This document shows positions 1 to 48,732 of a stretch of 48,732 bases of DNA, one piece after another (the stretch's first letter is position 1; each line of letters opens with the position of its first letter). Under the pieces are notes generated by a model. The model was not told the DNA's origin. It was given only the letters and a program-made list of their open reading frames with translations, and did not search any database. Origin of the DNA: Candidatus Methanophagales archaeon (GTDB lineage: Archaea; Halobacteriota; Syntropharchaeia; Alkanophagales; Methanospirareceae); contig JAGGRR010000017.1 of NCBI GenBank assembly GCA_021159465.1, positions 1 through 48,732 of the forward strand. Reading direction: 5' to 3'. The position numbers were made by a program, and so were the translations under genes.

Positions 1-1
1 T

Positions 2-292
2 GAATGCAGCGACTGTCACCCAAAGACAAAAGATACGGTATTGAAGATAGAAACGGGGAGTCATGCCAATTATCTCACGCAGAACTGCACTCTCTGTCAC
101 AAGCCGCACGTATTCACGATGGCAGTCTCAGCGGCAACACCTGCTCCCACGGCAACAGCAGCATCAGCATCAACAGCAACGCCAACTGCTACTCCGACAC
201 TGACGCCACCCGGGTTTGAGCTGCTATTTGCAGTTGCTGGTATTGGTGTGGCAATTGTGATATATACGAATAAGAAGCGAAGAAGGAAGTAA
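2..292 (+). CDS. Multihaem c-type cytochrome, C-terminal fragment (5' end outside window) with PGF-CTERM sorting signal
   Basis: Frame 2 reads ECSDCHPK ... NCTLCHKPH, which gives two CxxCH haem-binding motifs. A Pro/Thr/Ala-rich linker follows (TPAPTATAASASTATPTATPTLTP). The C-terminus is PGFELLFAVAGIGVAIVIY-TNKKRRRK, that is PGF motif, TM helix and basic tail. Stop TAA at 290-292. Confidence 0.8.
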   Translation, partial: ECSDCHPKTKDTVLKIETGSHANYLTQNCTLCHKPHVFTMAVSAATPAPTATAASASTATPTATPTLTPPGFELLFAVAGIGVAIVIYTNKKRRRK

Positions 293-386
293 AACTTAAA
301 ACTCCTTTTTCTTTTATTTTTTATCCTTCCTAATTCTAAATTATACTCATCGCAACCGGTGAGGCGAAGCCAACAAAGCTAGTCAA

Positions 387-1597
387 ATGCGAAAATTCAG
401 GCTCAGGCGACTGAAACTGTTCTATAATCCACCACTTTTGATAGTGAAGCAAGCAGTCATGATTATGCTTTATGCATGGCTCACAGGCTGGAATAGCCTG
501 GCTTTTCTACGCTGGGTGACGCAGTTACAAAATATTCTGCACGCGGGTGCTGGAACAAAACAGATTTGCTGCTTCGGTGTGAATCCGCATGTGGTATGGG
601 AGATGACAGGCAGATGCAACTTGAAGTGTATCCACTGCCATGCTTCTGGTGGGGAAGCAGCATATAACGAATTAACAACAGAAGAAGGTAAGGCATTGAT
701 AGACCAGGTCGCTGCATTGGGCATACGAACATTCGTATTCACGGGCGGTGAGCCGCTGTTACGGAACGATCTCTTTGAGCTGATTGCATATGCACGATCT
801 AAAAGGCTCACTGTCTATATAGCGACAAACGGAACGCTGATAACGAGAGAAGTTGCAAAGTTGCTGAGCAGATATAATGTTGGTGCAGTAATAGGGCTGG
901 ACGGAATGAATCCCAAGATACACGATGGTATCCGTGGCGTTAAGGGTGCTTATGATGCCGTAATCAGGGGTATAGACAATTGTGTTGCTGAAAATATTTA
1001 TTTACACCTGAATATCGTGGCAACCAGACACAATTTCGATGAGATTGAGCGAATTATAGATTATGGCACGAGATAGGTGTTTATTCTTATTTCATCTACA
1101 ATTTCGTCCCTATTGGCAGAGGCGAGGCAATACAGGACTATGCACTCGGACGAGAAGATTTTAGAGCACTTCTGGACCTGATACTTCGTAAGCAGCGTGA
1201 GGTACGAGCGATAATAATTCCCATTGCGGCTCCCGAATACTGGGCATACACACTTCAACGTCGCGGGATAGGGGTACATAACAGGCGACTAATAGGGTTC
1301 TTAGGGCGTTTCGTCGGCGGCTGCCTGGCGGATAAGGGGATGATGTATATCAAGCCAAACGGTGATGTATGGGCATGCCCTTTTATTCCCGTTCGGATGG
1401 GCAATGTGCGTGAAGAAGGTTTACTGCTTGATAGGATATGGGAGAGGTTAAGAGCGCACAGGTGCAAGTTTGAATTTGAACACGGTGCAAGCGAGAATGC
1501 GAGTGCGAGTGTATGGTCGCAGTGTGATAGTTGTGAATACCAGCGTGTATGTGGCGGTTGTAAGGCACGAATGATGATAGACAATTCCTCGCGGTAA
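387..1597 (+). pseudogene. Radical SAM / SPASM-domain protein (AhbC/AhbD/NirJ-like architecture), frame broken by a 1-nt shift near 1067
   Basis: ORF 387..1076 has the radical SAM cluster motif CNLKCIHC (CxxxCxxC) and GGEPLL, and ends at TAG 1074-1076. Another frame, open from about 1064, continues HEIGVYSYFIYNFVPIGRGEA ... GGCLADKGMMYIKPNGDVWACPF ... CDSCEYQRVCGGCKAR, a Cys-rich SPASM-type end, to TAA 1595-1597. One extra base at GGC|AC (1065-1069) would fuse the two halves. Confidence 0.7.
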
Positions 1598-2002
1598 TTT
1601 AGCAAAGTAATTTCTCTTCGCCCATTCGAGTAAAGCCTCGAACACGGGATGACCGAAGGATATGAACTCGACATTAGGATTCTTAAAGGCGATATCTTTC
1701 TTTATCAAACGTCGCCCTCGGATCATCATAGTTACCAGCCCGCTCCTTTCTCACGTGGATACACCGCACTCGCATTTAGCGTTCAGCATTCCCTCAAAGA
1801 GGTCATCATCACCAATGATCTGATTCGCACAATCCATGAAGATAACATGGATTAATTTTCATTCCCCTCTGTTAGCAAGCCATTCAAAAAATTAGCGTCG
1901 CATAGATAAAAATTTAAGTATTCGCATTCTGGCTGCTTTCCTTTCTTCTGCTTCACCCGTAAAATTTGCTCCGAATTTTGAAAATTCCTCTACGGATAGC
2001 TG

Positions 2003-3319
2003 TCATATTTCGCACTTCGCAGATCCATCTCTTCCTATACCTTTGTATCTGAGACCACTCTTTTTTACCCTTTCCATATCAAAGAGCCCCCGCACATCCA
2101 CTATCAAATCACCTCTCATGCACTCTCTCACACGCCCCCAATCCAAACTTTTATAATATGAATGAGCAGTTGCCAGTATAAGACAATCAGCACCTGTAAT
2201 CGCTGTGTAGAGATCGCGCTCCACCGGGAAATCAAAATCTTCATTGCCCAAGTATGGGTCATGAACAACAATACTGTATGAATGTGAATGTCGCCTCAAT
2301 GCATCTATCAACTTCAGTGTATGTGAGTGTTCAAATGCTCTTACATCCTGCTTGAAACTCAAGCCGAGTATTGCCACTCTTTCTCCTTCCACCATGCTCA
2401 CAACGTGCTCGACCATATCTTCGTTTATTCGCCTGGCTTCCTTGATGAGGTTTGGACTGTATCCTCGCTTCTCCACCTCGCTTATTATATAGTAGGGGTC
2501 CATGGGGATACAATGCCCTCCGACCAGTCCGGGATTAAGGATATTGCAATACGGCTGAGAATTTGCCGTTCTTATCACCTCATACACATCCACACCGTAA
2601 ACCTCACATATCATCGCCAGTTCGTTTGCAAATGCTATATTGAGGTCCCTGTGGGCATTCTCCATTATCTTATCTATCTCCGCCACTACCGGGCTGCTCA
2701 CACGGATTATATCAGGTGCGAAGCAGGAATAGATAGTAGCGACGATGAAAGCGCTTTTATCATCTATGGCACCCACTATTTTAGGATATGTCTTGAGATC
2801 CCGGAGCACCTGTGGCGCTTGAATCCTCTCAGGTGAGTATGCCAGCCCGAAGTCCTCCCCCGGCTTATAACCTGTGTTTCTGGCTATGATATCACCAAAT
2901 TGCTGTGTTGTTAATGGTGGAACTGTACTCTCTACGGTGAATACCTTACCATGTGGCGCTCTTATCGCATTTGCAACCGCATAGACAGCTTCTATATCCG
3001 GCTTATCGCCCTTTATCAACGTTGGTACCGTAACGATATTAAAATCCCGCTCTTCCAGCACCGTGCTCGCCTTAAATCTACCACTCTCCACTGTGCTCTT
3101 GAGTAGCTCACTCACTCCGGGTTCATCAGGAAACGGTGATACTCCTTCGTTCAGCTTCGCTACCAGCTCATTATTTATATCTATCCCCAGGGTATCGAAC
3201 CCACAATCAGCGAGTGTTACCGCTAAAGGCAGACCCACTCTGCCCAGTCCGATTACAGATATCTTCACTTCTCTGTTGCGTATCTTATCCTCTATCTCAT
3301 CTATCGAGTGCTGATACAT
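2003..3319 (-). CDS. Nucleotide-sugar 6-dehydrogenase (UDP-glucose/GDP-mannose dehydrogenase family; UDP-N-acetylhexosamine dehydrogenase, WbpA/WecC-like)
   Basis: 438 aa. N-terminal Rossmann motif is VIGLGRVGLPLAVTLADCG. The catalytic-Cys region GGHCIPMDPYY is typical of this family. The 3' end of the upstream acetyltransferase gene overlaps its start by 23 nt, which suggests an operon. Confidence 0.85.
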   Translation of the reverse strand: MYQHSIDEIEDKIRNREVKISVIGLGRVGLPLAVTLADCGFDTLGIDINNELVAKLNEGVSPFPDEPGVSELLKSTVESGRFKASTVLEERDFNIVTVPTLIKGDKPDIEAVYAVANAIRAPHGKVFTVESTVPPLTTQQFGDIIARNTGYKPGEDFGLAYSPERIQAPQVLRDLKTYPKIVGAIDDKSAFIVATIYSCFAPDIIRVSSPVVAEIDKIMENAHRDLNIAFANELAMICEVYGVDVYEVIRTANSQPYCNILNPGLVGGHCIPMDPYYIISEVEKRGYSPNLIKEARRINEDMVEHVVSMVEGERVAILGLSFKQDVRAFEHSHTLKLIDALRRHSHSYSIVVHDPYLGNEDFDFPVERDLYTAITGADCLILATAHSYYKSLDWGRVRECMRGDLIVDVRGLFDMERVKKSGLRYKGIGRDGSAKCEI

Positions 3320-3857
3320 CTTTTAGCCTCCTCGCAGGGTTACCTGCAACTACCACACCTGGTGCAACATCCTCCGTCACCACTGAGCCTGCACCAACCA
3401 CCGCATCTTCGCCTATCACAATACCCGGTAGAATTGTTGAATTCGCACCTATCCGTGCACCTCTCTTTATCACCGGTCCTTTCAACTCCACTCCATATCT
3501 CATATATTTATCGTTCAGTGTGACTACCGATGGTCCAAAGAATACGCCATCCCCCACTATCGTCTCCTTCGTTATATACACATTCGTCTGAATACTGACA
3601 TCGTCTCCTATTCGACAGTTACCATCAATTACAGAGTTTGTTCCCACAAGGACATCATCGCCAATCACTGTCTTACTCCTTATCAGAACGTTATGACCCG
3701 TCCTAAAATTCCTGCCTATCTCCACATCCCCATATATAACCGTGCCACTCCTTATCAATGCATTATCCCCTATCTCAACTCTACCATCCCCCTCTGCACC
3801 CAGAGAGACCCAGTCATGGATATTACAACCCCTGCCTATCTTCACTTCACCCTTCAT
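3297..3857 (-). CDS. Left-handed beta-helix (hexapeptide-repeat) N-acetyltransferase, WbpD/WlbB-like
   Basis: 186 aa of hexapeptide repeats (IGDNALIRSGTVIYGDVEIGRNFRTGHNVLIRSKTVIGDDVLVG ... ARIGANSTILPGIVIGEDAVVGAGSVV). It overlaps both neighbours by 11 and 23 nt. Confidence 0.85.
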   Translation of the reverse strand: MKGEVKIGRGCNIHDWVSLGAEGDGRVEIGDNALIRSGTVIYGDVEIGRNFRTGHNVLIRSKTVIGDDVLVGTNSVIDGNCRIGDDVSIQTNVYITKETIVGDGVFFGPSVVTLNDKYMRYGVELKGPVIKRGARIGANSTILPGIVIGEDAVVGAGSVVTEDVAPGVVVAGNPARRLKDVSALDR

Positions 3858-4908
3858 ACTGGTTCACAACCTCCGCTACCCTCTTTATATCATCTCTATT
3901 TAAAGCAGGATGTACCGGGAGGGAGACCACCTCAGCACTGGCAGTCTCCGCCTCTGGGCAATATGTATCTGAGTGGAATACAGGCTGTCTCGGTAAGGGC
4001 ACCGGATAGTATATTCCATATCCTATGCCATGGTCTTCAAGATGCTGCAAGAACCTATCCCTCGCTCTAACTCTTATTGTATATTGATGAAAGACATGCT
4101 TGACGCTGGGTGCGACGTAAGGTCCACTGAGATTCAATCGTTCATTGTAATATTGCGCATTGCTTATCCGTCGCGCATTGAATATCTCGAGCTTCTGTAA
4201 CTGCACGAGACCAATAGCCGCGGCTATATCCGTCATTCGATAGTTATATCCCAGACATTCATGTATATACCTCTCCTTCTGACCATGATTCCTTATCATA
4301 CGTGCCTTCTCCGCTATCTTCTCATCATTGGTGGTTATCATCCCACCCTCACCGGTGATGATATTCTTCGTGGAATAGAAACTGAAGACACCTATATCGC
4401 CAATTGAACCCACCATCCTGCCTCTGTACATGGCGCCATGTGCCTGTGCCGCATCCTCAATCACCAGAAGCTGATGCTCCTCTGCTATCTCCATGAGCTC
4501 CTTCATATCACACGGCTGTCCATACAGATGCACGGGTATTATCGCCTTCGTTCGCTCTGATATCTCACGCTCTACCTTCTCTGGATTGATATTATACGTT
4601 CTCGGGTCTATATCAACGAATACCGGCTTGGCTCCCTGCATGAGTGCGCATGAGGCGGTTGCGAAAAAAGAGAATGCGGTTGTTATCACCTCGTCACCGC
4701 TTTTTATACCCGCAGAGGCGAGTGCGGTATGGAGTGCAGCAGTACCCGAATTTGTCGCAATGGCATACTCAACGCCTAATAAAGATGCAAATCTATCCTC
4801 AAACTCTTCCACGAGTGCACCCTGTGCCAGCATACCGGATTCCAATACCGCTTTTACCGCTTCTATCTCCTCCTTGCCTATCTCTGGCTTTGAGATCGGT
4901 ATCATCAA
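3847..4908 (-). CDS. DegT/DnrJ/EryC1/StrS-family PLP-dependent sugar aminotransferase (WbpE-like)
   Basis: 353 aa. Family-typical N-terminus is IPISKPEIGKEEIEAVKAVLESGMLAQG. The PLP-lysine region is SFYSTKNIITGEGGMITT. Confidence 0.9.
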   Translation of the reverse strand: MMIPISKPEIGKEEIEAVKAVLESGMLAQGALVEEFEDRFASLLGVEYAIATNSGTAALHTALASAGIKSGDEVITTAFSFFATASCALMQGAKPVFVDIDPRTYNINPEKVEREISERTKAIIPVHLYGQPCDMKELMEIAEEHQLLVIEDAAQAHGAMYRGRMVGSIGDIGVFSFYSTKNIITGEGGMITTNDEKIAEKARMIRNHGQKERYIHECLGYNYRMTDIAAAIGLVQLQKLEIFNARRISNAQYYNERLNLSGPYVAPSVKHVFHQYTIRVRARDRFLQHLEDHGIGYGIYYPVPLPRQPVFHSDTYCPEAETASAEVVSLPVHPALNRDDIKRVAEVVNQYEG

Positions 4909-4956
4909 ATCTAATTGTATGTAATTCAGTCAATCATATTTATTTAATTAATAATT

Positions 4957-5829
4957 CTATGGCTCTCTATACTTCCTCATTCGGTATTCCGCCTTATATG
5001 CATCATAGATTGTGTTATTCTTATAATCCACATCCAGATGAATAGCCCAATAGCCATAACGCCCTTTATCTAGCAGTATTTCTATCGTACGGGTATTATG
5101 CAGCCCGATTAAGCGATCCTCCATGGTATTATACAACCCCAAATAAGGGTCTATTATACGCCAGTTAGACAATTCCCGCCAGTCGCCTCCTGTATATATC
5201 ATCCCATAAGCGTGTATGCCTGAAGAGCCCCATGCTATCGTCTTTGGTCCCAGCTCTTTATATGCTAACCGGCATAAGTCTCGTGCATAATGAACACAAA
5301 TGGCTGAGTTGTTCTTTGGTGGTTCCAGACTCGTACACTGCCTTATCCATGCTAAAACTCGATTGGGATTCTGTGGATATACGGTCTCGCCGAGTATGAG
5401 CGCAGGTGCTATGCCACGTTCGATTGTATAATTGCTCAGGTTCCAGACAGGGATATTTACCGCTACCTGAAAACGGTAATTCAGTGGAACATGGTCGGCG
5501 AAATAGTAAAAGTCACGATAGTCACATCTCAAATCCGCATTCAGATCCCAGGGTACATAGCCCGCATATTGTTCGTTAAAATGCGACTTCAATATGTCCA
5601 GGTCATGCTGATTTATGTATCCATCATCGTTGAAGTCAAAATCGGTCAAGCCCGCTTCTGCTCCCACTCTTTCTCTTTGCTTTACCATAACCGCAGACGC
5701 AGAGGTTGAGCTCCACACCACCATGAAACACAACAGGATTGAGCTCAATCTGAAGATGAAGGTGATTAAATTCCTAACTTGCATCTCCATTATCTCCATT
5801 CTATCCATCATCACCAATCTAATCTCCAA
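4957..5829 (-). CDS. Secreted or membrane-anchored hypothetical protein with dockerin-like Ca-binding repeats
   Basis: 290-aa ORF. Hydrophobic signal-like segment is ITFIFRLSSILLCFMVVWSSTSASA. Two Asp/Asn-rich loops follow, DFDFNDDGYINQHDLDILKSHF and DLNADLRCDYRDF. The remaining ~190-aa domain has conserved-looking Cys/His (SAICVHYARDL, GIHAYGMIY). The true start is probably an internal Met (about 5784-5799). Confidence 0.55.
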   Translation of the reverse strand: MEIRLVMMDRMEIMEMQVRNLITFIFRLSSILLCFMVVWSSTSASAVMVKQRERVGAEAGLTDFDFNDDGYINQHDLDILKSHFNEQYAGYVPWDLNADLRCDYRDFYYFADHVPLNYRFQVAVNIPVWNLSNYTIERGIAPALILGETVYPQNPNRVLAWIRQCTSLEPPKNNSAICVHYARDLCRLAYKELGPKTIAWGSSGIHAYGMIYTGGDWRELSNWRIIDPYLGLYNTMEDRLIGLHNTRTIEILLDKGRYGYWAIHLDVDYKNNTIYDAYKAEYRMRKYREP

Positions 5830-6601
5830 CCAATTCTCGCACCTTATCCTTTATATCGATGGCATGCATGATTGAGGTACCAACAAGCAGGGCATCGGCA
5901 CCTGCATTAAACATCCTCGTGGCATCCTCGCTGCTCTCTATTCCACTCATTGCAATTAGAGGCACACTCTCGGGTATTTTTGGCTTGATCTCCGGTGCAA
6001 TCGCTTCAAAAGTCTCGAGTTTCACTTCCAGTGTATCCAGATCACGATTATTTATGCCGATCAATATGGATTTGTTTTCAATCTCGCGCAGGTCCAGGAG
6101 TTTGTCCTTTGAGGTACTATCTATCTCCACAAGGCATTCCAGACCGAATGAAGATGCCTTCTTCACCAGCTCTATCACCCTTCTCTCGCTTAGAAATCGC
6201 ACTATCAACAGGATTGCATCCGCTCCGTGAACATACGACTCCATTATCTGAAACTCATCGAATATGAAGTCCTTCCTCAATACAGGTATCGAAACAGCGA
6301 GTTTTACTGCTTTCAAGTCGGCTAAAGTACCGCTGAACGCTTCTTCGGTTAGTACCGAGACGGCACAGGCACCCCCTTCCTCTATTCCTCTCGCTGCCTC
6401 TGCGGCATCCGCTTCTATTATCTCACCATCCTTCAAGCCCTTCCTCTTCAATTCCCCTATTACCGGTCTCTTACCCCTTGCCTTCGCATCACCTATCGCG
6501 CTCTTTATGCTTCTTCGCTCTTCTAAACGCTTTATTAGCGCACGTTTCCTCATTAAAATCTCCTCTATCTCCTCTACCATCTTATTCTTATCGCACCTCA
6601 A
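5819..6601 (-). CDS. trpC: Indole-3-glycerol phosphate synthase
   Basis: 260 aa with TrpC hallmarks: RPVIGELKRKG, LRKDFIFDEFQIMESYVHGADAILLIV and IGINNRDLDTLEVKLETF. Confidence 0.85.
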   Translation of the reverse strand: MRCDKNKMVEEIEEILMRKRALIKRLEERRSIKSAIGDAKARGKRPVIGELKRKGLKDGEIIEADAAEAARGIEEGGACAVSVLTEEAFSGTLADLKAVKLAVSIPVLRKDFIFDEFQIMESYVHGADAILLIVRFLSERRVIELVKKASSFGLECLVEIDSTSKDKLLDLREIENKSILIGINNRDLDTLEVKLETFEAIAPEIKPKIPESVPLIAMSGIESSEDATRMFNAGADALLVGTSIMHAIDIKDKVRELVGD

Positions 6602-6679
6602 TTTTATCCTTTATATGTTCGTTGATACCGATGTTTTTTATGTGCGAAGGTCATTGAATAAAGAGAGAGTAGAGGTAAG

Positions 6680-7867
6680 ATGAGAGATGTAGCGATAATA
6701 GGAATAGGACATACGAAATTTGGGCGAGCGGCGAAGAGTTCTCTGGAGCTATTCTCGGAAGCGGCATTGCAGGCGATGGACGATGCAGGTGTCACGGGCA
6801 AAGAAATTGAAGCTTTGTTCCAGGGTGCTGCGTTACCGGGTTTTGAAGAAGCTCAGGTAATGCCTGCTGCTTTCTCAGCCGCGGAGCTCAATCTGGGGCC
6901 AATACCGGCAACGCGGTATGAGGGCGCATGTGCATCAGCCTCGGTTGCAATACGGGATGCGGTGATGTGGGTGGCTTCAGGTGATTTTGACATGGTGCTT
7001 GCTGGGGGTGTGGAGAAGGCGTTATCCATGGGTACTGCATTTGCCACCAGAACATTTGCAATGAGCTGCCATTCGCCCACTGAAGGTCCGGTAGGGCTCA
7101 CATTTCCGGGTGTATTTGCGATGGCTGCGAGGCGTTATGCTGTAGAATATGGTATTCCACTGGATGAATTGCGTGAGAAGATGGCGTATGTCTCGATGAA
7201 GAATCACAAGCACGGTGCATTGAATCCATTAGCTCAGTTTTATAAGAAGATGGGAGAACTCAAGGTAGAGGATGTGCTGAATGCAAGGATGGTAGCAGAT
7301 CCACTCACTCTTCTCGACTGCTGCCCTTTCTCTGATGGTGCCGCGGCTCTTGTGCTATGCGCCGCAGAGGATGCGAGGCGATACAGCGATGCTCCGGTCT
7401 ATGTCCTCGGTACAGGTCAGGCTTCTGGCAGTGCGCTATCAAAGATGGAAGACATAACAAAGCCTGTCTCCAGAGTACAATCAGCAAGGATGGCTTTTAA
7501 ACATGCAAGGCTCGAGCCGAAGGATATAAACCTTCTGGAGATTCATGATTGCTTCACCATCGCCGAGTTGATCGCACTTGAGTGCATGGGCTTCTTTGGG
7601 TGGGGAGAAGCTGCAAACGCGACTGCGAATGGTGAAACAGATATAGGGGGAAAGATACCAACGAACATGTCCGGAGGGTTGATAGGCAAAGGCCATCCGA
7701 TAGGAGCGACGGGTGCATCTCAGGTCTACTGGATAGTCAAGCAGATGCGTGGTGAGGCGGCAAAGGGTAATCAGGTTGACCCTGTTCCTGAATATGGTAT
7801 GACTGATACACTGGGGGGTGACTTCGGTACCCTGTGTCACCTGATACTTGGTAGAGATAGGAGATGA
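6680..7867 (+). CDS. Thiolase-family acetyl-CoA C-acetyltransferase (archaeal type)
   Basis: 395 aa. Active-site Cys context is YEGACASASVAI. The C-terminal thiolase motif is GGLIGKGHPIGATGASQ. Confidence 0.9.
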   Translation: MRDVAIIGIGHTKFGRAAKSSLELFSEAALQAMDDAGVTGKEIEALFQGAALPGFEEAQVMPAAFSAAELNLGPIPATRYEGACASASVAIRDAVMWVASGDFDMVLAGGVEKALSMGTAFATRTFAMSCHSPTEGPVGLTFPGVFAMAARRYAVEYGIPLDELREKMAYVSMKNHKHGALNPLAQFYKKMGELKVEDVLNARMVADPLTLLDCCPFSDGAAALVLCAAEDARRYSDAPVYVLGTGQASGSALSKMEDITKPVSRVQSARMAFKHARLEPKDINLLEIHDCFTIAELIALECMGFFGWGEAANATANGETDIGGKIPTNMSGGLIGKGHPIGATGASQVYWIVKQMRGEAAKGNQVDPVPEYGMTDTLGGDFGTLCHLILGRDRR

Positions 7868-7874
7868 ATAGAAG

Positions 7875-8333
7875 ATGGTAGGTGTAGGTAAGACTCAGGA
7901 GGAGATAGAGAAGGAGTTGGCAAAGCAATACATACCATTAAGCTATGCAGAGTATGAAGAAGCATTGAGTAATGGTAAATTGATGGGTTTAAAGTGCCTC
8001 TCATGTAATAAAATAACGTGCCATCCTATGCCAGTCTGCCAGTGGTGCAGTGGCAGAGATATGGAGCGTGTAGAATTGAGTGGCGAGGGGGAATTGTTAA
8101 CCTTTACTGTCATCCGGGTGGCGCCGGAGAGTTTTGAAGCCCCTTATATACCATGCCTGGTGAAGACGAAGGAAGGACCTAACGTCATTGGCAGGCTTGA
8201 GCTGGAGCCTGAACAGGCTTCGCAAGCATTGATAGGAAAGAGAGTGAAGATGAGCGGTACGTATACCTATAAGGGAGATAAGTTCTCCGGTGGAGCACAC
8301 GTCTGCCCGGTCTTCAAAATCGTTGAACCATGA
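7875..8333 (+). CDS. DUF35-family Zn-ribbon / OB-fold protein (thiolase-associated scaffold)
   Basis: 152 aa. A four-Cys zinc ribbon (CLSCNKITCHPMPVCQWC) is followed by an OB-fold-like C-terminus. It lies 7 nt after the thiolase gene, which is the usual archaeal pairing. Confidence 0.85.
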   Translation: MVGVGKTQEEIEKELAKQYIPLSYAEYEEALSNGKLMGLKCLSCNKITCHPMPVCQWCSGRDMERVELSGEGELLTFTVIRVAPESFEAPYIPCLVKTKEGPNVIGRLELEPEQASQALIGKRVKMSGTYTYKGDKFSGGAHVCPVFKIVEP

Positions 8334-8336
8334 ACC

Positions 8337-9188
8337 ATGAATGGGAAGAGAGTTTGTGTTATTGGAATTGGAGTGATGGGCAGTGGCATCGTTCAGGTAT
8401 GCGCTCAGTCAGGCTATGAGACTTCTGTTGTGAGCAGAAATGCGGAATCTCTGGAAAGAGGGCTTGGAAAGATAAAAGATAGCCTTTCCAGGCTGGTAAA
8501 GAAGGGGCATCTGAAACGCGAGGATGCAGATGCAGTTATGAATTCGATACACAGCTCAACGAGCCTGGAGGATTGTGCAAAGGATGCAGATATAGTTATT
8601 GAAGCAGTGTATGAGGATATGGAAGTGAAACGCGGGATATTCACACAGCTTGACCAGATATGTCCTGCACATACGATTATTGGCAGTAATACCTCGACAT
8701 TCCCTATCACCGCTCTTGGCGCCATGACGAAGAGACCTGACAAGGTGATTGGGATGCATTTTATGAACCCTGTACCAGTAATGCGAGGTGTGGAAGTAGT
8801 AAAATCTTTGATGACCTCAGAGGAGACGGTGGATAAGACTCTAACATTTCTGAACTCACTGGGTAAGGAGACGGTGATCGTTAATGATTCACCTGGCTTT
8901 GTCACCAGTCGAATGATGTGCCTCATATTGAACGAAGCGGTGAAGATGTACGAGAGTGGACTCGCATCTATCGAGGATATAGACAAGGTATTAAAGATGT
9001 CCTTTAACTGGCCACAGGGTCCTTTCCAGCTATTGGACCTGATTGGCATAGACATCGTGGTGGCGGTTCTGAATACGATTTATAATGAGACTGGCTGGGA
9101 GCGATTCAAGCCCGCGGTTCTCATGACGCAGATGGTAAATGCAGGATGGACAGGCAGGAAAGTGGGTAAAGGATTCTATGAGTATTAG
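8337..9188 (+). CDS. NAD-dependent 3-hydroxyacyl-CoA (3-hydroxybutyryl-CoA) dehydrogenase
   Basis: 283 aa. Rossmann motif is VCVIGIGVMGSGIVQVCAQSG. Family motifs HFMNPVPVM and SPGFVTSRM are present. The start lies 3 nt after the DUF35 stop. Confidence 0.9.
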   Translation: MNGKRVCVIGIGVMGSGIVQVCAQSGYETSVVSRNAESLERGLGKIKDSLSRLVKKGHLKREDADAVMNSIHSSTSLEDCAKDADIVIEAVYEDMEVKRGIFTQLDQICPAHTIIGSNTSTFPITALGAMTKRPDKVIGMHFMNPVPVMRGVEVVKSLMTSEETVDKTLTFLNSLGKETVIVNDSPGFVTSRMMCLILNEAVKMYESGLASIEDIDKVLKMSFNWPQGPFQLLDLIGIDIVVAVLNTIYNETGWERFKPAVLMTQMVNAGWTGRKVGKGFYEY

Positions 9189-9210
9189 TACCAGTACCAG
9201 TAATTAGTTA
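9181..9210. repeat. Hexanucleotide-periodic tract spanning a stop codon
   Basis: AGTATT AGTACC AGTACC AGTAAT TAGTTA. The hydroxyacyl-CoA dehydrogenase TAG is at 9186-9188. Confidence 0.8.
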
Positions 9211-9250
9211 TGGTCACACAGGTTAGTTAGCATTGATCTACGAGCTAAGA

Positions 9251-9336
9251 GCCAGGGTGGCAGAGTGGACAAATGCGGTGGCCTCGAGAGTCACTGTCCC
9301 TCTCGGGACGCTCAGGTTCGAATCCTGACCCTGGCG
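9251..9336 (+). tRNA. tRNA-Ser (anticodon CGA), type II with long variable arm
   Basis: Folded by hand. Acceptor GCCAGGG/CCCTGGC. Anticodon stem GTGGC/GTCAC with loop CTCGAGA. Variable arm GTCCC-TCTC-GGGAC. T-arm TCAGG-TTCGAAT-CCTGA. Discriminator G. No encoded CCA. Confidence 0.9.
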
Positions 9337-9361
9337 TAAAGGAAGAGGTGGGGTGATTTGA

Positions 9362-10078
9362 GTGCATATGGAATTCCTGTCATATCTTACAAAGCGCAGG
9401 TTAGCTAAGATGAGCATATTGCTCTGCACTGTGTTCATCCTTACCGCATTGGTAGAAGCAGTATCCCGGTTTACCCTTCCAATGGTATTCATCGTTGATC
9501 TCCTCGATGCAGCTATGGTATTGCGACTGAGTTATGAATCCACCCTCCTATTCTTTGGCTATGGCATCCTCCTATTCGGTATGTTGAGTGCTGTATTCCC
9601 CATGTTTCGGGACTCCAAATACAGAACTAACTCGAAGAAGCTCCAGATTCATTTTATTATCCTCTCATCCTTCATCATGTCATTCCTCATCGCACGCTTA
9701 TTCGTAGCTATTTTAAATGCCGACATCAATCCGGTATGCCAGTTATGGGTTAAAGGCTATCGAATACATCATTTCTTCTTTGGTATTGGACTGCTCGCTA
9801 TTGGCGGATGGCTCGGGCATCTCAATGACGGCTCTCGCTCTATCATCACGAAAGTATCCGCAGGCATCTATGGCACTGGCCTGGGACTGGTGGCGGATGA
9901 ATTCGGGCTGTTGCTTACCTTTGGGGATTACTGGGCTGAACAATCCTACATCTTCTTCGTGTTAATCTCGCTATTCTTGCTGATTGTGCTCTTAGAGGAA
10001 GCATATAAGCTATTTAAAAGGACAAAAAATTTAAACTCCATGATCATTACTTTCATTTATGGTGAACGGAAGCCGTAA
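9362..10078 (+). CDS. Polytopic membrane protein, unknown function
   Basis: 238-aa ORF made almost entirely of hydrophobic helices (about 6 TM). The track start at 9362 is GTG, and an in-frame ATG lies at 9368. It overlaps the next gene by 20 nt. Confidence 0.6.
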   Translation: MHMEFLSYLTKRRLAKMSILLCTVFILTALVEAVSRFTLPMVFIVDLLDAAMVLRLSYESTLLFFGYGILLFGMLSAVFPMFRDSKYRTNSKKLQIHFIILSSFIMSFLIARLFVAILNADINPVCQLWVKGYRIHHFFFGIGLLAIGGWLGHLNDGSRSIITKVSAGIYGTGLGLVADEFGLLLTFGDYWAEQSYIFFVLISLFLLIVLLEEAYKLFKRTKNLNSMIITFIYGERKP

Positions 10079-11075
10079 ATGGACACTGCTGTTTGCTTCT
10101 ATCTCCATCAGCATCCTCGCTCTCGCTTTTATCCTCCTGTTCTCCCCTTATCGGCTAACACCAGCGACCTTTGAGGCGATATCAGAGGTCAATCCCTTAT
10201 TCATCGCCGTTGCTCTCGCCATGCATATCTCTGCATGGGTTGTATGGAGTTTCAGGATGAAGCTGATGAGTGATTTCTTGAGTGGTACAGATACAGAGGG
10301 TGATCTGAGATTGTCACAATCACTGAAGATAATTCTGGCAAGCCTCTTTGCCGCATGTATAACCCCTTCTCAATTCGGTGGCGAGCCAGTGCGAATATAT
10401 CTGCTGAGACGTAGTGGACTGACAGTAGGTGATGGAACAGCTATCGTCTTCGGTGAGCGGTCACTTGATTTCATGGTCGGTATGATTGGTGGTGCAATAA
10501 GTTTTATGCTCTTCAGAACTGTAATACCCCGCTATTCAGTTATATTCACTGCTATCGGTATCATACTCATCCTCGGCGTATTGCTCATGGTGTACGGTAT
10601 AACCAGACCTGACAAGCTAAAGAGGTTCTTTGACTGGGTATTCACAAAGATAAAGGTCCATAAAATGGAGCGGATACGCGATAAACTCTATCAGGAGCTG
10701 GAGAATTTTTATGAAGCGCATAAGAAGTTCCAGCGAGAAGGGAAGAAGACTATTAAACTCGCTCTCATTCTCACCATCGCTTTCTGGCTCATCGAATTCA
10801 CAATACCTTCGTTCCTGCTCCTCGGGCTGGGTGCAGACCCGATCTGGATATACTCAATTGCGGCACAATTCATACTTATCATAATCGCTGCGATGCCTAT
10901 AAGCCCGGGTAGCAGTGGTATCTCAGAACTGAGCAGCGCATATCTCTATCATACGCTTGTGGGCACACCTTTACTGGGGATATTCACACTACTATGGCGG
11001 TTGAGCACTTATTATACAAGTTTGATTGTGGGTGCAATTACAAGCATGAAGGTTATAAGTGAGATTAAGCTATGA
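10059..11075 (+). CDS. Flippase-like / lysylphosphatidylglycerol-synthase-TM-region family membrane protein (UPF0104)
   Basis: 338 aa with about 8 TM. The family-typical motif is PSQFGGEPVRIYLLRR. Confidence 0.7.
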   Translation: MVNGSRKWTLLFASISISILALAFILLFSPYRLTPATFEAISEVNPLFIAVALAMHISAWVVWSFRMKLMSDFLSGTDTEGDLRLSQSLKIILASLFAACITPSQFGGEPVRIYLLRRSGLTVGDGTAIVFGERSLDFMVGMIGGAISFMLFRTVIPRYSVIFTAIGIILILGVLLMVYGITRPDKLKRFFDWVFTKIKVHKMERIRDKLYQELENFYEAHKKFQREGKKTIKLALILTIAFWLIEFTIPSFLLLGLGADPIWIYSIAAQFILIIIAAMPISPGSSGISELSSAYLYHTLVGTPLLGIFTLLWRLSTYYTSLIVGAITSMKVISEIKL

Positions 11076-11081
11076 TGCCTC

Positions 11082-12605
11082 TTAAATCCTCAGTTTCCAC
11101 TCCCATCTCCTTCGTTTTCCTATCAATTTACTTATCTCATCACTCGTAACCATACCTATGACCTTTCTCTCGCGATTTATAACCGGCAATGCAGATATGT
11201 TATACCGCTCCAGCTTCCTGATCACCAGTTCCAGTGGCTCATTCTCATCCGTTGTTATCACTCTCCGTGTCATTATCTCTGCCAGACCCTCATGTCGCTG
11301 TGCAACTGCGGTTGATATATCCCATGCTGTTACTATCCCGCTCAATCGCCCATCATCTGTCACCACTGGTATATGAGTAAATTGCGTATCCATTATCTGC
11401 TTTGCTGCATCTGCTATGGTCGCCTTCTCACTTATTGTCTTTACCTCCCTTATCATCACATCCTTGACAAGTGGTAGCTCTTTGGTCTGTTTCATCGGTC
11501 TAAAGGGAGTATCCCGGGGCAGTCGTTCGGAAGGCAGAGCGAGCAGGAACTCACCTGTTTCTATCTGCCTCTTCAACTCCTTCGCCACTCGATCAGCCAT
11601 GTAGAAACTGGATAGCGGAGAGGTTGGCACTTCCTTACCTTCTATCTCTATCATCCCCGATTTCAATTCTTCATACGTCACCTCACTCAGCACTGGTCGG
11701 TCTCGTCTGCAAATCCCATAATCCTGCACTTCCGTCTTGATCTCCGCATCGCTTATCCCCGTATTCTTCGCTATTCGCTCATTCAATATCGGTATAGGAA
11801 TCCCAATGCCTACATAGAGTGACACCCCATACCCGAAGAAAGTAGCTCCACGCAGAAATTTCGGCTCCATATCCTTCAGGTTACCAGTGACCATAAGTGT
11901 AGCGAAGCCTTTACGCGGGTTATGTTGTGTTCCCGCACCCACCACATAGCCCCTCGCACCAGATAGAAATATCCGCGTACCCGGACCTATGGTCTCAAAC
12001 TCAGGGTCATTTATGAGTGGTGAGAGCGCACCGGAACCAGAATAGTTTGCATTTCGATAATTTGGTAGCAATGTGCCCATATAAGTATATAAAGTGCGGT
12101 CTGTTGAGTTCGTTGCTGCGATATAACGCTGTGATGCGTTTCTCGGATTTACCATTATCGCCTGATTCAGGTCTTCTATTGAAAGTGTAGTCTCTATCTC
12201 CTTTCGTGGATAACAATCGGTGCCATAGGCAGTAGCCCGCATCTCTATCTGCTTACCTGATGCTAAATCCTCTATTACATGCCCACCGCCGTATTCCTCT
12301 CCTTTATCTTCTGATAACTGCGTGGCACCTAAATAAGCGTCAACAGCCGCGATACCGGTATATGCTTCCACTTCATTTAGCCATACCCGCTGCATCTTTA
12401 TCGGCGGGTCCGCATGTCCAAAATTGATAAAGACACCAGAGGAGCACATAGGACCAAAGGTACCGGTAGTCACAACATCTACCTCCCTGGCTGCCTTCTC
12501 CGCACCCAGCTCCTCCACCATCTCACTCATCCTATCGGCGGTGACCACGCAAACGCTGCCATCTCTGATTCTCTCGTTTATCTCTTCTATGCTCTTCTCT
12601 ACCAT
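11082..12605 (-). CDS. Homocysteine-biosynthesis protein, COG1900/DUF39 domain fused to two CBS domains (L-aspartate-semialdehyde sulfurtransferase-like)
   Basis: 507 aa. The N-terminal ~380 aa match the methanogen COG1900 pattern (VVTTGTFGPMCSSG ... YVGIGIPIP). The C-terminal tandem CBS pair includes VKDVMIREVKTI and ISALPVINRERKVIGMVTSDEI. Confidence 0.8.
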   Translation of the reverse strand: MVEKSIEEINERIRDGSVCVVTADRMSEMVEELGAEKAAREVDVVTTGTFGPMCSSGVFINFGHADPPIKMQRVWLNEVEAYTGIAAVDAYLGATQLSEDKGEEYGGGHVIEDLASGKQIEMRATAYGTDCYPRKEIETTLSIEDLNQAIMVNPRNASQRYIAATNSTDRTLYTYMGTLLPNYRNANYSGSGALSPLINDPEFETIGPGTRIFLSGARGYVVGAGTQHNPRKGFATLMVTGNLKDMEPKFLRGATFFGYGVSLYVGIGIPIPILNERIAKNTGISDAEIKTEVQDYGICRRDRPVLSEVTYEELKSGMIEIEGKEVPTSPLSSFYMADRVAKELKRQIETGEFLLALPSERLPRDTPFRPMKQTKELPLVKDVMIREVKTISEKATIADAAKQIMDTQFTHIPVVTDDGRLSGIVTAWDISTAVAQRHEGLAEIMTRRVITTDENEPLELVIRKLERYNISALPVINRERKVIGMVTSDEISKLIGKRRRWEWKLRI

Positions 12606-12655
12606 GCATAAGAGGATGGCAAAGCAATGTCTTATAACTTATGGTTTTTTCTCGC

Positions 12656-13663
12656 TCATAAAAATATGTCCATGAACAGATATGCAATACCACCGAGTAT
12701 TGCAGCCAGCGGGATGGTAATCACCCAGGCAATGACCATCTTCTCCACCTCCGTCCATCTGATCCTGCGTAGACTCTGGAAGAAAGTGCCACCGATGACC
12801 GAAGAAGCAATCACATGGGTCGTGCTTGCAGGCATACCTCTCAAGCTCATCAGTACCACAGCGACTGCCGCACCAGTCTCCGCAGAGAATCCATGTTTCG
12901 GTTCCAGCTTCGTCAATTTCCAGCCCAGGGTCTTCATTACACGCCATCCGAAGAAGAAAGTCCCCAGACCCATCATGAGACCACAACTCAGTTTTACCCA
13001 TAAAGGCACTGTGAATCGCGGTATCAAACCACCTGCGAGGAGTGCCATTGTAATCACACCCATTGCATTCTGTGCATCATTCATACCATGACTGAACGCC
13101 ATAAAAGAAGCGGATACTATCTGCAGGTTCTTGAATACCCTCTCCGTCCTGGTATCCGGGATGTCTCTGAAAAGAAGGAAGAGTACCCAGCTGACGATGG
13201 AGAAAAGGATCGCACCTGCGATAAAACCGCCAAGGGGTCCTACAATGATTGCGAGAAATACCCGATTATTAAGAATATGCCAATTTATTATCCCTAAACC
13301 ACCTGCGAGGATGCCTGCACCAAGGAGACCGCCTACAAGCGAATGACTCACGCTAATAGGTATGCCAAAAGTGGTACAGATAAATGTCCATATCACTGCA
13401 CCCGTGATACCAGCGGCAATAATAACCAGTGTTATACCCTCTGGTAAGACTATCCCTTTACCTATGGTCTCAGCTACCTTTGTAGAGACGCATGCACCCA
13501 CAAGGTTGAATATACTGGCGAGAATCAATGCGTTCAGTGGTGTAAGTGCCTTCGTGGCAGTGACTGTGGCGATAGCATTCGCTCTGTCATTTGCACCGTT
13601 CAGGAAGTCATAGCACAGCGCTAACACTATTATGATAATAACAAGAAAGAGAGAAGCGGACAT
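12656..13663 (-). CDS. Inorganic phosphate transporter, PiT (PHO4) family
   Basis: 335 aa and polytopic. Both PiT signature repeats are present: GANDRANAIATV and HGMNDAQNAMGVI. Confidence 0.9.
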   Translation of the reverse strand: MSASLFLVIIIIVLALCYDFLNGANDRANAIATVTATKALTPLNALILASIFNLVGACVSTKVAETIGKGIVLPEGITLVIIAAGITGAVIWTFICTTFGIPISVSHSLVGGLLGAGILAGGLGIINWHILNNRVFLAIIVGPLGGFIAGAILFSIVSWVLFLLFRDIPDTRTERVFKNLQIVSASFMAFSHGMNDAQNAMGVITMALLAGGLIPRFTVPLWVKLSCGLMMGLGTFFFGWRVMKTLGWKLTKLEPKHGFSAETGAAVAVVLMSLRGMPASTTHVIASSVIGGTFFQSLRRIRWTEVEKMVIAWVITIPLAAILGGIAYLFMDIFL

Positions 13664-13691
13664 CTGGCTCAGGGCTCAGCTCAGGCTCAGA

Positions 13692-14393
13692 TCAGATTCC
13701 ACCTTTCAATCTGAACGTCTCCAGGATATTAGCCACATCCTCACACTGGTCCATTGTATCCTCAAGAATCTCCACGATCTCCTTCTGCAGTAATCGCTCA
13801 AGGACCTCGTCCGAACTCTTCGTTGGCGTGGTCATCAACTTCCTGAGCCATCTCCTGTTTATCTCGTCCGCTTCGTTCTCCAGTTCGTTTATCCTTATGC
13901 AATATGCTTCTAAACTCCCCTCTTCACATTTCATGTCACGCAAGCAATGCACTGCAGTACGTATCTCCTTTGACGCCTCCAATATAATAGGTGCGAATTC
14001 AATCACAGGCACAGGCAGTGTTTGCGTAAATGTCAATCTTCTCACTGCTTTCTCTATCCCGTCTATCACATTGTCGAGGTTATGAGCGAAGTAACGGATA
14101 TCCCCTTTCTCCTCTGTGACCCGCGTATGGTCGAAGAAGAGCTCGCGTACTATCTCATGAACGATTGAATCTGCTTCTTCTTCAAGAATTCCAAGCTGCC
14201 TGCTGATCTCGGAGAGTAGAGAAAGGTCATTGCTCAATTCGACCAGAAGTTCCGCGGCATCCACTGTCTTGTCTGCAAGGGCTTCAAAGAGCTCGAAGAA
14301 CTTCTTATCATGGGGTAGAAAGAGCGACATCTTTGGCATGATCATATTATTGAAGAGAGGCGAAAGATGCCACTGCCCTTTGTCTCGCTTCAT
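13692..14393 (-). CDS. DUF47 / TIGR00153-family phosphate-transport regulator (PhoU-like)
   Basis: All-helical. It lies immediately upstream of the PiT gene, which is the canonical pairing. The family-like N-terminus LFLPHDKKFFELFE suggests the real start is an internal Met at about 14330-14345. Confidence 0.8.
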   Translation of the reverse strand: MKRDKGQWHLSPLFNNMIMPKMSLFLPHDKKFFELFEALADKTVDAAELLVELSNDLSLLSEISRQLGILEEEADSIVHEIVRELFFDHTRVTEEKGDIRYFAHNLDNVIDGIEKAVRRLTFTQTLPVPVIEFAPIILEASKEIRTAVHCLRDMKCEEGSLEAYCIRINELENEADEINRRWLRKLMTTPTKSSDEVLERLLQKEIVEILEDTMDQCEDVANILETFRLKGGI

Positions 14394-14496
14394 ATCTGCA
14401 TCAATAAATATATAGAGATTGAGGGTATATTTAAATTTTTCTAATTTTTCGTAATTGTTAGCTGTGTTATATAATATGCAAATATTTTTCCCGGCA

Positions 14497-15081
14497 CTAA
14501 GAGAGGTAATTCAGGAATTCCTTGAATGCTCTGCCTCTGTGTGATACTTTATTCTTCTCCTCTGTACTCATTTCTGCAAATGTCGTTCCTCTGTATTCAA
14601 ATATGGGGTCGAACCCAAATCCTCCCTCACCGCGCGCACTATCTGCGATTCTCCCCTCTACAACACCACTGAAGATGCGCGGCTCCGCTGAGATGGACTG
14701 ACAGAACGCGACGACCGTTTTAAAAGTGGCTCTTCGCTCTCTATCCCTCTTACCAGCCATCAAAGTCAATATCCCCTCATTACCTATCTTCTTGAATACA
14801 AACGCGGAGAAAGGACCAGGGAAACCATTCAAAGCGTGAATGAACAGTCCGGAATCTTCGATGAAGAACGGGGTCTTTATCTTTATCCCTGTCCTTGCCC
14901 CTTTCCCACACCTTATGTAATTCGCACTCGTTATCGCCACTTCTTCTATCTCTTCCAGTTGTAACTCAGGATACTCATAATTGAGATGCTGAATAGAGAT
15001 ACCACTATCAATATCAGTAGCCAGCTCTCTTATCTCTTTTACCTTATGCGGGTTCGTGGTGATGAAGTATATCGTTCTCAA
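14497..15081 (-). CDS. Non-canonical purine NTP pyrophosphatase (RdgB/HAM1 family, dITP/XTP pyrophosphatase)
   Basis: 194 aa. Motifs are FITTNPHKVKEI, FPGPFSA, FGFDPIF and SHRGRAF. The start codon is TTG at 15081. Confidence 0.9.
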   Translation of the reverse strand: MRTIYFITTNPHKVKEIRELATDIDSGISIQHLNYEYPELQLEEIEEVAITSANYIRCGKGARTGIKIKTPFFIEDSGLFIHALNGFPGPFSAFVFKKIGNEGILTLMAGKRDRERRATFKTVVAFCQSISAEPRIFSGVVEGRIADSARGEGGFGFDPIFEYRGTTFAEMSTEEKNKVSHRGRAFKEFLNYLS

Positions 15082-15099
15082 TCTTCAGCTTCACCATTG

Positions 15100-15135
15100 C
15101 CTTATCCATATCCTTATCCCTATCCTTACCCCTAT
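15100..15135. repeat. Hexanucleotide-periodic intergenic tract (6 units)
   Basis: CCTTAT CCATAT CCTTAT CCCTAT CCTTAC CCCTAT. It fills the gap between the HAM1 start (15081) and the pcn stop (15132-15134). Confidence 0.9.
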
Positions 15136-15881
15136 TCGACTCGCGGTGCCAGCAGATAACTGACTTTGCCCTTGCCGTCTGCCACCTCGAAATCTATCTG
15201 GAGTGGATAATCCTTACCCAGGTTCAGTGTTACATTCTCAGCATGACTCATACCCTTACTCATCGCGGCAATATAGTCCAGAGTGAATAATGAATGAAGC
15301 GTTCCAGGTGTCAGATGGATCAATTGCTCCTTCCTCAAGCCCAGACGTAACTTATCCATCTCACCCTCCACCTCCATGTAAAATTCATCGCCGTCCACAC
15401 CAAGCAATATATATTCACCCACCTTCTCAGCAGCACGTATTGTCCTTCTGAAATCCTCTATATCCATAACCACCTGCACCGGGAACTCAAGCTCGGGCAC
15501 CTTCGGCTCTTTTCGTAACGATGAAGGTTCCAGCAGGTTCACTGTATAAGCAAGACTGCCCATTCGCGTATATAACTTCTGTGCTTGCTCATCAATCGAA
15601 AGCCGGACCTGCTCTTTACCTCCAATGCCTAAGATTCCAAGCAACTTCTGGAAATCCATTCCTATCTCAAGTCCCTCTCCATCTCCCTCTCCGTTCGAGA
15701 ACTGATAATCATCGAACGCATCTTTCTGCAACTGAAAAGTTACCATAGCTACGTTAGAGGGGTCTACTGCTCTTAAATTTAAACCCTCTGCTGATATTCT
15801 CAACTTACCTTCATCCACCACCGCAATTATCGCCTCTATGCATTCTTTTAATACACCTGCATCTATCTCAGCTTCAAACAT
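15132..15881 (-). CDS. pcn: DNA polymerase sliding clamp PCNA
   Basis: 249 aa. The N-terminus MFEAEIDAGVLKECIEAIIAVVDEGKLRISAEGLNLRAVDPSNVAMV and the C-terminus YLLAPRVE are typical of archaeal PCNA. Confidence 0.92.
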   Translation of the reverse strand: MFEAEIDAGVLKECIEAIIAVVDEGKLRISAEGLNLRAVDPSNVAMVTFQLQKDAFDDYQFSNGEGDGEGLEIGMDFQKLLGILGIGGKEQVRLSIDEQAQKLYTRMGSLAYTVNLLEPSSLRKEPKVPELEFPVQVVMDIEDFRRTIRAAEKVGEYILLGVDGDEFYMEVEGEMDKLRLGLRKEQLIHLTPGTLHSLFTLDYIAAMSKGMSHAENVTLNLGKDYPLQIDFEVADGKGKVSYLLAPRVE

Positions 15882-15931
15882 CCTTCATTCCTCCTTGACT
15901 TCCATATTTAATTAATTAACATCTTTTTATT

Positions 15932-16540
15932 TTATTTAACTCTATATAGTTTACTTTTACTATCATTACTACTCTGTGCCATATCGACCAGATATTTGAC
16001 CTCGCATGCGTGTTCAACCGAACTAAGAATCACGAAAGCTTCGTCCACTGTGGCACCCCGGGCAAATGTGCCGTGTCCACGTGCGATTACAGCCTTATGA
16101 TCCCGAAGTGCCGATGCGGCATTGATTGCCAGCTCTTCTGAGCCTATACCACCACTAACAACCGGTATTTCATGCAGGAGATAGATACTCTCGGAATCTT
16201 CGGGTACTATCTGCTCATAGGGTCCATAAAGCATAGAGAGCACCACTGCGTATTTTGAATGCCCATGTAAAATTGCGAGTGCAGAGGTATGTTTATAAAT
16301 TGTACGGTGGACATTGACCTCAGAGGATGCTATCACATCCAATTCATCAGGCGTTGCCGGGTCTATTGGAACAGAGATAATCTGCCCTTCGAGCTCATCA
16401 AGCATGCTCCCTGTTGTGCTTATTAGCATATGGTCTCCAACACGCTTACTGATATTGCCAAAATGGGAATGCACAAGCCCGGCATCCACCATCTTCCTGC
16501 CATATTTTATCAACTCCTGCATTTCATTTCTAAATATCAT
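15932..16540 (-). CDS. Class II aldolase/adducin-family protein (fuculose-1-phosphate aldolase-like)
   Basis: The family pattern starts at MQELIKYGRKMVDAGLVHSHFGNISKRV and continues through SSEVNVHRTIYKHTSALAILHGHS. The track ORF extends to 16858, but that extension is antisense to argF and low-complexity. I trimmed the start to the Met at 16540; 16522 is an alternative. Confidence 0.8.
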   Translation of the reverse strand: MIFRNEMQELIKYGRKMVDAGLVHSHFGNISKRVGDHMLISTTGSMLDELEGQIISVPIDPATPDELDVIASSEVNVHRTIYKHTSALAILHGHSKYAVVLSMLYGPYEQIVPEDSESIYLLHEIPVVSGGIGSEELAINAASALRDHKAVIARGHGTFARGATVDEAFVILSSVEHACEVKYLVDMAQSSNDSKSKLYRVK

Positions 16541-16565
16541 TAACAACAGCTTAATTATCTTTAAT

Positions 16566-17483
16566 ATGACTGACATGACAGGACTTATTTCGATATTTGA
16601 CCTCGCACGAAGGGATATTGAAGAGATATTGAGGAGTGCGACTGTATTGAAAGGAGAGCGAAGACGTGGTTCAAGGAGGAGGGGGGATTTAAAAGGGAAA
16701 ATACTGGCATTGATCTTCGAGAAGCCGTCCACCCGTACTCGTGTCTCTTTTGAGGTAGCAATGCTTGAACTCGGTGGTGATGTGATAAGCTTGAACTGGA
16801 GCGAGCTGCAGCTGGGCAGGGGAGAGAGGATAAAGGAGACAGCGGAGGTCTTATCCACCTATCTTGACGCCGTTATGATAAGGGCATATGCACACAGTAC
16901 AATAGAGGAATTTGCGAGACATGCCTCCATTCCTGTAATTAATGGGCTAAGCGACCTGGAGCATCCATGTCAGACATTGGCAGACCTGATGACAATAAAG
17001 GAGTACAAGAAGAAGCTGAGAGGTATCAAAGTCGCATGGGTAGGAGATGGCAACAACGTGTGTAACTCGTTGATAGGGGGATGTGCATTGATGGGTATGG
17101 ATATCAGTATAGCATGTCCAAGGGGCTACGAGCCAGCGGAGCAGGTGATAAGGAGGGCAGAGGCGATGGGCGCTATGATACACATAAGCAAAGATGTGAA
17201 AGAGGCTGTAACTGATGCTGATGTGATATACACCGATGTGTGGGTCTCGATGGGAGAGGAAGGAGATAGAGCGCGCAGGGAGGAAGCACTCAGGGATTAT
17301 CAGGTGAACGAGAGTGTGGTGGATATGGCAAAAGAGGATGTAATTGTAATGCACTGTATGCCGGTGCACGTGGGTGAAGAGCTGACAGAGGGGGTACTGA
17401 ACAGTGAAGAAGCGGTGATATTGGAGCAGGCGGAGAACCGGCTTCACGCACAGAAGGCACTGTTGCTGGAATTGTTAAAATAG
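16566..17483 (+). CDS. argF: Ornithine carbamoyltransferase
   Basis: Motifs are FEKPSTRTRVSFE (carbamoyl-phosphate binding), HPCQTLADL and DVWVSMGEE. I trimmed the start from track position 16314 to the ATG at 16566 (MTDMTGLISIFDL). Confidence 0.9.
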   Translation: MTDMTGLISIFDLARRDIEEILRSATVLKGERRRGSRRRGDLKGKILALIFEKPSTRTRVSFEVAMLELGGDVISLNWSELQLGRGERIKETAEVLSTYLDAVMIRAYAHSTIEEFARHASIPVINGLSDLEHPCQTLADLMTIKEYKKKLRGIKVAWVGDGNNVCNSLIGGCALMGMDISIACPRGYEPAEQVIRRAEAMGAMIHISKDVKEAVTDADVIYTDVWVSMGEEGDRARREEALRDYQVNESVVDMAKEDVIVMHCMPVHVGEELTEGVLNSEEAVILEQAENRLHAQKALLLELLK

Positions 17484-17585
17484 TAGTGCTAAAATATTGA
17501 CAAATGCTGTTTTTGCAATCAGTCATTCAAACTTTTTGCAAAACCTTTTTAATGTGTCCTCCAAAAATAGAGGATAGCGAGAAAA

Positions 17586-19070
17586 ATGGGAGGAGTGGAC
17601 GCAGAGGAGGGTTTCCCTTTTGACCTGAACCCGATGTATGAGGGTGAGAGGGTGAGAAAGGCAGGCATGTACGTGGAGTTAGGGGGAATAAGCAAGCCAG
17701 GATTTGAACTTGTTGTATTTGAACCCGATCCAGAGAAGGTTCGTGACAACGAGGTGACACTGATAGGACCTGATATAGCAGAGATGGAAGAGGGCGGTAC
17801 TTATGCGTATGGTATGATATATAAGGTCTATGGCGAGCAGATAGAGAAGGACCTCGAAGCCGTGATAGAGCGCAGGAATCATGAATATCAGTCTTATATA
17901 CAGGGATATATGCATCTCAATCAGCGCGATGAGATATGGGTTAGAATAAGTAAGGATGCGGTAAAGAAGGGCTTGAAATCGCTGAAGCAGATAGCAAAAG
18001 CAACGATAATGCTATTCAAGTCTGAGTTGCCATTCATAGAGAAGATGGAAGCCACGTATATAACCGATGAAGCGGAAGTGGAGAAGCAACTGGAGGAGGC
18101 AAGGAAGATATACCAAGCGCGGGATTTGAAGGCAAGAGGCTTGCATGATGAGGATGTGGATGAATTTTATCAATGTACATTATGTCAGTCATTTGCACCA
18201 ACGAATGTCTGTGTGGTCTCACCAGATAGAATAGCACTTTGCGGCGCAATGAGCTGGTTCGACTCGAGGGCTGCAGCGAGGGTGGACCCTGAGGGACCGA
18301 ATGCACCGATACCAAAAGGTGAGTGTATAGACCCAATAGGAGGAGAGTATACAGGAGTAAACGAGGCAGCAGTGAGGCTTTCTGGTGGCGAATATGACTC
18401 TATAAAGTTACACTCGTTCCTGGAGAAGCCACATACGAGTTGTGGCTGTTTCGAGGTTGCTGGTTTCTATATACCCGAAGTTGACGGAATAGGATGGATA
18501 CATCGTGGCTCTAAGGTCTCTGAGACTCCTATTGGACTCCCCTTCTCAACCATCGCAGGCTCTGTGGGGGGCGGTAAACAGGTGAAGGGTTTTCTTGGGA
18601 TTGGAGTCCAGTACTTCTACAGCTCGAAGTTCATACAGTATGACGGGGGATGGCGACGTGTGGTATGGATGGCATCTGATTTAAAAGATAGGGTAAGCGA
18701 TGCTATACCGGATGAGATGAAGGACAAGATAGCGACGGAGAAGGAAGCGGCAGATTTAGGGAGTCTGCGAGAGTTCTTACAGCAAGTTGACCACCCGGTG
18801 GTGAAAGGAGTTATCAGAGAAGTTGACGGAGCGAAGATAACAAATGGGTGGGTAGAGGAGGAAGAGGAGGCAGCAATTGCAGCACCAGAAGAAGTAGCTG
18901 CTCCCACTGCCATGATGGGGAGTGAAGCACAACCAGAGGCAATTGCTCAATCGGTGCCTGCGCCTGTATCTGCATCTGCCATGCTGGGCGGTGCCCCCAT
19001 AACGATAACACTGAAGAATGCAAATATAAATATAGGAAAGATAATATTGCGGAGGAAAGCGAATAAGTAA
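17586..19070 (+). CDS. cdhC: Acetyl-CoA decarbonylase/synthase complex beta subunit (A-cluster subunit)
   Basis: 494 aa. The N-terminus FPFDLNPMYEGERVRKAGMYVELGG is typical. A-cluster ligands are CTLCQSFAPTNVCVVSPDRIALCGAMSWFD (Cx2Cx9Cx9C) and SCGCFE (Cys-Gly-Cys). An acidic/Ala-rich C-terminal tail is present. Confidence 0.9.
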   Translation: MGGVDAEEGFPFDLNPMYEGERVRKAGMYVELGGISKPGFELVVFEPDPEKVRDNEVTLIGPDIAEMEEGGTYAYGMIYKVYGEQIEKDLEAVIERRNHEYQSYIQGYMHLNQRDEIWVRISKDAVKKGLKSLKQIAKATIMLFKSELPFIEKMEATYITDEAEVEKQLEEARKIYQARDLKARGLHDEDVDEFYQCTLCQSFAPTNVCVVSPDRIALCGAMSWFDSRAAARVDPEGPNAPIPKGECIDPIGGEYTGVNEAAVRLSGGEYDSIKLHSFLEKPHTSCGCFEVAGFYIPEVDGIGWIHRGSKVSETPIGLPFSTIAGSVGGGKQVKGFLGIGVQYFYSSKFIQYDGGWRRVVWMASDLKDRVSDAIPDEMKDKIATEKEAADLGSLREFLQQVDHPVVKGVIREVDGAKITNGWVEEEEEAAIAAPEEVAAPTAMMGSEAQPEAIAQSVPAPVSASAMLGGAPITITLKNANINIGKIILRRKANK

Positions 19071-19092
19071 GGAAAAACGCTACGCTACTCTG

Positions 19093-19287
19093 CTACTCTT
19101 TCCTCCTCACCGTTATCGGTATAACACCCTTTTCAAATTCTTCTATTGCTATCTCTATAGGGTCTATTTTATCGGTTTGAATGAGCACTGGTGCCCCTGC
19201 GGCTATCTGTAATGCTCTTGCGCCTATAATGCGTGCTTTCTCATATTTCGTGTACTTCTCTTTCTCTTTCCCCTTCTCCTTTGTCAA
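19093..19287 (-). CDS. rpoK: DNA-directed RNA polymerase subunit K (Rpb6 homologue)
   Basis: 64 aa with the motif [22 protein letters not shown]. Confidence 0.9.
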
Positions 19288-19348
19288 AGTGATCTACCTC
19301 GCTATCTTCTCTATCTTATATACTTGAATTGTATGGTGTGGTATGGTA

Positions 19349-19423
19349 TGGGGTTGCTGAGATTTGAACTCAGGTCTCGGCGTCCCGAACGCCGAAGGAT
19401 AGTCCAAGCTACCCTACAACCCC
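19349..19423 (-). tRNA. tRNA-Pro (anticodon CGG)
   Basis: The reverse complement folds by hand. Acceptor GGGGTTG/CAACCCC. Anticodon stem CGGCG/CGCCG with loop TTCGGGA. T-arm CTGAG-TTCAAAT-CTCAG. Discriminator A. It sits between rpoN and rpoK. Confidence 0.88.
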
Positions 19424-19432
19424 ATCTTAGCC

Positions 19433-19618
19433 TCACCCATAAGGTGCTATCTCATCTATCAGTTCTTCGTGCGTCAGAAGCATTCGGCGGCAACAATATC
19501 GCTTTATACCAAGGTCATCCAGCACCTTACGCGGGTCCTCATGCTTTATTCGCTCTTTATACTCATCCCATACTTCGGATATCACTTTACCACAGGTGAA
19601 ACATCTTACCGGTATCAT
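19433..19618 (-). CDS. rpoN: DNA-directed RNA polymerase subunit N (Rpb10 homologue)
   Basis: 61 aa. The sequence [21 protein letters not shown] ... RYCCRRM shows the Zn-binding pattern of RpoN. Confidence 0.9.
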
Positions 19619-19654
19619 CTTCTCCTCAGCTTATTTTATTGATATTCACCTATA

Positions 19655-20107
19655 TCAGCGATATGATTTTTGCCTATGCGCTCTTGCACCCTTCGCACCT
19701 GCCTTCTTTGACTCCTTCTGTCGCACATCACTGACCAGCAGAGTTCGGTCATAATCGAGATACATCTCCTTCAGCTTCTCACTACACGTCCAATCCACCA
19801 ACCCCCGAGCGATGGCGGTTCTGGCCGCTTCTGCCTGACCCATGAATCCCCCTCCCCTCACATTCACTTCCACATTGATATTCTCTATCTCAGGTGCGAC
19901 CTCAGGGAGCTGGGAAGCGATGAAAAGCGGCTCAGAAATTTTTGCTCGTACCACCTCCGGCTCTATTATCGCCAGTGGTTTCTTGTTTATTCTAATATCC
20001 CCCTTACCCTCTTTTATCGTCACCCGTGCAATAGCCCTCTTCCTCTTACCCGTCTGATTCACTATTCGCTTTACCTTTGCTTTGGTACCCATCCTAATTT
20101 CTTGCAC
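19655..20107 (-). CDS. rps9: 30S ribosomal protein S9 (uS9)
   Basis: Motif GKRKRAIARVTIKEG, C-terminal KSYR, and a conserved operon position. An alternative start is the Met at 20092. Confidence 0.9.
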   Translation of the reverse strand: MQEIRMGTKAKVKRIVNQTGKRKRAIARVTIKEGKGDIRINKKPLAIIEPEVVRAKISEPLFIASQLPEVAPEIENINVEVNVRGGGFMGQAEAARTAIARGLVDWTCSEKLKEMYLDYDRTLLVSDVRQKESKKAGAKGARAHRQKSYR

Positions 20108-20526
20108 ACCTCCTCTAAGGTTAGATATTTAGCCATTGATAGCCTCTCGACTTTTGCATTTTCTATCCTCTTCTGCTCCTCTTCTTCATATTCCTGAGGT
20201 ATTCCAAGATAGACCTGCAATCTGGAGAGGGCATCTCTGCCCCTTTGCCGCTTATAAGGTAGCATCCCTCTTATCGTGCGCCTTACCACTCTGTCTGGCA
20301 TCTTTGGGAAATAAGGTCCTTTCTCTCGCGAACCTCTCTCCCTTCTCCTTCTGTAATCCTCTATCAGACGCTCCTTCGAGCCACTTACTATCACGCGTTC
20401 GGCATTTACAATTACTATCTGCTTATCTTTATCCCGCAACAGCTGTTTCGCTACTTCACTTGCCAATCGCCCCAGGATTTGCCCCTCACCATTTATTATC
20501 TCCATCTCGCTCATCACGTCACACAA
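20071..20526 (-). CDS. rpl13: 50S ribosomal protein L13 (uL13)
   Basis: 151 aa. Motifs ILGRLASEVAKQLL and RGMLPYKRQRG, with the expected operon context. Confidence 0.9.
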   Translation of the reverse strand: MCDVMSEMEIINGEGQILGRLASEVAKQLLRDKDKQIVIVNAERVIVSGSKERLIEDYRRRRERGSREKGPYFPKMPDRVVRRTIRGMLPYKRQRGRDALSRLQVYLGIPQEYEEEEQKRIENAKVERLSMAKYLTLEEVCKKLGWVPKQR

Positions 20527-20529
20527 TCA

Positions 20530-20559
20530 ATTATAGAATTATACGATTATACGATTATC
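20530..20559. repeat. Octanucleotide tandem tract at the L18e/L13 junction
   Basis: ATTATAGA ATTATACG ATTATACG ATTATC. It covers the L18e stop and its last codons. Confidence 0.85.
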
Positions 20560-20906
20560 TTCACACCCGAGCCTTTCGGGTTATCCCTTATCAGTTCCTC
20601 TATACTTATCCCCTTCCCAACGGTACTGATCTTATCATACGCTTTCTTACTGAAGCCCAGTGCTGCAATCGTGACCGATTTCTGGAGCGTACCGGCGCTC
20701 AGCACTTTACCCGGCACCACTATCGTATCGTTCTCGCTGGAATACCTATCTATCTTGCTCAGATTTACCACGGCATAATTCCTTCGCGGCTTCTCCAATC
20801 GCTTCGCTATATCATGCCATATAGCTGCATCGTGCTCTCGGGCAATTCTCTTCAATTCCCCTATCAGGGATACCAGCCGCGGATTTGTCTTACTCACCTT
20901 TCTCAT
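20547..20906 (-). CDS. rpl18e: 50S ribosomal protein L18e
   Basis: 119 aa. The sequence KTNPRLVSLIGELKRIAREHDAAIWHDIAKRLEKPRRNYAVVNLSKI is typical of archaeal L18e. Confidence 0.9.
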   Translation of the reverse strand: MRKVSKTNPRLVSLIGELKRIAREHDAAIWHDIAKRLEKPRRNYAVVNLSKIDRYSSENDTIVVPGKVLSAGTLQKSVTIAALGFSKKAYDKISTVGKGISIEELIRDNPKGSGVKIIV

Positions 20907-20980
20907 CTCCTGCTCTGCCTCTTCAATTTTAAATCTTGTTTTATAAAAGTTTATTCATAAGATAAAAGGGTATAAGCGAA

Positions 20981-21410
20981 ATGGTAGAGTTCAGGATTCC
21001 AGAAGAGATAAGCGCCTTCTTCGATGATGAATATGGGAAAATGCTACTGGTGAAGGGGGCACCGGACTCCGGTAAAACAGTCTTTGCGCTTACATTTGAG
21101 CATGTTAAAGGGAAATAGCGCTTATCTCGCAACGAGGGGTGATTCCGAGACGATGTGCAGGCAGCATCCATGGATAAAAGATGAGATAGCGAAGACAAGG
21201 AGCCGGAGAGGTGTGGTAATCGGCTTTATTGGAGCAGATAGAGGGAGGGGAGGATTTGACTACTTCGCGTCCACACATATCAGAACCATGCAGAACCATG
21301 TTCATCTCTGGGTGTACCGTGCATCAGGGGGGAAGTACCAAGAACCGAGATACACGCCCTCGAGTTAGATATCACCAGGGATAGTAATCTTGAGATAAGA
21401 CTTACACCCA
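20981..21410 (+). pseudogene. Degraded RecA/KaiC-superfamily P-loop ATPase (truncated and frameshifted)
   Basis: ATG 20981 opens MVEFRIPEEISAFFDDEYGKMLLVKGAPDSGKTVFALTFEHVKGK, with Walker A GAPDSGKT, and hits TAG at 21116. The reading continues plausibly in another frame (GNSAYLATRGDSETMCRQHPWIKDEIAKT). It shifts again towards ...ELDITRDSNLEIRLTPIV. At about 145 codons in total it is too short for an intact KaiC-like domain. Confidence 0.45.
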
Positions 21411-21414
21411 TCGT

Positions 21415-21818
21415 ATGATAGATATCAACCTCTTATCCTTCTGCTTCTGCTCTGCTATTCTGATCTACGCATGCTATTCAGACATAAAGCGGGGGAGGGT
21501 ATCAAATTGGGTCTGGATACTTATGATAGCAGTAGGGGCTCCTCTCCAGTTACAGACTCCTGGTTCGTGGTTTGCCTTTTCTCCTCACATTATCTTCATA
21601 CGTTATCCTCATCCATTCTCTTCACATTTACTCTGAGCTATCTATTCTTCCGACTGCGACTGTTCGGCGGTGCGGATGCGAAATGCCTGATTTGCCTCTC
21701 GATACTGATACCTGAACAGCCACTTGCGCAATATCCATTTCCGGTTGCCCTCACCACGCTCCTGAATGCTGCTCTTTTCTCACTCGTCACCCCTATCTCA
21801 TTATTTATTCGTTTATAA
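21415..21818 (+). pseudogene. A24-family prepilin/preflagellin peptidase (FlaK/PibD-like), frameshifted and short
   Basis: Frame 1 gives MIDINLLSFCFCSAILIYACYSDIKRGRVSNWVWILMIAVGAPL, the first catalytic-Asp motif. The second Asp motif, LFGGADAKCLICLSILIP, lies in a different frame (ORF 21471..21818). The frame change is somewhere near 21540-21580. Confidence 0.65.
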
Positions 21819-21842
21819 TCTCCTGAAGTTAAGTCCTGATGA

Positions 21843-22560
21843 ACTGAGAGCTCACGGGTGCGGGAAGTGGGAGTTACACCAGAGTTGGCAAACCATGTCA
21901 TTGTATGCAGTGAGAGCATGAAGAGGAAGTTGAGGGGTTTGTTTGAGCTCGATGATAATGATAACATCTCGGTGGTCCCGAATGGTGTGGACATTGCAAG
22001 GTTTAATTGATGGATAAAAGCGCTATGAAGGAGCGATTCTGCGGCTCTCGCAGTGCAAAGATGATTCTATTCCCTGGCAGGTTAGTATATCAGAAGGGAG
22101 TAAATGTACTGATAGGCGTGCTGTCACGTGTTTTAGCCGCCTGTCCTGATGCGAGGCTGGTAATTGTAGGTGAGGGACCGATGAGGAGGCTACTGGAAAG
22201 AGACGTATCTTTCCTGGGTATCAAGAAAGATCTTGTTTTCACTGGCCATCTCGATGATTGGGCAGTCCGATGCTTATTGAAAGCTGCGGATGTCCTCGTT
22301 GTGCCCTCCGTTATACGAACATTTTGGAATCGTTGCGCTGGAAGCGATGGCGGCAATGGCGCCTGTTGTTGCTTCTGATGGCGGTGGCATCTCGAATCAT
22401 AATAAATAATGATGAGGGTGTAAAAGTACCACCAGACAACTCAGAGGCACTTGCCAATGCTATCTATCATAATGCTATCATAAAAGTTCTCCACACAGAT
22501 GATACAGATGTGAAGGTAGAGGTGGAGGCGAAGGAATTATGGAGATATCAATACTCATGA
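21843..22560 (+). pseudogene. GT4-family glycosyltransferase remnant (N-terminal domain missing, at least 3 frameshifts)
   Basis: Successive frames give four pieces. First, VIVCSESMKRKLRGLFELDDNDNISVVPNGVDIARFN, ending at stop 22008. Second, KMILFPGRLVYQKGVNVLIGVLSRVLAACPDARLVIVGEGPMRR ... AADVLVVPS. Third, YEHFGIVALEAMAAMAPVVASDGGGIS. Fourth, IINNDEGVKVPPDNSEALANAI. Together they make a typical GT4 C-terminal domain, broken near 22005, 22312 and 22390. Confidence 0.75.
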
Positions 22561-22664
22561 GCAGGAGGAGCTCATTAAGACTGGTTTATTATCCGGAGAG
22601 AAGAGAGTGGTTTTTATATAAAGAAATAGATGTTTATTTATGAACTTTTCATGAGGGGGAGTAA

Positions 22665-25097
22665 TTGATGAGATTCATAAAGTGGTTCGAAGAGGTTGGA
22701 CGTAATGATGTCGCACTGGTTGGTGGTAAGAACGCATCGCTCGGTGAGATGATAAGGAATCTCAGTAGTGAAGGTGTGAATGTGCCTTCAGGATTCGCCA
22801 TTACTGCTGAGGCATATAAATACCTGATAAAGGAAGCAGGCATAGGAAGTGAGATCAGGGATATACTCGAGGGTCTGGATACGCATGATATGGAGGACCT
22901 GTCCAGGCGTGGTAGCAAGATAAGGAGTATAATAAGAGATGCCAGATGCCCACCAGACCTGGAGGATGAGATAAGAGCGGCATACAGAGAGATGGAGTCC
23001 AGGTATGGTAAGAACGTGGACGTGGCAGTGAGGAGCAGTGCAACTGCGGAGGACCTGCCGACTGCGAGCTTTGCGGGGCAGCAGGAGACGTATCTGAATG
23101 TAAGGGGCGAGAATGAATTGATCGAGAAGGTCATGGAGTGCTTTGCCTCTCTATTCACTGACAGAGCGATTTCATATCGTGTAGATAAAGGATTTGACCA
23201 TTTTAGTGTTTATCTATCTGTGGGTGTGCAGAAGATGGTTCGCTCTGATCTGGCATGTGCAGGTGTCATGTTCACAATAGATACCGAATCGGGGTTCAGA
23301 GATGCGGTTTACATCACCGGTGCTTATGGACTGGGCGAGAATGTGGTGCAGGGCATAGTGAATCCCGACCAGTTCTATGTATTTAAGCCGACATTGAAGA
23401 AAGGCTACAGACCGCTGGTGGAGAAGAAACTGGGTACGAAGCGTAAGAAGTTGATCTATCGTAAGAATAGAGCAGGAACGAAGCAGAAGCTGGTGAGACC
23501 AGAGGAGCAGAAGAAGTTCGTATTGAGTGATGATGAAGTACTTACACTCGCGAGATGGGCTTGTATAATAGAGGAGCATTACGGTATGCCTATGGATATC
23601 GAATGGGCAAAAGACGGACTGACAAAAGAGCTCTTTGTAGTACAGGCGAGACCAGAGACCGTGCATTCGCAGCGTAATGTCGCGCAGCTTGAGACTTATG
23701 TACTGGAAGAGGACAGGAACGCATTGAAGGAGAAGTTGCTGGTGGAGGGCGAAGCAGTGGGGACAAAGATCGGACAGGGAGAGGTGAATGTGATAGAGAA
23801 TGCGCGAGATATCCACAAATTTGAGCCGGGGCAGATTCTCGTCACCGAGATGACCGATCCTGACTGGGAGCCGATAATGAAGATTGCAGGTGCGATCGTT
23901 ACAGATAGAGGTGGTAGGACATGTCATGCAGCTATTATATCAAGAGAGCTGGGAATACCGTGTGTGATAGGCACAGTTCAGGGTACGAAGGTTTTGAGGA
24001 ATGTGAAGGAAGTCACAGTGGATTGCTCAGATGGTGTGGGGCGTGTGTACGAGGGAAGGCTGAAGTATCGGCGGGACAGGGTACCGCTGGACCAGCTACC
24101 ACGAACACGAACCAAGATAATGATGAATATTGGTGTTCCAAGCAATGCATTTGTTCAGGGACAAATTCCAAATGATGGCGTTGGGTTAGCACGTGAGGAG
24201 TTCATTATCAATTCTTACATTGGGATTCACCCGCTGGCATTGATAGATTATGAAGAATTGAAGGAGAAGGCGAAGGGGGATAGGAAGATAGCGCGGGTGA
24301 TAAGAGCGATAGATGCACGAAGTGCCTCATACGATGACAAGGCGCAGTTCTTCATTGACAATCTGGCGATGGGGATAGGGAAGATAGCAGCGGGATTTTA
24401 TCCGAACGATGTGATTGTGCGATTATCGGATTTTAAGACGAACGAATATGCGAATCTAATCGGGGGTTATTTATACGAACCTGAAGAGAGCAACCCGATG
24501 CTGGGCTGGCGAGGTGCCTCAAGGTATTATGATGAGCGATTCAAACCCGCATTTGGTCTGGAATGTAAAGCGATAAAGAAGGTGCGGGATGAAATGGGAC
24601 TGACGAATGTGAAAGTGATGGTGCCCTTCTGCCGAACGCCGGAAGAGGGCAGGAAGGTGATAGAAGTGATGGAGGAGTTTGGATTGAAGCAGGGTGAAAA
24701 CGGACTGGAAGTATACGTGATGTGCGAGATACCCTCAAATGTGATACTCGCAGACGAATTTGCAGATGTATTTGATGGCTTCAGCATAGGCTCAAATGAC
24801 CTTACGCAGCTGACTCTGGGTTTGGATCGTGATTCTGACCTCGTAGCACATATATTCGATGAGCGAAATGAAGCAGTGAAGAGGCTGGTGAAGTATGTCA
24901 TAGATGTAGCACACAGGCATGAGCCGAGGAGGAAGATAGGAATCTGTGGACAGGCACCGAGTGACTTCCCGGAATTCGCTGAATTCCTCGTTGAATGCGG
25001 GATAGACTCAATGTCCCTGAATCCTGATGTGGTGATATCCACACGATTGAATATAGCGAAGACGGAGAAGCGATTAGCGGAGCAGGGCAAATTATAA
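22665..25097 (+). CDS. ppsA: Phosphoenolpyruvate synthase (pyruvate, water dikinase)
   Basis: 810 aa. The N-terminus is FIKWFEEVGRNDVALVGGKNASLGEM. The phospho-His region is TDRGGRTCHAAIISRELGIPCVIG. The C-terminal PEP-utilising domain contains GFSIGSNDLTQLTLG. Confidence 0.93.
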   Translation: MMRFIKWFEEVGRNDVALVGGKNASLGEMIRNLSSEGVNVPSGFAITAEAYKYLIKEAGIGSEIRDILEGLDTHDMEDLSRRGSKIRSIIRDARCPPDLEDEIRAAYREMESRYGKNVDVAVRSSATAEDLPTASFAGQQETYLNVRGENELIEKVMECFASLFTDRAISYRVDKGFDHFSVYLSVGVQKMVRSDLACAGVMFTIDTESGFRDAVYITGAYGLGENVVQGIVNPDQFYVFKPTLKKGYRPLVEKKLGTKRKKLIYRKNRAGTKQKLVRPEEQKKFVLSDDEVLTLARWACIIEEHYGMPMDIEWAKDGLTKELFVVQARPETVHSQRNVAQLETYVLEEDRNALKEKLLVEGEAVGTKIGQGEVNVIENARDIHKFEPGQILVTEMTDPDWEPIMKIAGAIVTDRGGRTCHAAIISRELGIPCVIGTVQGTKVLRNVKEVTVDCSDGVGRVYEGRLKYRRDRVPLDQLPRTRTKIMMNIGVPSNAFVQGQIPNDGVGLAREEFIINSYIGIHPLALIDYEELKEKAKGDRKIARVIRAIDARSASYDDKAQFFIDNLAMGIGKIAAGFYPNDVIVRLSDFKTNEYANLIGGYLYEPEESNPMLGWRGASRYYDERFKPAFGLECKAIKKVRDEMGLTNVKVMVPFCRTPEEGRKVIEVMEEFGLKQGENGLEVYVMCEIPSNVILADEFADVFDGFSIGSNDLTQLTLGLDRDSDLVAHIFDERNEAVKRLVKYVIDVAHRHEPRRKIGICGQAPSDFPEFAEFLVECGIDSMSLNPDVVISTRLNIAKTEKRLAEQGKL

Positions 25098-25120
25098 GTT
25101 AGGTAGTTGAGATGTGAGAT

Positions 25121-25687
25121 ATGTATATAAGAATAATGGCTATTGACGTTGTTAGGGTACCACCAGAGCGGTTGGGAGAGGATTTAGTGAGCACAGTGAA
25201 GGAGTTACTGAGGGATAAGCTGGAGGGGCGGATGGATAAGAAGATCGGAATGTTCATTGCCATACTGGACGTTGTGGAGATGAAAGAAGGGCGGATAATG
25301 ATAGGAGATGGAGGAGTGTATTATGAGACGGTCTTTGATGCCATCGTCTTCAGACCAGAGCTGCAGGAGATAGTGGAAGGGGAGGTAGTGGAGATAGTGG
25401 ATTTTGGCGCTTTCGTTGAGATCGGTCCCCTGGATGGGTTACTGCATATCAGTCAGATAACCGATGAATTCATATCCTATGACGAGAAGGGAGCAAAACT
25501 CATCACCAAGGAGACAAACAGGACGCTGAGTGAGGGCGATAAAGTGCGTGCACGAATAGTCGCGGTCTCTCTCAATGAACAGGACCCTGGTGATAGTAAG
25601 ATAGGACTGACGATGAGACAACCGGGTCTGGGTAAGATAGAATGGATAGAGGAGGAGCGCGAGAAGGAAGCGAAGAGGTTAGAGTGA
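25121..25687 (+). CDS. rpoE1: DNA-directed RNA polymerase subunit E' (Rpb7 homologue, S1 domain)
   Basis: 188 aa. The sequence includes VVRVPPERLGEDL ... GEVVEIVDFGAFVEIGPLDGLLHISQI (S1 fold). It is followed directly by spt4, as is usual in archaea. Confidence 0.9.
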   Translation: MYIRIMAIDVVRVPPERLGEDLVSTVKELLRDKLEGRMDKKIGMFIAILDVVEMKEGRIMIGDGGVYYETVFDAIVFRPELQEIVEGEVVEIVDFGAFVEIGPLDGLLHISQITDEFISYDEKGAKLITKETNRTLSEGDKVRARIVAVSLNEQDPGDSKIGLTMRQPGLGKIEWIEEEREKEAKRLE

Positions 25688-25693
25688 AAATAA

Positions 25694-25879
25694 ATGGAAC
25701 GAGCATGCAGGGATTGTCACAGGATAATAGAGGAAGGCAAATCGGTCTGTAAATGCGGCTCCAATTCCATCAGTAAAGACTGGAGCGGATATGTGGTAAT
25801 TGTGGATGCAGAAAGTTCAGAGATAGCGAAGAAACTGGGTATAAAAAGGGAAGGGCGCTATGCATTGAAGGTAAGATAA
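25694..25879 (+). CDS. spt4: Transcription elongation factor Spt4 (RpoE'')
   Basis: 61 aa. Zn ribbon CRDCHRIIEEGKSVCKCG, then SKDWSGYVVIVDAESSEIAKKLGI. Confidence 0.85.
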   Translation: MERACRDCHRIIEEGKSVCKCGSNSISKDWSGYVVIVDAESSEIAKKLGIKREGRYALKVR

Positions 25880-25934
25880 TAAAAAAACATTTCTTTCAAA
25901 AATAAAAAACAAATCAAACCCAAATCTTGAACCC

Positions 25935-26810
25935 CTAAACCATTCCGATTTTAGCCTTTATTGCTTCTATCTCATGCTCTATCTTCGCAAACTTATCTTC
26001 CATATAGGACCTCAAGTCCTCTCGTAACGATCTTATCTCCGTAACAATTTCATTTTTGCTCTGCTCTATCGCCTCAATTGTAGCATCCTGTTTCTCCAGC
26101 ATCCTTTTCCCTATACTCACCGACTCTTCGCCAAGCGCCACTGACTTCTCGCCTAACTCCACTGACCTTTCACTTAGCGCTACCAATTTCTCGCCTAACG
26201 CTACTGACTTCTCACCCAACTCCACTGACCTTTCACCTAACGCTACCGATTTCTCACCTAACTCCACTGACCTCTCGCTTAATGCTACCGATCTCTCACC
26301 CAACTCTACAGACTTCTCGCCCAATGCTACCGACTTCTCACCCAACTCCACTGACCTTTCACCTAACGCTACCGATTTCTCGCCTAACTCCACTGACCTC
26401 TCGCTTAGCGCTACCGATCTCTCACCAAGCGCTACTGACTTCTCACCAAGTTCCACTGATTTCTCACCAAGTTCCACTGACTTATATAACAAAGCTCCAG
26501 CGGTATCCAGGCGTTCAAATAGTTCTTCACGCCAGTCGCCACGTTTTATCTCAAAATATTCAAATTCGTGCTTATACGGTTCAAAACTAACCTCAACGCT
26601 TTCTACATCTATCGGGAATCTCTTTATTTTTAGTTGCTCAATAAACTGAGTTATGTTCGCATCGCTACCTTCTGCAACGATTTTAACGTCATAGGGCTTT
26701 AAATTCTCAACAAAACCACTTATGCTCAACTTCCGTGCTATCTTCGCCACAACATCTCTATACCCTACACGCTGCACTTCGCCTTTTACAATCAATATTG
26801 CCCTTTTCAT
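25935..26810 (-). CDS. Acylphosphatase-like domain protein with an 18x heptad repeat array and a C-terminal coiled coil
   Basis: From Met 26810 (GAGGAG-type SD about 10 nt upstream) the N-terminus reads MKRAILIVKGEVQRVGYRDVVAKIARKLSISGFVENLKPYDVKIVAEGS, the acylphosphatase pattern V.G.VQ.VGYR / GFV.N. Then come 18 copies of xSVxLGE. A heptad-rich C-terminus ends ...KFAKIEHEIEAIKAKIGMV. The track ORF extends to 26912. Confidence 0.75.
   Translation of the reverse strand: MKRAILIVKGEVQRVGYRDVVAKIARKLSISGFVENLKPYDVKIVAEGSDANITQFIEQLKIKRFPIDVESVEVSFEPYKHEFEYFEIKRGDWREELFERLDTAGALLYKSVELGEKSVELGEKSVALGERSVALSERSVELGEKSVALGERSVELGEKSVALGEKSVELGERSVALSERSVELGEKSVALGERSVELGEKSVALGEKLVALSERSVELGEKSVALGEESVSIGKRMLEKQDATIEAIEQSKNEIVTEIRSLREDLRSYMEDKFAKIEHEIEAIKAKIGMV
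26110..26487 (-). repeat. In-frame 21-bp tandem repeat, 18 copies (378 bp), with a 126-bp (6-unit) higher-order period
   Basis: Plus-strand units look like ccaagcgccactgacttctcg / cctaactccactgacctttca. The encoded units are KSVELGE, KSVALGE, RSVALSE and RSVELGE. Units 4-9 and 10-15 repeat the same order (RSVALSE RSVELGE KSVALGE RSVELGE KSVALGE Kx). Confidence 0.95.
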
Positions 26811-26937
26811 TGCACTTCTCTCCTCACCCGTTGCCCGCTGCCTCGGCATTTTATTCTTTCGCTGGTATCTATAAGAGAAAGAGAAAGAATAGTATATAAA
26901 ATTACGGCTCATCTCATCTCATCTGAGTTTATTGTTT

Positions 26938-27252
26938 TCACGTCATCCCGATTTTCGCTTTTATCGCTTCTATCTTATTCTCATGCTCGATTTTACCAAA
27001 CTTAACTTCTTATCGAAGCTCCGCATCAAAGCAGCTATCTCACTCTCTTACCCTGGAGCATCCACCCCCCCCCGCCTCTCAAAACTATCACATCCTCTTC
27101 ACCTTCAATAAACCACCCTGACGCTTCCGTCTTCCCGATTCTCGGTAAATCCTTTCACGTTGAACGAATCGGCAGTATTCTTGATGAACGTCCGGAATTC
27201 CTGCCATCTGTACATTTCCCCTTATCCTTACGTCTGCCGCCCTTTTCATCAT
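26938..27252 (-). pseudogene. Decayed paralogue of the acylphosphatase-repeat gene (no repeat array, frameshifted)
   Basis: The minus strand from ATG 27252 reads MMKRAADVRIRGNVQMAG. After frame changes it reads FRTFIKNTADSFNVKGFTENREDGSVRVV, which is acylphosphatase-like. The 3' end, KFGKIEHENKIEAIKAKIGMT-stop (26938), parallels KFAKIEHEIEAIKAKIGMV of the intact neighbour. A homopolymer C-run lies at about 27065-27073. Confidence 0.55.
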
Positions 27253-27460
27253 GTTTTTGGTTTGGGTTTGTAGCAGTATCAGGGACAGGAGTGGATTCCA
27301 GCCTTTTTGCTTCTGGATAGGCAGGATGTTGCATGTCTGAGAAGGGCACCAAAACGTTGTTTTCCCGCGCGTTTAGGACTCAAGCTTGGTAGATTCAAAG
27401 TTCAAAATGATAACTGTCCCTTCTTTGATCTCAAATTCTTAATAGCACGTTTAATAAAAC

Positions 27461-27500
27461 ACTAAATAAAAATAAAAGGGGAAAAAAAAAGCAACCCCGC
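27461..27500 (-). terminator. Probable transcription terminator of the surface-protein gene (hairpin plus oligo-U tracts)
   Basis: The minus-strand RNA just after stop 27534 reads GCGGGGUUGCUUUUUUUUUCCCCUUUUAUUUUUAUUU. This is a GGGG/CCCC stem around a U9 run, followed by further U tracts. Archaeal termination uses oligo-T. Confidence 0.45.
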
Positions 27501-27533
27501 AAACTTTTATTTATTCTCCTCTCTGGTCTTATC

Positions 27534-29951
27534 TTATTTCCTTCTCCTCAGCACGAGGTATGCAATTGCGAGCAAGCCTGCAATGGTGAATACCGAAGCA
27601 CCGAAACCTGGTGTTGGCTTTGGTGTGGGCGTAGGTGTTTCTGGTGCTGGTGTTGCTGTAGCCGGTGCTGGTGTAGGCGTTTCTGGTGCTGCAGTTGGCG
27701 CTGGCGTAGGTGTTACTCCAGTTGGTAGCGGTGTGGGCGCAGGTGTTGCACCTGGTGCTAATATCTCCACTGTTACTGTATCTGTATTGCCATCACCATC
27801 ATCTGCTTCAAGCGTATATGTTCCAGGTTTCACACCCGTAGTGTCAATCGTAGCTTCGAACACTCCTTCTTCTGGAGTAGGCCATTCTACTTCCGCTATT
27901 CCTACAGGTAAGTCCATAGGTCCCGCGAAAGTGGAAATCGTTATTAGCGTATCAGATTCGCGGTTCGTTGTTCCACTTACGTACAATGGTTCACCAACTG
28001 TCACTGTCTCTACCTGATTAAACCGAACATATGCAGGCTCTAGTTCAAAGGTCAATAGTACGAGTAGATCGTCACTTCCTGCCCTGTCAATAGTACAGTC
28101 CTGGATTATTGATAATATCTGTGCTTGATCTTTACCCCTAATATCGCCAAACATTTCGGCTTCGATTTCCCCTGCTCCAACACTTTCCGTAAAACCGGCG
28201 TACTCACCATCACGCCCGGGCGAAAGAACCAGTGCTAACCACATACCGGTATCCAGACCTTCGGTCATTGTTATATCCTCGTCGAATTCATCGTTCTTGT
28301 CCACTGACGATGCTATTATCTTAAGCCCGTTTTCTATACTTGGTTTATCCGCACCCCTGGCATATCCTTTGGGTCCTATAAGGATTATATCCACATTGTC
28401 CACACCGGTCGCTGTACCCTCTATCGTATAGTCGTCACCTTCAGCAATTACTTTCCTCGGCTGTGTCGCATTGAGTGCACCACTGACTAACCTTATACTC
28501 GTCTTACCGTCTTCATCTTCACTCTCGTAGGTCTTTACTTTATCCCAGTTATCCTTCGTCACAAATTTTGGATCAATGAAAACATCAATTGTGTATGAGC
28601 CTGTGGTCAACCCTTCTGTCTTCCATTTCACCTCGAATTCGTTGTTCTCGTCTACTGCCTCCTTAAATACTTTATCCGCATCTTCTATAACTATGTAAAC
28701 TTTATCACCCGCGCTTATAGCTCCTTTTATTTTTACTTCTTCGCCAATCACCGCAGTTGATGGTATATCAAAAGTTACCTCTATCTCTGTTACCTCTACG
28801 TCCACGTCATCATCGTCCTTACTATCCACTATCTCACTGTCTTTTACAAATTCTATTTCTTCGGTAAGTTCCTTGTCTTCCGTCATAGGCGTATCATACA
28901 CGTGTATTGTATATGTCCTCTCATCTGCATTTGTTGTACTGATCTTGACATCTGCGATACCATCACTACCTGTCTTTATCCATGCTGCCAGATTCGGCGC
29001 GTCTTTTGAAATCACTTCCTCTCCTGACAGTTTCTTAACATCGCCCGCCATTTTTATCTCCGGCGGTTCGTCTGTATCCACGCCCGTAACTGTAAGATAA
29101 TAGTAAGCCCTTGGGTTGCCTCTAATCTTTAGAACGATGTCCTCACCTTTAACTACTTCTTCTTCCACTGCCTCTATCGAAAGTTCCTCACTGCATAGCC
29201 TGAATTCATACTCCGGTGATGAGACATCCAGTAGATTACAACTTTCTTTATCTGTCTCTATTACAACCCTGTACTCGCCGGTGTCCATATCCTCTAAGTC
29301 TATTGCATCAGAATATGGTGGAGCTTTGGTAGTCCAGATAGGAGTTAAGTCAGTAACAAAGAATGTTGTGGAAATTGCAGGAATATCACTGAGACTTACA
29401 CCATCTATGGATTGAACTTCTGTATCGTCCGGGTCATAAAGTTTGATATCAACTTTCGCACTCGGAATCTTCCCGCCAAAGTTCGGCTCTATTTTGAATA
29501 CTATCTCAGAACTGACTGGAACACTTTTTCCCACCACTGAATCCTGCTTTATATTATTTAATATTACATCACCCGTTATCTCTGGTTCGGCAATGTATAT
29601 GAGTTTACCATCATATTTGGCACCGCCACCAACGCACTTATATTTACCTTCTGTAACTGACGGAACAGTCCATCCTTTAGCATTTACTGTTATTGGAGAC
29701 ACACCTTCGGTAGCTGTATCTTTGACACCTTCAAGCTTGAAATCAGGGTCTCCGGCATCACCATATCTACTATTACCATTTGTATCGAACTTCAGACCCT
29801 GTTCACCAATGTATACAGTATCATTGGCGTCTATCTCGTTAGCTGCTTGTCTTCCCACCGCCACAGGGATTATTGCTGCAAATACTAACGTCAGTGTAAT
29901 CGCCACTATTGCAAGCCCTGTTATCGCTTTTACTCTATTCTTAGTATCCAT
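27534..29951 (-). CDS. Large cell-surface (S-layer-like) glycoprotein candidate with signal peptide and PGF-CTERM anchor signal
   Basis: 805 aa. N-terminal signal/TM is AITGLAIVAITLTLVFAAIIPVAVG. The body is acidic and rich in beta-strand-type sequence. The C-terminal Pro/Thr/Ala linker is APGATPAPTPLPTGVTPTPAPTAAPETPTPAPATATPAPETPTPTPKPT. The end is PGFGASVFTIAGLLAIAYLVLRRRK. Confidence 0.8.
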   Translation of the reverse strand: MDTKNRVKAITGLAIVAITLTLVFAAIIPVAVGRQAANEIDANDTVYIGEQGLKFDTNGNSRYGDAGDPDFKLEGVKDTATEGVSPITVNAKGWTVPSVTEGKYKCVGGGAKYDGKLIYIAEPEITGDVILNNIKQDSVVGKSVPVSSEIVFKIEPNFGGKIPSAKVDIKLYDPDDTEVQSIDGVSLSDIPAISTTFFVTDLTPIWTTKAPPYSDAIDLEDMDTGEYRVVIETDKESCNLLDVSSPEYEFRLCSEELSIEAVEEEVVKGEDIVLKIRGNPRAYYYLTVTGVDTDEPPEIKMAGDVKKLSGEEVISKDAPNLAAWIKTGSDGIADVKISTTNADERTYTIHVYDTPMTEDKELTEEIEFVKDSEIVDSKDDDDVDVEVTEIEVTFDIPSTAVIGEEVKIKGAISAGDKVYIVIEDADKVFKEAVDENNEFEVKWKTEGLTTGSYTIDVFIDPKFVTKDNWDKVKTYESEDEDGKTSIRLVSGALNATQPRKVIAEGDDYTIEGTATGVDNVDIILIGPKGYARGADKPSIENGLKIIASSVDKNDEFDEDITMTEGLDTGMWLALVLSPGRDGEYAGFTESVGAGEIEAEMFGDIRGKDQAQILSIIQDCTIDRAGSDDLLVLLTFELEPAYVRFNQVETVTVGEPLYVSGTTNRESDTLITISTFAGPMDLPVGIAEVEWPTPEEGVFEATIDTTGVKPGTYTLEADDGDGNTDTVTVEILAPGATPAPTPLPTGVTPTPAPTAAPETPTPAPATATPAPETPTPTPKPTPGFGASVFTIAGLLAIAYLVLRRRK

Positions 29952-29961
29952 TTTTGCGTCT

Positions 29962-30003
29962 TCACCTCCTAAGTTTTTTTATCGAAAAGGGGATATATAA
30001 AAC
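29962..30003 (-). promoter_or_regulatory. Putative promoter/RBS of the surface-protein gene: TATA box TTTATATA plus strong Shine-Dalgarno AGGAGGTGA
   Basis: The minus strand reads GTTTTATATATCCCC (29993-30003 region), a close match to the archaeal TATA consensus TTTAWATA, about 45 nt upstream of the ATG at 29951. AGGAGGTGA lies at 29962-29970, 10 nt before the ATG. Confidence 0.4.
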
Positions 30004-30377
30004 TTTGGGTAAACACTCTGCACTCTGCTCCGCTGCTCTGACCTTCTCTTCGCTTTACTTTGCTGTACTCTTATCGCTTCTCGCTGCATTTCTCTTTTCC
30101 CCTTCTTCTTTTATTCTTCTCCCCTCTTCTATCCTATTCTTCACTTGGTATATATAACTTTATGTTTTTCGGTTTTTTTCTTTCTCTTCTGGTACGCATT
30201 TCTTTTAGCGCCCGCACCATAGCGCTCCCATCTTCTGATATAGATGAGCGTTCGTTATTAGTATGACATGCTACATGATATATGTTAGATATGGAATAGA
30301 ACAATAGGATATATAAAACTTTTGATAATACGCGGGGCTTCTAAAAACTACTATGGATAATTTTACTATATCCATAT

Positions 30378-30986
30378 ATGCCCGTAAGTCTCATCGCCAT
30401 CACCGGTACGCCGGGAACAGGCAAGACCTCGGTATGCCGCGCACTTGAGCCTATAAGCGAATATAACATCATCAATTTGAATGCGGTCATCAAGAGCAAA
30501 GGGTTCTACACCGGTATAGACGATGATAGGGGATGCCTTATAGCCGACCTCACCAGATTAGAGGATTACATAAAGAGTGAGGTAGAGAATAGCGAGAAGC
30601 AGGTGGTGATTGAGAGTCATCTTGCGCATCTACTTCAACCTGATGTAGCCATCGTGCTCCGTACCAATCCTGTGATACTCGCCTCGCGATTGATGCAAAA
30701 AGGCTTCACGATGCGGAAGATAGAGGAGAATGTGGAAGCGGAGATGCTGGATGTTATTCTTATAGAAGCAGTGGATTTATGCAAGGTTGTATACGAAGTG
30801 GACACTACTACCAGTGCTATATCGGAGACCGCATCCACAATACGCGAGATTATAGATACGGAGAGCGGCATAGACGCGAGTAGAAAGAAATCACTACGCC
30901 TCAAATTCCGCCCGGGCTCTATAAACAGGAACTGGCTAACATTAACGTACCCGGAGCCTGTCCGCAATCGCTCTTATATCATTTGA
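30378..30986 (+). CDS. Fap7/AK6-type putative adenylate kinase (ribosome-biogenesis NTPase)
   Basis: 202 aa. P-loop IAITGTPGTGKTSV, then ESHLAHLL, AEMLDVILIEA and C-terminal RPGSINRNW are typical of archaeal Fap7. The 3' end overlaps the convergent gene 30942..32036 by 45 nt. Confidence 0.75.
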   Translation: MPVSLIAITGTPGTGKTSVCRALEPISEYNIINLNAVIKSKGFYTGIDDDRGCLIADLTRLEDYIKSEVENSEKQVVIESHLAHLLQPDVAIVLRTNPVILASRLMQKGFTMRKIEENVEAEMLDVILIEAVDLCKVVYEVDTTTSAISETASTIREIIDTESGIDASRKKSLRLKFRPGSINRNWLTLTYPEPVRNRSYII

Positions 30987-32036
30987 TATCTCTGTCAGTG
31001 CTGCTCTTATCTTCAATAACTCACGCGCCGCTCCTCGCTTATCTTCATCTTCACTGCGCGCAAATCGCCCTGCAATTCTACTTATCGAACTCGATTTCGC
31101 ATCTATCTGTCCTGAAACATCTTCCAGAGCCGATGTCGCCGCTTCTATATCCACCCCCCTGCCGCCACCGCGCGTGGCATATACATACACAGATGCAGCA
31201 CCGAGTATCAATCCCAGTACCACTGCCAGAATGAGATAGAGAGCTAATGGCGGCGGCGCCATCTCGGCTGACAATTCCCTGTAATGCCGCGACAGTAGCA
31301 TTGCCCAGCCCGGGTGCCCCTCTTCGTATAACCGCCTAATATCCTCTTCCAGACCTGTTTTTCCTATATCAGACTCTGCAACTGTCAAATTAGCCTCTAT
31401 TGAGCGATTCGCAGCCAGTATCTTCTTATTCGTTGCATAGAACCGCATCACAGGCGACAATTTCTGGATATATGTTATGTTACCACCCTCCATCCTTCCT
31501 ACGCTTAATCTGACTTCTACCCCCTTCTTACTTAGTCCATCGAGGTCATAAGCTTCGAATCCCGGCTCTTTTACTTTCTTCAACGGCTTGGGAACTTCTG
31601 CTGAGAGGATAATCGGTGATGGAAATATCCCTTCATGCGCCTCCTTGCCTTCCCATACAATCCAGTTCCCGGAATGTGATATGTTATCACCGAACTTCCA
31701 TTCGGGGTCAGACATATCTGTGTAGAGTTCCAATACGTAATTCTCAAGAATCGGACTCCCGGTCTTACTCACATATATATGGAATTCAAGCCTCTCACCT
31801 TCCAGCTGGTTGCTACCTAAAACCTCTGTATAATTATGCTCTACGCCCGTGTCCAGATTGCGTACGTATGAACGGTCCACATTCAACTTCAGGACCTCCA
31901 GAGCCGCAGCACCCGGTACTAAATATAGAACTAAAAGTGTCAACAGTATCAGGAATGCACCGGCAGAGATACAGATACGGAGTTTGAGTTTATGTCTTCT
32001 CCCCATCTTCTGCTTCATCCTTATCTCCTTCATCAT
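30942..32036 (-). CDS. Cluster protein 5 (last gene of the minus-strand operon): bitopic membrane protein with an extracytoplasmic ~230-aa domain and a cytoplasmic helical tail
   Basis: 364 aa. TM1 is ICISAGAFLILLTLLVLYLV. TM2 is LALYLILAVVLGLILGAASVYVYA. The helical tail is DIEAATSALEDVSGQIDAKSSSISRIAG ... LLKIRAALTEISNDIRAIADRLRVR. Its ATG (32036) directly abuts the TAG (32037-32039) of the tubulin-like gene. Confidence 0.7.
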   Translation of the reverse strand: MMKEIRMKQKMGRRHKLKLRICISAGAFLILLTLLVLYLVPGAAALEVLKLNVDRSYVRNLDTGVEHNYTEVLGSNQLEGERLEFHIYVSKTGSPILENYVLELYTDMSDPEWKFGDNISHSGNWIVWEGKEAHEGIFPSPIILSAEVPKPLKKVKEPGFEAYDLDGLSKKGVEVRLSVGRMEGGNITYIQKLSPVMRFYATNKKILAANRSIEANLTVAESDIGKTGLEEDIRRLYEEGHPGWAMLLSRHYRELSAEMAPPPLALYLILAVVLGLILGAASVYVYATRGGGRGVDIEAATSALEDVSGQIDAKSSSISRIAGRFARSEDEDKRGAARELLKIRAALTEISNDIRAIADRLRVR

Positions 32037-34772
32037 CTATTTTATCCCCCCTCTCTTTCCTTCTTCCTTTATATCAAGCGACAATTCAGGCAGTTCCATC
32101 TGTTCCTGCTCTTGCTCCTGCCCCTTACCTTTGCCTTGACCTTGACCCTGACCCTGTTCTAATTCTAACTCAGATTCGCCAGCTTCTATCATGCCCTTCA
32201 ACTCACGCAATGAGGATGACATCTCCGCCAGCGGTTCCCCGATAGCTCTTATCCCTCTCGCTGCTTTCATACTATCTTCCCTTATTCTTGAGAGCTCACT
32301 TTCCGCTTTTGTTATATGCCTTATCACCGCGGAGGTAGTCTCTTTAGAGGGTATCGCGCCGAGGAATTCCGTCGCCTTCTCCACCACTACCTTTATATCG
32401 CTACTGAAACTGTTTGATATCTCCTCTATCCTGTCAAGCAATATCTCAATATCCCGTATCGCATCATCTACCATTCGCAGCATCTTCACTGCCTTGTCGC
32501 CTGCGGGCGGTTTGATACCTTTCAATCGCGCAGTAAGGTCATCAACCTGGGTTTTTAACTGCCCGAATCCCCTGCTCGCTTCTCTTGTCCACCGTTTCAG
32601 CTTCTCCATGCTCTTGCCCGCTTTCTCCAGTCCATGCACCAGCATCGTCAGGCTCGCTATTGAGTAGTTGTCCGGGATTCCCAGATTCTTTATCCCCTCT
32701 GCAACGTCCAGCCCGGTAAGTAAATCATCAAACATCTTCAAACACTGTGCAAGCACCACAGGCGTATTATTCCAGATCGCTTCCGGCTCGATTAACTCAT
32801 AATTCCTCCAGAAATTCGTCACTGCATCCCTGTTCTTCTCTTCCGCGCCCGGAGTATATCCTATATTGGTAATAATGGCGAACGGCTTGCTTGTGCCATA
32901 GAATAAAGAGTGATGCCTCTGTAATCTCGCGAAGTCACTCTCCTTATACGCCTGCTCCAGCCATTCCAGCTCTCGCATCCGCGGTGGCAAACCCGGTCCC
33001 GGCGCCCATGGCTGTAACCCAATCATCAGAGTGTATATAGCGAAACTATGTGCTCGCGCGGGCGTATCCAGCTTCAGTACATCTGCATCCTTCGCAAATC
33101 GCTCGGTCACCATACTCTTGAATGCACCGCCTCCCAGCCGCGCATCATCAAAATTGTCCGCACGCGTACTCAGTACCGCGATGAAATGCCCGAGCTTCTC
33201 CTCTTCTTTCATTATGTTCCCCCGTGCATCCACCTCCAGGAATCCATAATCATGCAGTAGCTCGATATACCGCGATGCCAGCGTGCTTTCAATCGAATGC
33301 CGGTAGTTCAACATCGGATTGAATATGATATCACCCTCGTTTATCGGCGCATGAGTCCAGCGGAAATACTCGTCCTCACGACCCAGGTGTTCCATAATCT
33401 CCTTGAATGACATCTTCTTCATGTCTTCTCTGCGCTTCTTCAGGCTCTTCACCTCTTCCTCCGAGAGCTCTATCTGATGATAACTCCTTGTATTCTGCGG
33501 CGTCGTTATCTCCCGCAATAGCCTGTTCTTCAATGCATCCAGCCGTTCTAATCTCCGTTCCATCTGCCTCTTCTCCTCCTCCGCATCGCTCACCCGGACC
33601 TCGAGGTCAAAGACCGCTTCCTTCAACTCACTCAATTTCTTACGTGCTCGCTCCAGTTTCGTCTTACCTTCCTCCACCGCCGCGAGATTCACATGCGTGA
33701 ACAGTCCTACCCCTTCTTTTGATTCGTAATCCTCAATTACACGCTGAGCTTCCCTTATACGTGCTTCGTATCGCTCCAGTTCACCCCGCTGCGATTCTAT
33801 CTTGCCCTGTATCTCCGAGATTCGCGCTTCTATCTCCACCAGCTTCTCTCTCACCACCGGTATCTCGTCCTCCACCTCATAATACAGGAACAGTTTCTCT
33901 GTTGGGAATACACACTCGTAATAGCCCATGGTATCAAATCGGTTCTCATACCCCCTCGCTCTGTTCTGCAGGTCGTTGAGGTCCAGCCACTTCCCCCGCA
34001 TCTCCACCTTACCCCCTGGTAAGAATCCGAGATCGAGCAGGAACCTGGGTATCGCCCTCTCCAGTTCCTCATCCCTGTTCTGACCCTGAAGGTCTCTACC
34101 CAGGAGGAAGAAGAGTTTAAATGGATTTGAGTAATTCTTATCCTCAATTATTATCTCCTCGCTGTGCGACATGAGGAAATGGAGCTCTTTCAGTGTTCCA
34201 AGCGCATTTGCAGTTGGTAACGCTGATTCCTTACTCGAGGGCAGTATCCCTATCCCGAAGATCACGGGCTCCGAACCGAACTGCTTCGATATCCAATCCC
34301 GTACATCTATTGCAACATCCAGGACCATGCTCGAGCCAGTGCCACCCCCAAAAGCACAGACCATAATGATGAAGAAGTCCTTACCACCCGTTCTGTTCCT
34401 TAGTTCCGATGCTGCCGCACCTATCGCACTGAATATCCTCTCACGGTGCACATTATACATCGCCCTGCCATATATACGATGTTGCCCGCAGCCCGCACCG
34501 GCTGCCGATAGATACGGGTCTGGTAACCACTGGTTTACATTCTTCATCAATATCGTGTCCGGTCTACTGAGAATTATCTTCCTCCGCTCCTCTATCTCAG
34601 TACATGCGTTCGCTGATGCCTGGTCGGTATCAATAATCAGAAACTCCTCGTTCTTCGGCACTTTACCCGTACTACGCTTCAGCATTCGCAATATGTTATT
34701 CACAATGAAACTCCCCTGCCCTCCTATCCCTATTACAATCCGATTTACTGTATCCTCACGCAACTCCACCAT
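32037..34772 (-). CDS. Large (911 aa) tubulin/FtsZ-superfamily GTPase-domain protein with long coiled-coil and helical C-terminal extension
   Basis: Motif order matches tubulin/FtsZ. G1-like IVIGIGGQGSFIVNNIL (nt 34710-34730). LIIDTD. T3-like AGAGCGQHRIYGRAMY. Signature loop FIIMVCAFGGGTGSSMVLDVA (GGGTGSS = nt 34329-34349, checked on the nucleotide sequence). IFGIGILPS. Charged heptad-rich sequence follows (aa ~300-450, e.g. REKLVEIEARISEIQGKIESQRGELERYEARIREAQRVIEDYE). The low-complexity tail is ELELEQGQGQGQGKGKGQEQEQEQ. Confidence 0.75.
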   Translation of the reverse strand: MVELREDTVNRIVIGIGGQGSFIVNNILRMLKRSTGKVPKNEEFLIIDTDQASANACTEIEERRKIILSRPDTILMKNVNQWLPDPYLSAAGAGCGQHRIYGRAMYNVHRERIFSAIGAAASELRNRTGGKDFFIIMVCAFGGGTGSSMVLDVAIDVRDWISKQFGSEPVIFGIGILPSSKESALPTANALGTLKELHFLMSHSEEIIIEDKNYSNPFKLFFLLGRDLQGQNRDEELERAIPRFLLDLGFLPGGKVEMRGKWLDLNDLQNRARGYENRFDTMGYYECVFPTEKLFLYYEVEDEIPVVREKLVEIEARISEIQGKIESQRGELERYEARIREAQRVIEDYESKEGVGLFTHVNLAAVEEGKTKLERARKKLSELKEAVFDLEVRVSDAEEEKRQMERRLERLDALKNRLLREITTPQNTRSYHQIELSEEEVKSLKKRREDMKKMSFKEIMEHLGREDEYFRWTHAPINEGDIIFNPMLNYRHSIESTLASRYIELLHDYGFLEVDARGNIMKEEEKLGHFIAVLSTRADNFDDARLGGGAFKSMVTERFAKDADVLKLDTPARAHSFAIYTLMIGLQPWAPGPGLPPRMRELEWLEQAYKESDFARLQRHHSLFYGTSKPFAIITNIGYTPGAEEKNRDAVTNFWRNYELIEPEAIWNNTPVVLAQCLKMFDDLLTGLDVAEGIKNLGIPDNYSIASLTMLVHGLEKAGKSMEKLKRWTREASRGFGQLKTQVDDLTARLKGIKPPAGDKAVKMLRMVDDAIRDIEILLDRIEEISNSFSSDIKVVVEKATEFLGAIPSKETTSAVIRHITKAESELSRIREDSMKAARGIRAIGEPLAEMSSSLRELKGMIEAGESELELEQGQGQGQGKGKGQEQEQEQMELPELSLDIKEEGKRGGIK

Positions 34773-34780
34773 CCTATCCT

Positions 34781-35221
34781 CTATACCTCCTTCTCCCTCG
34801 CTTCATAGTCTGATATCCTTCTCTTTATGTCGCTCATCTCCTCATCGAAGTGTTCTATCTCCACCCCGCTGCCTCTTATCTCACTCTCCATCCTCGTAAC
34901 TGCACTATCTATGCTCCTTGCGGTAGCTACCAGCTTCTTCGCTTCCTTCTCGCCCCTTAACCATATCACAATGCCCGCCAATCCCAATACAATGCCCATC
35001 GCCACTATCGCATATATAACAACAGAGCGAGCAGATTCTGATAGAGATGATAGAAGTTTCTCCCGGTATTCATTCAATGCGAAAGCTAAAGCGGCTAATA
35101 TAACGCCCATGATGGGCATGAGAAGCAACATCTTGTCCACTTTCATTCGCATCAACATCAACACTACTTCCACAACCATCACAGACGCAACGACGAGAAA
35201 AGCTATGCTCTGGAGTTCCAT
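34781..35221 (-). CDS. Cluster protein 3: small 3-TM membrane protein with a cytoplasmic charged helix
   Basis: 146 aa. Hydrophobic helices are IAFLVVASVMVVEVVLMLM, LLLMPIMGVILAALAFAL and VVIYAIVAMGIVLGLAGIVIWL. The tail is KKLVATARSIDSAVTRMESEIRGSG ... RRISDYEAREKEV. Its stop lies 8 nt before the tubulin-like gene start, with AGGA in the gap. Confidence 0.65.
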   Translation of the reverse strand: MELQSIAFLVVASVMVVEVVLMLMRMKVDKMLLLMPIMGVILAALAFALNEYREKLLSSLSESARSVVIYAIVAMGIVLGLAGIVIWLRGEKEAKKLVATARSIDSAVTRMESEIRGSGVEIEHFDEEMSDIKRRISDYEAREKEV

Positions 35222-35300
35222 TTTTTATATACATTATCTGATTTTAATCACAATAAAAAAAATGTTTCTCCCTTTTTGAGAATATAATCAATCTTCAATC

Positions 35301-36578
35301 TTAGCTTAGAGCTGAATCTGATCTTATATACTTTAGCCGTTCTGAATCATAGCTCAACCTCGAAAGAGCATCAGAAGCGAGAAGTCTGTATTTGCGTACG
35401 AAAACGTCAGTGCTCTCTTCTTTCGCTATCGCTCTCAATTCCTCTACCTCGCTTAGCTTATCCCTCGACCAGTATTCCACAGGGTATGCATCTGTTCCCG
35501 GGTTCTCAGCCTGTATCTCCGTTTCCAGCTCGAATATCTGCTTATAAAGCTTCTCCAGCAATGCTACTGTTAGTTTCATCAGTGAATTACCATAGCTCAG
35601 TAACTTTGGCATCTGTGACGGCAACATGCATCCCTCTATCCTATCCTTCAGCTCCTTCACCTCAGCATCATCCGATATCTCTGCCGCTACTCCTGCCAGT
35701 ACGAGTACGTCCGCTTTATAACGTTCAAATTCATCACTCAACATCGCACTCAACTGTACAACCACATTCTTCAATAATTCCACCGCGTTATCGTAATTAC
35801 CATGCTCTATGCTATGCTCTGCGAGCTTTATATCTGTCCTGACCCTGGCAGTATCTGCATTCACTCGCTCACGCGCTATCGCTTCTAACTCCATCGCACT
35901 CTTCACGCATATCCACAGTGATTCTTCTATGAGGGAGATCACTTCGTTCATGAACATAGCGAGCTCAAGCAGTTCCTTCTCTATATCCAGACCTATATCC
36001 TCCAGTTTCTTCTCCATCTGCTCTATTTGTGGACCTATATCCAGACCCTCTTTCCTGAGCTCTCTCAGTGCTATCAAATACTCACTGCATCTATCCTTTA
36101 ATCGCGAGCAGAGCACCATTTCGTGCCGCTCAGTTATCTCATGGAGCATCTTATCCACCCACTCAACATCAGCAAAGACCACTCTTCTCAGTTGCGCACT
36201 GTTCATCCTCAACTGCCCGGTTATCTTACATCCGAGTTCTGATAAGCCGCCTTTCACTTTCTCCAGATCTGTTCTGAACTCCTTTGTACTTATCCGATAC
36301 TTCTCTTCGAAATCACGCAATATTCGCATCTCCTCCATATATCGGTTTGCAATTGCCCGGATGTCCCGCTCCATTACCTGTTCCCTCACACTCCTCTTCC
36401 TTACTGCGACAAGGTATCGCACAAGGAACGAGACACCGATCATAGCAGGGATGAAGATCAGGATGATGGTGATTGCGAGGTCAGAGCCGGTATTGAATAA
36501 TATGAAGATAGCAATAGCAATCAAAGCTAAGAATGCCAGTGGTACCAGTATACTTACAGTTATACTATATCGTTTCAT
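35301..36578 (-). CDS. Cluster protein 2: membrane-anchored (2 TM) protein with a ~350-aa all-helical / coiled-coil cytoplasmic domain
   Basis: TMs are ITVSILVPLAFLALIAIAIFILF and LAITIILIFIPAMIGVSFLVRYLV, followed by long charged helical sequence. The track start at 36584 is TTG. I prefer the ATG at 36578 (MKRYSITV), which overlaps the upstream gene's stop (36565) by 14 nt. Confidence 0.7.
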   Translation of the reverse strand: MKRYSITVSILVPLAFLALIAIAIFILFNTGSDLAITIILIFIPAMIGVSFLVRYLVAVRKRSVREQVMERDIRAIANRYMEEMRILRDFEEKYRISTKEFRTDLEKVKGGLSELGCKITGQLRMNSAQLRRVVFADVEWVDKMLHEITERHEMVLCSRLKDRCSEYLIALRELRKEGLDIGPQIEQMEKKLEDIGLDIEKELLELAMFMNEVISLIEESLWICVKSAMELEAIARERVNADTARVRTDIKLAEHSIEHGNYDNAVELLKNVVVQLSAMLSDEFERYKADVLVLAGVAAEISDDAEVKELKDRIEGCMLPSQMPKLLSYGNSLMKLTVALLEKLYKQIFELETEIQAENPGTDAYPVEYWSRDKLSEVEELRAIAKEESTDVFVRKYRLLASDALSRLSYDSERLKYIRSDSALS

Positions 36579-37458
36579 GTGCAAGCCCCCTTAGCTCTCG
36601 CAGTCGTTTCAACTGCTCGAACCTGTAAACGAAGAGATTTGTTATCGCTGCTATATTCCGCTTTGTGGTACAGACTGCCAGATAGCATTCCTTTGTATAC
36701 ATAAGCATGAACTCCTCCACCAGTTCCTTATCCACTCGCTCTTCCCTGACATAATACTCAGGAACACGCAGGAATGTAATACCCCGTTCGCTGCTTAGCG
36801 GGGCTTCTGCGATGCTTAGCTTCTCCATGGATACCCGAATGAGGGTTCGGAGGTCGAGCGGTTTATGGCTCAGAAATGGCAGGATATAGCCAGCAAGTCC
36901 CTTCGTGAGCTCAGAAGCCCTTGATAGTGCTGCATAGCCCGGCTCGTCACTGAACGAGATAATGCTTAATAGTCTGTCTATATTCATTGCCGCTGTTTTA
37001 TCTCTCACTCCCGCCAGGATGTCCACGATACACGATGCTATATATCGGTTATAACGTGGATAATACCGTTCGAAGTTTGGAAGATGCGCTATCCTCTGGT
37101 TATCAACAATTATGAAGCTATTGATATATTCTTTCAGCTTCTCCAGTGTATAGAACGCTTTTATTAAGTTCTCGCTCTTCTGACGCCGCATCGCAGGCAG
37201 AACACCAACAAACAGCGTTTTTATACCACTCTCTGATAGCATTGCCGCTGCCCGGGATATCTCATCACCGTCATCGAGTTCTGAGATCACAAAAGCGAAA
37301 TCAGCTCCCTTTTCTCGACTTATTCTCGCCTTATTCCACTCTTTATCACTCCTTAACCTGATTACAATCGGTTTATCCCGCCTTATCTCTTTATACTCCA
37401 GCACTGAGTTGAGTATTGCAGTTCCTGAAGACCCTATTCCTATGAAGAAGTATGCCAT
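36565..37458 (-). CDS. Cluster protein 1: FtsZ/CetZ-like protein with a degenerate nucleotide-binding loop (putative pseudo-GTPase)
   Basis: 297 aa. The N-terminus FFIGIGSSGTAILNSVLEY resembles the FtsZ/CetZ G1 strand-loop. ADFAFVISELDDGDEISRAAAMLSESGIKTLFVGVLP aligns by eye to aDmVFItaGmGGGTGtGaaPv.A..ak..giLtVgvVt.P, with GGGTGxG replaced by ELDDGDE. INSFIIVDNQRI resembles vDtlIviPNdkL. AAMNIDRLLSII resembles the T7 region iNvDFaDv. The T2/T3 segment appears to be missing. Confidence 0.5.
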   Translation of the reverse strand: MAYFFIGIGSSGTAILNSVLEYKEIRRDKPIVIRLRSDKEWNKARISREKGADFAFVISELDDGDEISRAAAMLSESGIKTLFVGVLPAMRRQKSENLIKAFYTLEKLKEYINSFIIVDNQRIAHLPNFERYYPRYNRYIASCIVDILAGVRDKTAAMNIDRLLSIISFSDEPGYAALSRASELTKGLAGYILPFLSHKPLDLRTLIRVSMEKLSIAEAPLSSERGITFLRVPEYYVREERVDKELVEEFMLMYTKECYLAVCTTKRNIAAITNLFVYRFEQLKRLRELRGLAHETI

Positions 37459-37506
37459 ACCGTTTAATACCTTTAAAATCTTATTGCATATACCATAAAT
37501 ATTGAG
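37459..37506. promoter_or_regulatory. 48-bp AT-rich divergent intergenic region (candidate bidirectional promoter of the cluster)
   Basis: The sequence is accgtttaatacctttaaaatcttattgcatataccataaatattgag. It has TATA-like TTTAAAAT (about 37473-37480), roughly 30 nt upstream of ATG 37507. On the other strand ATTTATGG/TATATGC lies 30-40 nt upstream of ATG 37458. There is no room for long leaders. Confidence 0.35.
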
Positions 37507-38484
37507 ATGAAAAGTGGCAGCATAGCTATAATGATGTCCAGGCTTATGCTCATGCTTATGCTTATATCCATACTGCTGCTGGGTTATACGCTACCGGTAG
37601 CAGGCTCGGACGAGTTAAAGAGGAGTTTGCTACGCGATATAATATCAATGGATAAAACGGAGTTATTTAATAATTACGGCGAGCTGGCGCTTGCAAAGGC
37701 GAAGACACAGGCAGTGATTCAGGGCATGCCTGGCTATGAAGTGACCGCGAAGACCAGAAACTGGGTGAACATCCTCATTGAGATTATCAATGACTTTGAA
37801 GCAATGACTGCCCTGAGCGAGAATGAAGAGCCATCATATCATATAGGAGCCATCAGGAAAGCAGAAGCGATCAACAATTCTATATATGAGTTGAGGAGAT
37901 ACGAGACACCGGAAAGAGAGGGGATACCCATGCTTTTAGAACTCGCACTTAAGCGTTTTTACCGAAAAGAGGGGTTCTTCTTTCAGAATATCGCGGCTAA
38001 CACGGGGGAGACAAGATTGAAGATCGAATACGAATATATAAGTTCAAACGCATATGCATTGGGAGGGATGCCCAGCGACGCCACGCGAATGGAGTTCGAG
38101 GCGAGGCGCGATGAGCGTATATATAACAGGGATATGAATCGAGCTAAGGAGTATATAAACGCCTCAGAACTACACCTGCACAAAGCCATGAACTCCCGTT
38201 CTGCATTCTTCGGCGCTGCATTCATGCAGATAATAAAAGCACGCGATTCGTTCGAGCAAGCGAAGGAGTTATATGAGAAGCATAAAGATAAAGAGCTGGA
38301 GAACGTGAAGGTAAGGGAAACAGAGATAGAAGCTGTTTACCGCAGATTGATGCTCGATACACTTGAGGTCGTTGCATTATATCTCATTGCCCTATCTCTA
38401 ATTACCGGTATCCTATGGATGAAGTTCATGAGATGGCATGGCGAGCTGGATGACACGATGCTGGGTGAGGAGCTCATTGAGTAA
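37507..38484 (+). CDS. Cluster protein 6: signal-peptide protein with a helical extracytoplasmic domain and a C-terminal TM anchor
   Basis: 325 aa. N-terminal signal is MSRLMLMLMLISILLLGYTLPVAGS. An alpha-helical, charged body of ~270 aa follows. The C-terminal TM is VVALYLIALSLITGILWMKF, followed by an 18-aa acidic tail. Confidence 0.7.
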   Translation: MKSGSIAIMMSRLMLMLMLISILLLGYTLPVAGSDELKRSLLRDIISMDKTELFNNYGELALAKAKTQAVIQGMPGYEVTAKTRNWVNILIEIINDFEAMTALSENEEPSYHIGAIRKAEAINNSIYELRRYETPEREGIPMLLELALKRFYRKEGFFFQNIAANTGETRLKIEYEYISSNAYALGGMPSDATRMEFEARRDERIYNRDMNRAKEYINASELHLHKAMNSRSAFFGAAFMQIIKARDSFEQAKELYEKHKDKELENVKVRETEIEAVYRRLMLDTLEVVALYLIALSLITGILWMKFMRWHGELDDTMLGEELIE

Positions 38485-38526
38485 TAGGATAAGGGGAAGG
38501 AATAAGGACAGGATGATGGTAGGATA
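38485..38526. repeat. Purine-rich quasi-hexameric spacer between cluster genes 6 and 7
   Basis: TAGGAT AAGGGG AAGGAA TAAGGA CAGGAT GATGGT AGGATA. AGG recurs about every 6 nt. Confidence 0.7.
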
Positions 38527-38531
38527 AAATA

Positions 38532-40973
38532 ATGAAAGGAAAAAATCGGATGATTACTATTGCACTTCTGATATGCGCAGGTATGATGATGATAATTACT
38601 ACATCCACAATAGAATGCGCCGGTGCATCATCTGCTATTTCAGTAACTCCTTCTACTGTGAACATATTTTTCGATTCTCCCACAAAGGATACATTCACAG
38701 CAGACAGGACTGTAACAATAACCAATACCGGTGAAAACGCAACCAATGTGAGTATCATACCAAGTTATGATTACATTATTATTACACCGCGTGAATTTAC
38801 GCTCAACAGTGGCGAATCACGTCAAACCACAATTGAAGCAGATAAAAGCGCAGAGGAAGGTTCATACACTGTCCATATAAAAACCGATACTGATACCGAG
38901 ACCAGTATCACCGTCAATATAATCTACTGTGCGAAGATTACAGTGTCTACATCGCAATATCCTATTGATTTTGGTGAGGTTGCCAGCACCAGCACTGTAT
39001 CAAAAGAGATTACTTTAAGTGAAGAGTACGGGTACAAAACCCTGAGTGATGTGACAATAACACGAATTTCGGGCGAGAATGACTGGGTTAAACCATCCCC
39101 GAGCAGTGGTATCACCGTCTCATCATCCCAAGATAAACATATTAGATTCACACTCACGCCTGGACCACCTGATTACAGTAGACGCGATAACAGATATACG
39201 TGGAAGTTTAGCATTAGAAGTGGTAGCCGGTACGTAGAACCCGCTACAATAACAATCGAAGCCCGGATAATGAGACCGGCGAAGCTCGGTGAAGTAGCAC
39301 ACGCGAAAAAGTTGAATCTCAAGTTCGATAAGCCACGGGGAACCGTCATGGAGTATCATAGGTATACCTATCTGGCAATAAAGAACGAAGGCGATGAACC
39401 CATGACAGTAAGGGTCACCCGCCCACCACCCTTAGGTGGCTATATTCATGTGGATGCACCCAGTAAGGTTACTGTCGCCGGGAGGGATACCAAAAAACTC
39501 AAACTCCATATTACTGCACCATACGATGCACCTGAAGGCACCTATAAAGGTATATTACATTTAGACGCTGGCAAGGCGGGTAAGGCTGATGTGGTCATAA
39601 GTGTAGTGGTGATATGGCCAGTGGATTTCAACATCTCGTCCTCTTCGCCCTATTTCTCATATCCGCCACTCTCTATAGACTTTGGCTCCTTACAACTGAA
39701 GGACCGGGGATATGAGCAGCGAAGACTGAATCTCACACTTACTGAGTACTATCGCTATAAGCCCGTCAGGAACTTGCGGCTCTCAACAGAGGGTGAATAC
39801 AGCAACTGGTTAAAGGATAGGCATGATTTCGCACTGATTCCACCCGGAGAATCGAGGAACATCACTATTGTGATACAGCCGGGACTGGAAGCGGTACCTA
39901 AGCACTATTCCTGGACGTATTATCTCAGTGCGCGTGAGATAAGTGCCAAGCGAGTACAGATAAGAGCGAAGATCGTGCCCCTGAATATCCCTGAGATGAT
40001 TAAATACCTGGATGCATTCAGAGAAAGCCAGTTGCATCGAAGCTATCCCTCATCGGAATATATAATATCAAATGGGACAGAACTGCTGCAGGATATAGAG
40101 CGTAGCGAGATAGGAGTGGAGGACTGGCGTAAAATACCCGTGTTGATAAGAGCAACACTATCCTTATTAGATGCTTTGAACAACAGTATTATGCATAGTG
40201 CTAACAGAGATTATGACCATGCAGTTGAGAACTTATTGGCTGCTTCGGTCTCCACATCCACCATCGACTCGAATTCATTACTGAATAATGACCGCATCTT
40301 TGGGTATGCAACCGAGATCGCAGCCAGCGCGGACAGGACAACCCGGGAGGTAGCGAGAGAAGAAGCGAAGATGCTTGAGTTACGTGCATGGAGTGTAAAG
40401 AAAGCAGTAGAGCATGCCAGGGATGATATAAGCAGGTTAAAAGAGGATGAGAATGTGCTTGAATCCGCGTTGTGCTATCAACATGCTGCTACACTCTATG
40501 GACTGCTCAATGAGCGACAGAAGAGGCAGGAATGCATCTATGAGAAGTCCAAGATGATGGACTGGCATGATGAACTGGTTAGTGATGCAACAGACCTCCG
40601 CATAAGGGCAGAGGGTATCATCTCAGATAGCAGAGAGAGAGACCTCGTCAGACTCTGGAACAGATATCTGCTCCTGAACCCTTATAATTATGATACTTTC
40701 TCCGCCAGTTATGAAACCGCAGCGAGATACTTTGAGAGGGCATCGGATAAATACAGGCTGGCAGGTGAGTCTTTTCTATACCGAGACACCATATCCGAGT
40801 TGAAAGAATTGGAGGCAGAGAGGAGCAGTATAATCTCTTTATTCTTCATTTCATGCATACTCTATGCCATCATCTTCTTATATGCGCTGAACCGGATAGT
40901 CTGTGGCACGATGGCGTATTTAAAAGATACTTACGAGCGAGAGATAGGGAACATCATGGTTAACGCCGGATAG
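38532..40973 (+). CDS. Cluster protein 7: 813-aa envelope protein with a signal peptide, several beta-sandwich (Ig/CARDB-like) modules, a helical region and a C-terminal TM anchor
   Basis: The signal is ITIALLICAGMMMIITTSTIECAGA. Four repeated module openings read as follows. ISVTPSTVNIFFDSPTKDTFTADRTVTITNTGENATNVSI. ITVSTSQYPIDFGEVASTSTVSKEITL. YLAIKNEGDEPMTVRV. IDFGSLQLKDRGYEQRRLNLTL. A helical region of ~290 aa follows, then TM IISLFFISCILYAIIFLYAL. Confidence 0.7.
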   Translation: MKGKNRMITIALLICAGMMMIITTSTIECAGASSAISVTPSTVNIFFDSPTKDTFTADRTVTITNTGENATNVSIIPSYDYIIITPREFTLNSGESRQTTIEADKSAEEGSYTVHIKTDTDTETSITVNIIYCAKITVSTSQYPIDFGEVASTSTVSKEITLSEEYGYKTLSDVTITRISGENDWVKPSPSSGITVSSSQDKHIRFTLTPGPPDYSRRDNRYTWKFSIRSGSRYVEPATITIEARIMRPAKLGEVAHAKKLNLKFDKPRGTVMEYHRYTYLAIKNEGDEPMTVRVTRPPPLGGYIHVDAPSKVTVAGRDTKKLKLHITAPYDAPEGTYKGILHLDAGKAGKADVVISVVVIWPVDFNISSSSPYFSYPPLSIDFGSLQLKDRGYEQRRLNLTLTEYYRYKPVRNLRLSTEGEYSNWLKDRHDFALIPPGESRNITIVIQPGLEAVPKHYSWTYYLSAREISAKRVQIRAKIVPLNIPEMIKYLDAFRESQLHRSYPSSEYIISNGTELLQDIERSEIGVEDWRKIPVLIRATLSLLDALNNSIMHSANRDYDHAVENLLAASVSTSTIDSNSLLNNDRIFGYATEIAASADRTTREVAREEAKMLELRAWSVKKAVEHARDDISRLKEDENVLESALCYQHAATLYGLLNERQKRQECIYEKSKMMDWHDELVSDATDLRIRAEGIISDSRERDLVRLWNRYLLLNPYNYDTFSASYETAARYFERASDKYRLAGESFLYRDTISELKELEAERSSIISLFFISCILYAIIFLYALNRIVCGTMAYLKDTYEREIGNIMVNAG

Positions 40974-40984
40974 GAATAAAAAAC

Positions 40985-41003
40985 CTTTCTTTCAAAAAGA
41001 AAG
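40985..41003 (+). terminator. Perfect 7-bp hairpin just after the cluster's last plus-strand gene
   Basis: CTTTCTT-TCAAA-AAGAAAG begins 12 nt after stop 40973. The flanks are A/T-rich but there is no long T-run. Confidence 0.3.
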
Positions 41004-41112
41004 CTTTACCAAAGAAACATTATACTTCAGGTACTATAATAACGGGTAAAGCAAAAACAAAAATCGAAAAGTTTTTAATAGCAAAGAGAGAATACGGATA
41101 ACGTGGTGTAAA

Positions 41113-41670
41113 ATGAAGAAGTTGGTAGTGGCTATTATTGCTCTGGCTTTAATAGGAGTAATGGCAGGCTGTGTGCAGAAACCAGAAGTGACGCCGCCGC
41201 CAGAGGCAACACCTACAGTGACACCAAAAGTAACACCAAAGGTGACGCCTGCATCAACACCAGTGGAAGTAAAACCACAACCTCAGGTGAAGACGAGTTG
41301 CGATATGTGTCATAAGAGGGAATCAACAGCGAATTTGAAAGCTCATGTGGAAGGTGGACTGCTGGTGAATGGTAAACCTGGCTGTTTTGACTATGCAGGC
41401 AAGTCGAATCTTGCGAGTGGCTGTCATGGTCGTAAGAATGCCACTGTGCATACTGTTCATCCCTCAACAGTTGGATGTATAGTATGCCATGGCAAGATAC
41501 CGACGATACCGAAGAAAGGACCAGGAGGTACGACCTGTGAGGAATGTCACGGCTATCCTGAGCCATTAAAGCCGAGCAAAGGGAATCTTGTGAATATACA
41601 TCTTTCAAGGGGTAAGGACTGCACAGTTTGCCATGTCGGGGAGATATCTCAGATACATGGTCTGAAGTGA
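41113..41670 (+). CDS. Small multihaem c-type cytochrome, probable lipoprotein
   Basis: 185 aa. Signal plus lipobox-like LIGVMAGC. Pro/Thr-rich linker TPPPEATPTVTPKVTPKVTPASTP. Four canonical CxxCH motifs (CDMCH, CIVCH, CEECH, CTVCH). One additional CH (ASGCH) has a distant upstream Cys. Confidence 0.85.
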   Translation: MKKLVVAIIALALIGVMAGCVQKPEVTPPPEATPTVTPKVTPKVTPASTPVEVKPQPQVKTSCDMCHKRESTANLKAHVEGGLLVNGKPGCFDYAGKSNLASGCHGRKNATVHTVHPSTVGCIVCHGKIPTIPKKGPGGTTCEECHGYPEPLKPSKGNLVNIHLSRGKDCTVCHVGEISQIHGLK

Positions 41671-41720
41671 AGTAGTAGACCGTTCTTTCTCTCCCTCCCC
41701 CCTTCCTTTTTTTATTCAAT

Positions 41721-42887
41721 TCAAGAGATAAAAGAAGAGAGTATCTTGATCAGACTTATCTGGTGAGTGGTTATATCAAAAACGGAAGATATGAGTACTT
41801 TTTTGTTGTATAATCTTTCTTCATCACCTGTGGCTGTGGATGTGAAGATGCCCCACAGCCATTTATTCACACCACCAAGAAGACTTAGACTTATCTTCCC
41901 CGCAGAGGAATCCTGCATCGTCATCGACGGCTGCACTTCGCTGCACTCTTCAACATACAGGAACCTGATGATACTTGTCCCGGGGATAGTAATCTTATAG
42001 GTACCAGGAACCTTTTTGGTCACGTAGAAATGAAACGTCTTCGATTCCATGTGGTCTAAGGTGACAGAAGTTTCTGCTTCTTTCTCTCCATTTATCACCA
42101 GTGCAATTTTTCCCGTTCCTCTCTCTCCTGCATTCCTCACAGTAACCGATACCTTCACGGACTCGTTCGGCTTCACTGCAAATTTGTCTACCCACATGTC
42201 TATCACCTGGAACTTTGTACCACTGAGCATAGCTAACGGAGTAGCAATCGGAGCTGTAATCGGCTTTTCCCTCTCTTCTTTACTCACATGCGGGCGTACG
42301 GAAAACCAGATACTTGTCATCTCCTCTAAAGAATCGGATATGGATTTCAATGCTCCTAAATCGTCTAAATCGTCTGCATCACTACTGGTCTCAAAGAAGT
42401 CGCGCAGATCATCAAATTCATCTTCATTATTGAATATGCTCTTCAGCGTACCTGTCACCTCCACCATCCGCTCCAGTTCATCTACCCTCGCCTTGTCCAG
42501 ACGATTATACGCGAATATCCTCAATTTATAATTGCCATACAGCCACCATGAAGGTATTTTCTTTGTATACACAACGTAGGCACCACGATCATAGTCCCTT
42601 CGGGTCACTTCCTTATACTCCATAGAGACCACATGATCCCGTGGATCCTCAATGACGAAGAAGAACTTGACAGCCACAAATCCATCATAATTCACGTTCT
42701 TCATCTCCGTATACACTTTAAGCGTGCTCCCCCGGGTAAGAGTGCTACTTGCAGGCACATAATCATTAAAACCACGAACATCAGAGACAATCACTGCTTT
42801 CACAGCCGCTACAACAGAGACGGAAGAAGCAAGAAGCAATAACGAAATCAGCATTACTAATATTACTGATATACTTCGCCCTTTCAT
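41721..42887 (-). CDS. Secreted hypothetical protein with a CARDB-like beta-sandwich module
   Basis: 388 aa. The signal is SVILVMLISLLLLASSVSVVAA. The central acidic linker is NEDEFDDLRDFFETSSDADDLDDL. The CARDB-like segment is VKPNESVKVSVTVRNAGERGTGKIALVINGEKEAETSVTLDHMESKTFHFYVTKKVPGTYKITI. Confidence 0.6.
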   Translation of the reverse strand: MKGRSISVILVMLISLLLLASSVSVVAAVKAVIVSDVRGFNDYVPASSTLTRGSTLKVYTEMKNVNYDGFVAVKFFFVIEDPRDHVVSMEYKEVTRRDYDRGAYVVYTKKIPSWWLYGNYKLRIFAYNRLDKARVDELERMVEVTGTLKSIFNNEDEFDDLRDFFETSSDADDLDDLGALKSISDSLEEMTSIWFSVRPHVSKEEREKPITAPIATPLAMLSGTKFQVIDMWVDKFAVKPNESVKVSVTVRNAGERGTGKIALVINGEKEAETSVTLDHMESKTFHFYVTKKVPGTYKITIPGTSIIRFLYVEECSEVQPSMTMQDSSAGKISLSLLGGVNKWLWGIFTSTATGDEERLYNKKVLISSVFDITTHQISLIKILSSFIS

Positions 42888-42969
42888 TTCTATACTTCCT
42901 TTATAGCCTAAACATATTTAAAATTTAAAATTTAAAAGCATAATAAGAATAGCTTCTGATTTTGCACGA

Positions 42970-43770
42970 TTAGAGTGGGAGTTGCCCAAGGTCGAATTTC
43001 ATGCCATCGCGCGCCGCTATTACTTCCACACCCGTCTCCTCGCTTATCCGCTTCGCTATCTCCCAGGGCTTATTTCTCAGCATCGTCATGCCGAAATGTG
43101 TGAGAATCGCCACCTTTGGTCTCCTTATCTCTATTATCCGCCTCGCATCTTCCACACAGAGATGCTGTACACCCTCCCTCCTCCTGTACATCGCTACGTT
43201 CATCACGAGCACCTGACCATCATAATGATCCTCCAGGCTCGGGAAATAAAGTGTATCGGAGATAAAAGAGACCTTTGTCCTTGTCTCCCCCCTCTCTTTT
43301 ATGTTCAGTCCATAGGTCTCAACGCCATGAACATGCCTCTTCGGGGTGTTTATCTCCAGCTTACCGATGGAATAAATCCCACCCTCTCTCATCACTTCGA
43401 TTCTTTGCAGAAGCTTTTTGTAATAATCCAGGACAACTGCATCACCACCATTTGTAATTGCATCCCTGGGACAAAGCAGTATCCCCCTGGGCTTGAATCC
43501 TCCCTCTGTCATCGCTTCTATCATCACATTCACATCATTTGAATGGTCTAAGTGCTTATGAGTCAGGATGATGCCACGGAGCTTAGCAGGATTGATCTTC
43601 GGCTTTGTTGTTGCAAATCGCACCAATGTACCGGGACCAGGGTCTATAAGGATATTCGTACCCTTTAAAGAGAGAACAGTACCAGCCGAAGACCGGAACT
43701 GGGTTATCATGACGAACCTTGCACCCGCGGTACCAAGAAATCTTATCTCATCCCTATCCTTCGCTGTCAT
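42970..43770 (-). CDS. Metallo-beta-lactamase-fold hydrolase
   Basis: 266 aa. The HxHxDH motif is present as ILTHKHLDHSND, and the N-terminus IRFLGTAGA is typical of the fold. Confidence 0.85.
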   Translation of the reverse strand: MTAKDRDEIRFLGTAGARFVMITQFRSSAGTVLSLKGTNILIDPGPGTLVRFATTKPKINPAKLRGIILTHKHLDHSNDVNVMIEAMTEGGFKPRGILLCPRDAITNGGDAVVLDYYKKLLQRIEVMREGGIYSIGKLEINTPKRHVHGVETYGLNIKERGETRTKVSFISDTLYFPSLEDHYDGQVLVMNVAMYRRREGVQHLCVEDARRIIEIRRPKVAILTHFGMTMLRNKPWEIAKRISEETGVEVIAARDGMKFDLGQLPL

Positions 43771-43775
43771 CTGAG

Positions 43776-44189
43776 TTAATTAGTATCTGCCTCAACCAGG
43801 CTGATAGCGTTATGCACACAATAATCGGCACATTCGCCACAGTATCGACAGACAATAGGCTTATTCTTATCGTTATCCCAGAATATGGCGCCCAGAATGC
43901 ATGATTGTGCACAAAGTCCGCAGCCTATGCATTTATAGTCGTGGAATACCACCCCGCCCCCTTCTTTCCTCGCACTTAACGCGCCCGTGGAGCATACTTT
44001 TGCACACGGCGGGTTCTCACATGCACGACAGACGACGATAACAAAACCCCGCTCTATACCTCCTGCTGACTTCACTCTTATTGCCGAATCCTTAAATCCG
44101 CCCTTGCCCACGCGCCGCGAACATGCAAACATGCATTCCATACAACCAATACATTTGTTAACATCAACAGTTGCCAGCTTCTTCGCCAT
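43776..44189 (-). CDS. 4Fe-4S ferredoxin-domain protein (polyferredoxin-like, four Cys clusters)
   Basis: The Cys clusters are CIGCMECMFACS, CRACENPPCAKVC, CIGCGLCAQSC and CRYCGECADYC. The start is taken at Met 44189 (MAKKLATVDVNKC); the track ORF runs to 44234. The stop lies 5 nt before the MBL gene start. Confidence 0.85.
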   Translation of the reverse strand: MAKKLATVDVNKCIGCMECMFACSRRVGKGGFKDSAIRVKSAGGIERGFVIVVCRACENPPCAKVCSTGALSARKEGGGVVFHDYKCIGCGLCAQSCILGAIFWDNDKNKPIVCRYCGECADYCVHNAISLVEADTN

Positions 44190-44238
44190 TTTTGGTTTAC
44201 GATAAAGATAAGCAGAAAGATATATAAAAATCATATCT

Positions 44239-45609
44239 TCATTTCATCTTCATATATTCACGCAATACAACAGTGGCATAAGAGCCCTTTGGCAGGAAGA
44301 AATTCAATTTCACTCGCTTGCAGCCGGGATTCATCTCGTCATCGCTGAGCTCTTTGCAGTTAACCTTCACAGGTACTATGATTGGTCTCCTTGTTCCCCT
44401 GGAACTCAATGCTGGCAGTACATTGAGCTTGAAATCAGAGAGTTCAATACCCTCAGCAGCCAGAACTTCACGCTCTATTTCGCCTTCCAAACCCGCTCCC
44501 AACTCGGTCGCGAAGCCAAATACCGGCGCGGTTACAAAAGCTCTACCTCGTTTTATCAGCCGATTAATCGCATCCACCTTCTCCTCTGTCACGCGCTCCA
44601 GCTTAGCCGGATCAGCGAATCCATGTTCATTGCGATAGCAGACAATATCACCGACGAGAGCCGTATTGAATGGCTGCTGCCGATTCATGTTCAAGTTTAA
44701 ACTCAAACTCAGACTCAAGCTCATGCGCTTACTCAAGACGAGATTGAAGAGATAAGCCTGATAGGCATGTATGAAAAGCTTCTGCAAGTTCACGGGTAAT
44801 GCATTAAAGGCAGCGATATAATCGGATTCACTCAACTGTTCCGTGCTCTTCTTCGCTTTCACCAGCTCGTTCAATATAGCTCGCTCGTAACGAAGTGGCA
44901 TTCGCTTCAAGCACTCTTTAAAATTGCCCTCTTGGCATAGCTGCCTCGCTTCTCTCACCTCTTCACTCTCACTCTCATCTGGCGTGATATATGCGAGATA
45001 TGTCATAACCGCACCCTTTACATCGCCCCTTATCAGCCTTTCACCGACAATATGCGTTATTGGACGGTTGATGCCGAATCGTTGAACGCCGAAGAAGTTT
45101 GGTATCCCACCCATAGCGTCTATCTCAGCCGAGATGGAATTTATCCTCTGTAATATCTCGTCCTCACTGCCCTTTAGACCACGAATAGTAATCTCAAACT
45201 CATTACCATAGAGGTCACCGAGCGATACAGGCTTATTTGAACGCCCTATTATCCGCAATGTCACATCTTTCAGTCTTATATGAGCGAGATCATCATCCTC
45301 AATGCCGCTGATACTGATCTTCTGTGTGGTAACGGCGAATTTATCCTTGGTGCCTGCGAATCCAATTCGTTTTCTGCTAATACCCAATCGCCTTGAGAGC
45401 TCTCTTATCACACTGTGGGTGTCCCAGTTATCCTTTTTGAGCTCAAGAATCAGGAATCTACCGGTATCACCCTCCTCGCGATTGGTGACCTCACGAACAA
45501 TGAAGTCAGAGGGCTTTTGCTTTATGATACCACCGATTCCGGCAGTTCGAGTAGCGTAAAACCAGATACCCAGACGTTTCTCCAGTTCGCTGACTGTGTG
45601 CACTCTCAT
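44239..45609 (-). CDS. truD: tRNA pseudouridine(13) synthase TruD
   Basis: 456 aa. Motifs are GIGGIIKQKPSDFIVREV, the catalytic-Asp motif GFAGTKDKFAVT, and FGVQRFG. Confidence 0.9.
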   Translation of the reverse strand: MRVHTVSELEKRLGIWFYATRTAGIGGIIKQKPSDFIVREVTNREEGDTGRFLILELKKDNWDTHSVIRELSRRLGISRKRIGFAGTKDKFAVTTQKISISGIEDDDLAHIRLKDVTLRIIGRSNKPVSLGDLYGNEFEITIRGLKGSEDEILQRINSISAEIDAMGGIPNFFGVQRFGINRPITHIVGERLIRGDVKGAVMTYLAYITPDESESEEVREARQLCQEGNFKECLKRMPLRYERAILNELVKAKKSTEQLSESDYIAAFNALPVNLQKLFIHAYQAYLFNLVLSKRMSLSLSLSLNLNMNRQQPFNTALVGDIVCYRNEHGFADPAKLERVTEEKVDAINRLIKRGRAFVTAPVFGFATELGAGLEGEIEREVLAAEGIELSDFKLNVLPALSSRGTRRPIIVPVKVNCKELSDDEMNPGCKRVKLNFFLPKGSYATVVLREYMKMK

Positions 45610-45624
45610 TCTATCACATTTGCA

Positions 45625-45660
45625 AAGTCAAAGTAAAAGTAAAAGTAGTAGTTAGTTGTA
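45625..45660. repeat. Hexanucleotide-periodic intergenic tract between truD and gatB
   Basis: AAGTCA AAGTAA AAGTAA AAGTAG TAGTTA GTTGTA. Confidence 0.9.
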
Positions 45661-45685
45661 CGCATAATTTTAATCTCAACCGCGA

Positions 45686-47128
45686 CTACCGCGCATCGCT
45701 TCGTGAGCCATAGGCTTGAGCTTTATCCATGAGTCTTATACGAACCTCCTTCGGCTCCGCCCGCCCGCGTGTATACTTCATCACCTGTCCGACGAGGAAG
45801 TTCAACGCCTCATTCTTTCCAGCGAGATAATCTGCGACTGCATTTTTGTTATCCTTTATCACTGCATCTATTGCTACCTCTATCTCTGCCGGGCTGATGG
45901 TTGCCAGCTTCTTACTCTTTATTATCGCATCCGGCTTGCCACCCCTATCGAGCATCTCCCTTATCAACACTGTTGCACCTCGTTCTGTGATTATTCCTTG
46001 CTTTAAATATCGTAAGATAGCGACGAAATCATCAGGTGAGAGTCTCTTTTCAGCTTCACGCATTGTTATAGACCGATAATTCAATTCTCCTTTCAGAACA
46101 TCTGCAATCCATGTGGCACTCAATCTCGGGTCTATCCTCGATGCCACAGCCTCATAAAAATCCGCTATATGCTTATCATACGTGAGTGCAGTTGCATGCT
46201 CTGGTGTTATTGAATATTGTGTTATGAACCTCTTCCTCTTCTCATCAGGCAACTCAGGTATCTCCGCCTTCAGGTCTAACACGGACTCGGCGATACGAAT
46301 GGGTACGAGATCGGGCTCAGGGAAGTAGCGATAATCCTCTTCAAATTCCTTCGTTCGCATCGAAATTGTTATACCACGCACTTCATCGTAGTGGCGTGTC
46401 TCCTGTTTGACTTTCAAACCCCGGCGTAATAAATTCTTCTGTCTCGTTATCTCGAATGACAATGCACGTTCTACACCTTTATATGATGATATGTTCTTGA
46501 CCTCCGCTCGCTCACCACCTGCCACTGATATATTGGCATCAACGCGCATTGCACCCTCCAGGTCCCCATTAAATACACCCAGGTACTCCAGAATACTCCT
46601 CAACTTATTGAGAAATATCCGCGCTTCTTTCGGTGACCGGAGGTCAGGCTCGGTTACTATCTCCACCAGCGGTATCCCGGAGCGGTTGTAGTCAACGAGC
46701 GCATACTTCGCGGTATCTATCGTGCCCTTATATACCAGCCTGCCGGGATCCTCTTCGATATGCACCCTTCTTATCCTTATCTCTCGCTCCTCGCCATCGC
46801 TCTCTATTCGCACCATGCCGTTGAGTGCGATAGGGAAATCATATTGCGTTATCTGAAATCCACGTGGGAGGTCAGGATAGTAATAGTTCTTGCGGTAGAA
46901 GATTATCCTCGGCTGCACTTCACAGCCCAGTGCGAGTCCTACTTTTATACCATACCTTATTGCTTGCCCATTCACAGTGGGCAAAGCACCGGGTAAACCC
47001 AGACAGACCGCACACACATGCGTATTCGGTTCTGCATTATGATAATCGGTAGAGCAAGGACAGAATAGTTTCGATCTGGTGAGAAGCTGTGCATGACATT
47101 CTAATCCGATCTTCACCTCGCTCTCCAT
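45686..47128 (-). CDS. gatB: Aspartyl/glutamyl-tRNA(Asn/Gln) amidotransferase subunit B
   Basis: 480 aa. The sequence KIGLECHAQL ... CPCS ... CAVCLGLPGALP ... NYYYPDLPRGFQITQ ... HIEEDPG, plus the C-terminal YqeY-like tail GKNEALNFLVGQVMK, matches GatB. Confidence 0.93.
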   Translation of the reverse strand: MESEVKIGLECHAQLLTRSKLFCPCSTDYHNAEPNTHVCAVCLGLPGALPTVNGQAIRYGIKVGLALGCEVQPRIIFYRKNYYYPDLPRGFQITQYDFPIALNGMVRIESDGEEREIRIRRVHIEEDPGRLVYKGTIDTAKYALVDYNRSGIPLVEIVTEPDLRSPKEARIFLNKLRSILEYLGVFNGDLEGAMRVDANISVAGGERAEVKNISSYKGVERALSFEITRQKNLLRRGLKVKQETRHYDEVRGITISMRTKEFEEDYRYFPEPDLVPIRIAESVLDLKAEIPELPDEKRKRFITQYSITPEHATALTYDKHIADFYEAVASRIDPRLSATWIADVLKGELNYRSITMREAEKRLSPDDFVAILRYLKQGIITERGATVLIREMLDRGGKPDAIIKSKKLATISPAEIEVAIDAVIKDNKNAVADYLAGKNEALNFLVGQVMKYTRGRAEPKEVRIRLMDKAQAYGSRSDAR

Positions 47129-47284
47129 ATCCTACCCCCTCTCACTCTCACCTTCACTCTCATTATTACATTACAATTCAATACATTTACAATTCATAAT
47201 TCATCTTGTCTTGTATAGATAAACGTAAACGCAGCACCAAAAAACACCAACCTGGATAAATTGTAGGATATAGAGATATAAAGG

Positions 47285-48732
47285 ATGAGGGAAGAGATAA
47301 GGAGATATGCATTGGAGAATGCGGTGAGATATGGTAAACCGCCGCGGGTAGATGCGGTATTGAAGAGGTTTCTCGGTGAGCACCCGGAATTGAGGAAGGA
47401 TGCGCAAAAGGTTGCCAAATTGGTAGTAGATGAGATAAGGGATATAGAATCGAAGGGGTTAGAGGAGTGGAATGCGGAATTGAGGCTTATAGCACCGGAG
47501 ATGGCGGGCACGAGCGTGAGTGTGACCACAAAGAGAGAAAGCAGAGAGGAGACAAAACTACCGGAACTGCCCCTGAGCGGTCATGATAAGAATGTTGTTA
47601 TGCGCTTCGCACCCAATCCGAATGGTGCAGCCACGCTTGGCAGTGCCCGCGGCATAGTTATCAATTCCGAATATGCGAAGATGTACAAAGGCAAGTTTAT
47701 TCTCCGGTTTGACGATACCGACCCGCTGTTGAAGCGACCGATGCTAGAGGCTTATGAGTGGTACATTGAAGACTGTGAATGGCTTGATGCCACGCCAGAT
47801 GAAGTGATTGTGGCATCGGAGCGTATGGATTTGTATTACCGGTATGGTAAAGAGCTAATAGAGCGAGGGATGGCATACGTGTGCCTCTGCACGCAGGAAG
47901 AGTTCAAAGTTTATAAAGAACGAATGCGAGCATGTCCACATCGCACTGCGGACGTTGAGACGAACATGGAGAACTGGGATAGGATGCTGAGTGGCTTTTA
48001 TGAAGAGAAGGAAGCGGTACTGAGGATAAAGACAGATATGGCTAATGAAGACCCGGCTTTAAGAGATTGGGTTGCATTCAGGATATTGAAGCGGGAGCAT
48101 CCACGCGTTGGCATGCGATACATTGTGTGGCCCACGCTGGATTTTGAATCCGGGATAGAAGACCATCTACTTGGTATAACGCATATATTGAGGGGCAAAG
48201 ACCTTATGAAATCAGAGAAGCGGCAACGATTCCTCTATGACTATCTCGGCTGGCAATATCCAGTAACAACACTCTGGGGCAAGATAAGGGTACACGAGTT
48301 TGGCAAATTCAGCACCTCAGAACTGAGGAAGGGCATAGAGCGTGGTGAATATGATGGCTGGGACGACCCGAGGTTGCCAACATTGAGGGCACTACGCAGA
48401 CGTGGATTTCAACCCGAGGCGATTCGGAAGTTCTTTATTTCTATGGGCGTTTCTCAGAACGATATCGCAGTGAGCATGAAGAACCTGTATGCGGAGAACA
48501 GGAAGATTGTGGACGTTCGTGCCATGAGGTACTTCTTTGTACACAGACCGGTGGAGATGATACTGAAGAATGGGAAGAATGGCAAATCAAAAACACTTGT
48601 TGCAAGGGCATTGAAGCACCCCTCAAGGAGTGATTATCGTGAGATAAGAACTGGCAACAGGGTATATGTGAGTGGGGCTGACTTTGAGAAGATGCGTAAA
48701 GGGCAGCGAATAAGGCTGAAATACCTGTGCAC
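47285..48732 (+). CDS. gltX: Glutamyl-tRNA synthetase (archaeal type), 3' end outside window
   Basis: An open frame runs from ATG 47285 to the window edge. It is not in the ORF track because it has no stop. The sequence includes VVMRFAPNPNGAATLGSARG (HIGH-region equivalent), FILRFDDTDP and HILRGKDLMKSEKRQ. The listed antisense ORF 47194..47529 is a shadow. Confidence 0.9.
   Translation, partial: MREEIRRYALENAVRYGKPPRVDAVLKRFLGEHPELRKDAQKVAKLVVDEIRDIESKGLEEWNAELRLIAPEMAGTSVSVTTKRESREETKLPELPLSGHDKNVVMRFAPNPNGAATLGSARGIVINSEYAKMYKGKFILRFDDTDPLLKRPMLEAYEWYIEDCEWLDATPDEVIVASERMDLYYRYGKELIERGMAYVCLCTQEEFKVYKERMRACPHRTADVETNMENWDRMLSGFYEEKEAVLRIKTDMANEDPALRDWVAFRILKREHPRVGMRYIVWPTLDFESGIEDHLLGITHILRGKDLMKSEKRQRFLYDYLGWQYPVTTLWGKIRVHEFGKFSTSELRKGIERGEYDGWDDPRLPTLRALRRRGFQPEAIRKFFISMGVSQNDIAVSMKNLYAENRKIVDVRAMRYFFVHRPVEMILKNGKNGKSKTLVARALKHPSRSDYREIRTGNRVYVSGADFEKMRKGQRIRLKYLC

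Follow-up and report, generated by a model that had tools for sequence, protein, structure and literature searches.

The seven genes described here form a non-random arrangement, in which two different tubulin-superfamily proteins are associated with five membrane proteins. The sequence analysed, hereafter the window, comprised positions 1 to 48,732 of contig JAGGRR010000017.1 (assembly GCA_021159465.1) from Candidatus Methanophagales archaeon (ANME-1), which oxidises methane. The best explanation, to which we give an even chance of being correct, is that the products of the cluster form a cytoskeletal complex, tethered to the membrane and spanning the envelope, with the two tubulin-like proteins as its basis; this reading does not fix the cellular role, and every protein-protein contact within it was drawn from gene linkage.

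An ORF listing for the whole window placed g1 to g5 on the minus strand and g6 and g7 on the plus strand. g1 and g2 overlapped by 14 nt, g3 and g4 were 8 nt apart and g4 abutted g5; ORF positions, overlaps and a 48-bp divergent spacer all matched the preliminary description of the locus. Among orthologous loci, g1/g2 and g4/g5 overlapped and g3/g4 lay about 10 nt apart. The g1/g2 overlap was -20, -14 or -4 nt, and the 14-nt overlap in this genome suggests translational coupling. The divergent g1-g6 intergenic region (37459..37506, no strand) was AT-rich, with TATA-like elements (TTTAAAAT at 37472..37479), and presumably serves as a promoter in both directions. The divergent junction recurred in orthologous loci, mostly at 30-47 bp, and a similar one occurred in non-ANME relatives (L094-096, L131, L157, L167). 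Every other junction was tight except the g2/g3 spacer (35222..35300, minus strand), which varied from 24 to 271 nt and marked the boundary of two modules. A T8 run in this spacer precedes an AT-rich, TATA-like stretch (ATTAAAAT) that lies some 20-27 nt ahead of the ATG of g3, and the spacer could act as a promoter or terminator; it is also where the cluster is divided in some genomes.

No fewer than 12 further ANME-1 loci, and Syntrophoarchaeum as well, had all seven genes with order and orientation unchanged and with identities of 36-63%. Since the genes are syntenic across both groups with unrelated flanking genes, the arrangement is not due to chance. The proposal of a seven-gene cluster was therefore upheld as regards co-conservation in ANME-1 and Syntrophoarchaeum, but the cluster is not one indivisible unit. 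It consists of module B (g3-g4-g5), which always stays together, and module A (g7 and g6, divergent from g1 and g2). The modules were apart in several ANME-1 loci (L020, L023, L030, L046 and L048), and in some ANME-1 genomes they occupied different contigs. The split genome CONS3730B06UFb1 retained both, as did the Altiarchaeales MAG WOR_SM1_79, on separate contigs; together with the synteny, this shows the genes to be co-inherited.

The genes surrounding the cluster were core genes (CdhC, PEP synthase, RpoE, TruD and GatB) and GC content was uniform across the region. PADLOC returned nothing from the window beyond coiled-coil noise, and the search for viral relatives found none, nor any viral contig with relatives of g4. 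Combined with the conservation of g4, these features point to a housekeeping character in ANME-1. An S-layer-like gene had been noted beside the cluster, and this ORF (27534..29951, minus strand) did possess a PGF-CTERM motif, which exceeded the cut-off in Pfam (24 bits vs 18.8) but not in NCBIfam (22.1 vs 24.5). It also matched S-layer glycoprotein families (E = 1.6e-57 and 1.7e-44), under the curated equivalog cut-offs. Adjacency to an S-layer gene was found in only four other loci.

The 911-aa product of g4 (32037..34772, minus strand) was an FtsZl1/Tubulin_2 protein, and the tubulin/FtsZ fold proposed for it was confirmed. It matched PF13809 (Tubulin_2) with E = 1.3e-24 (87.6 bits; cut-off 27), while Foldseek with its AlphaFold2 model identified CetZ (E = 4.8e-7) and tubulins (~1e-5), the matches to the N-domain ranging from E = 5e-7 to 1e-5. 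The GTPase domain (aa 10-250; 34023..34745, minus strand) was modelled confidently. The motif series previously read at its N-terminus, including GGGTGSS, was intact: T1, GIGGQGS (34710..34730); a T3-like motif, AAGAGCGQHR (34476..34505); and T4, GGGTGSS (aa 142-148; 34329..34349), all on the minus strand. Judged by motif mapping, g4 thus has the motifs required for GTP binding. An invariant T7-like segment, WLDLNDL (33969..33989, minus strand), puts a DxxD where the T7 loop is expected, an assignment based on the motif, with aa 253-285 modelled at a pLDDT below 50. Residues G15, G17, G18, G20, G142-S147, D264 and D267 were invariant in alignments from ANME-1 to Thermoplasmatota. The remainder of the minus-strand protein comprised an antiparallel coiled-coil hairpin (aa 291-423; 33504..33902), a middle region (aa 426-600) that was conserved yet poorly modelled by AlphaFold2, a helical bundle (aa 600-866; 32175..32975), a low-complexity GQ/EQ linker (32100..32153) and a C-terminal ELP(D/E)LSL peptide (32076..32096). 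This peptide was specific to ANME-1, being absent from g4 of Syntrophoarchaeum and Altiarchaeales. Identity across ANME-1 was 74-79% for g4, compared with 47-63% for the other six genes and 56-63% for a neighbouring kinase. g4 is without the canonical C-terminal tubulin domain and therefore may not form FtsZ-type filaments at all, a caveat raised earlier for FtsZl1 proteins by Makarova and Koonin.

The second tubulin-like protein, g1 (297 aa; 36565..37458, minus strand), belonged to the family designated TUB-b. Its AlphaFold2 model (pLDDT 88.3, pTM 0.89) was closest to CetZ 3zid in Foldseek (E = 1.4e-14, TM 0.72-0.74), followed by FtsZs and tubulins, and the family profile matched the FtsZ structure 2r6r in the PDB (E = 1.3e-6). 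The tubulin/FtsZ fold suggested for this protein was thus recovered by both methods, and the confident model shows a complete two-domain FtsZ/CetZ fold that is predicted to have no nucleotide pocket. The T1 motif, GIGSSGT (37420..37440), was retained, as was a conserved C-domain motif, SRASELTKGL (36895..36924); SELDDGDEIS (37255..37284) stood in place of the T4 loop, all on the minus strand. Relatives retained GxGQAG, GGFGKNP, GLGGGTGCG and IDxxD, and alignment with these active proteins showed that the T2/T3 segment of g1 had been deleted; the TUB-b HMM matched g1 with E = 4.9e-48 but left HMM positions 34-115 unmatched. With neither a T2/T3 segment nor a T4 loop remaining, g1 is therefore interpreted as a pseudo-GTPase, and its earlier description as having a degenerate GTP loop was, if anything, understated.

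Topology was assigned to all membrane proteins by hydropathy and the positive-inside rule, and the Kyte-Doolittle profiles reproduced the topologies first proposed. g2 (425 or 427 aa; 35301..36578 or 36584, minus strand) began with two TM helices, followed by a helical domain of roughly 365 aa that is predicted to lie in the cytoplasm. The protein matched nothing in Pfam or the PDB and aligned to a family of haloarchaeal and other proteins, G2L (hhalign probability 99.5%, E = 5.6e-23, 391 columns). g3 (146 aa; 34781..35221, minus strand) had three TM helices and ended in a charged helix that is predicted to face the cytoplasm. This gene was always immediately upstream of g4, a pairing present in 40 loci, and in three Altiarchaeales loci (L001, L090 and L091) its position was taken by a polytopic protein (about 214 aa) with no homology to g3. 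g5 (364 aa; 30942..32036, minus strand) was a type-I-like membrane protein, in which a predicted signal peptide or N-terminal anchor preceded an ectodomain of some 215 aa; a TM helix then led into a cytoplasmic helical tail of 75 aa. No known domain was found in its ectodomain, nor any Pfam domain in its family; the tail was highly conserved (score 0.76), and the g5 alignment included Altiarchaeales sequences. g5 always came directly after g4, most loci showing a 4-nt overlap, and distant loci still paired it with FtsZl1. Beyond ANME-1, the family was seen in Syntrophoarchaeales, Altiarchaeales and only a few other groups.

Both plus-strand genes encoded proteins with a signal peptide and a C-terminal TM helix. 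g6 (325 aa; 37507..38484) combined a helical ectodomain of some 250 aa with a short cytoplasmic tail that was conserved (consensus ELDDTRLGEELIV); it had no Pfam or PDB match, and aligned to the G6L family of other archaea (hhalign probability 100%, E = 2.7e-41). g7 (813 aa; 38532..40973) carried roughly four Ig-like beta-sandwich modules (aa ~35-480), then a helical region (aa ~480-760), and its short tail was conserved (consensus YEREVGDIIV). The Ig-like modules, which had been noticed before, were substantiated by orthologues matching Ig-like Pfam families (HYDIN/VesB Ig, 5.2e-8; FixG_C, 7.7e-7; NPCBM_assoc, 1.4e-5), and g7 aligned to G7L over 752 columns (probability 100%, E = 1.3e-85). 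The hydropathy profiles place the conserved helical domains of g2, g3 and g5 on one side of the membrane, and the large domains of g5, g6 and g7 on the other. The cytoplasmic tails were conserved at least as strongly as the ectodomains.

Module A homologues lay in operons of 5 to 11 genes that also included two or three non-canonical tubulin paralogues, active as judged by their motifs, in Haloquadratum, Halobaculum, Hydrothermarchaeota, Methanoperedenaceae MAGs and plasmid pHS2 of Halobacterium salinarum R1. Four of the seven genes therefore belong to a wider archaeal operon and are not peculiar to ANME-1. Compact relatives were ordered G7<G6<|TUB-b>G2L>TUB-c and full arrays had three tubulin paralogues; in ANME-1, g3-g4-g5 occupied the slot held elsewhere by the second tubulin, TUB-c, and locus comparison found no TUB-c homologue. 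Module B recurred in Altiarchaeales and further lineages next to a second tubulin-like gene. At L001, L090 and L091 this was an adjacent PF00091 tubulin, which was not demonstrably orthologous to g1 (hhalign E = 0.097), and at L099 TUB-b and TUB-a genes lay about 3.7 kb upstream of a g3-like gene and g4. Two tubulins per system were the rule. The distribution of module A was patchy, and on secondary replicons in haloarchaea, which fits an accessory trait.

Under the cytoskeletal interpretation, g4 would polymerise head-to-tail in a GTP-dependent manner on the inner side of the membrane, where the cytoplasmic helices of g3 and g5 would hold the polymer. In ANME-1, the flexible linker and ELPDLSL peptide could provide extra anchoring, comparable to the C-terminal peptide through which FtsZ is docked. 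g1, which g2 would link to the membrane, would bind the polymer as a non-catalytic cap, nucleator or lateral adaptor, a role replacing the active TUB-b/TUB-c pair of related systems. Through g5, g6 and g7, each a single-pass protein, the polymer's position or dynamics would be relayed to the helical and Ig-like ectodomains beneath the S-layer, which may couple filament to envelope. The output would be local envelope organisation (shape, surface-layer growth or cell-cell contact).

A different output, improbable but the foremost alternative, is membrane remodelling or the formation of vesicles or tubules, in which the g4 polymer deforms or pinches the membrane, g2, g3 and g5 are adaptors, and g6 and g7 form an outer cargo or coat. 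The first steps are the same as those of the cytoskeletal interpretation, and only the output differs. g4 has the FtsZl1 architecture for which remodelling was predicted, all its partners are membrane proteins, and its helical bundle showed a weak, non-significant resemblance to membrane-inserting ClyA-type alpha-pore-forming toxins (Foldseek E = 0.02-0.1). However, the original prediction was built on partners absent here, the cluster has no ESCRT-like, dynamin-like or lipid-binding domain, and the large, structured ectodomains and conserved tails point less to a scission device than to a stable assembly across the envelope.

Slightly less probable still is an accessory role in cytokinesis or septation, in which the two tubulin-like proteins would build or modulate a structure at the division site of organisms with unusual envelopes, such as sheathed ANME-1 chains or flat, square Haloquadratum cells, with g2 as an EzrA/ZipA-like membrane regulator. 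The fold of g1, the FtsZ-like motifs of g4 and its tail are all compatible with this, as is the layout of g2 (TM helices at the N-terminus, then a long helical stretch in the cytoplasm), which we take to resemble that of EzrA. Public annotations also name relatives 'cell division protein FtsZ', but these names are automatic. Profile searches found no SepF, CdpB or Min-type partner in the cluster, and a patchy spread over haloarchaeal plasmids and secondary replicons is unlike an essential division function. Primary cytokinesis is disfavoured as the output because Haloquadratum, which bears a related array, also highly expresses canonical ftsZ1, ftsZ2 and sepF (PMC5496347).

It is very improbable that the modules are unrelated and mere neighbours in part of ANME-1, as their separation in five ANME-1 loci and in Altiarchaeales, and the haloarchaeal module A arrays with neither g4 nor g5 nearby, might imply. 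Against this, the split genome kept both; adjacency persisted across the divergence of ANME-1 and Syntrophoarchaeum; L099 brought the components together independently; FtsZl1-g5 loci elsewhere recruited a second tubulin-like gene; and in ANME-1 a dead TUB-b, with TUB-c missing, occurs exactly where FtsZl1 was inserted. A mobile-element or conflict function (TubZ-like segregation or anti-virus defence) is most improbable, despite relatives on haloarchaeal megaplasmids, a patchy archaeal distribution and FtsZl1-type genes reported from Borg extrachromosomal elements, given that neither a TubR-like DNA-binding protein nor a centromere-like repeat was found in the cluster, PADLOC and viral searches were negative, the ANME-1 cluster sits among core genes at uniform GC, inheritance appears vertical with g4 strongly conserved, and five of the seven are envelope proteins.

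The literature searched contained no description of the seven-gene system, in keeping with the original contention that it corresponds to no characterised system. The role of FtsZl1 is itself a computational prediction of membrane remodelling (Makarova and Koonin), and the partners described for it (vWA, protein kinases, P-loop GTPase and OmpA) are all missing from this cluster. The laboratory model Halobacterium salinarum carries a related, unstudied operon (OE_RS12025-12075). Among known systems, the linker and C-terminal peptide of g4 may be likened to the linker and C-terminal docking peptide of FtsZ.

All seven open reading frames of the divergent cluster were recovered in the ORF list, with the coordinates, overlaps and gaps of the preliminary description. 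The minus strand carried g1 (36565..37458, 297 aa), g2 (35301..36578, 425 aa), g3 (34781..35221, 146 aa), g4 (32037..34772, 911 aa) and g5 (30942..32036, 364 aa), and the plus strand carried g6 (37507..38484, 325 aa) and g7 (38532..40973, 813 aa). Hydropathy analysis reproduced the topologies proposed earlier for the cluster proteins. Thus, g2 had two N-terminal transmembrane (TM) helices followed by a positive stretch and approximately 365 helical residues; in g3, three TM helices preceded a charged helix at the C-terminus; in g5, a signal-peptide-like N-terminus and an ectodomain of approximately 215 aa were followed by a single TM helix and a tail of 75 aa; and g6 and g7 each consisted of a signal peptide, a large ectodomain, a C-terminal TM helix and a short tail. 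When the g5 orthologues were aligned, their N-terminus was a clear Sec-type signal with an A-x-A end. Comparison with Pfam and NCBIfam gave no match above threshold for g2, g3, g5 or g6, and sequence profiles of g2, g5, g6 and g7 gave no meaningful match in the PDB.

The tubulin/FtsZ motif series that had been noticed at the N-terminus of g4 was borne out by domain and structure searches. PF13809 (Tubulin_2, the FtsZl1 family) matched aa 12–295 above its cut-off (E = 1.3e-24; 87.6 bits against 27), PF00091 matched more weakly, and a canonical C-terminal tubulin domain was not found with Pfam. Foldseek aligned the first 285–320 residues or so to CetZ (E = 4.8e-7), and the N-terminal region to eukaryotic and Odin tubulins with E-values of about 1e-5 to 1e-4. 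In the AlphaFold2 model, which was built on 39 homologues, the GTPase domain (aa 10–250) and a helical bundle (aa 600–866) were the confident parts; the model also contained an antiparallel coiled-coil hairpin at aa 291–423 (helices 291–354 and 363–423), a middle region between hairpin and bundle that was conserved yet modelled poorly, and C-terminal helices (aa 600–876) followed by a disordered tail. Matches to SMC/Rad50-type proteins in NCBIfam and PADLOC were coiled-coil noise. The architecture of g4 is exactly that of FtsZl1 as defined by Makarova and Koonin.

Both the T1 loop (GIGGQGS, aa 15–21) and the T4 loop (GGGTGSS, aa 142–148) of g4 were invariant in two homologue alignments. Across the g4 alignments, which extended to Altiarchaeales and Thermoplasmatota homologues of 29–34% identity, the T1 glycines, a T3-like GAG.G...R, GGGTGS, and D264 and D267 (within 'KWLDLNDL') were all invariant. 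In both spacing and position, KWLDLNDL corresponds to the NxDxxD of the FtsZ T7 loop, just ahead of a short helix, and active small relatives have 'IDxxDI' at the matching place; on these grounds the D264/D267 motif was read as a putative T7 equivalent, at the level of the motif only because the model is unreliable there (aa 253–285, pLDDT below 50). The tail comprised a variable acidic linker and then a near-invariant ELP(D/E)LSL peptide that was confined to ANME-1, and its resemblance to the FtsZ linker and docking peptide is suggestive only. In the window, the linker contained a lineage-specific low-complexity insert, GQGQGQGKGKGQEQEQEQ (32100..32153; g4 aa 874–891), which at the DNA level was a period-6 tandem repeat (32123..32156, identified by TRF). 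The g4 linkers of close relatives were unrelated in sequence and different in length, which indicates rapid evolution of this segment. Tubulin_2 proteins with tandem repeats have been reported from Borg elements too (PMC9879509).

The other tubulin-fold protein, g1, had been described as FtsZ-like with a degenerate GTP loop; its fold was now modelled confidently, and the degeneration proved more extensive, since T4 was replaced and T2/T3 was also gone. Taken alone, g1 remained below threshold (PF00091, E = 0.003, 18.2 bits against a cut-off of 33; FtsZ 2r6r, E = 0.006). The PF00091 score was 38 bits for the Syntrophoarchaeum orthologue and 65 bits for the relative P0172, and many ANME-1 orthologues carried a precomputed PF00091 match. 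The AlphaFold2 model, from 41 homologues, had a pLDDT of 88.3 and a pTM of 0.89, and produced 292 matches in the PDB at E up to 0.001 (Foldseek probability 1.00), the best 50 of which were all CetZ, FtsZ or tubulin. CetZ was the top structural match (E = 1.4e-14, TM 0.72–0.74), with both domains covered; when the g1 family profile was compared with PDB sequences, the E-value was 1.3e-6 for FtsZ and 0.005 for CetZ.

When 1.84 billion representative proteins were scanned in full with HMMER, only 65 clusters (at 50% identity) related to g1 were identified, among which ANME-1 g1 formed one and Syntrophoarchaeum another. Approximately 25 further clusters contained proteins of 345–540 aa that aligned with g1 from end to end and retained T1 (GxGQAG), T2/T3 (NST..DL, GGFGKNP), T4 (GLGGGTGCG) and IDxxD. 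Relative to these, the entire T2/T3 segment was deleted from g1 in both ANME-1 and Syntrophoarchaeum, T4 in ANME-1 was swapped for an acidic loop three residues shorter (SELDDG-DEIS in the window), and the DxxD was not retained in the alignment; the T4 region of Syntrophoarchaeum still read GLGGEIGGT. This deletion and replacement mark g1 as a probable pseudo-GTPase derived from the active TUB-b family, one of three tubulin-superfamily paralogue families (TUB-a, TUB-b and TUB-c) in related archaeal arrays. Judged by its motifs, TUB-b is a small, distinct FtsZ-like family, apparently active in most lineages and degenerate in ANME-1. Recent paralogy of g1 and g4 was ruled out, because BLASTP and hhalign found superfamily-level similarity only; the g4 N-domain was closer to TUB-b than to the remaining tubulin families of these loci.

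The seven proteins were compared by BLASTP and HMM searches with the ORFs of 92 loci, and the genes were found to be conserved together in relatives. The complete layout, g7<g6<|>g1>g2>g3>g4>g5, was found again at 12 or more other ANME-1 loci; it was also present in Syntrophoarchaeum, where identity was 36–63% and the flanking genes were wholly different. A nearly identical contig, PQXC01000009.1 (from the MAG 'Candidatus Methanophagaceae archaeon G60ANME1'), showed 94–98% protein identity to the window, and 99% for g4 by tblastn, which assigns the window to the Methanophagales (ANME-1). Among orthologous loci, g1 and g2 overlapped by 4–20 nt, g3 and g4 were approximately 10 nt apart and g4 and g5 overlapped by 4 nt, leaving g2/g3 as the sole loose junction (24 to 271 nt). 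The window had a T8 run and a TATA-like element in this spacer; a scan with sigma-70 promoter and intrinsic-terminator models, which are not suited to archaea, gave no enrichment. Five ANME-1 loci had just g3-g4-g5 together, after unrelated genes, and in the genome CONS3730B06UFb1 g7<g6<|>g1>g2 was located on a separate contig (L088) from g3-g4-g5 (L030). Therefore, the cluster is composed of two modules, module A (g7, g6, g1 and g2) and module B (g3-g4-g5), both of which are retained.

Within ANME-1, the behaviour of the locus is that of a housekeeping cluster inherited vertically. Its surroundings were ordinary core genes (ACS/CODH beta subunit, PEP synthase, RpoE, TruD, GatB and ferredoxin) and GC content was even throughout the region. 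Median identity to the window was 75.5% for g4 and 51–59% for the other six genes, and the adjacent housekeeping kinase was 56–63% identical across ANME-1 loci. Two short contigs with g3-g4-g5 or g4-g5 at 71–77% identity to ANME-1, DYFG01000126.1 ('Nitrosotalea sp.') and MAXT01000297.1 ('Desulfuromonadales bacterium C00003107'), are almost certainly mis-binned ANME-1 in public MAGs.

Module B had a restricted range beyond ANME-1. The g5 family, which lacks a Pfam domain, was found only in ANME-1, Syntrophoarchaeales, some 'Methanosarcinales' MAGs, Altiarchaeales and a few unassigned contigs, and everywhere directly 3' of a full-length FtsZl1 homologue that was itself preceded by a small polytopic membrane protein (as in the loci L001, L090, L091 and L092). 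At the first three of these, a PF00091 protein of 444–461 aa with an intact GGG(S/T)GCG adjoined the trio on the opposite strand; its orthology with g1 was not supported (hhalign E = 0.097). At more distant FtsZl1 loci (Bathyarchaeia, Nitrososphaeria, Gemmataceae and others) only the g4 N-domain was matched, with no other cluster gene. Two individual loci contained additional features. In Altiarchaeales WOR_SM1_79 (L001, 1188..5747), the operon divergent from FtsZl1-g5 had genes for the tubulin-like protein (461 aa), for an unknown protein of 304 aa and for a secreted protein of 711 aa. The last contained a permuted papain-like amidase domain (Peptidase_C92) and is possibly an envelope-modifying enzyme tied to the system. 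In Thermoplasmatota (L002, JBTSOB010000005.1, 4185..12772), the most distant full-length g4 homologue (34% identity) occurred without g5, and a MoxR-type AAA ATPase/DUF58/DUF4350/DUF4129 (BatA-like) set began approximately 3 kb downstream, which is reminiscent of the vWA-MoxR contexts of other FtsZl1 genes.

Module A, by comparison with JGI metagenomes, belonged to a wider group of archaeal arrays. Scanning with an alignment of active TUB-b relatives produced 80 loci, and ANME-1-derived profiles detected g6 homologues in 36 and g7 homologues in 26 of these. Orthogroup clustering gave a typical order of F7, TUB-a, F5, TUB-b, a protein of approximately 90 aa, F2, G2L, TUB-c, F4, G6, G7, where G2L, G6L and G7L are the families homologous to g2, g6 and g7, and F2, F4, F5 and F7 are further membrane proteins of these arrays. 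Profile–profile comparison by hhalign related g2 to G2L (probability 99.5%, E = 5.6e-23), g6 to G6L (E = 2.7e-41) and g7 to G7L (E = 1.3e-85 over 752 columns), and reciprocal HMMs of non-ANME sequences matched ANME-1 g2 at 1e-29 to 1e-39, g6 at 1e-54 to 1e-59 and g7 at about 1e-108. Homologues of TUB-b, G2L, G6 and G7 are therefore encoded together in ANME-1; HMM searches of ANME-1 loci found no homologue of TUB-a, TUB-c, F2, F4, F5 or F7. Equivalence of g5 with haloarchaeal F2 or F4 was ruled out, as hhalign was not significant.

Exact-sequence look-ups and tblastn placed module A arrays in Haloquadratum walsbyi, Halolamina, Halobaculum, Natrinema, and Hydrothermarchaeota and Methanoperedenaceae MAGs, and the Altiarchaeales MAG of L001 also carried one. 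In H. walsbyi C23, CCC39494.1 has the curated name 'FtsZ family protein, noncanonical'. A whole, tightly packed 11-gene array was present on plasmid pHS2 of Halobacterium salinarum R1 (OE_RS12075 to OE_RS12025; NC_010369.1, 172619..189846, corresponding to 5118..22345 of locus L173). Its overlapping genes, three for paralogues of the tubulin superfamily and eight for membrane proteins or unknowns, are annotated merely as 'cell division protein FtsZ' or 'hypothetical protein'. HMM E-values of module A against the Halobacterium proteins were 1.7e-50, 1.7e-12 and 1.7e-53. Two compact low-GC arrays (L131 and L167) had the order G7<G6<|>TUB-b>G2L>TUB-c, and the partial contigs L127 and L137 agreed with it; TUB-c here takes the place of g3-g4-g5 in a layout otherwise the same as that of ANME-1. 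Correspondingly, Syntrophoarchaeum loci had neither TUB-c nor TUB-a, and g3-g4-g5 sat after g2 instead. In one unrelated low-GC organism (L099), TUB-b and TUB-a were followed approximately 3.7 kb downstream by a g3-like gene and g4. The TUB-a of Haloquadratum (L120, 5114..6961) had a long disordered, Zn-ribbon-like N-terminal extension, and its T4 was VTKGTGCG instead of GGGTG, so that partial degeneration of one array paralogue may be common.

Beside the cluster, an 805-aa S-layer-type glycoprotein (27534..29951, minus strand) had a PGF-CTERM above the Pfam cut-off. Its matches to two S-layer families, MEMAR_RS02690 (E = 1.6e-57) and HVO_2072 (E = 1.7e-44), fell below the curated cut-offs. 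Between this gene and g5 was a putative AAA_18/PRK03839-type kinase (30378..30986, plus strand). This kinase and S-layer pair followed g5 elsewhere only in L032, L035, L036 and L045, and because these are just four other loci, adjacency to the S-layer gene was treated as weak functional evidence; a gene for a 793-aa protein and an AAA_18 gene also occurred near the split-off module A on L088. The gene directly after g7 (41113..41670, plus strand) encoded a small, lipoprotein-like multihaem cytochrome c of 185 aa, which contained four CxxCH motifs and matched cytochrome c7/c3 families in Pfam. It was conserved on the G60ANME1 contig as well and may bear on extracellular electron transfer in ANME-1. 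The gene convergent with g7 (41721..42887, minus strand), found elsewhere only in the near-identical L032, encoded a protein of 388 aa, secreted or anchored, in which a single CARDB/Ig-like module scored just under the cut-off (E = 1.9e-4). Further away (25935..26912, minus strand), a 325-aa ORF combined an acylphosphatase domain with YadA-head-repeat-like and AlpA-like stretches; these mixed matches may be driven by low complexity or repeats.

Five facts favoured the interpretation of the cluster as a membrane-tethered, envelope-spanning tubulin-like cytoskeletal complex, to which we give an even chance. First, related systems always contained at least two different tubulin-fold proteins. Second, in ANME-1 one tubulin appears to be nucleotide-dead and the other to have been replaced by FtsZl1 with its own anchors. 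Third, each tubulin-fold gene was coupled translationally to, or flanked by, a gene for a membrane protein with a conserved cytoplasmic helical domain. Fourth, the predicted topology of three single-pass proteins placed large helical or Ig-like ectodomains outside and conserved tails in the cytoplasm. Fifth, the locus has the housekeeping behaviour described for ANME-1, and PADLOC and IMG/VR searches gave no defence or viral signal. The evidence supports and extends the interpretation offered in the preliminary description. In such a complex, g4 would be a GTP-driven polymer tethered by g3 and g5, g1 and g2 would provide a non-catalytic partner and its anchor, and g5, g6 and g7 would be the links to the surface layer. 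The g6 tail (38434..38484; …ELDDTRLGEELIV) and g7 tail (40908..40973; …YEREVGDIIV) were conserved across orthologues and ended alike (RLGEELIV and REVGDIIV, or (L/V)G(E/D)x(L/I)(I/V)V), which may represent a common docking signal for a shared cytoplasmic receptor. Paralogy of g6 with the helical region of g7 was ruled out (hhalign E = 0.33). Candidate outputs in the cell are shape, patterning of the S-layer, septation of sheathed chains and vesicles.

A viral or mobile origin of g4 was not supported: IMG/VR contained no relative, and plasmid matches comprised only distant bacterial FtsZl1. A role in defence was ruled out, the PADLOC output being limited to weak coiled-coil matches of g4 (aa ~300–460) to JetC/LmuB.

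A bolder form of the cytoskeletal reading is, in our estimate, rather unlikely: that the cluster is the ANME-1 form of an ancient, previously unrecognised archaeal 'multi-tubulin trans-envelope machine', in which two or three specialised tubulin-superfamily paralogues co-assemble on dedicated membrane anchors, and single-pass proteins link them mechanically to Ig-like and helical ectodomains under the S-layer, the ANME-1 pair being an active FtsZl1 and a nucleotide-free pseudo-tubulin. If true, this would be a prokaryotic cytoskeleton with eukaryote-like subunit specialisation, patterning cell surface or shape. More generally, FtsZl1, an orphan prediction since 2010, and the 'non-canonical' archaeal tubulins now have a concrete and conserved genetic context, with g3 and g5 as two fixed membrane partners of FtsZl1, and g2, g6 and g7 as three conserved envelope proteins recurring from ANME-1 to haloarchaea. 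The locus links two groups of orphan genes not connected before, suggests that archaea may possess tubulin-based assemblies of several specialised paralogues reaching across the membrane, and offers a natural case, outside eukaryotes, of a GTPase with active motifs paired with a putative pseudo-GTPase in the tubulin superfamily. Since pHS2 of H. salinarum R1 carries a homologous 11-gene array, genetic and imaging tests are possible in a culturable model organism and need not depend on ANME-1, which is uncultured. For the characteristic envelope and cell form of ANME-1, the cluster nominates candidate determinants.

The cluster matched no characterised system in the literature searched, in line with the preliminary description, and no paper describing either module as a system was found there (most subscription journals lay outside it). 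FtsZl1 is represented by the 2010 prediction and later passing mentions only, with operon partners unlike g3 and g5 (PMC2875224). 'Non-canonical TSF proteins' of patchy distribution were recorded, although not analysed, by Brown and Duggin (2023; PMC9856176). Canonical ftsZ1, ftsZ2 and sepF are present and highly expressed in Haloquadratum (PMC5496347), and the array goes unmentioned in papers on the genome and transcriptome of Haloquadratum.

Like the cluster, the TubZRC plasmid segregation systems involve a divergent tubulin-like GTPase outside the division machinery, and relatives of module A occur on plasmids; however, the cluster has five envelope proteins in place of a TubR-like DNA-binding protein and a centromere, Pfam and NCBIfam found no HTH or RHH domain in it, and its tandem repeats were only short and low-scoring. 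As with alpha/beta-tubulin, two diverged tubulin-fold proteins are encoded together and one is compromised in its catalytic or nucleotide role; yet alpha-tubulin still binds GTP, while g1 has lost T2/T3 and T4 and g4 lacks the C-terminal domain. In the membrane tethering of FtsZ in bacterial and archaeal divisomes, the FtsZ C-terminal linker and peptide dock to FtsA, ZipA or SepF, and EzrA is a TM-plus-helical regulator. The cluster similarly combines a tubulin-fold protein, potentially a polymer, with membrane proteins whose cytoplasmic domains could hold it, g4 having an acidic linker and short peptide and g2 being a TM-anchored long helical protein; this likeness is architectural only, and searches of Pfam, NCBIfam and PDB profiles detected no homology to SepF, FtsA, ZipA or EzrA in the cluster proteins. 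Both g1 and the g4 N-domain were structurally most similar to CetZ (PDB 3zid, 4b45, 4b46), which is likewise an accessory, non-division tubulin-superfamily cytoskeleton in Euryarchaeota. Unlike CetZ, to which sequence identity was 12–18%, g1 lacks a GTP pocket, has a profile score favouring FtsZ and belongs to a separate, small family. CetZ genes are not known to be set within membrane-protein operons of this sort.

As in the FtsZl1 operons of Makarova and Koonin (2010; PMC2875224), g4 combines an FtsZ-like GTPase domain at the N-terminus, including GGGTGS, with a long coiled coil and a helical C-terminus, lacks the canonical C-terminal tubulin domain and is located among membrane-protein genes. 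In contrast to those operons, vWA, Ser/Thr kinases, P-loop GTPase and OmpA were absent from the seven proteins and their immediate neighbours in Pfam and NCBIfam searches, and in ANME-1 g4 is instead accompanied by g3, g5 and another protein of tubulin fold, which has a membrane module of its own; moreover, an invariant, T7-like DxxD was found in g4, where the 2010 study could not align FtsZl1 past H5 (PMC2875224). With the haloarchaeal arrays, the cluster shares homologous g1, g2, g6 and g7 of the same topologies, and the divergent layout is shared with their low-GC relatives. Those arrays contain two or three GTPase-competent-looking paralogues (TUB-a, TUB-b and TUB-c) together with F2, F4, F5 and F7, and lack FtsZl1, g3 and g5, whereas the ANME-1 version has a degenerate TUB-b, neither TUB-a nor TUB-c, and the FtsZl1 module in the position of TUB-c.

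What the first reader, a model, noticed from the sequence alone, without database searches (positions are those of the whole stretch)
36565..37458. FtsZ/CetZ-like protein in which the GGGTGxG nucleotide loop is replaced by ELDDGDE - a probable pseudo-GTPase partner
Seen in sequence: the N-terminal FFIGIGSSGTAILNSVLEY, the segment ADFAFVISELDDGDEISRAAAMLSESGIKTLFVGVLP (nt 37261-37284 encode SELDDGDE), INSFIIVDNQRI and AAMNIDRLLSII follow the FtsZ secondary-structure and motif order. The glycine-rich T4 loop has become acidic. The T2/T3 region appears to be deleted, since only ~50 aa separate the G1-like and T4-equivalent positions. Inference: nucleotide binding is probably lost while a T7-like N-x-D element is kept. 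This is the pattern expected for a regulatory or capping subunit acting on the large GTPase encoded three genes downstream. The homology call rests on by-eye alignment and is the weakest link in the model of the system.
Basis: inference. Interest (0 to 1): 0.65.

Follow-up and report, generated by a model that had tools for sequence, protein, structure and literature searches.

The report
Tubulin-like protein without a GTP pocket
This gene of a methane-oxidising archaeon (ANME-1) encodes a genuine tubulin/FtsZ-shaped protein that has lost the loops that hold GTP. It is kept under selection beside membrane proteins and a GTP-binding tubulin relative, so it is most likely a non-enzymatic part of an uncharacterised membrane-bound cytoskeletal machine.

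Summary
ORF 36565-37458(-) encodes a 297-aa protein with a confident two-domain tubulin fold (pLDDT 87). Its best solved-structure matches are CetZ (TM 0.72-0.74), then FtsZ.

- **What is lost.** Compared with full-length relatives that keep GLGGGTGSG, the T2-H2-S3-T3 segment (about 60-90 aa) is deleted. The T4 loop is three residues shorter and reads SELDDGDE.
- **Origin.** The short form is one clade (100/100): ANME-1 plus Syntrophoarchaeum. It is nested inside a GTP-competent "CetZ-like" family, and dN/dS is 0.1-0.2.
VDNQRI is the S6/T6 base-contact motif, not T7. At the column of the CetZ1 catalytic residue E218, this protein has Arg162. 34 of 42 orthologues keep E or D there.
- **Context.** The gene always sits with a 2-TM helical protein and two extracellular Ig-like proteins.
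- **Link to the 911-aa protein.** This is an FtsZl1/Tubulin_2 GTPase. It is adjacent in about two thirds of lineages. Across 79 class genomes the two co-occur strictly: 43 both, 29 neither, and 7 discordant, all in genomes under 90% complete.

A partner or cap role is plausible but unproven. This scan already reported an orthologue in another genome (e1-950124) with the same conclusion. I class it as a new variant of a known kind, of moderate interest.

The parts
36565..37458 (-). pTub: 297-aa CetZ-like tubulin-superfamily protein with a degenerate GTP pocket (P0001)
37420..37440 (-). T1-like loop G7-I-G9-S-S-G12-T. G7, G9 and G12 are present in all 41 orthologues that cover this region.
37339..37356 (-). 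Junction (about residues 35-40) where the T2-H2-S3-T3 segment of full-length relatives is missing.
   Evidence: Alignments. The model goes from S2 (31-34) straight to an H3 remnant (39-48).
37261..37284 (-). T4-equivalent loop S59-ELDDGDE66. It is three residues shorter than GLGGGTGSG and has net charge -5. Most orthologues read SGLGDS-N.
37096..37107 (-). S6/T6 motif V118-D-N-Q. D119 is invariant and N120 is kept in 41 of 42 orthologues. It aligns with FtsZ IPND.
37021..37053 (-). H7 core Y136-N-R-Y-I-A-S-C-I-V-D146, with N137, Y139 and D146 invariant.
36967..37002 (-). T7 loop and start of H8 (D153-L164): N159-I-D161-R162. R162 lies at the column of CetZ1 E218.
36568..36951 (-). C-terminal (activation-type) domain S7-S10 plus a terminal helix (284-295). 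It includes the near-invariant block SRASELTKGL.GY..P.
35301..36578 (-). 2-TM protein with a roughly 360-aa helical domain inferred to be cytoplasmic. Its ATG overlaps the pTub stop by 14 nt. It is present next to pTub in every locus that extends that far.
34781..35221 (-). 146-aa 3-TM protein, which always travels with FtsZl1.
32037..34772 (-). 911-aa FtsZl1/Tubulin_2 protein: GTPase N-domain (GIGGQG, GGGTGSS), a coiled-coil hairpin and a helical C-terminal bundle.
   Evidence: PMC2875224.
30942..32036 (-). 364-aa bitopic membrane protein, the last gene of the operon.
37507..38484 (+). Divergent 325-aa protein with a signal-like N-terminus and a C-terminal TM anchor.
38532..40973 (+). 813-aa extracellular protein with Ig-like repeats and a C-terminal TM anchor.

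Best explanation
The gene encodes a cytoplasmic CetZ-like member of the tubulin/FtsZ superfamily. It descends from a GTP-binding ancestor.

**What changed and what stayed.** One deletion removed T2-H2-S3-T3, the gamma-phosphate and Mg sensor. The glycine-rich T4 phosphate loop then decayed. The rest of the fold was kept: T1, the S6/T6 and H7 'top' surface, T7/H8, the C-terminal domain and a terminal helix.

**Shown.**
- The fold.
- The deletion.
- The decay of T4.
- The single derived origin.
- Purifying selection.
- The synteny.
- The co-occurrence with FtsZl1.

**Inferred.**
- The protein no longer binds or hydrolyses GTP in the canonical way.
- It acts as a static structural or adaptor subunit.
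- It is probably made in fixed ratio with the 2-TM helical protein encoded by the overlapping next gene, which would tether it to the membrane.
- Through that protein, and through the short cytoplasmic tails of the two divergently encoded extracellular Ig-like proteins, it would form part of an envelope-spanning assembly.
- It would work together with the GTP-competent FtsZl1 protein, using tubulin-type longitudinal surfaces to bind, cap or organise it.
For: **Fold and family.**
- Model pLDDT 87.4.
- Foldseek top hits are CetZ at TM 0.71-0.74.
- The profile of full-length relatives matches CetZ1 and CetZ2 at about 1e-25, against FtsZ at 1e-16.

**Loss of the pocket.**
- T2/T3 is absent and T4 is shortened and degenerate in all 42 short-form sequences.
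- The window's loop has net charge -5.

**Derived state.**
- The short forms are one clade (100/100), nested in the full-length family and sister to a Methanosarcinales protein that has GLGGGTGSG.

**Still functional.**
- Intact ORFs in 41 species-level genomes.
- dN/dS of 0.11-0.19 against orthologues of 49-75% identity.
- The T1, T6 and H7 residues are invariant.

**Membrane tether.**
- The pTub stop and the next gene's start overlap by 14 nt.
- The neighbour has two N-terminal TMs.
- It is present in every locus that extends that far.

**Envelope link.**
- Homologues of the 325-aa, 813-aa and 427-aa proteins flank GTP-competent relatives in distant archaea.

**FtsZl1 link.**
- Adjacent in Syntrophoarchaeum and in about 20 ANME-1 loci.
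- Kept elsewhere in the genome where it is unlinked.
- Across 79 class genomes: 43 have both, 29 have neither, and 7 are discordant, all under 90% complete. Among the 28 high-quality genomes, 22 have both and 6 have neither.
- Distant FtsZl1 operons also carry a second, full-size tubulin.
Against: - No direct test of nucleotide binding, polymerisation or any protein contact was possible.
- T1, T6-Asn and the H7 residues, which normally touch ribose and base, are invariant. Some ligand binding therefore cannot be excluded.
- FtsZl1 is unlinked in several lineages (L014-L016, L038, L041, L043, L050).
- Co-loss of usually adjacent genes can be a single deletion, and related genomes are not independent observations.
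- Relatives with the same 427-aa, 325-aa and 813-aa neighbours have no FtsZl1. They carry another tubulin-like gene instead.
Confidence: 0.6

Rival explanations
1. One reading: pTub is a GTPase-activating cap. Its T7 face inserts into the GTP site of FtsZl1 and triggers hydrolysis. Its own dead pocket then blocks further subunit addition.
For: 34 of 42 orthologues keep E or D at the CetZ1-E218 column, usually preceded by Asp. FtsZl1 has intact T1 and T4. The two genes co-occur strictly.
Against: - The window's own protein, and its three closest relatives, have Arg at that column. Four other orthologues have A, G, K or N there.
- FtsZl1 carries its own invariant T7-like WLDLNDL after H7, so it need not borrow one.
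- No interaction data exist.
Confidence: 0.25
2. pTub forms nucleotide-free homopolymers. In the window's sub-clade, the acidic T4 loop would stand in for the phosphates, and Arg162 on the T7 face of the next subunit would pair with it. The result would be a constitutive longitudinal contact.
For: E60 and R162 occur together in exactly the same four sequences and nowhere else. The loop charge is -2 to -5 in these four, against about -1 elsewhere. Both longitudinal faces (T1/T6/H7 and T7/H8) stay conserved.
Against: The co-variation is a single evolutionary event in one clade. No oligomer model or experiment exists. Whether residue 60 lies close to the T7 face of a neighbouring subunit was not measured.
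Confidence: 0.12
3. The pocket still binds a nucleotide or nucleoside, for example permanently bound GDP or a base, without hydrolysing it. This would resemble a structural nucleotide site.
For: G7, G9 and G12 (T1), D119 (S6/T6), and N137, Y139 and D146 (H7) are invariant, and N120 (T6) is kept in 41 of 42, despite only 50-60% overall identity.
Against: The whole T2-T3 segment is gone. T4 is three residues shorter and lacks the GGGTG backbone cradle. In this protein the loop carries five acidic residues, which would repel phosphates.
Confidence: 0.15
4. pTub belongs only to the [813][325]<>[297][427] envelope module. Its adjacency to FtsZl1 is a historical accident without direct interaction.
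For: That four-gene module is constant, while the FtsZl1 trio separates from it in at least seven loci. Homologous modules exist without FtsZl1.
Against: Presence and absence agree perfectly in the 28 high-quality genomes. Both genes are also retained where they are unlinked. The same gene order is seen in Syntrophoarchaeum.
Confidence: 0.2
5. The gene is a decaying relic (pseudogene-like) with no function.
For: Catalytic motifs are lost. The gene is missing from some complete ANME-1 genomes (G012 and G024).
Against: dN/dS is 0.1-0.2. The reading frame is intact in 41 species. About 45 positions are invariant, and the fold is predicted with confidence.
Confidence: 0.02

Closest known systems
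CetZ (archaeal tubulin-like cell-shape proteins; PDB 4b46, 4b45, 3zid)
   Same: CetZ gives the best structural matches (TM 0.71-0.74). It is also the best profile match for the parent family (about 1e-25). Both have the two-domain fold with a C-terminal helix.
   Different: - pTub lacks T2-H2-S3-T3 and the GGGTGxG signature.
- It has Arg at the E218-equivalent position.
- It is about 60-100 aa shorter.
- Its gene neighbourhood is different.
- The own genome has no canonical CetZ; PF00091 finds only FtsZ1, FtsZ2 and FtsZl1.
'CetZ-like' / non-canonical tubulin-superfamily groups of Halobacterota and Altiarchaeota (Santana-Molina et al. 2023, PMC9871819; Brown & Duggin 2023, PMC9856176)
   Same: The full-length relatives found here come from Methanosarcinales and Altiarchaeales MAGs and from metagenome contigs of unknown organism. 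They fit that description, including neighbourhoods rich in coiled-coil genes and quasi-tandem tubulin copies. The short clade is nested among them.
   Different: Those proteins keep T1-T7. The papers do not describe a GTP-pocket-deleted subgroup or its link to FtsZl1; term searches of both papers found no mention. I matched my relatives to the papers' groups by description only, not by shared accessions.
FtsZl1 / Pfam Tubulin_2 (Makarova & Koonin 2010, PMC2875224)
   Same: The 911-aa operon partner fits FtsZl1 exactly: an N-terminal FtsZ-like GTPase, a long coiled coil and a helical C-domain, with membrane-protein neighbours.
   Different: pTub itself is not an FtsZl1. hhalign of its family against the FtsZl1 N-domain gives a probability of 1%.
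Non-catalytic members of tubulin-type pairs (from my own knowledge, not tested here): the structural, non-exchangeable GTP site of alpha-tubulin, and the plant ARC3 FtsZ-like domain that regulates FtsZ without GTPase activity
   Same: The idea is the same: a tubulin or FtsZ-fold subunit without catalytic turnover that modulates a GTP-competent relative.
   Different: Alpha-tubulin still binds GTP. ARC3 is a eukaryotic chimera. Neither has a deletion of the T2-T3 segment.

Membership tests
Tubulin/FtsZ superfamily (PF00091 fold) | Two-domain fold: a Rossmann-like GTPase domain, helix H7, and a C-terminal domain | tested here: met
   AlphaFold pLDDT 87.4. Foldseek E 2e-14 and TM 0.72 to CetZ, with 252 matches below E 1e-3.
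Tubulin/FtsZ superfamily (PF00091 fold) | Score above the Pfam gathering threshold | tested here: not met
   The window protein scores 18.2 bits against a cut-off of 33. Of 20 aligned homologues, 18 match at E below 0.01, best 1e-17.
Tubulin/FtsZ superfamily (PF00091 fold) | Signature T4 loop GGGTG(S/T)G | tested here: not met
   The loop reads SELDDGDE here and SGLGDS-N in most orthologues, three residues shorter.
Tubulin/FtsZ superfamily (PF00091 fold) | T2 and T3 loops (gamma-phosphate and Mg sensing) | tested here: not met
   The segment is deleted in all short forms and present (GGFGKNP) in full-length relatives.
Tubulin/FtsZ superfamily (PF00091 fold) | T1 GxGxxG, T6 Asn and the H7 base-contact residues | tested here: met
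   G7, G9, G12, D119, N137, Y139 and D146 are invariant, and N120 is kept in 41 of 42.
Tubulin/FtsZ superfamily (PF00091 fold) | Acidic catalytic residue in T7 (FtsZ D212, CetZ1 E218, alpha-tubulin E254) | tested here: not met
   Arg162 lies at the aligned column; 34 of 42 orthologues have E or D there. An adjacent Asp161 remains, so a one-residue shift in register cannot be excluded.
Tubulin/FtsZ superfamily (PF00091 fold) | GTP binding, GTP hydrolysis and GTP-dependent polymerisation | not testable with these tools
   This needs the purified protein.
CetZ family (canonical) | Closest by structure and by profile | tested here: met
CetZ family (canonical) | Branches inside the supported canonical CetZ node, and carries the CetZ consensus residues of Brown & Duggin 2023 | not tested
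   No canonical CetZ sequences were in my tree. The parent group looks like the 'CetZ-like' groups that lie outside the canonical node in PMC9871819.
FtsZl1 / Tubulin_2 | Tubulin_2 N-domain followed by a coiled coil and a helical C-domain | tested here: not met
   P0001 has no PF13809 hit. hhalign against the FtsZl1 N-domain gives probability 1%. The protein is only 297 aa and has no coiled coil.

The most novel reading that the evidence does not exclude
In the window's sub-clade, the dead GTP pocket may have been rebuilt into a nucleotide-free polymer interface. The five-acid T4 loop would mimic the missing phosphates. An arginine that replaced the T7 catalytic acid on the next subunit, or on FtsZl1's partner face, would pair with it. 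The result would be a tubulin-fold filament or cap that assembles without any nucleotide. E60 and R162 co-vary perfectly (4 of 4 sequences), but this rests on one evolutionary event.
Probability: 0.12. Interest if true: 0.8.

Novelty: new variant of a known kind. Interest (0 to 1): 0.52.

Why it matters
Tubulin-superfamily proteins are defined by GTP-driven assembly. A subfamily conserved across orders and under selection, which has removed the gamma-phosphate sensor and the phosphate cradle yet kept both longitudinal faces, would be a natural pseudo-enzyme of the cytoskeleton.

It also gives the FtsZl1 system a concrete, testable partner set. FtsZl1 has had no known function since 2010. The set comprises a dead tubulin, a membrane tether and extracellular Ig-like proteins. 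It occurs in ANME-1 archaea, whose cell biology is almost unknown.

Tried and rejected
- **The search for related loci with the wide alignment A2.** It failed because there was no conserved stretch. I repeated it with A1.
- **hhalign of the pTub family against the FtsZl1 N-domain.** There was no meaningful similarity, so pTub is not a truncated paralogue of its operon partner.
- **PADLOC and NCBIfam scans of all seven cluster proteins.** Only coiled-coil noise (SMC, JetC, LmuB) on the 911-aa protein. I rejected a defence-system reading.
- **Bacterial-type promoter and terminator scan.** Uninformative for an archaeon.
- **The ANME-1 pTub HMM against the full-size tubulins of distant FtsZl1 operons.** It does not hit them, so orthology between them is unproven. 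The tree places them on long branches inside the same polytomy.
- **The 'split tubulin' idea.** I considered that FtsZl1 lacks T7 and borrows it from pTub. I weakened this after finding an invariant WLDLNDL after H7 in FtsZl1.
- **Multimer co-folding.** Not possible with the tools offered.
- **Makarova & Koonin's archaeal family 'A1' (MA2713).** I could not test whether it corresponds to this family.
Full report
**1. The observation**

The minus-strand ORF 36565-37458 encodes 297 aa. Nucleotides 37261-37284 encode S59-ELDDGDE66.

On its own, the protein scores below the Pfam threshold for PF00091 (18.2 bits against a cut-off of 33, E 0.003). It also matches Aquifex FtsZ only weakly (E 0.006). 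That alignment nevertheless places SELDDGDE exactly on GLGGGTGTG.

With homologues the signal becomes firm:
- A 20-sequence profile finds FtsZ at E 1.2e-6.
- 18 of the 20 sequences hit PF00091.

An AlphaFold model built on that alignment is confident (pLDDT 87.4, pTM 0.88). Its best PDB matches are the three solved CetZ structures (E 2e-14 to 1e-13, TM 0.71-0.74), followed by dozens of FtsZ structures. The match covers both domains.

**2. What has been lost and what has been kept**

*Relatives.* An exhaustive HMMER scan of 1.8 billion representative proteins found only 38 relatives. The closer ones are about 300 aa. The rest are 370-540 aa and carry all the classical motifs:
- T1: GxGQ(A/C)G
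- A T3-like GGFGKNP
- T4: GLGGGTG(S/C)G
- S6/T6: VDN
- A T7-like (V/I)-I-D-x-x-D

*Deletion.* Aligned with these, the window protein lacks 60-90 residues between S2 and H3. Its T4 loop is three residues shorter. In the model, S2 (31-34) runs straight into a short H3 remnant (39-48) and then S4 (52-60). What is missing is therefore T2, H2, the edge strand S3 and T3.

*T4 across orthologues.* Across 42 short-form orthologues, the T4-equivalent loop is mostly S-G-L-G/S-D-S-N. The strongly acidic ELDDGDE (net charge -5) is peculiar to the window's own lineage.

*Conserved residues.* These positions stay conserved:
- G7, G9 and G12 (T1): invariant.
- D119: invariant. N120: kept in 41 of 42.
- N137, Y139 and D146 (H7): invariant.

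*The 'VDNQRI' motif.* It aligns with FtsZ 'IPNDKL' (hhalign probability 97.8%). From my knowledge of the family, this corresponds to tubulin 'DNEA'.

*The real T7.* T7/H8 is D153-L164, placed by the model's H7 (129-152) and H8 (160-167). The profile of full-length relatives aligns its 'v-i-D-v-r-D-i-v' with CetZ1 'VVDSSEII'. From my own knowledge, E218 in that string is the catalytic residue mutated in the published GTPase-dead CetZ1.

*The catalytic column.* Residue counts at that column among the 42 orthologues:

| Residue | Count |
|---|---|
| E | 28 |
| D | 6 |
| R | 4 |
| A, G, K, N | 1 each |

The four Arg sequences are the window protein and its three nearest relatives. An adjacent Asp161 is retained, so a one-residue register shift cannot be excluded.

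*Conclusion.* This protein lacks the phosphate-binding half of the pocket, and at the aligned column it also lacks the catalytic acid. The family as a whole lacks the former but mostly keeps the latter.

**3. It is a derived, selected state**

*Distribution.* A scan of one genome per species found the short form in 41 loci. All come from ANME-1/Methanophagales-type MAGs, apart from one record titled Nitrosotalea, which I did not check. The nearest is the G60 ANME-1 MAG at 97% identity. The 37%-identical, 299-aa relative P0101 is from Candidatus Syntrophoarchaeum caldarius. It is also T2/T3-deleted, but its T4 is less eroded (GLGGEIGGT).

*Tree.* In a maximum-likelihood tree rooted on the genome's own FtsZ1 and FtsZ2:
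- ANME-1 plus Syntrophoarchaeum form one clade (100/100).
- That clade is sister (92/90) to a full-length Methanosarcinales protein (P0099, with GLGGGTGSG).
- It is nested within the full-length family.

One deletion in an ancestor of these orders is the simplest reading.

*Selection.* dN/dS against orthologues of 49-75% identity is 0.11-0.19. dS is saturated for the distant pairs.

*Other tubulin-family genes.* The genome's own PF00091 complement is FtsZ1, FtsZ2 and the 911-aa protein. There is no canonical CetZ.

**4. Neighbourhood**

*The operon.* The minus-strand operon reads pTub, 427 aa, 146 aa, 911 aa, 364 aa.
- The 427-aa gene's ATG overlaps the pTub stop by 14 nt.
- The gaps between the later genes are 79, 8 and 0 nt.

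*Partner proteins*:
- **427 aa:** two N-terminal TM helices and a long helical domain. I infer this domain is cytoplasmic from the positive-inside charges.
- **146 aa:** three TMs.
- **364 aa:** bitopic.
- **911 aa:** matches Pfam Tubulin_2 (E 1.3e-24) and has GIGGQG and GGGTGSS. Its model shows a confident N-domain, a coiled-coil hairpin (291-423) and a C-terminal helical bundle. This is the FtsZl1 architecture of Makarova & Koonin 2010.
- **325 aa and 813 aa** (divergently transcribed): each has a signal-like N-terminus, a single C-terminal TM and a short tail. The 813-aa protein also has Ig-like repeats.

*Two stable modules*:
- [813][325]<>[297][427] is found in every locus with enough DNA.
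- [146][FtsZl1][364] forms a second unit.

The two modules are adjacent in Syntrophoarchaeum and in about 20 ANME-1 loci. In at least seven loci nothing of the FtsZl1 trio lies downstream. In all five such genomes I tested, the trio sits on another contig.

*The first module is ancient.* HMMs built from the ANME-1 325-aa, 813-aa and 427-aa proteins hit neighbours of GTP-competent full-length relatives in unrelated metagenomic contigs. The E-values were 5e-28, 4e-106 and 2e-29. Those contigs carry a different second tubulin-like gene instead of FtsZl1.

*Distant FtsZl1 operons.* Two operons, one from an Altiarchaeales MAG and one from a JGI metagenome contig, also contain a full-size tubulin with an intact T4. 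In the second, the gene order is [433 Tub][430][128][872 FtsZl1][396][345], which mirrors the window's operon.

*Presence and absence.* Across 79 genomes of the class:

| Pattern | Genomes |
|---|---|
| Both pTub and FtsZl1 | 43 |
| Neither | 29 |
| Only one (all under 90% complete) | 7 |

Among the 28 high-quality genomes, 22 have both and 6 have neither.

Two caveats apply. Related genomes are not independent. Adjacent genes can also be lost in one deletion. Retention of both genes where they are unlinked argues for real coupling.

**5. How it most likely works**

*Shown.* It is a tubulin-fold protein that lacks the canonical phosphate-binding apparatus. It is under selection, is encoded with membrane and envelope proteins, and co-occurs with FtsZl1.

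*Inferred.* It is a non-enzymatic subunit that uses tubulin-type surfaces to bind partners.
- The overlapping 427-aa gene suggests a stoichiometric membrane tether.
- The extracellular Ig-like proteins with short cytoplasmic tails suggest an envelope-spanning assembly.
- FtsZl1 is the likely nucleotide-driven element.

It fits the window protein less well, because that has Arg162. FtsZl1 also has its own invariant T7-like WLDLNDL.

*A more speculative reading.* In the window's sub-clade, the acidic T4 loop and Arg162 may form a charge-swapped, nucleotide-free longitudinal contact. E60 and R162 co-occur in exactly the same four sequences. This is a single evolutionary event.

*What cannot be excluded.* Residual nucleoside binding through the conserved T1, T6 and H7 residues remains possible.

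**6. Comparison with known families, and novelty**

*Closest solved family.* It is CetZ.

*Parent group.* It matches the 'CetZ-like' or non-canonical groups described in Halobacterota and Altiarchaeota, whose neighbourhoods are rich in coiled-coil genes (PMC9871819; PMC9856176).

*Literature.* Term searches of those two papers found no mention of a GTP-pocket-deleted subgroup or of ANME-1. A full-text search for ANME-1 together with CetZ returned no papers. Public annotations call these proteins 'hypothetical', 'CetZ' or 'FtsZ'.

*Earlier finding in this scan.* An earlier follow-up in this scan (e1-950124) reached the same conclusion on an orthologue in another genome.

*Verdict.* It is a new variant of a known kind. 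It is not a canonical member of any GTPase family, because the defining T4, T2 and T3 features fail the test. Interest is moderate (0.52).

Noticed in passing
L055:11314-12591 (-) and L056:10296-11618 (+): Clusters around GTP-competent relatives of pTub carry a second tubulin-like gene (425 and 440 aa). It has a tubulin-style T3 (GAGN..W) and T4 (GGGSGCG or GGGTGNG). Its best PDB sequence matches are eukaryotic beta-tubulins (E about 1e-6), not FtsZ or CetZ. It may be the 'Halo.Tub' group of PMC9871819.
   Followed up: partly
window 33969-33989 (-), FtsZl1 residues 262-268: The 911-aa FtsZl1 protein has a WLDLNDL motif just after its H7, conserved across all 19 aligned homologues down to 29% identity. 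The motif resembles the T7 'IDLNDL' of the CetZ-like family. Makarova & Koonin 2010 reported that T6-H7 and later elements could not be identified in FtsZl1.
   Followed up: partly
L062:3372-4757 (-) and L063:6831-8132 (+): Distant FtsZl1 operons, from Altiarchaeales WOR_SM1_79 and a JGI metagenome contig, include a full-size tubulin-superfamily gene (461 and 433 aa) with an intact T4. The two are homologous to each other (E 8e-18) and fall on long branches in the tree.
   Followed up: partly
genomes G012 and G024 (same family as the window's genome): Two nearly complete ANME-1 genomes (92% and 98%) lack both pTub and FtsZl1. Half of genus g4 also lacks both. The system is therefore dispensable and lost as a unit in some lineages.
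   Followed up: partly
window 41113-41670 (+): A 185-aa protein with a lipoprotein-like N-terminus and several CxxCH haem motifs (a multihaem cytochrome) lies immediately beyond the cluster.
   Followed up: no
window 27534-29951 (-): An 805-aa surface-protein-like ORF with a signal sequence, a Pro/Thr-rich stalk and a C-terminal TM anchor lies upstream of the cluster.
   Followed up: no
L053:1300-2289 (+): In the Methanosarcinales MAG that carries the closest full-length relative (P0138), a Volactin/MreB-like gene and a CdpA_N gene lie about 8 kb upstream, so several cytoskeletal genes sit on one contig.
   Followed up: no
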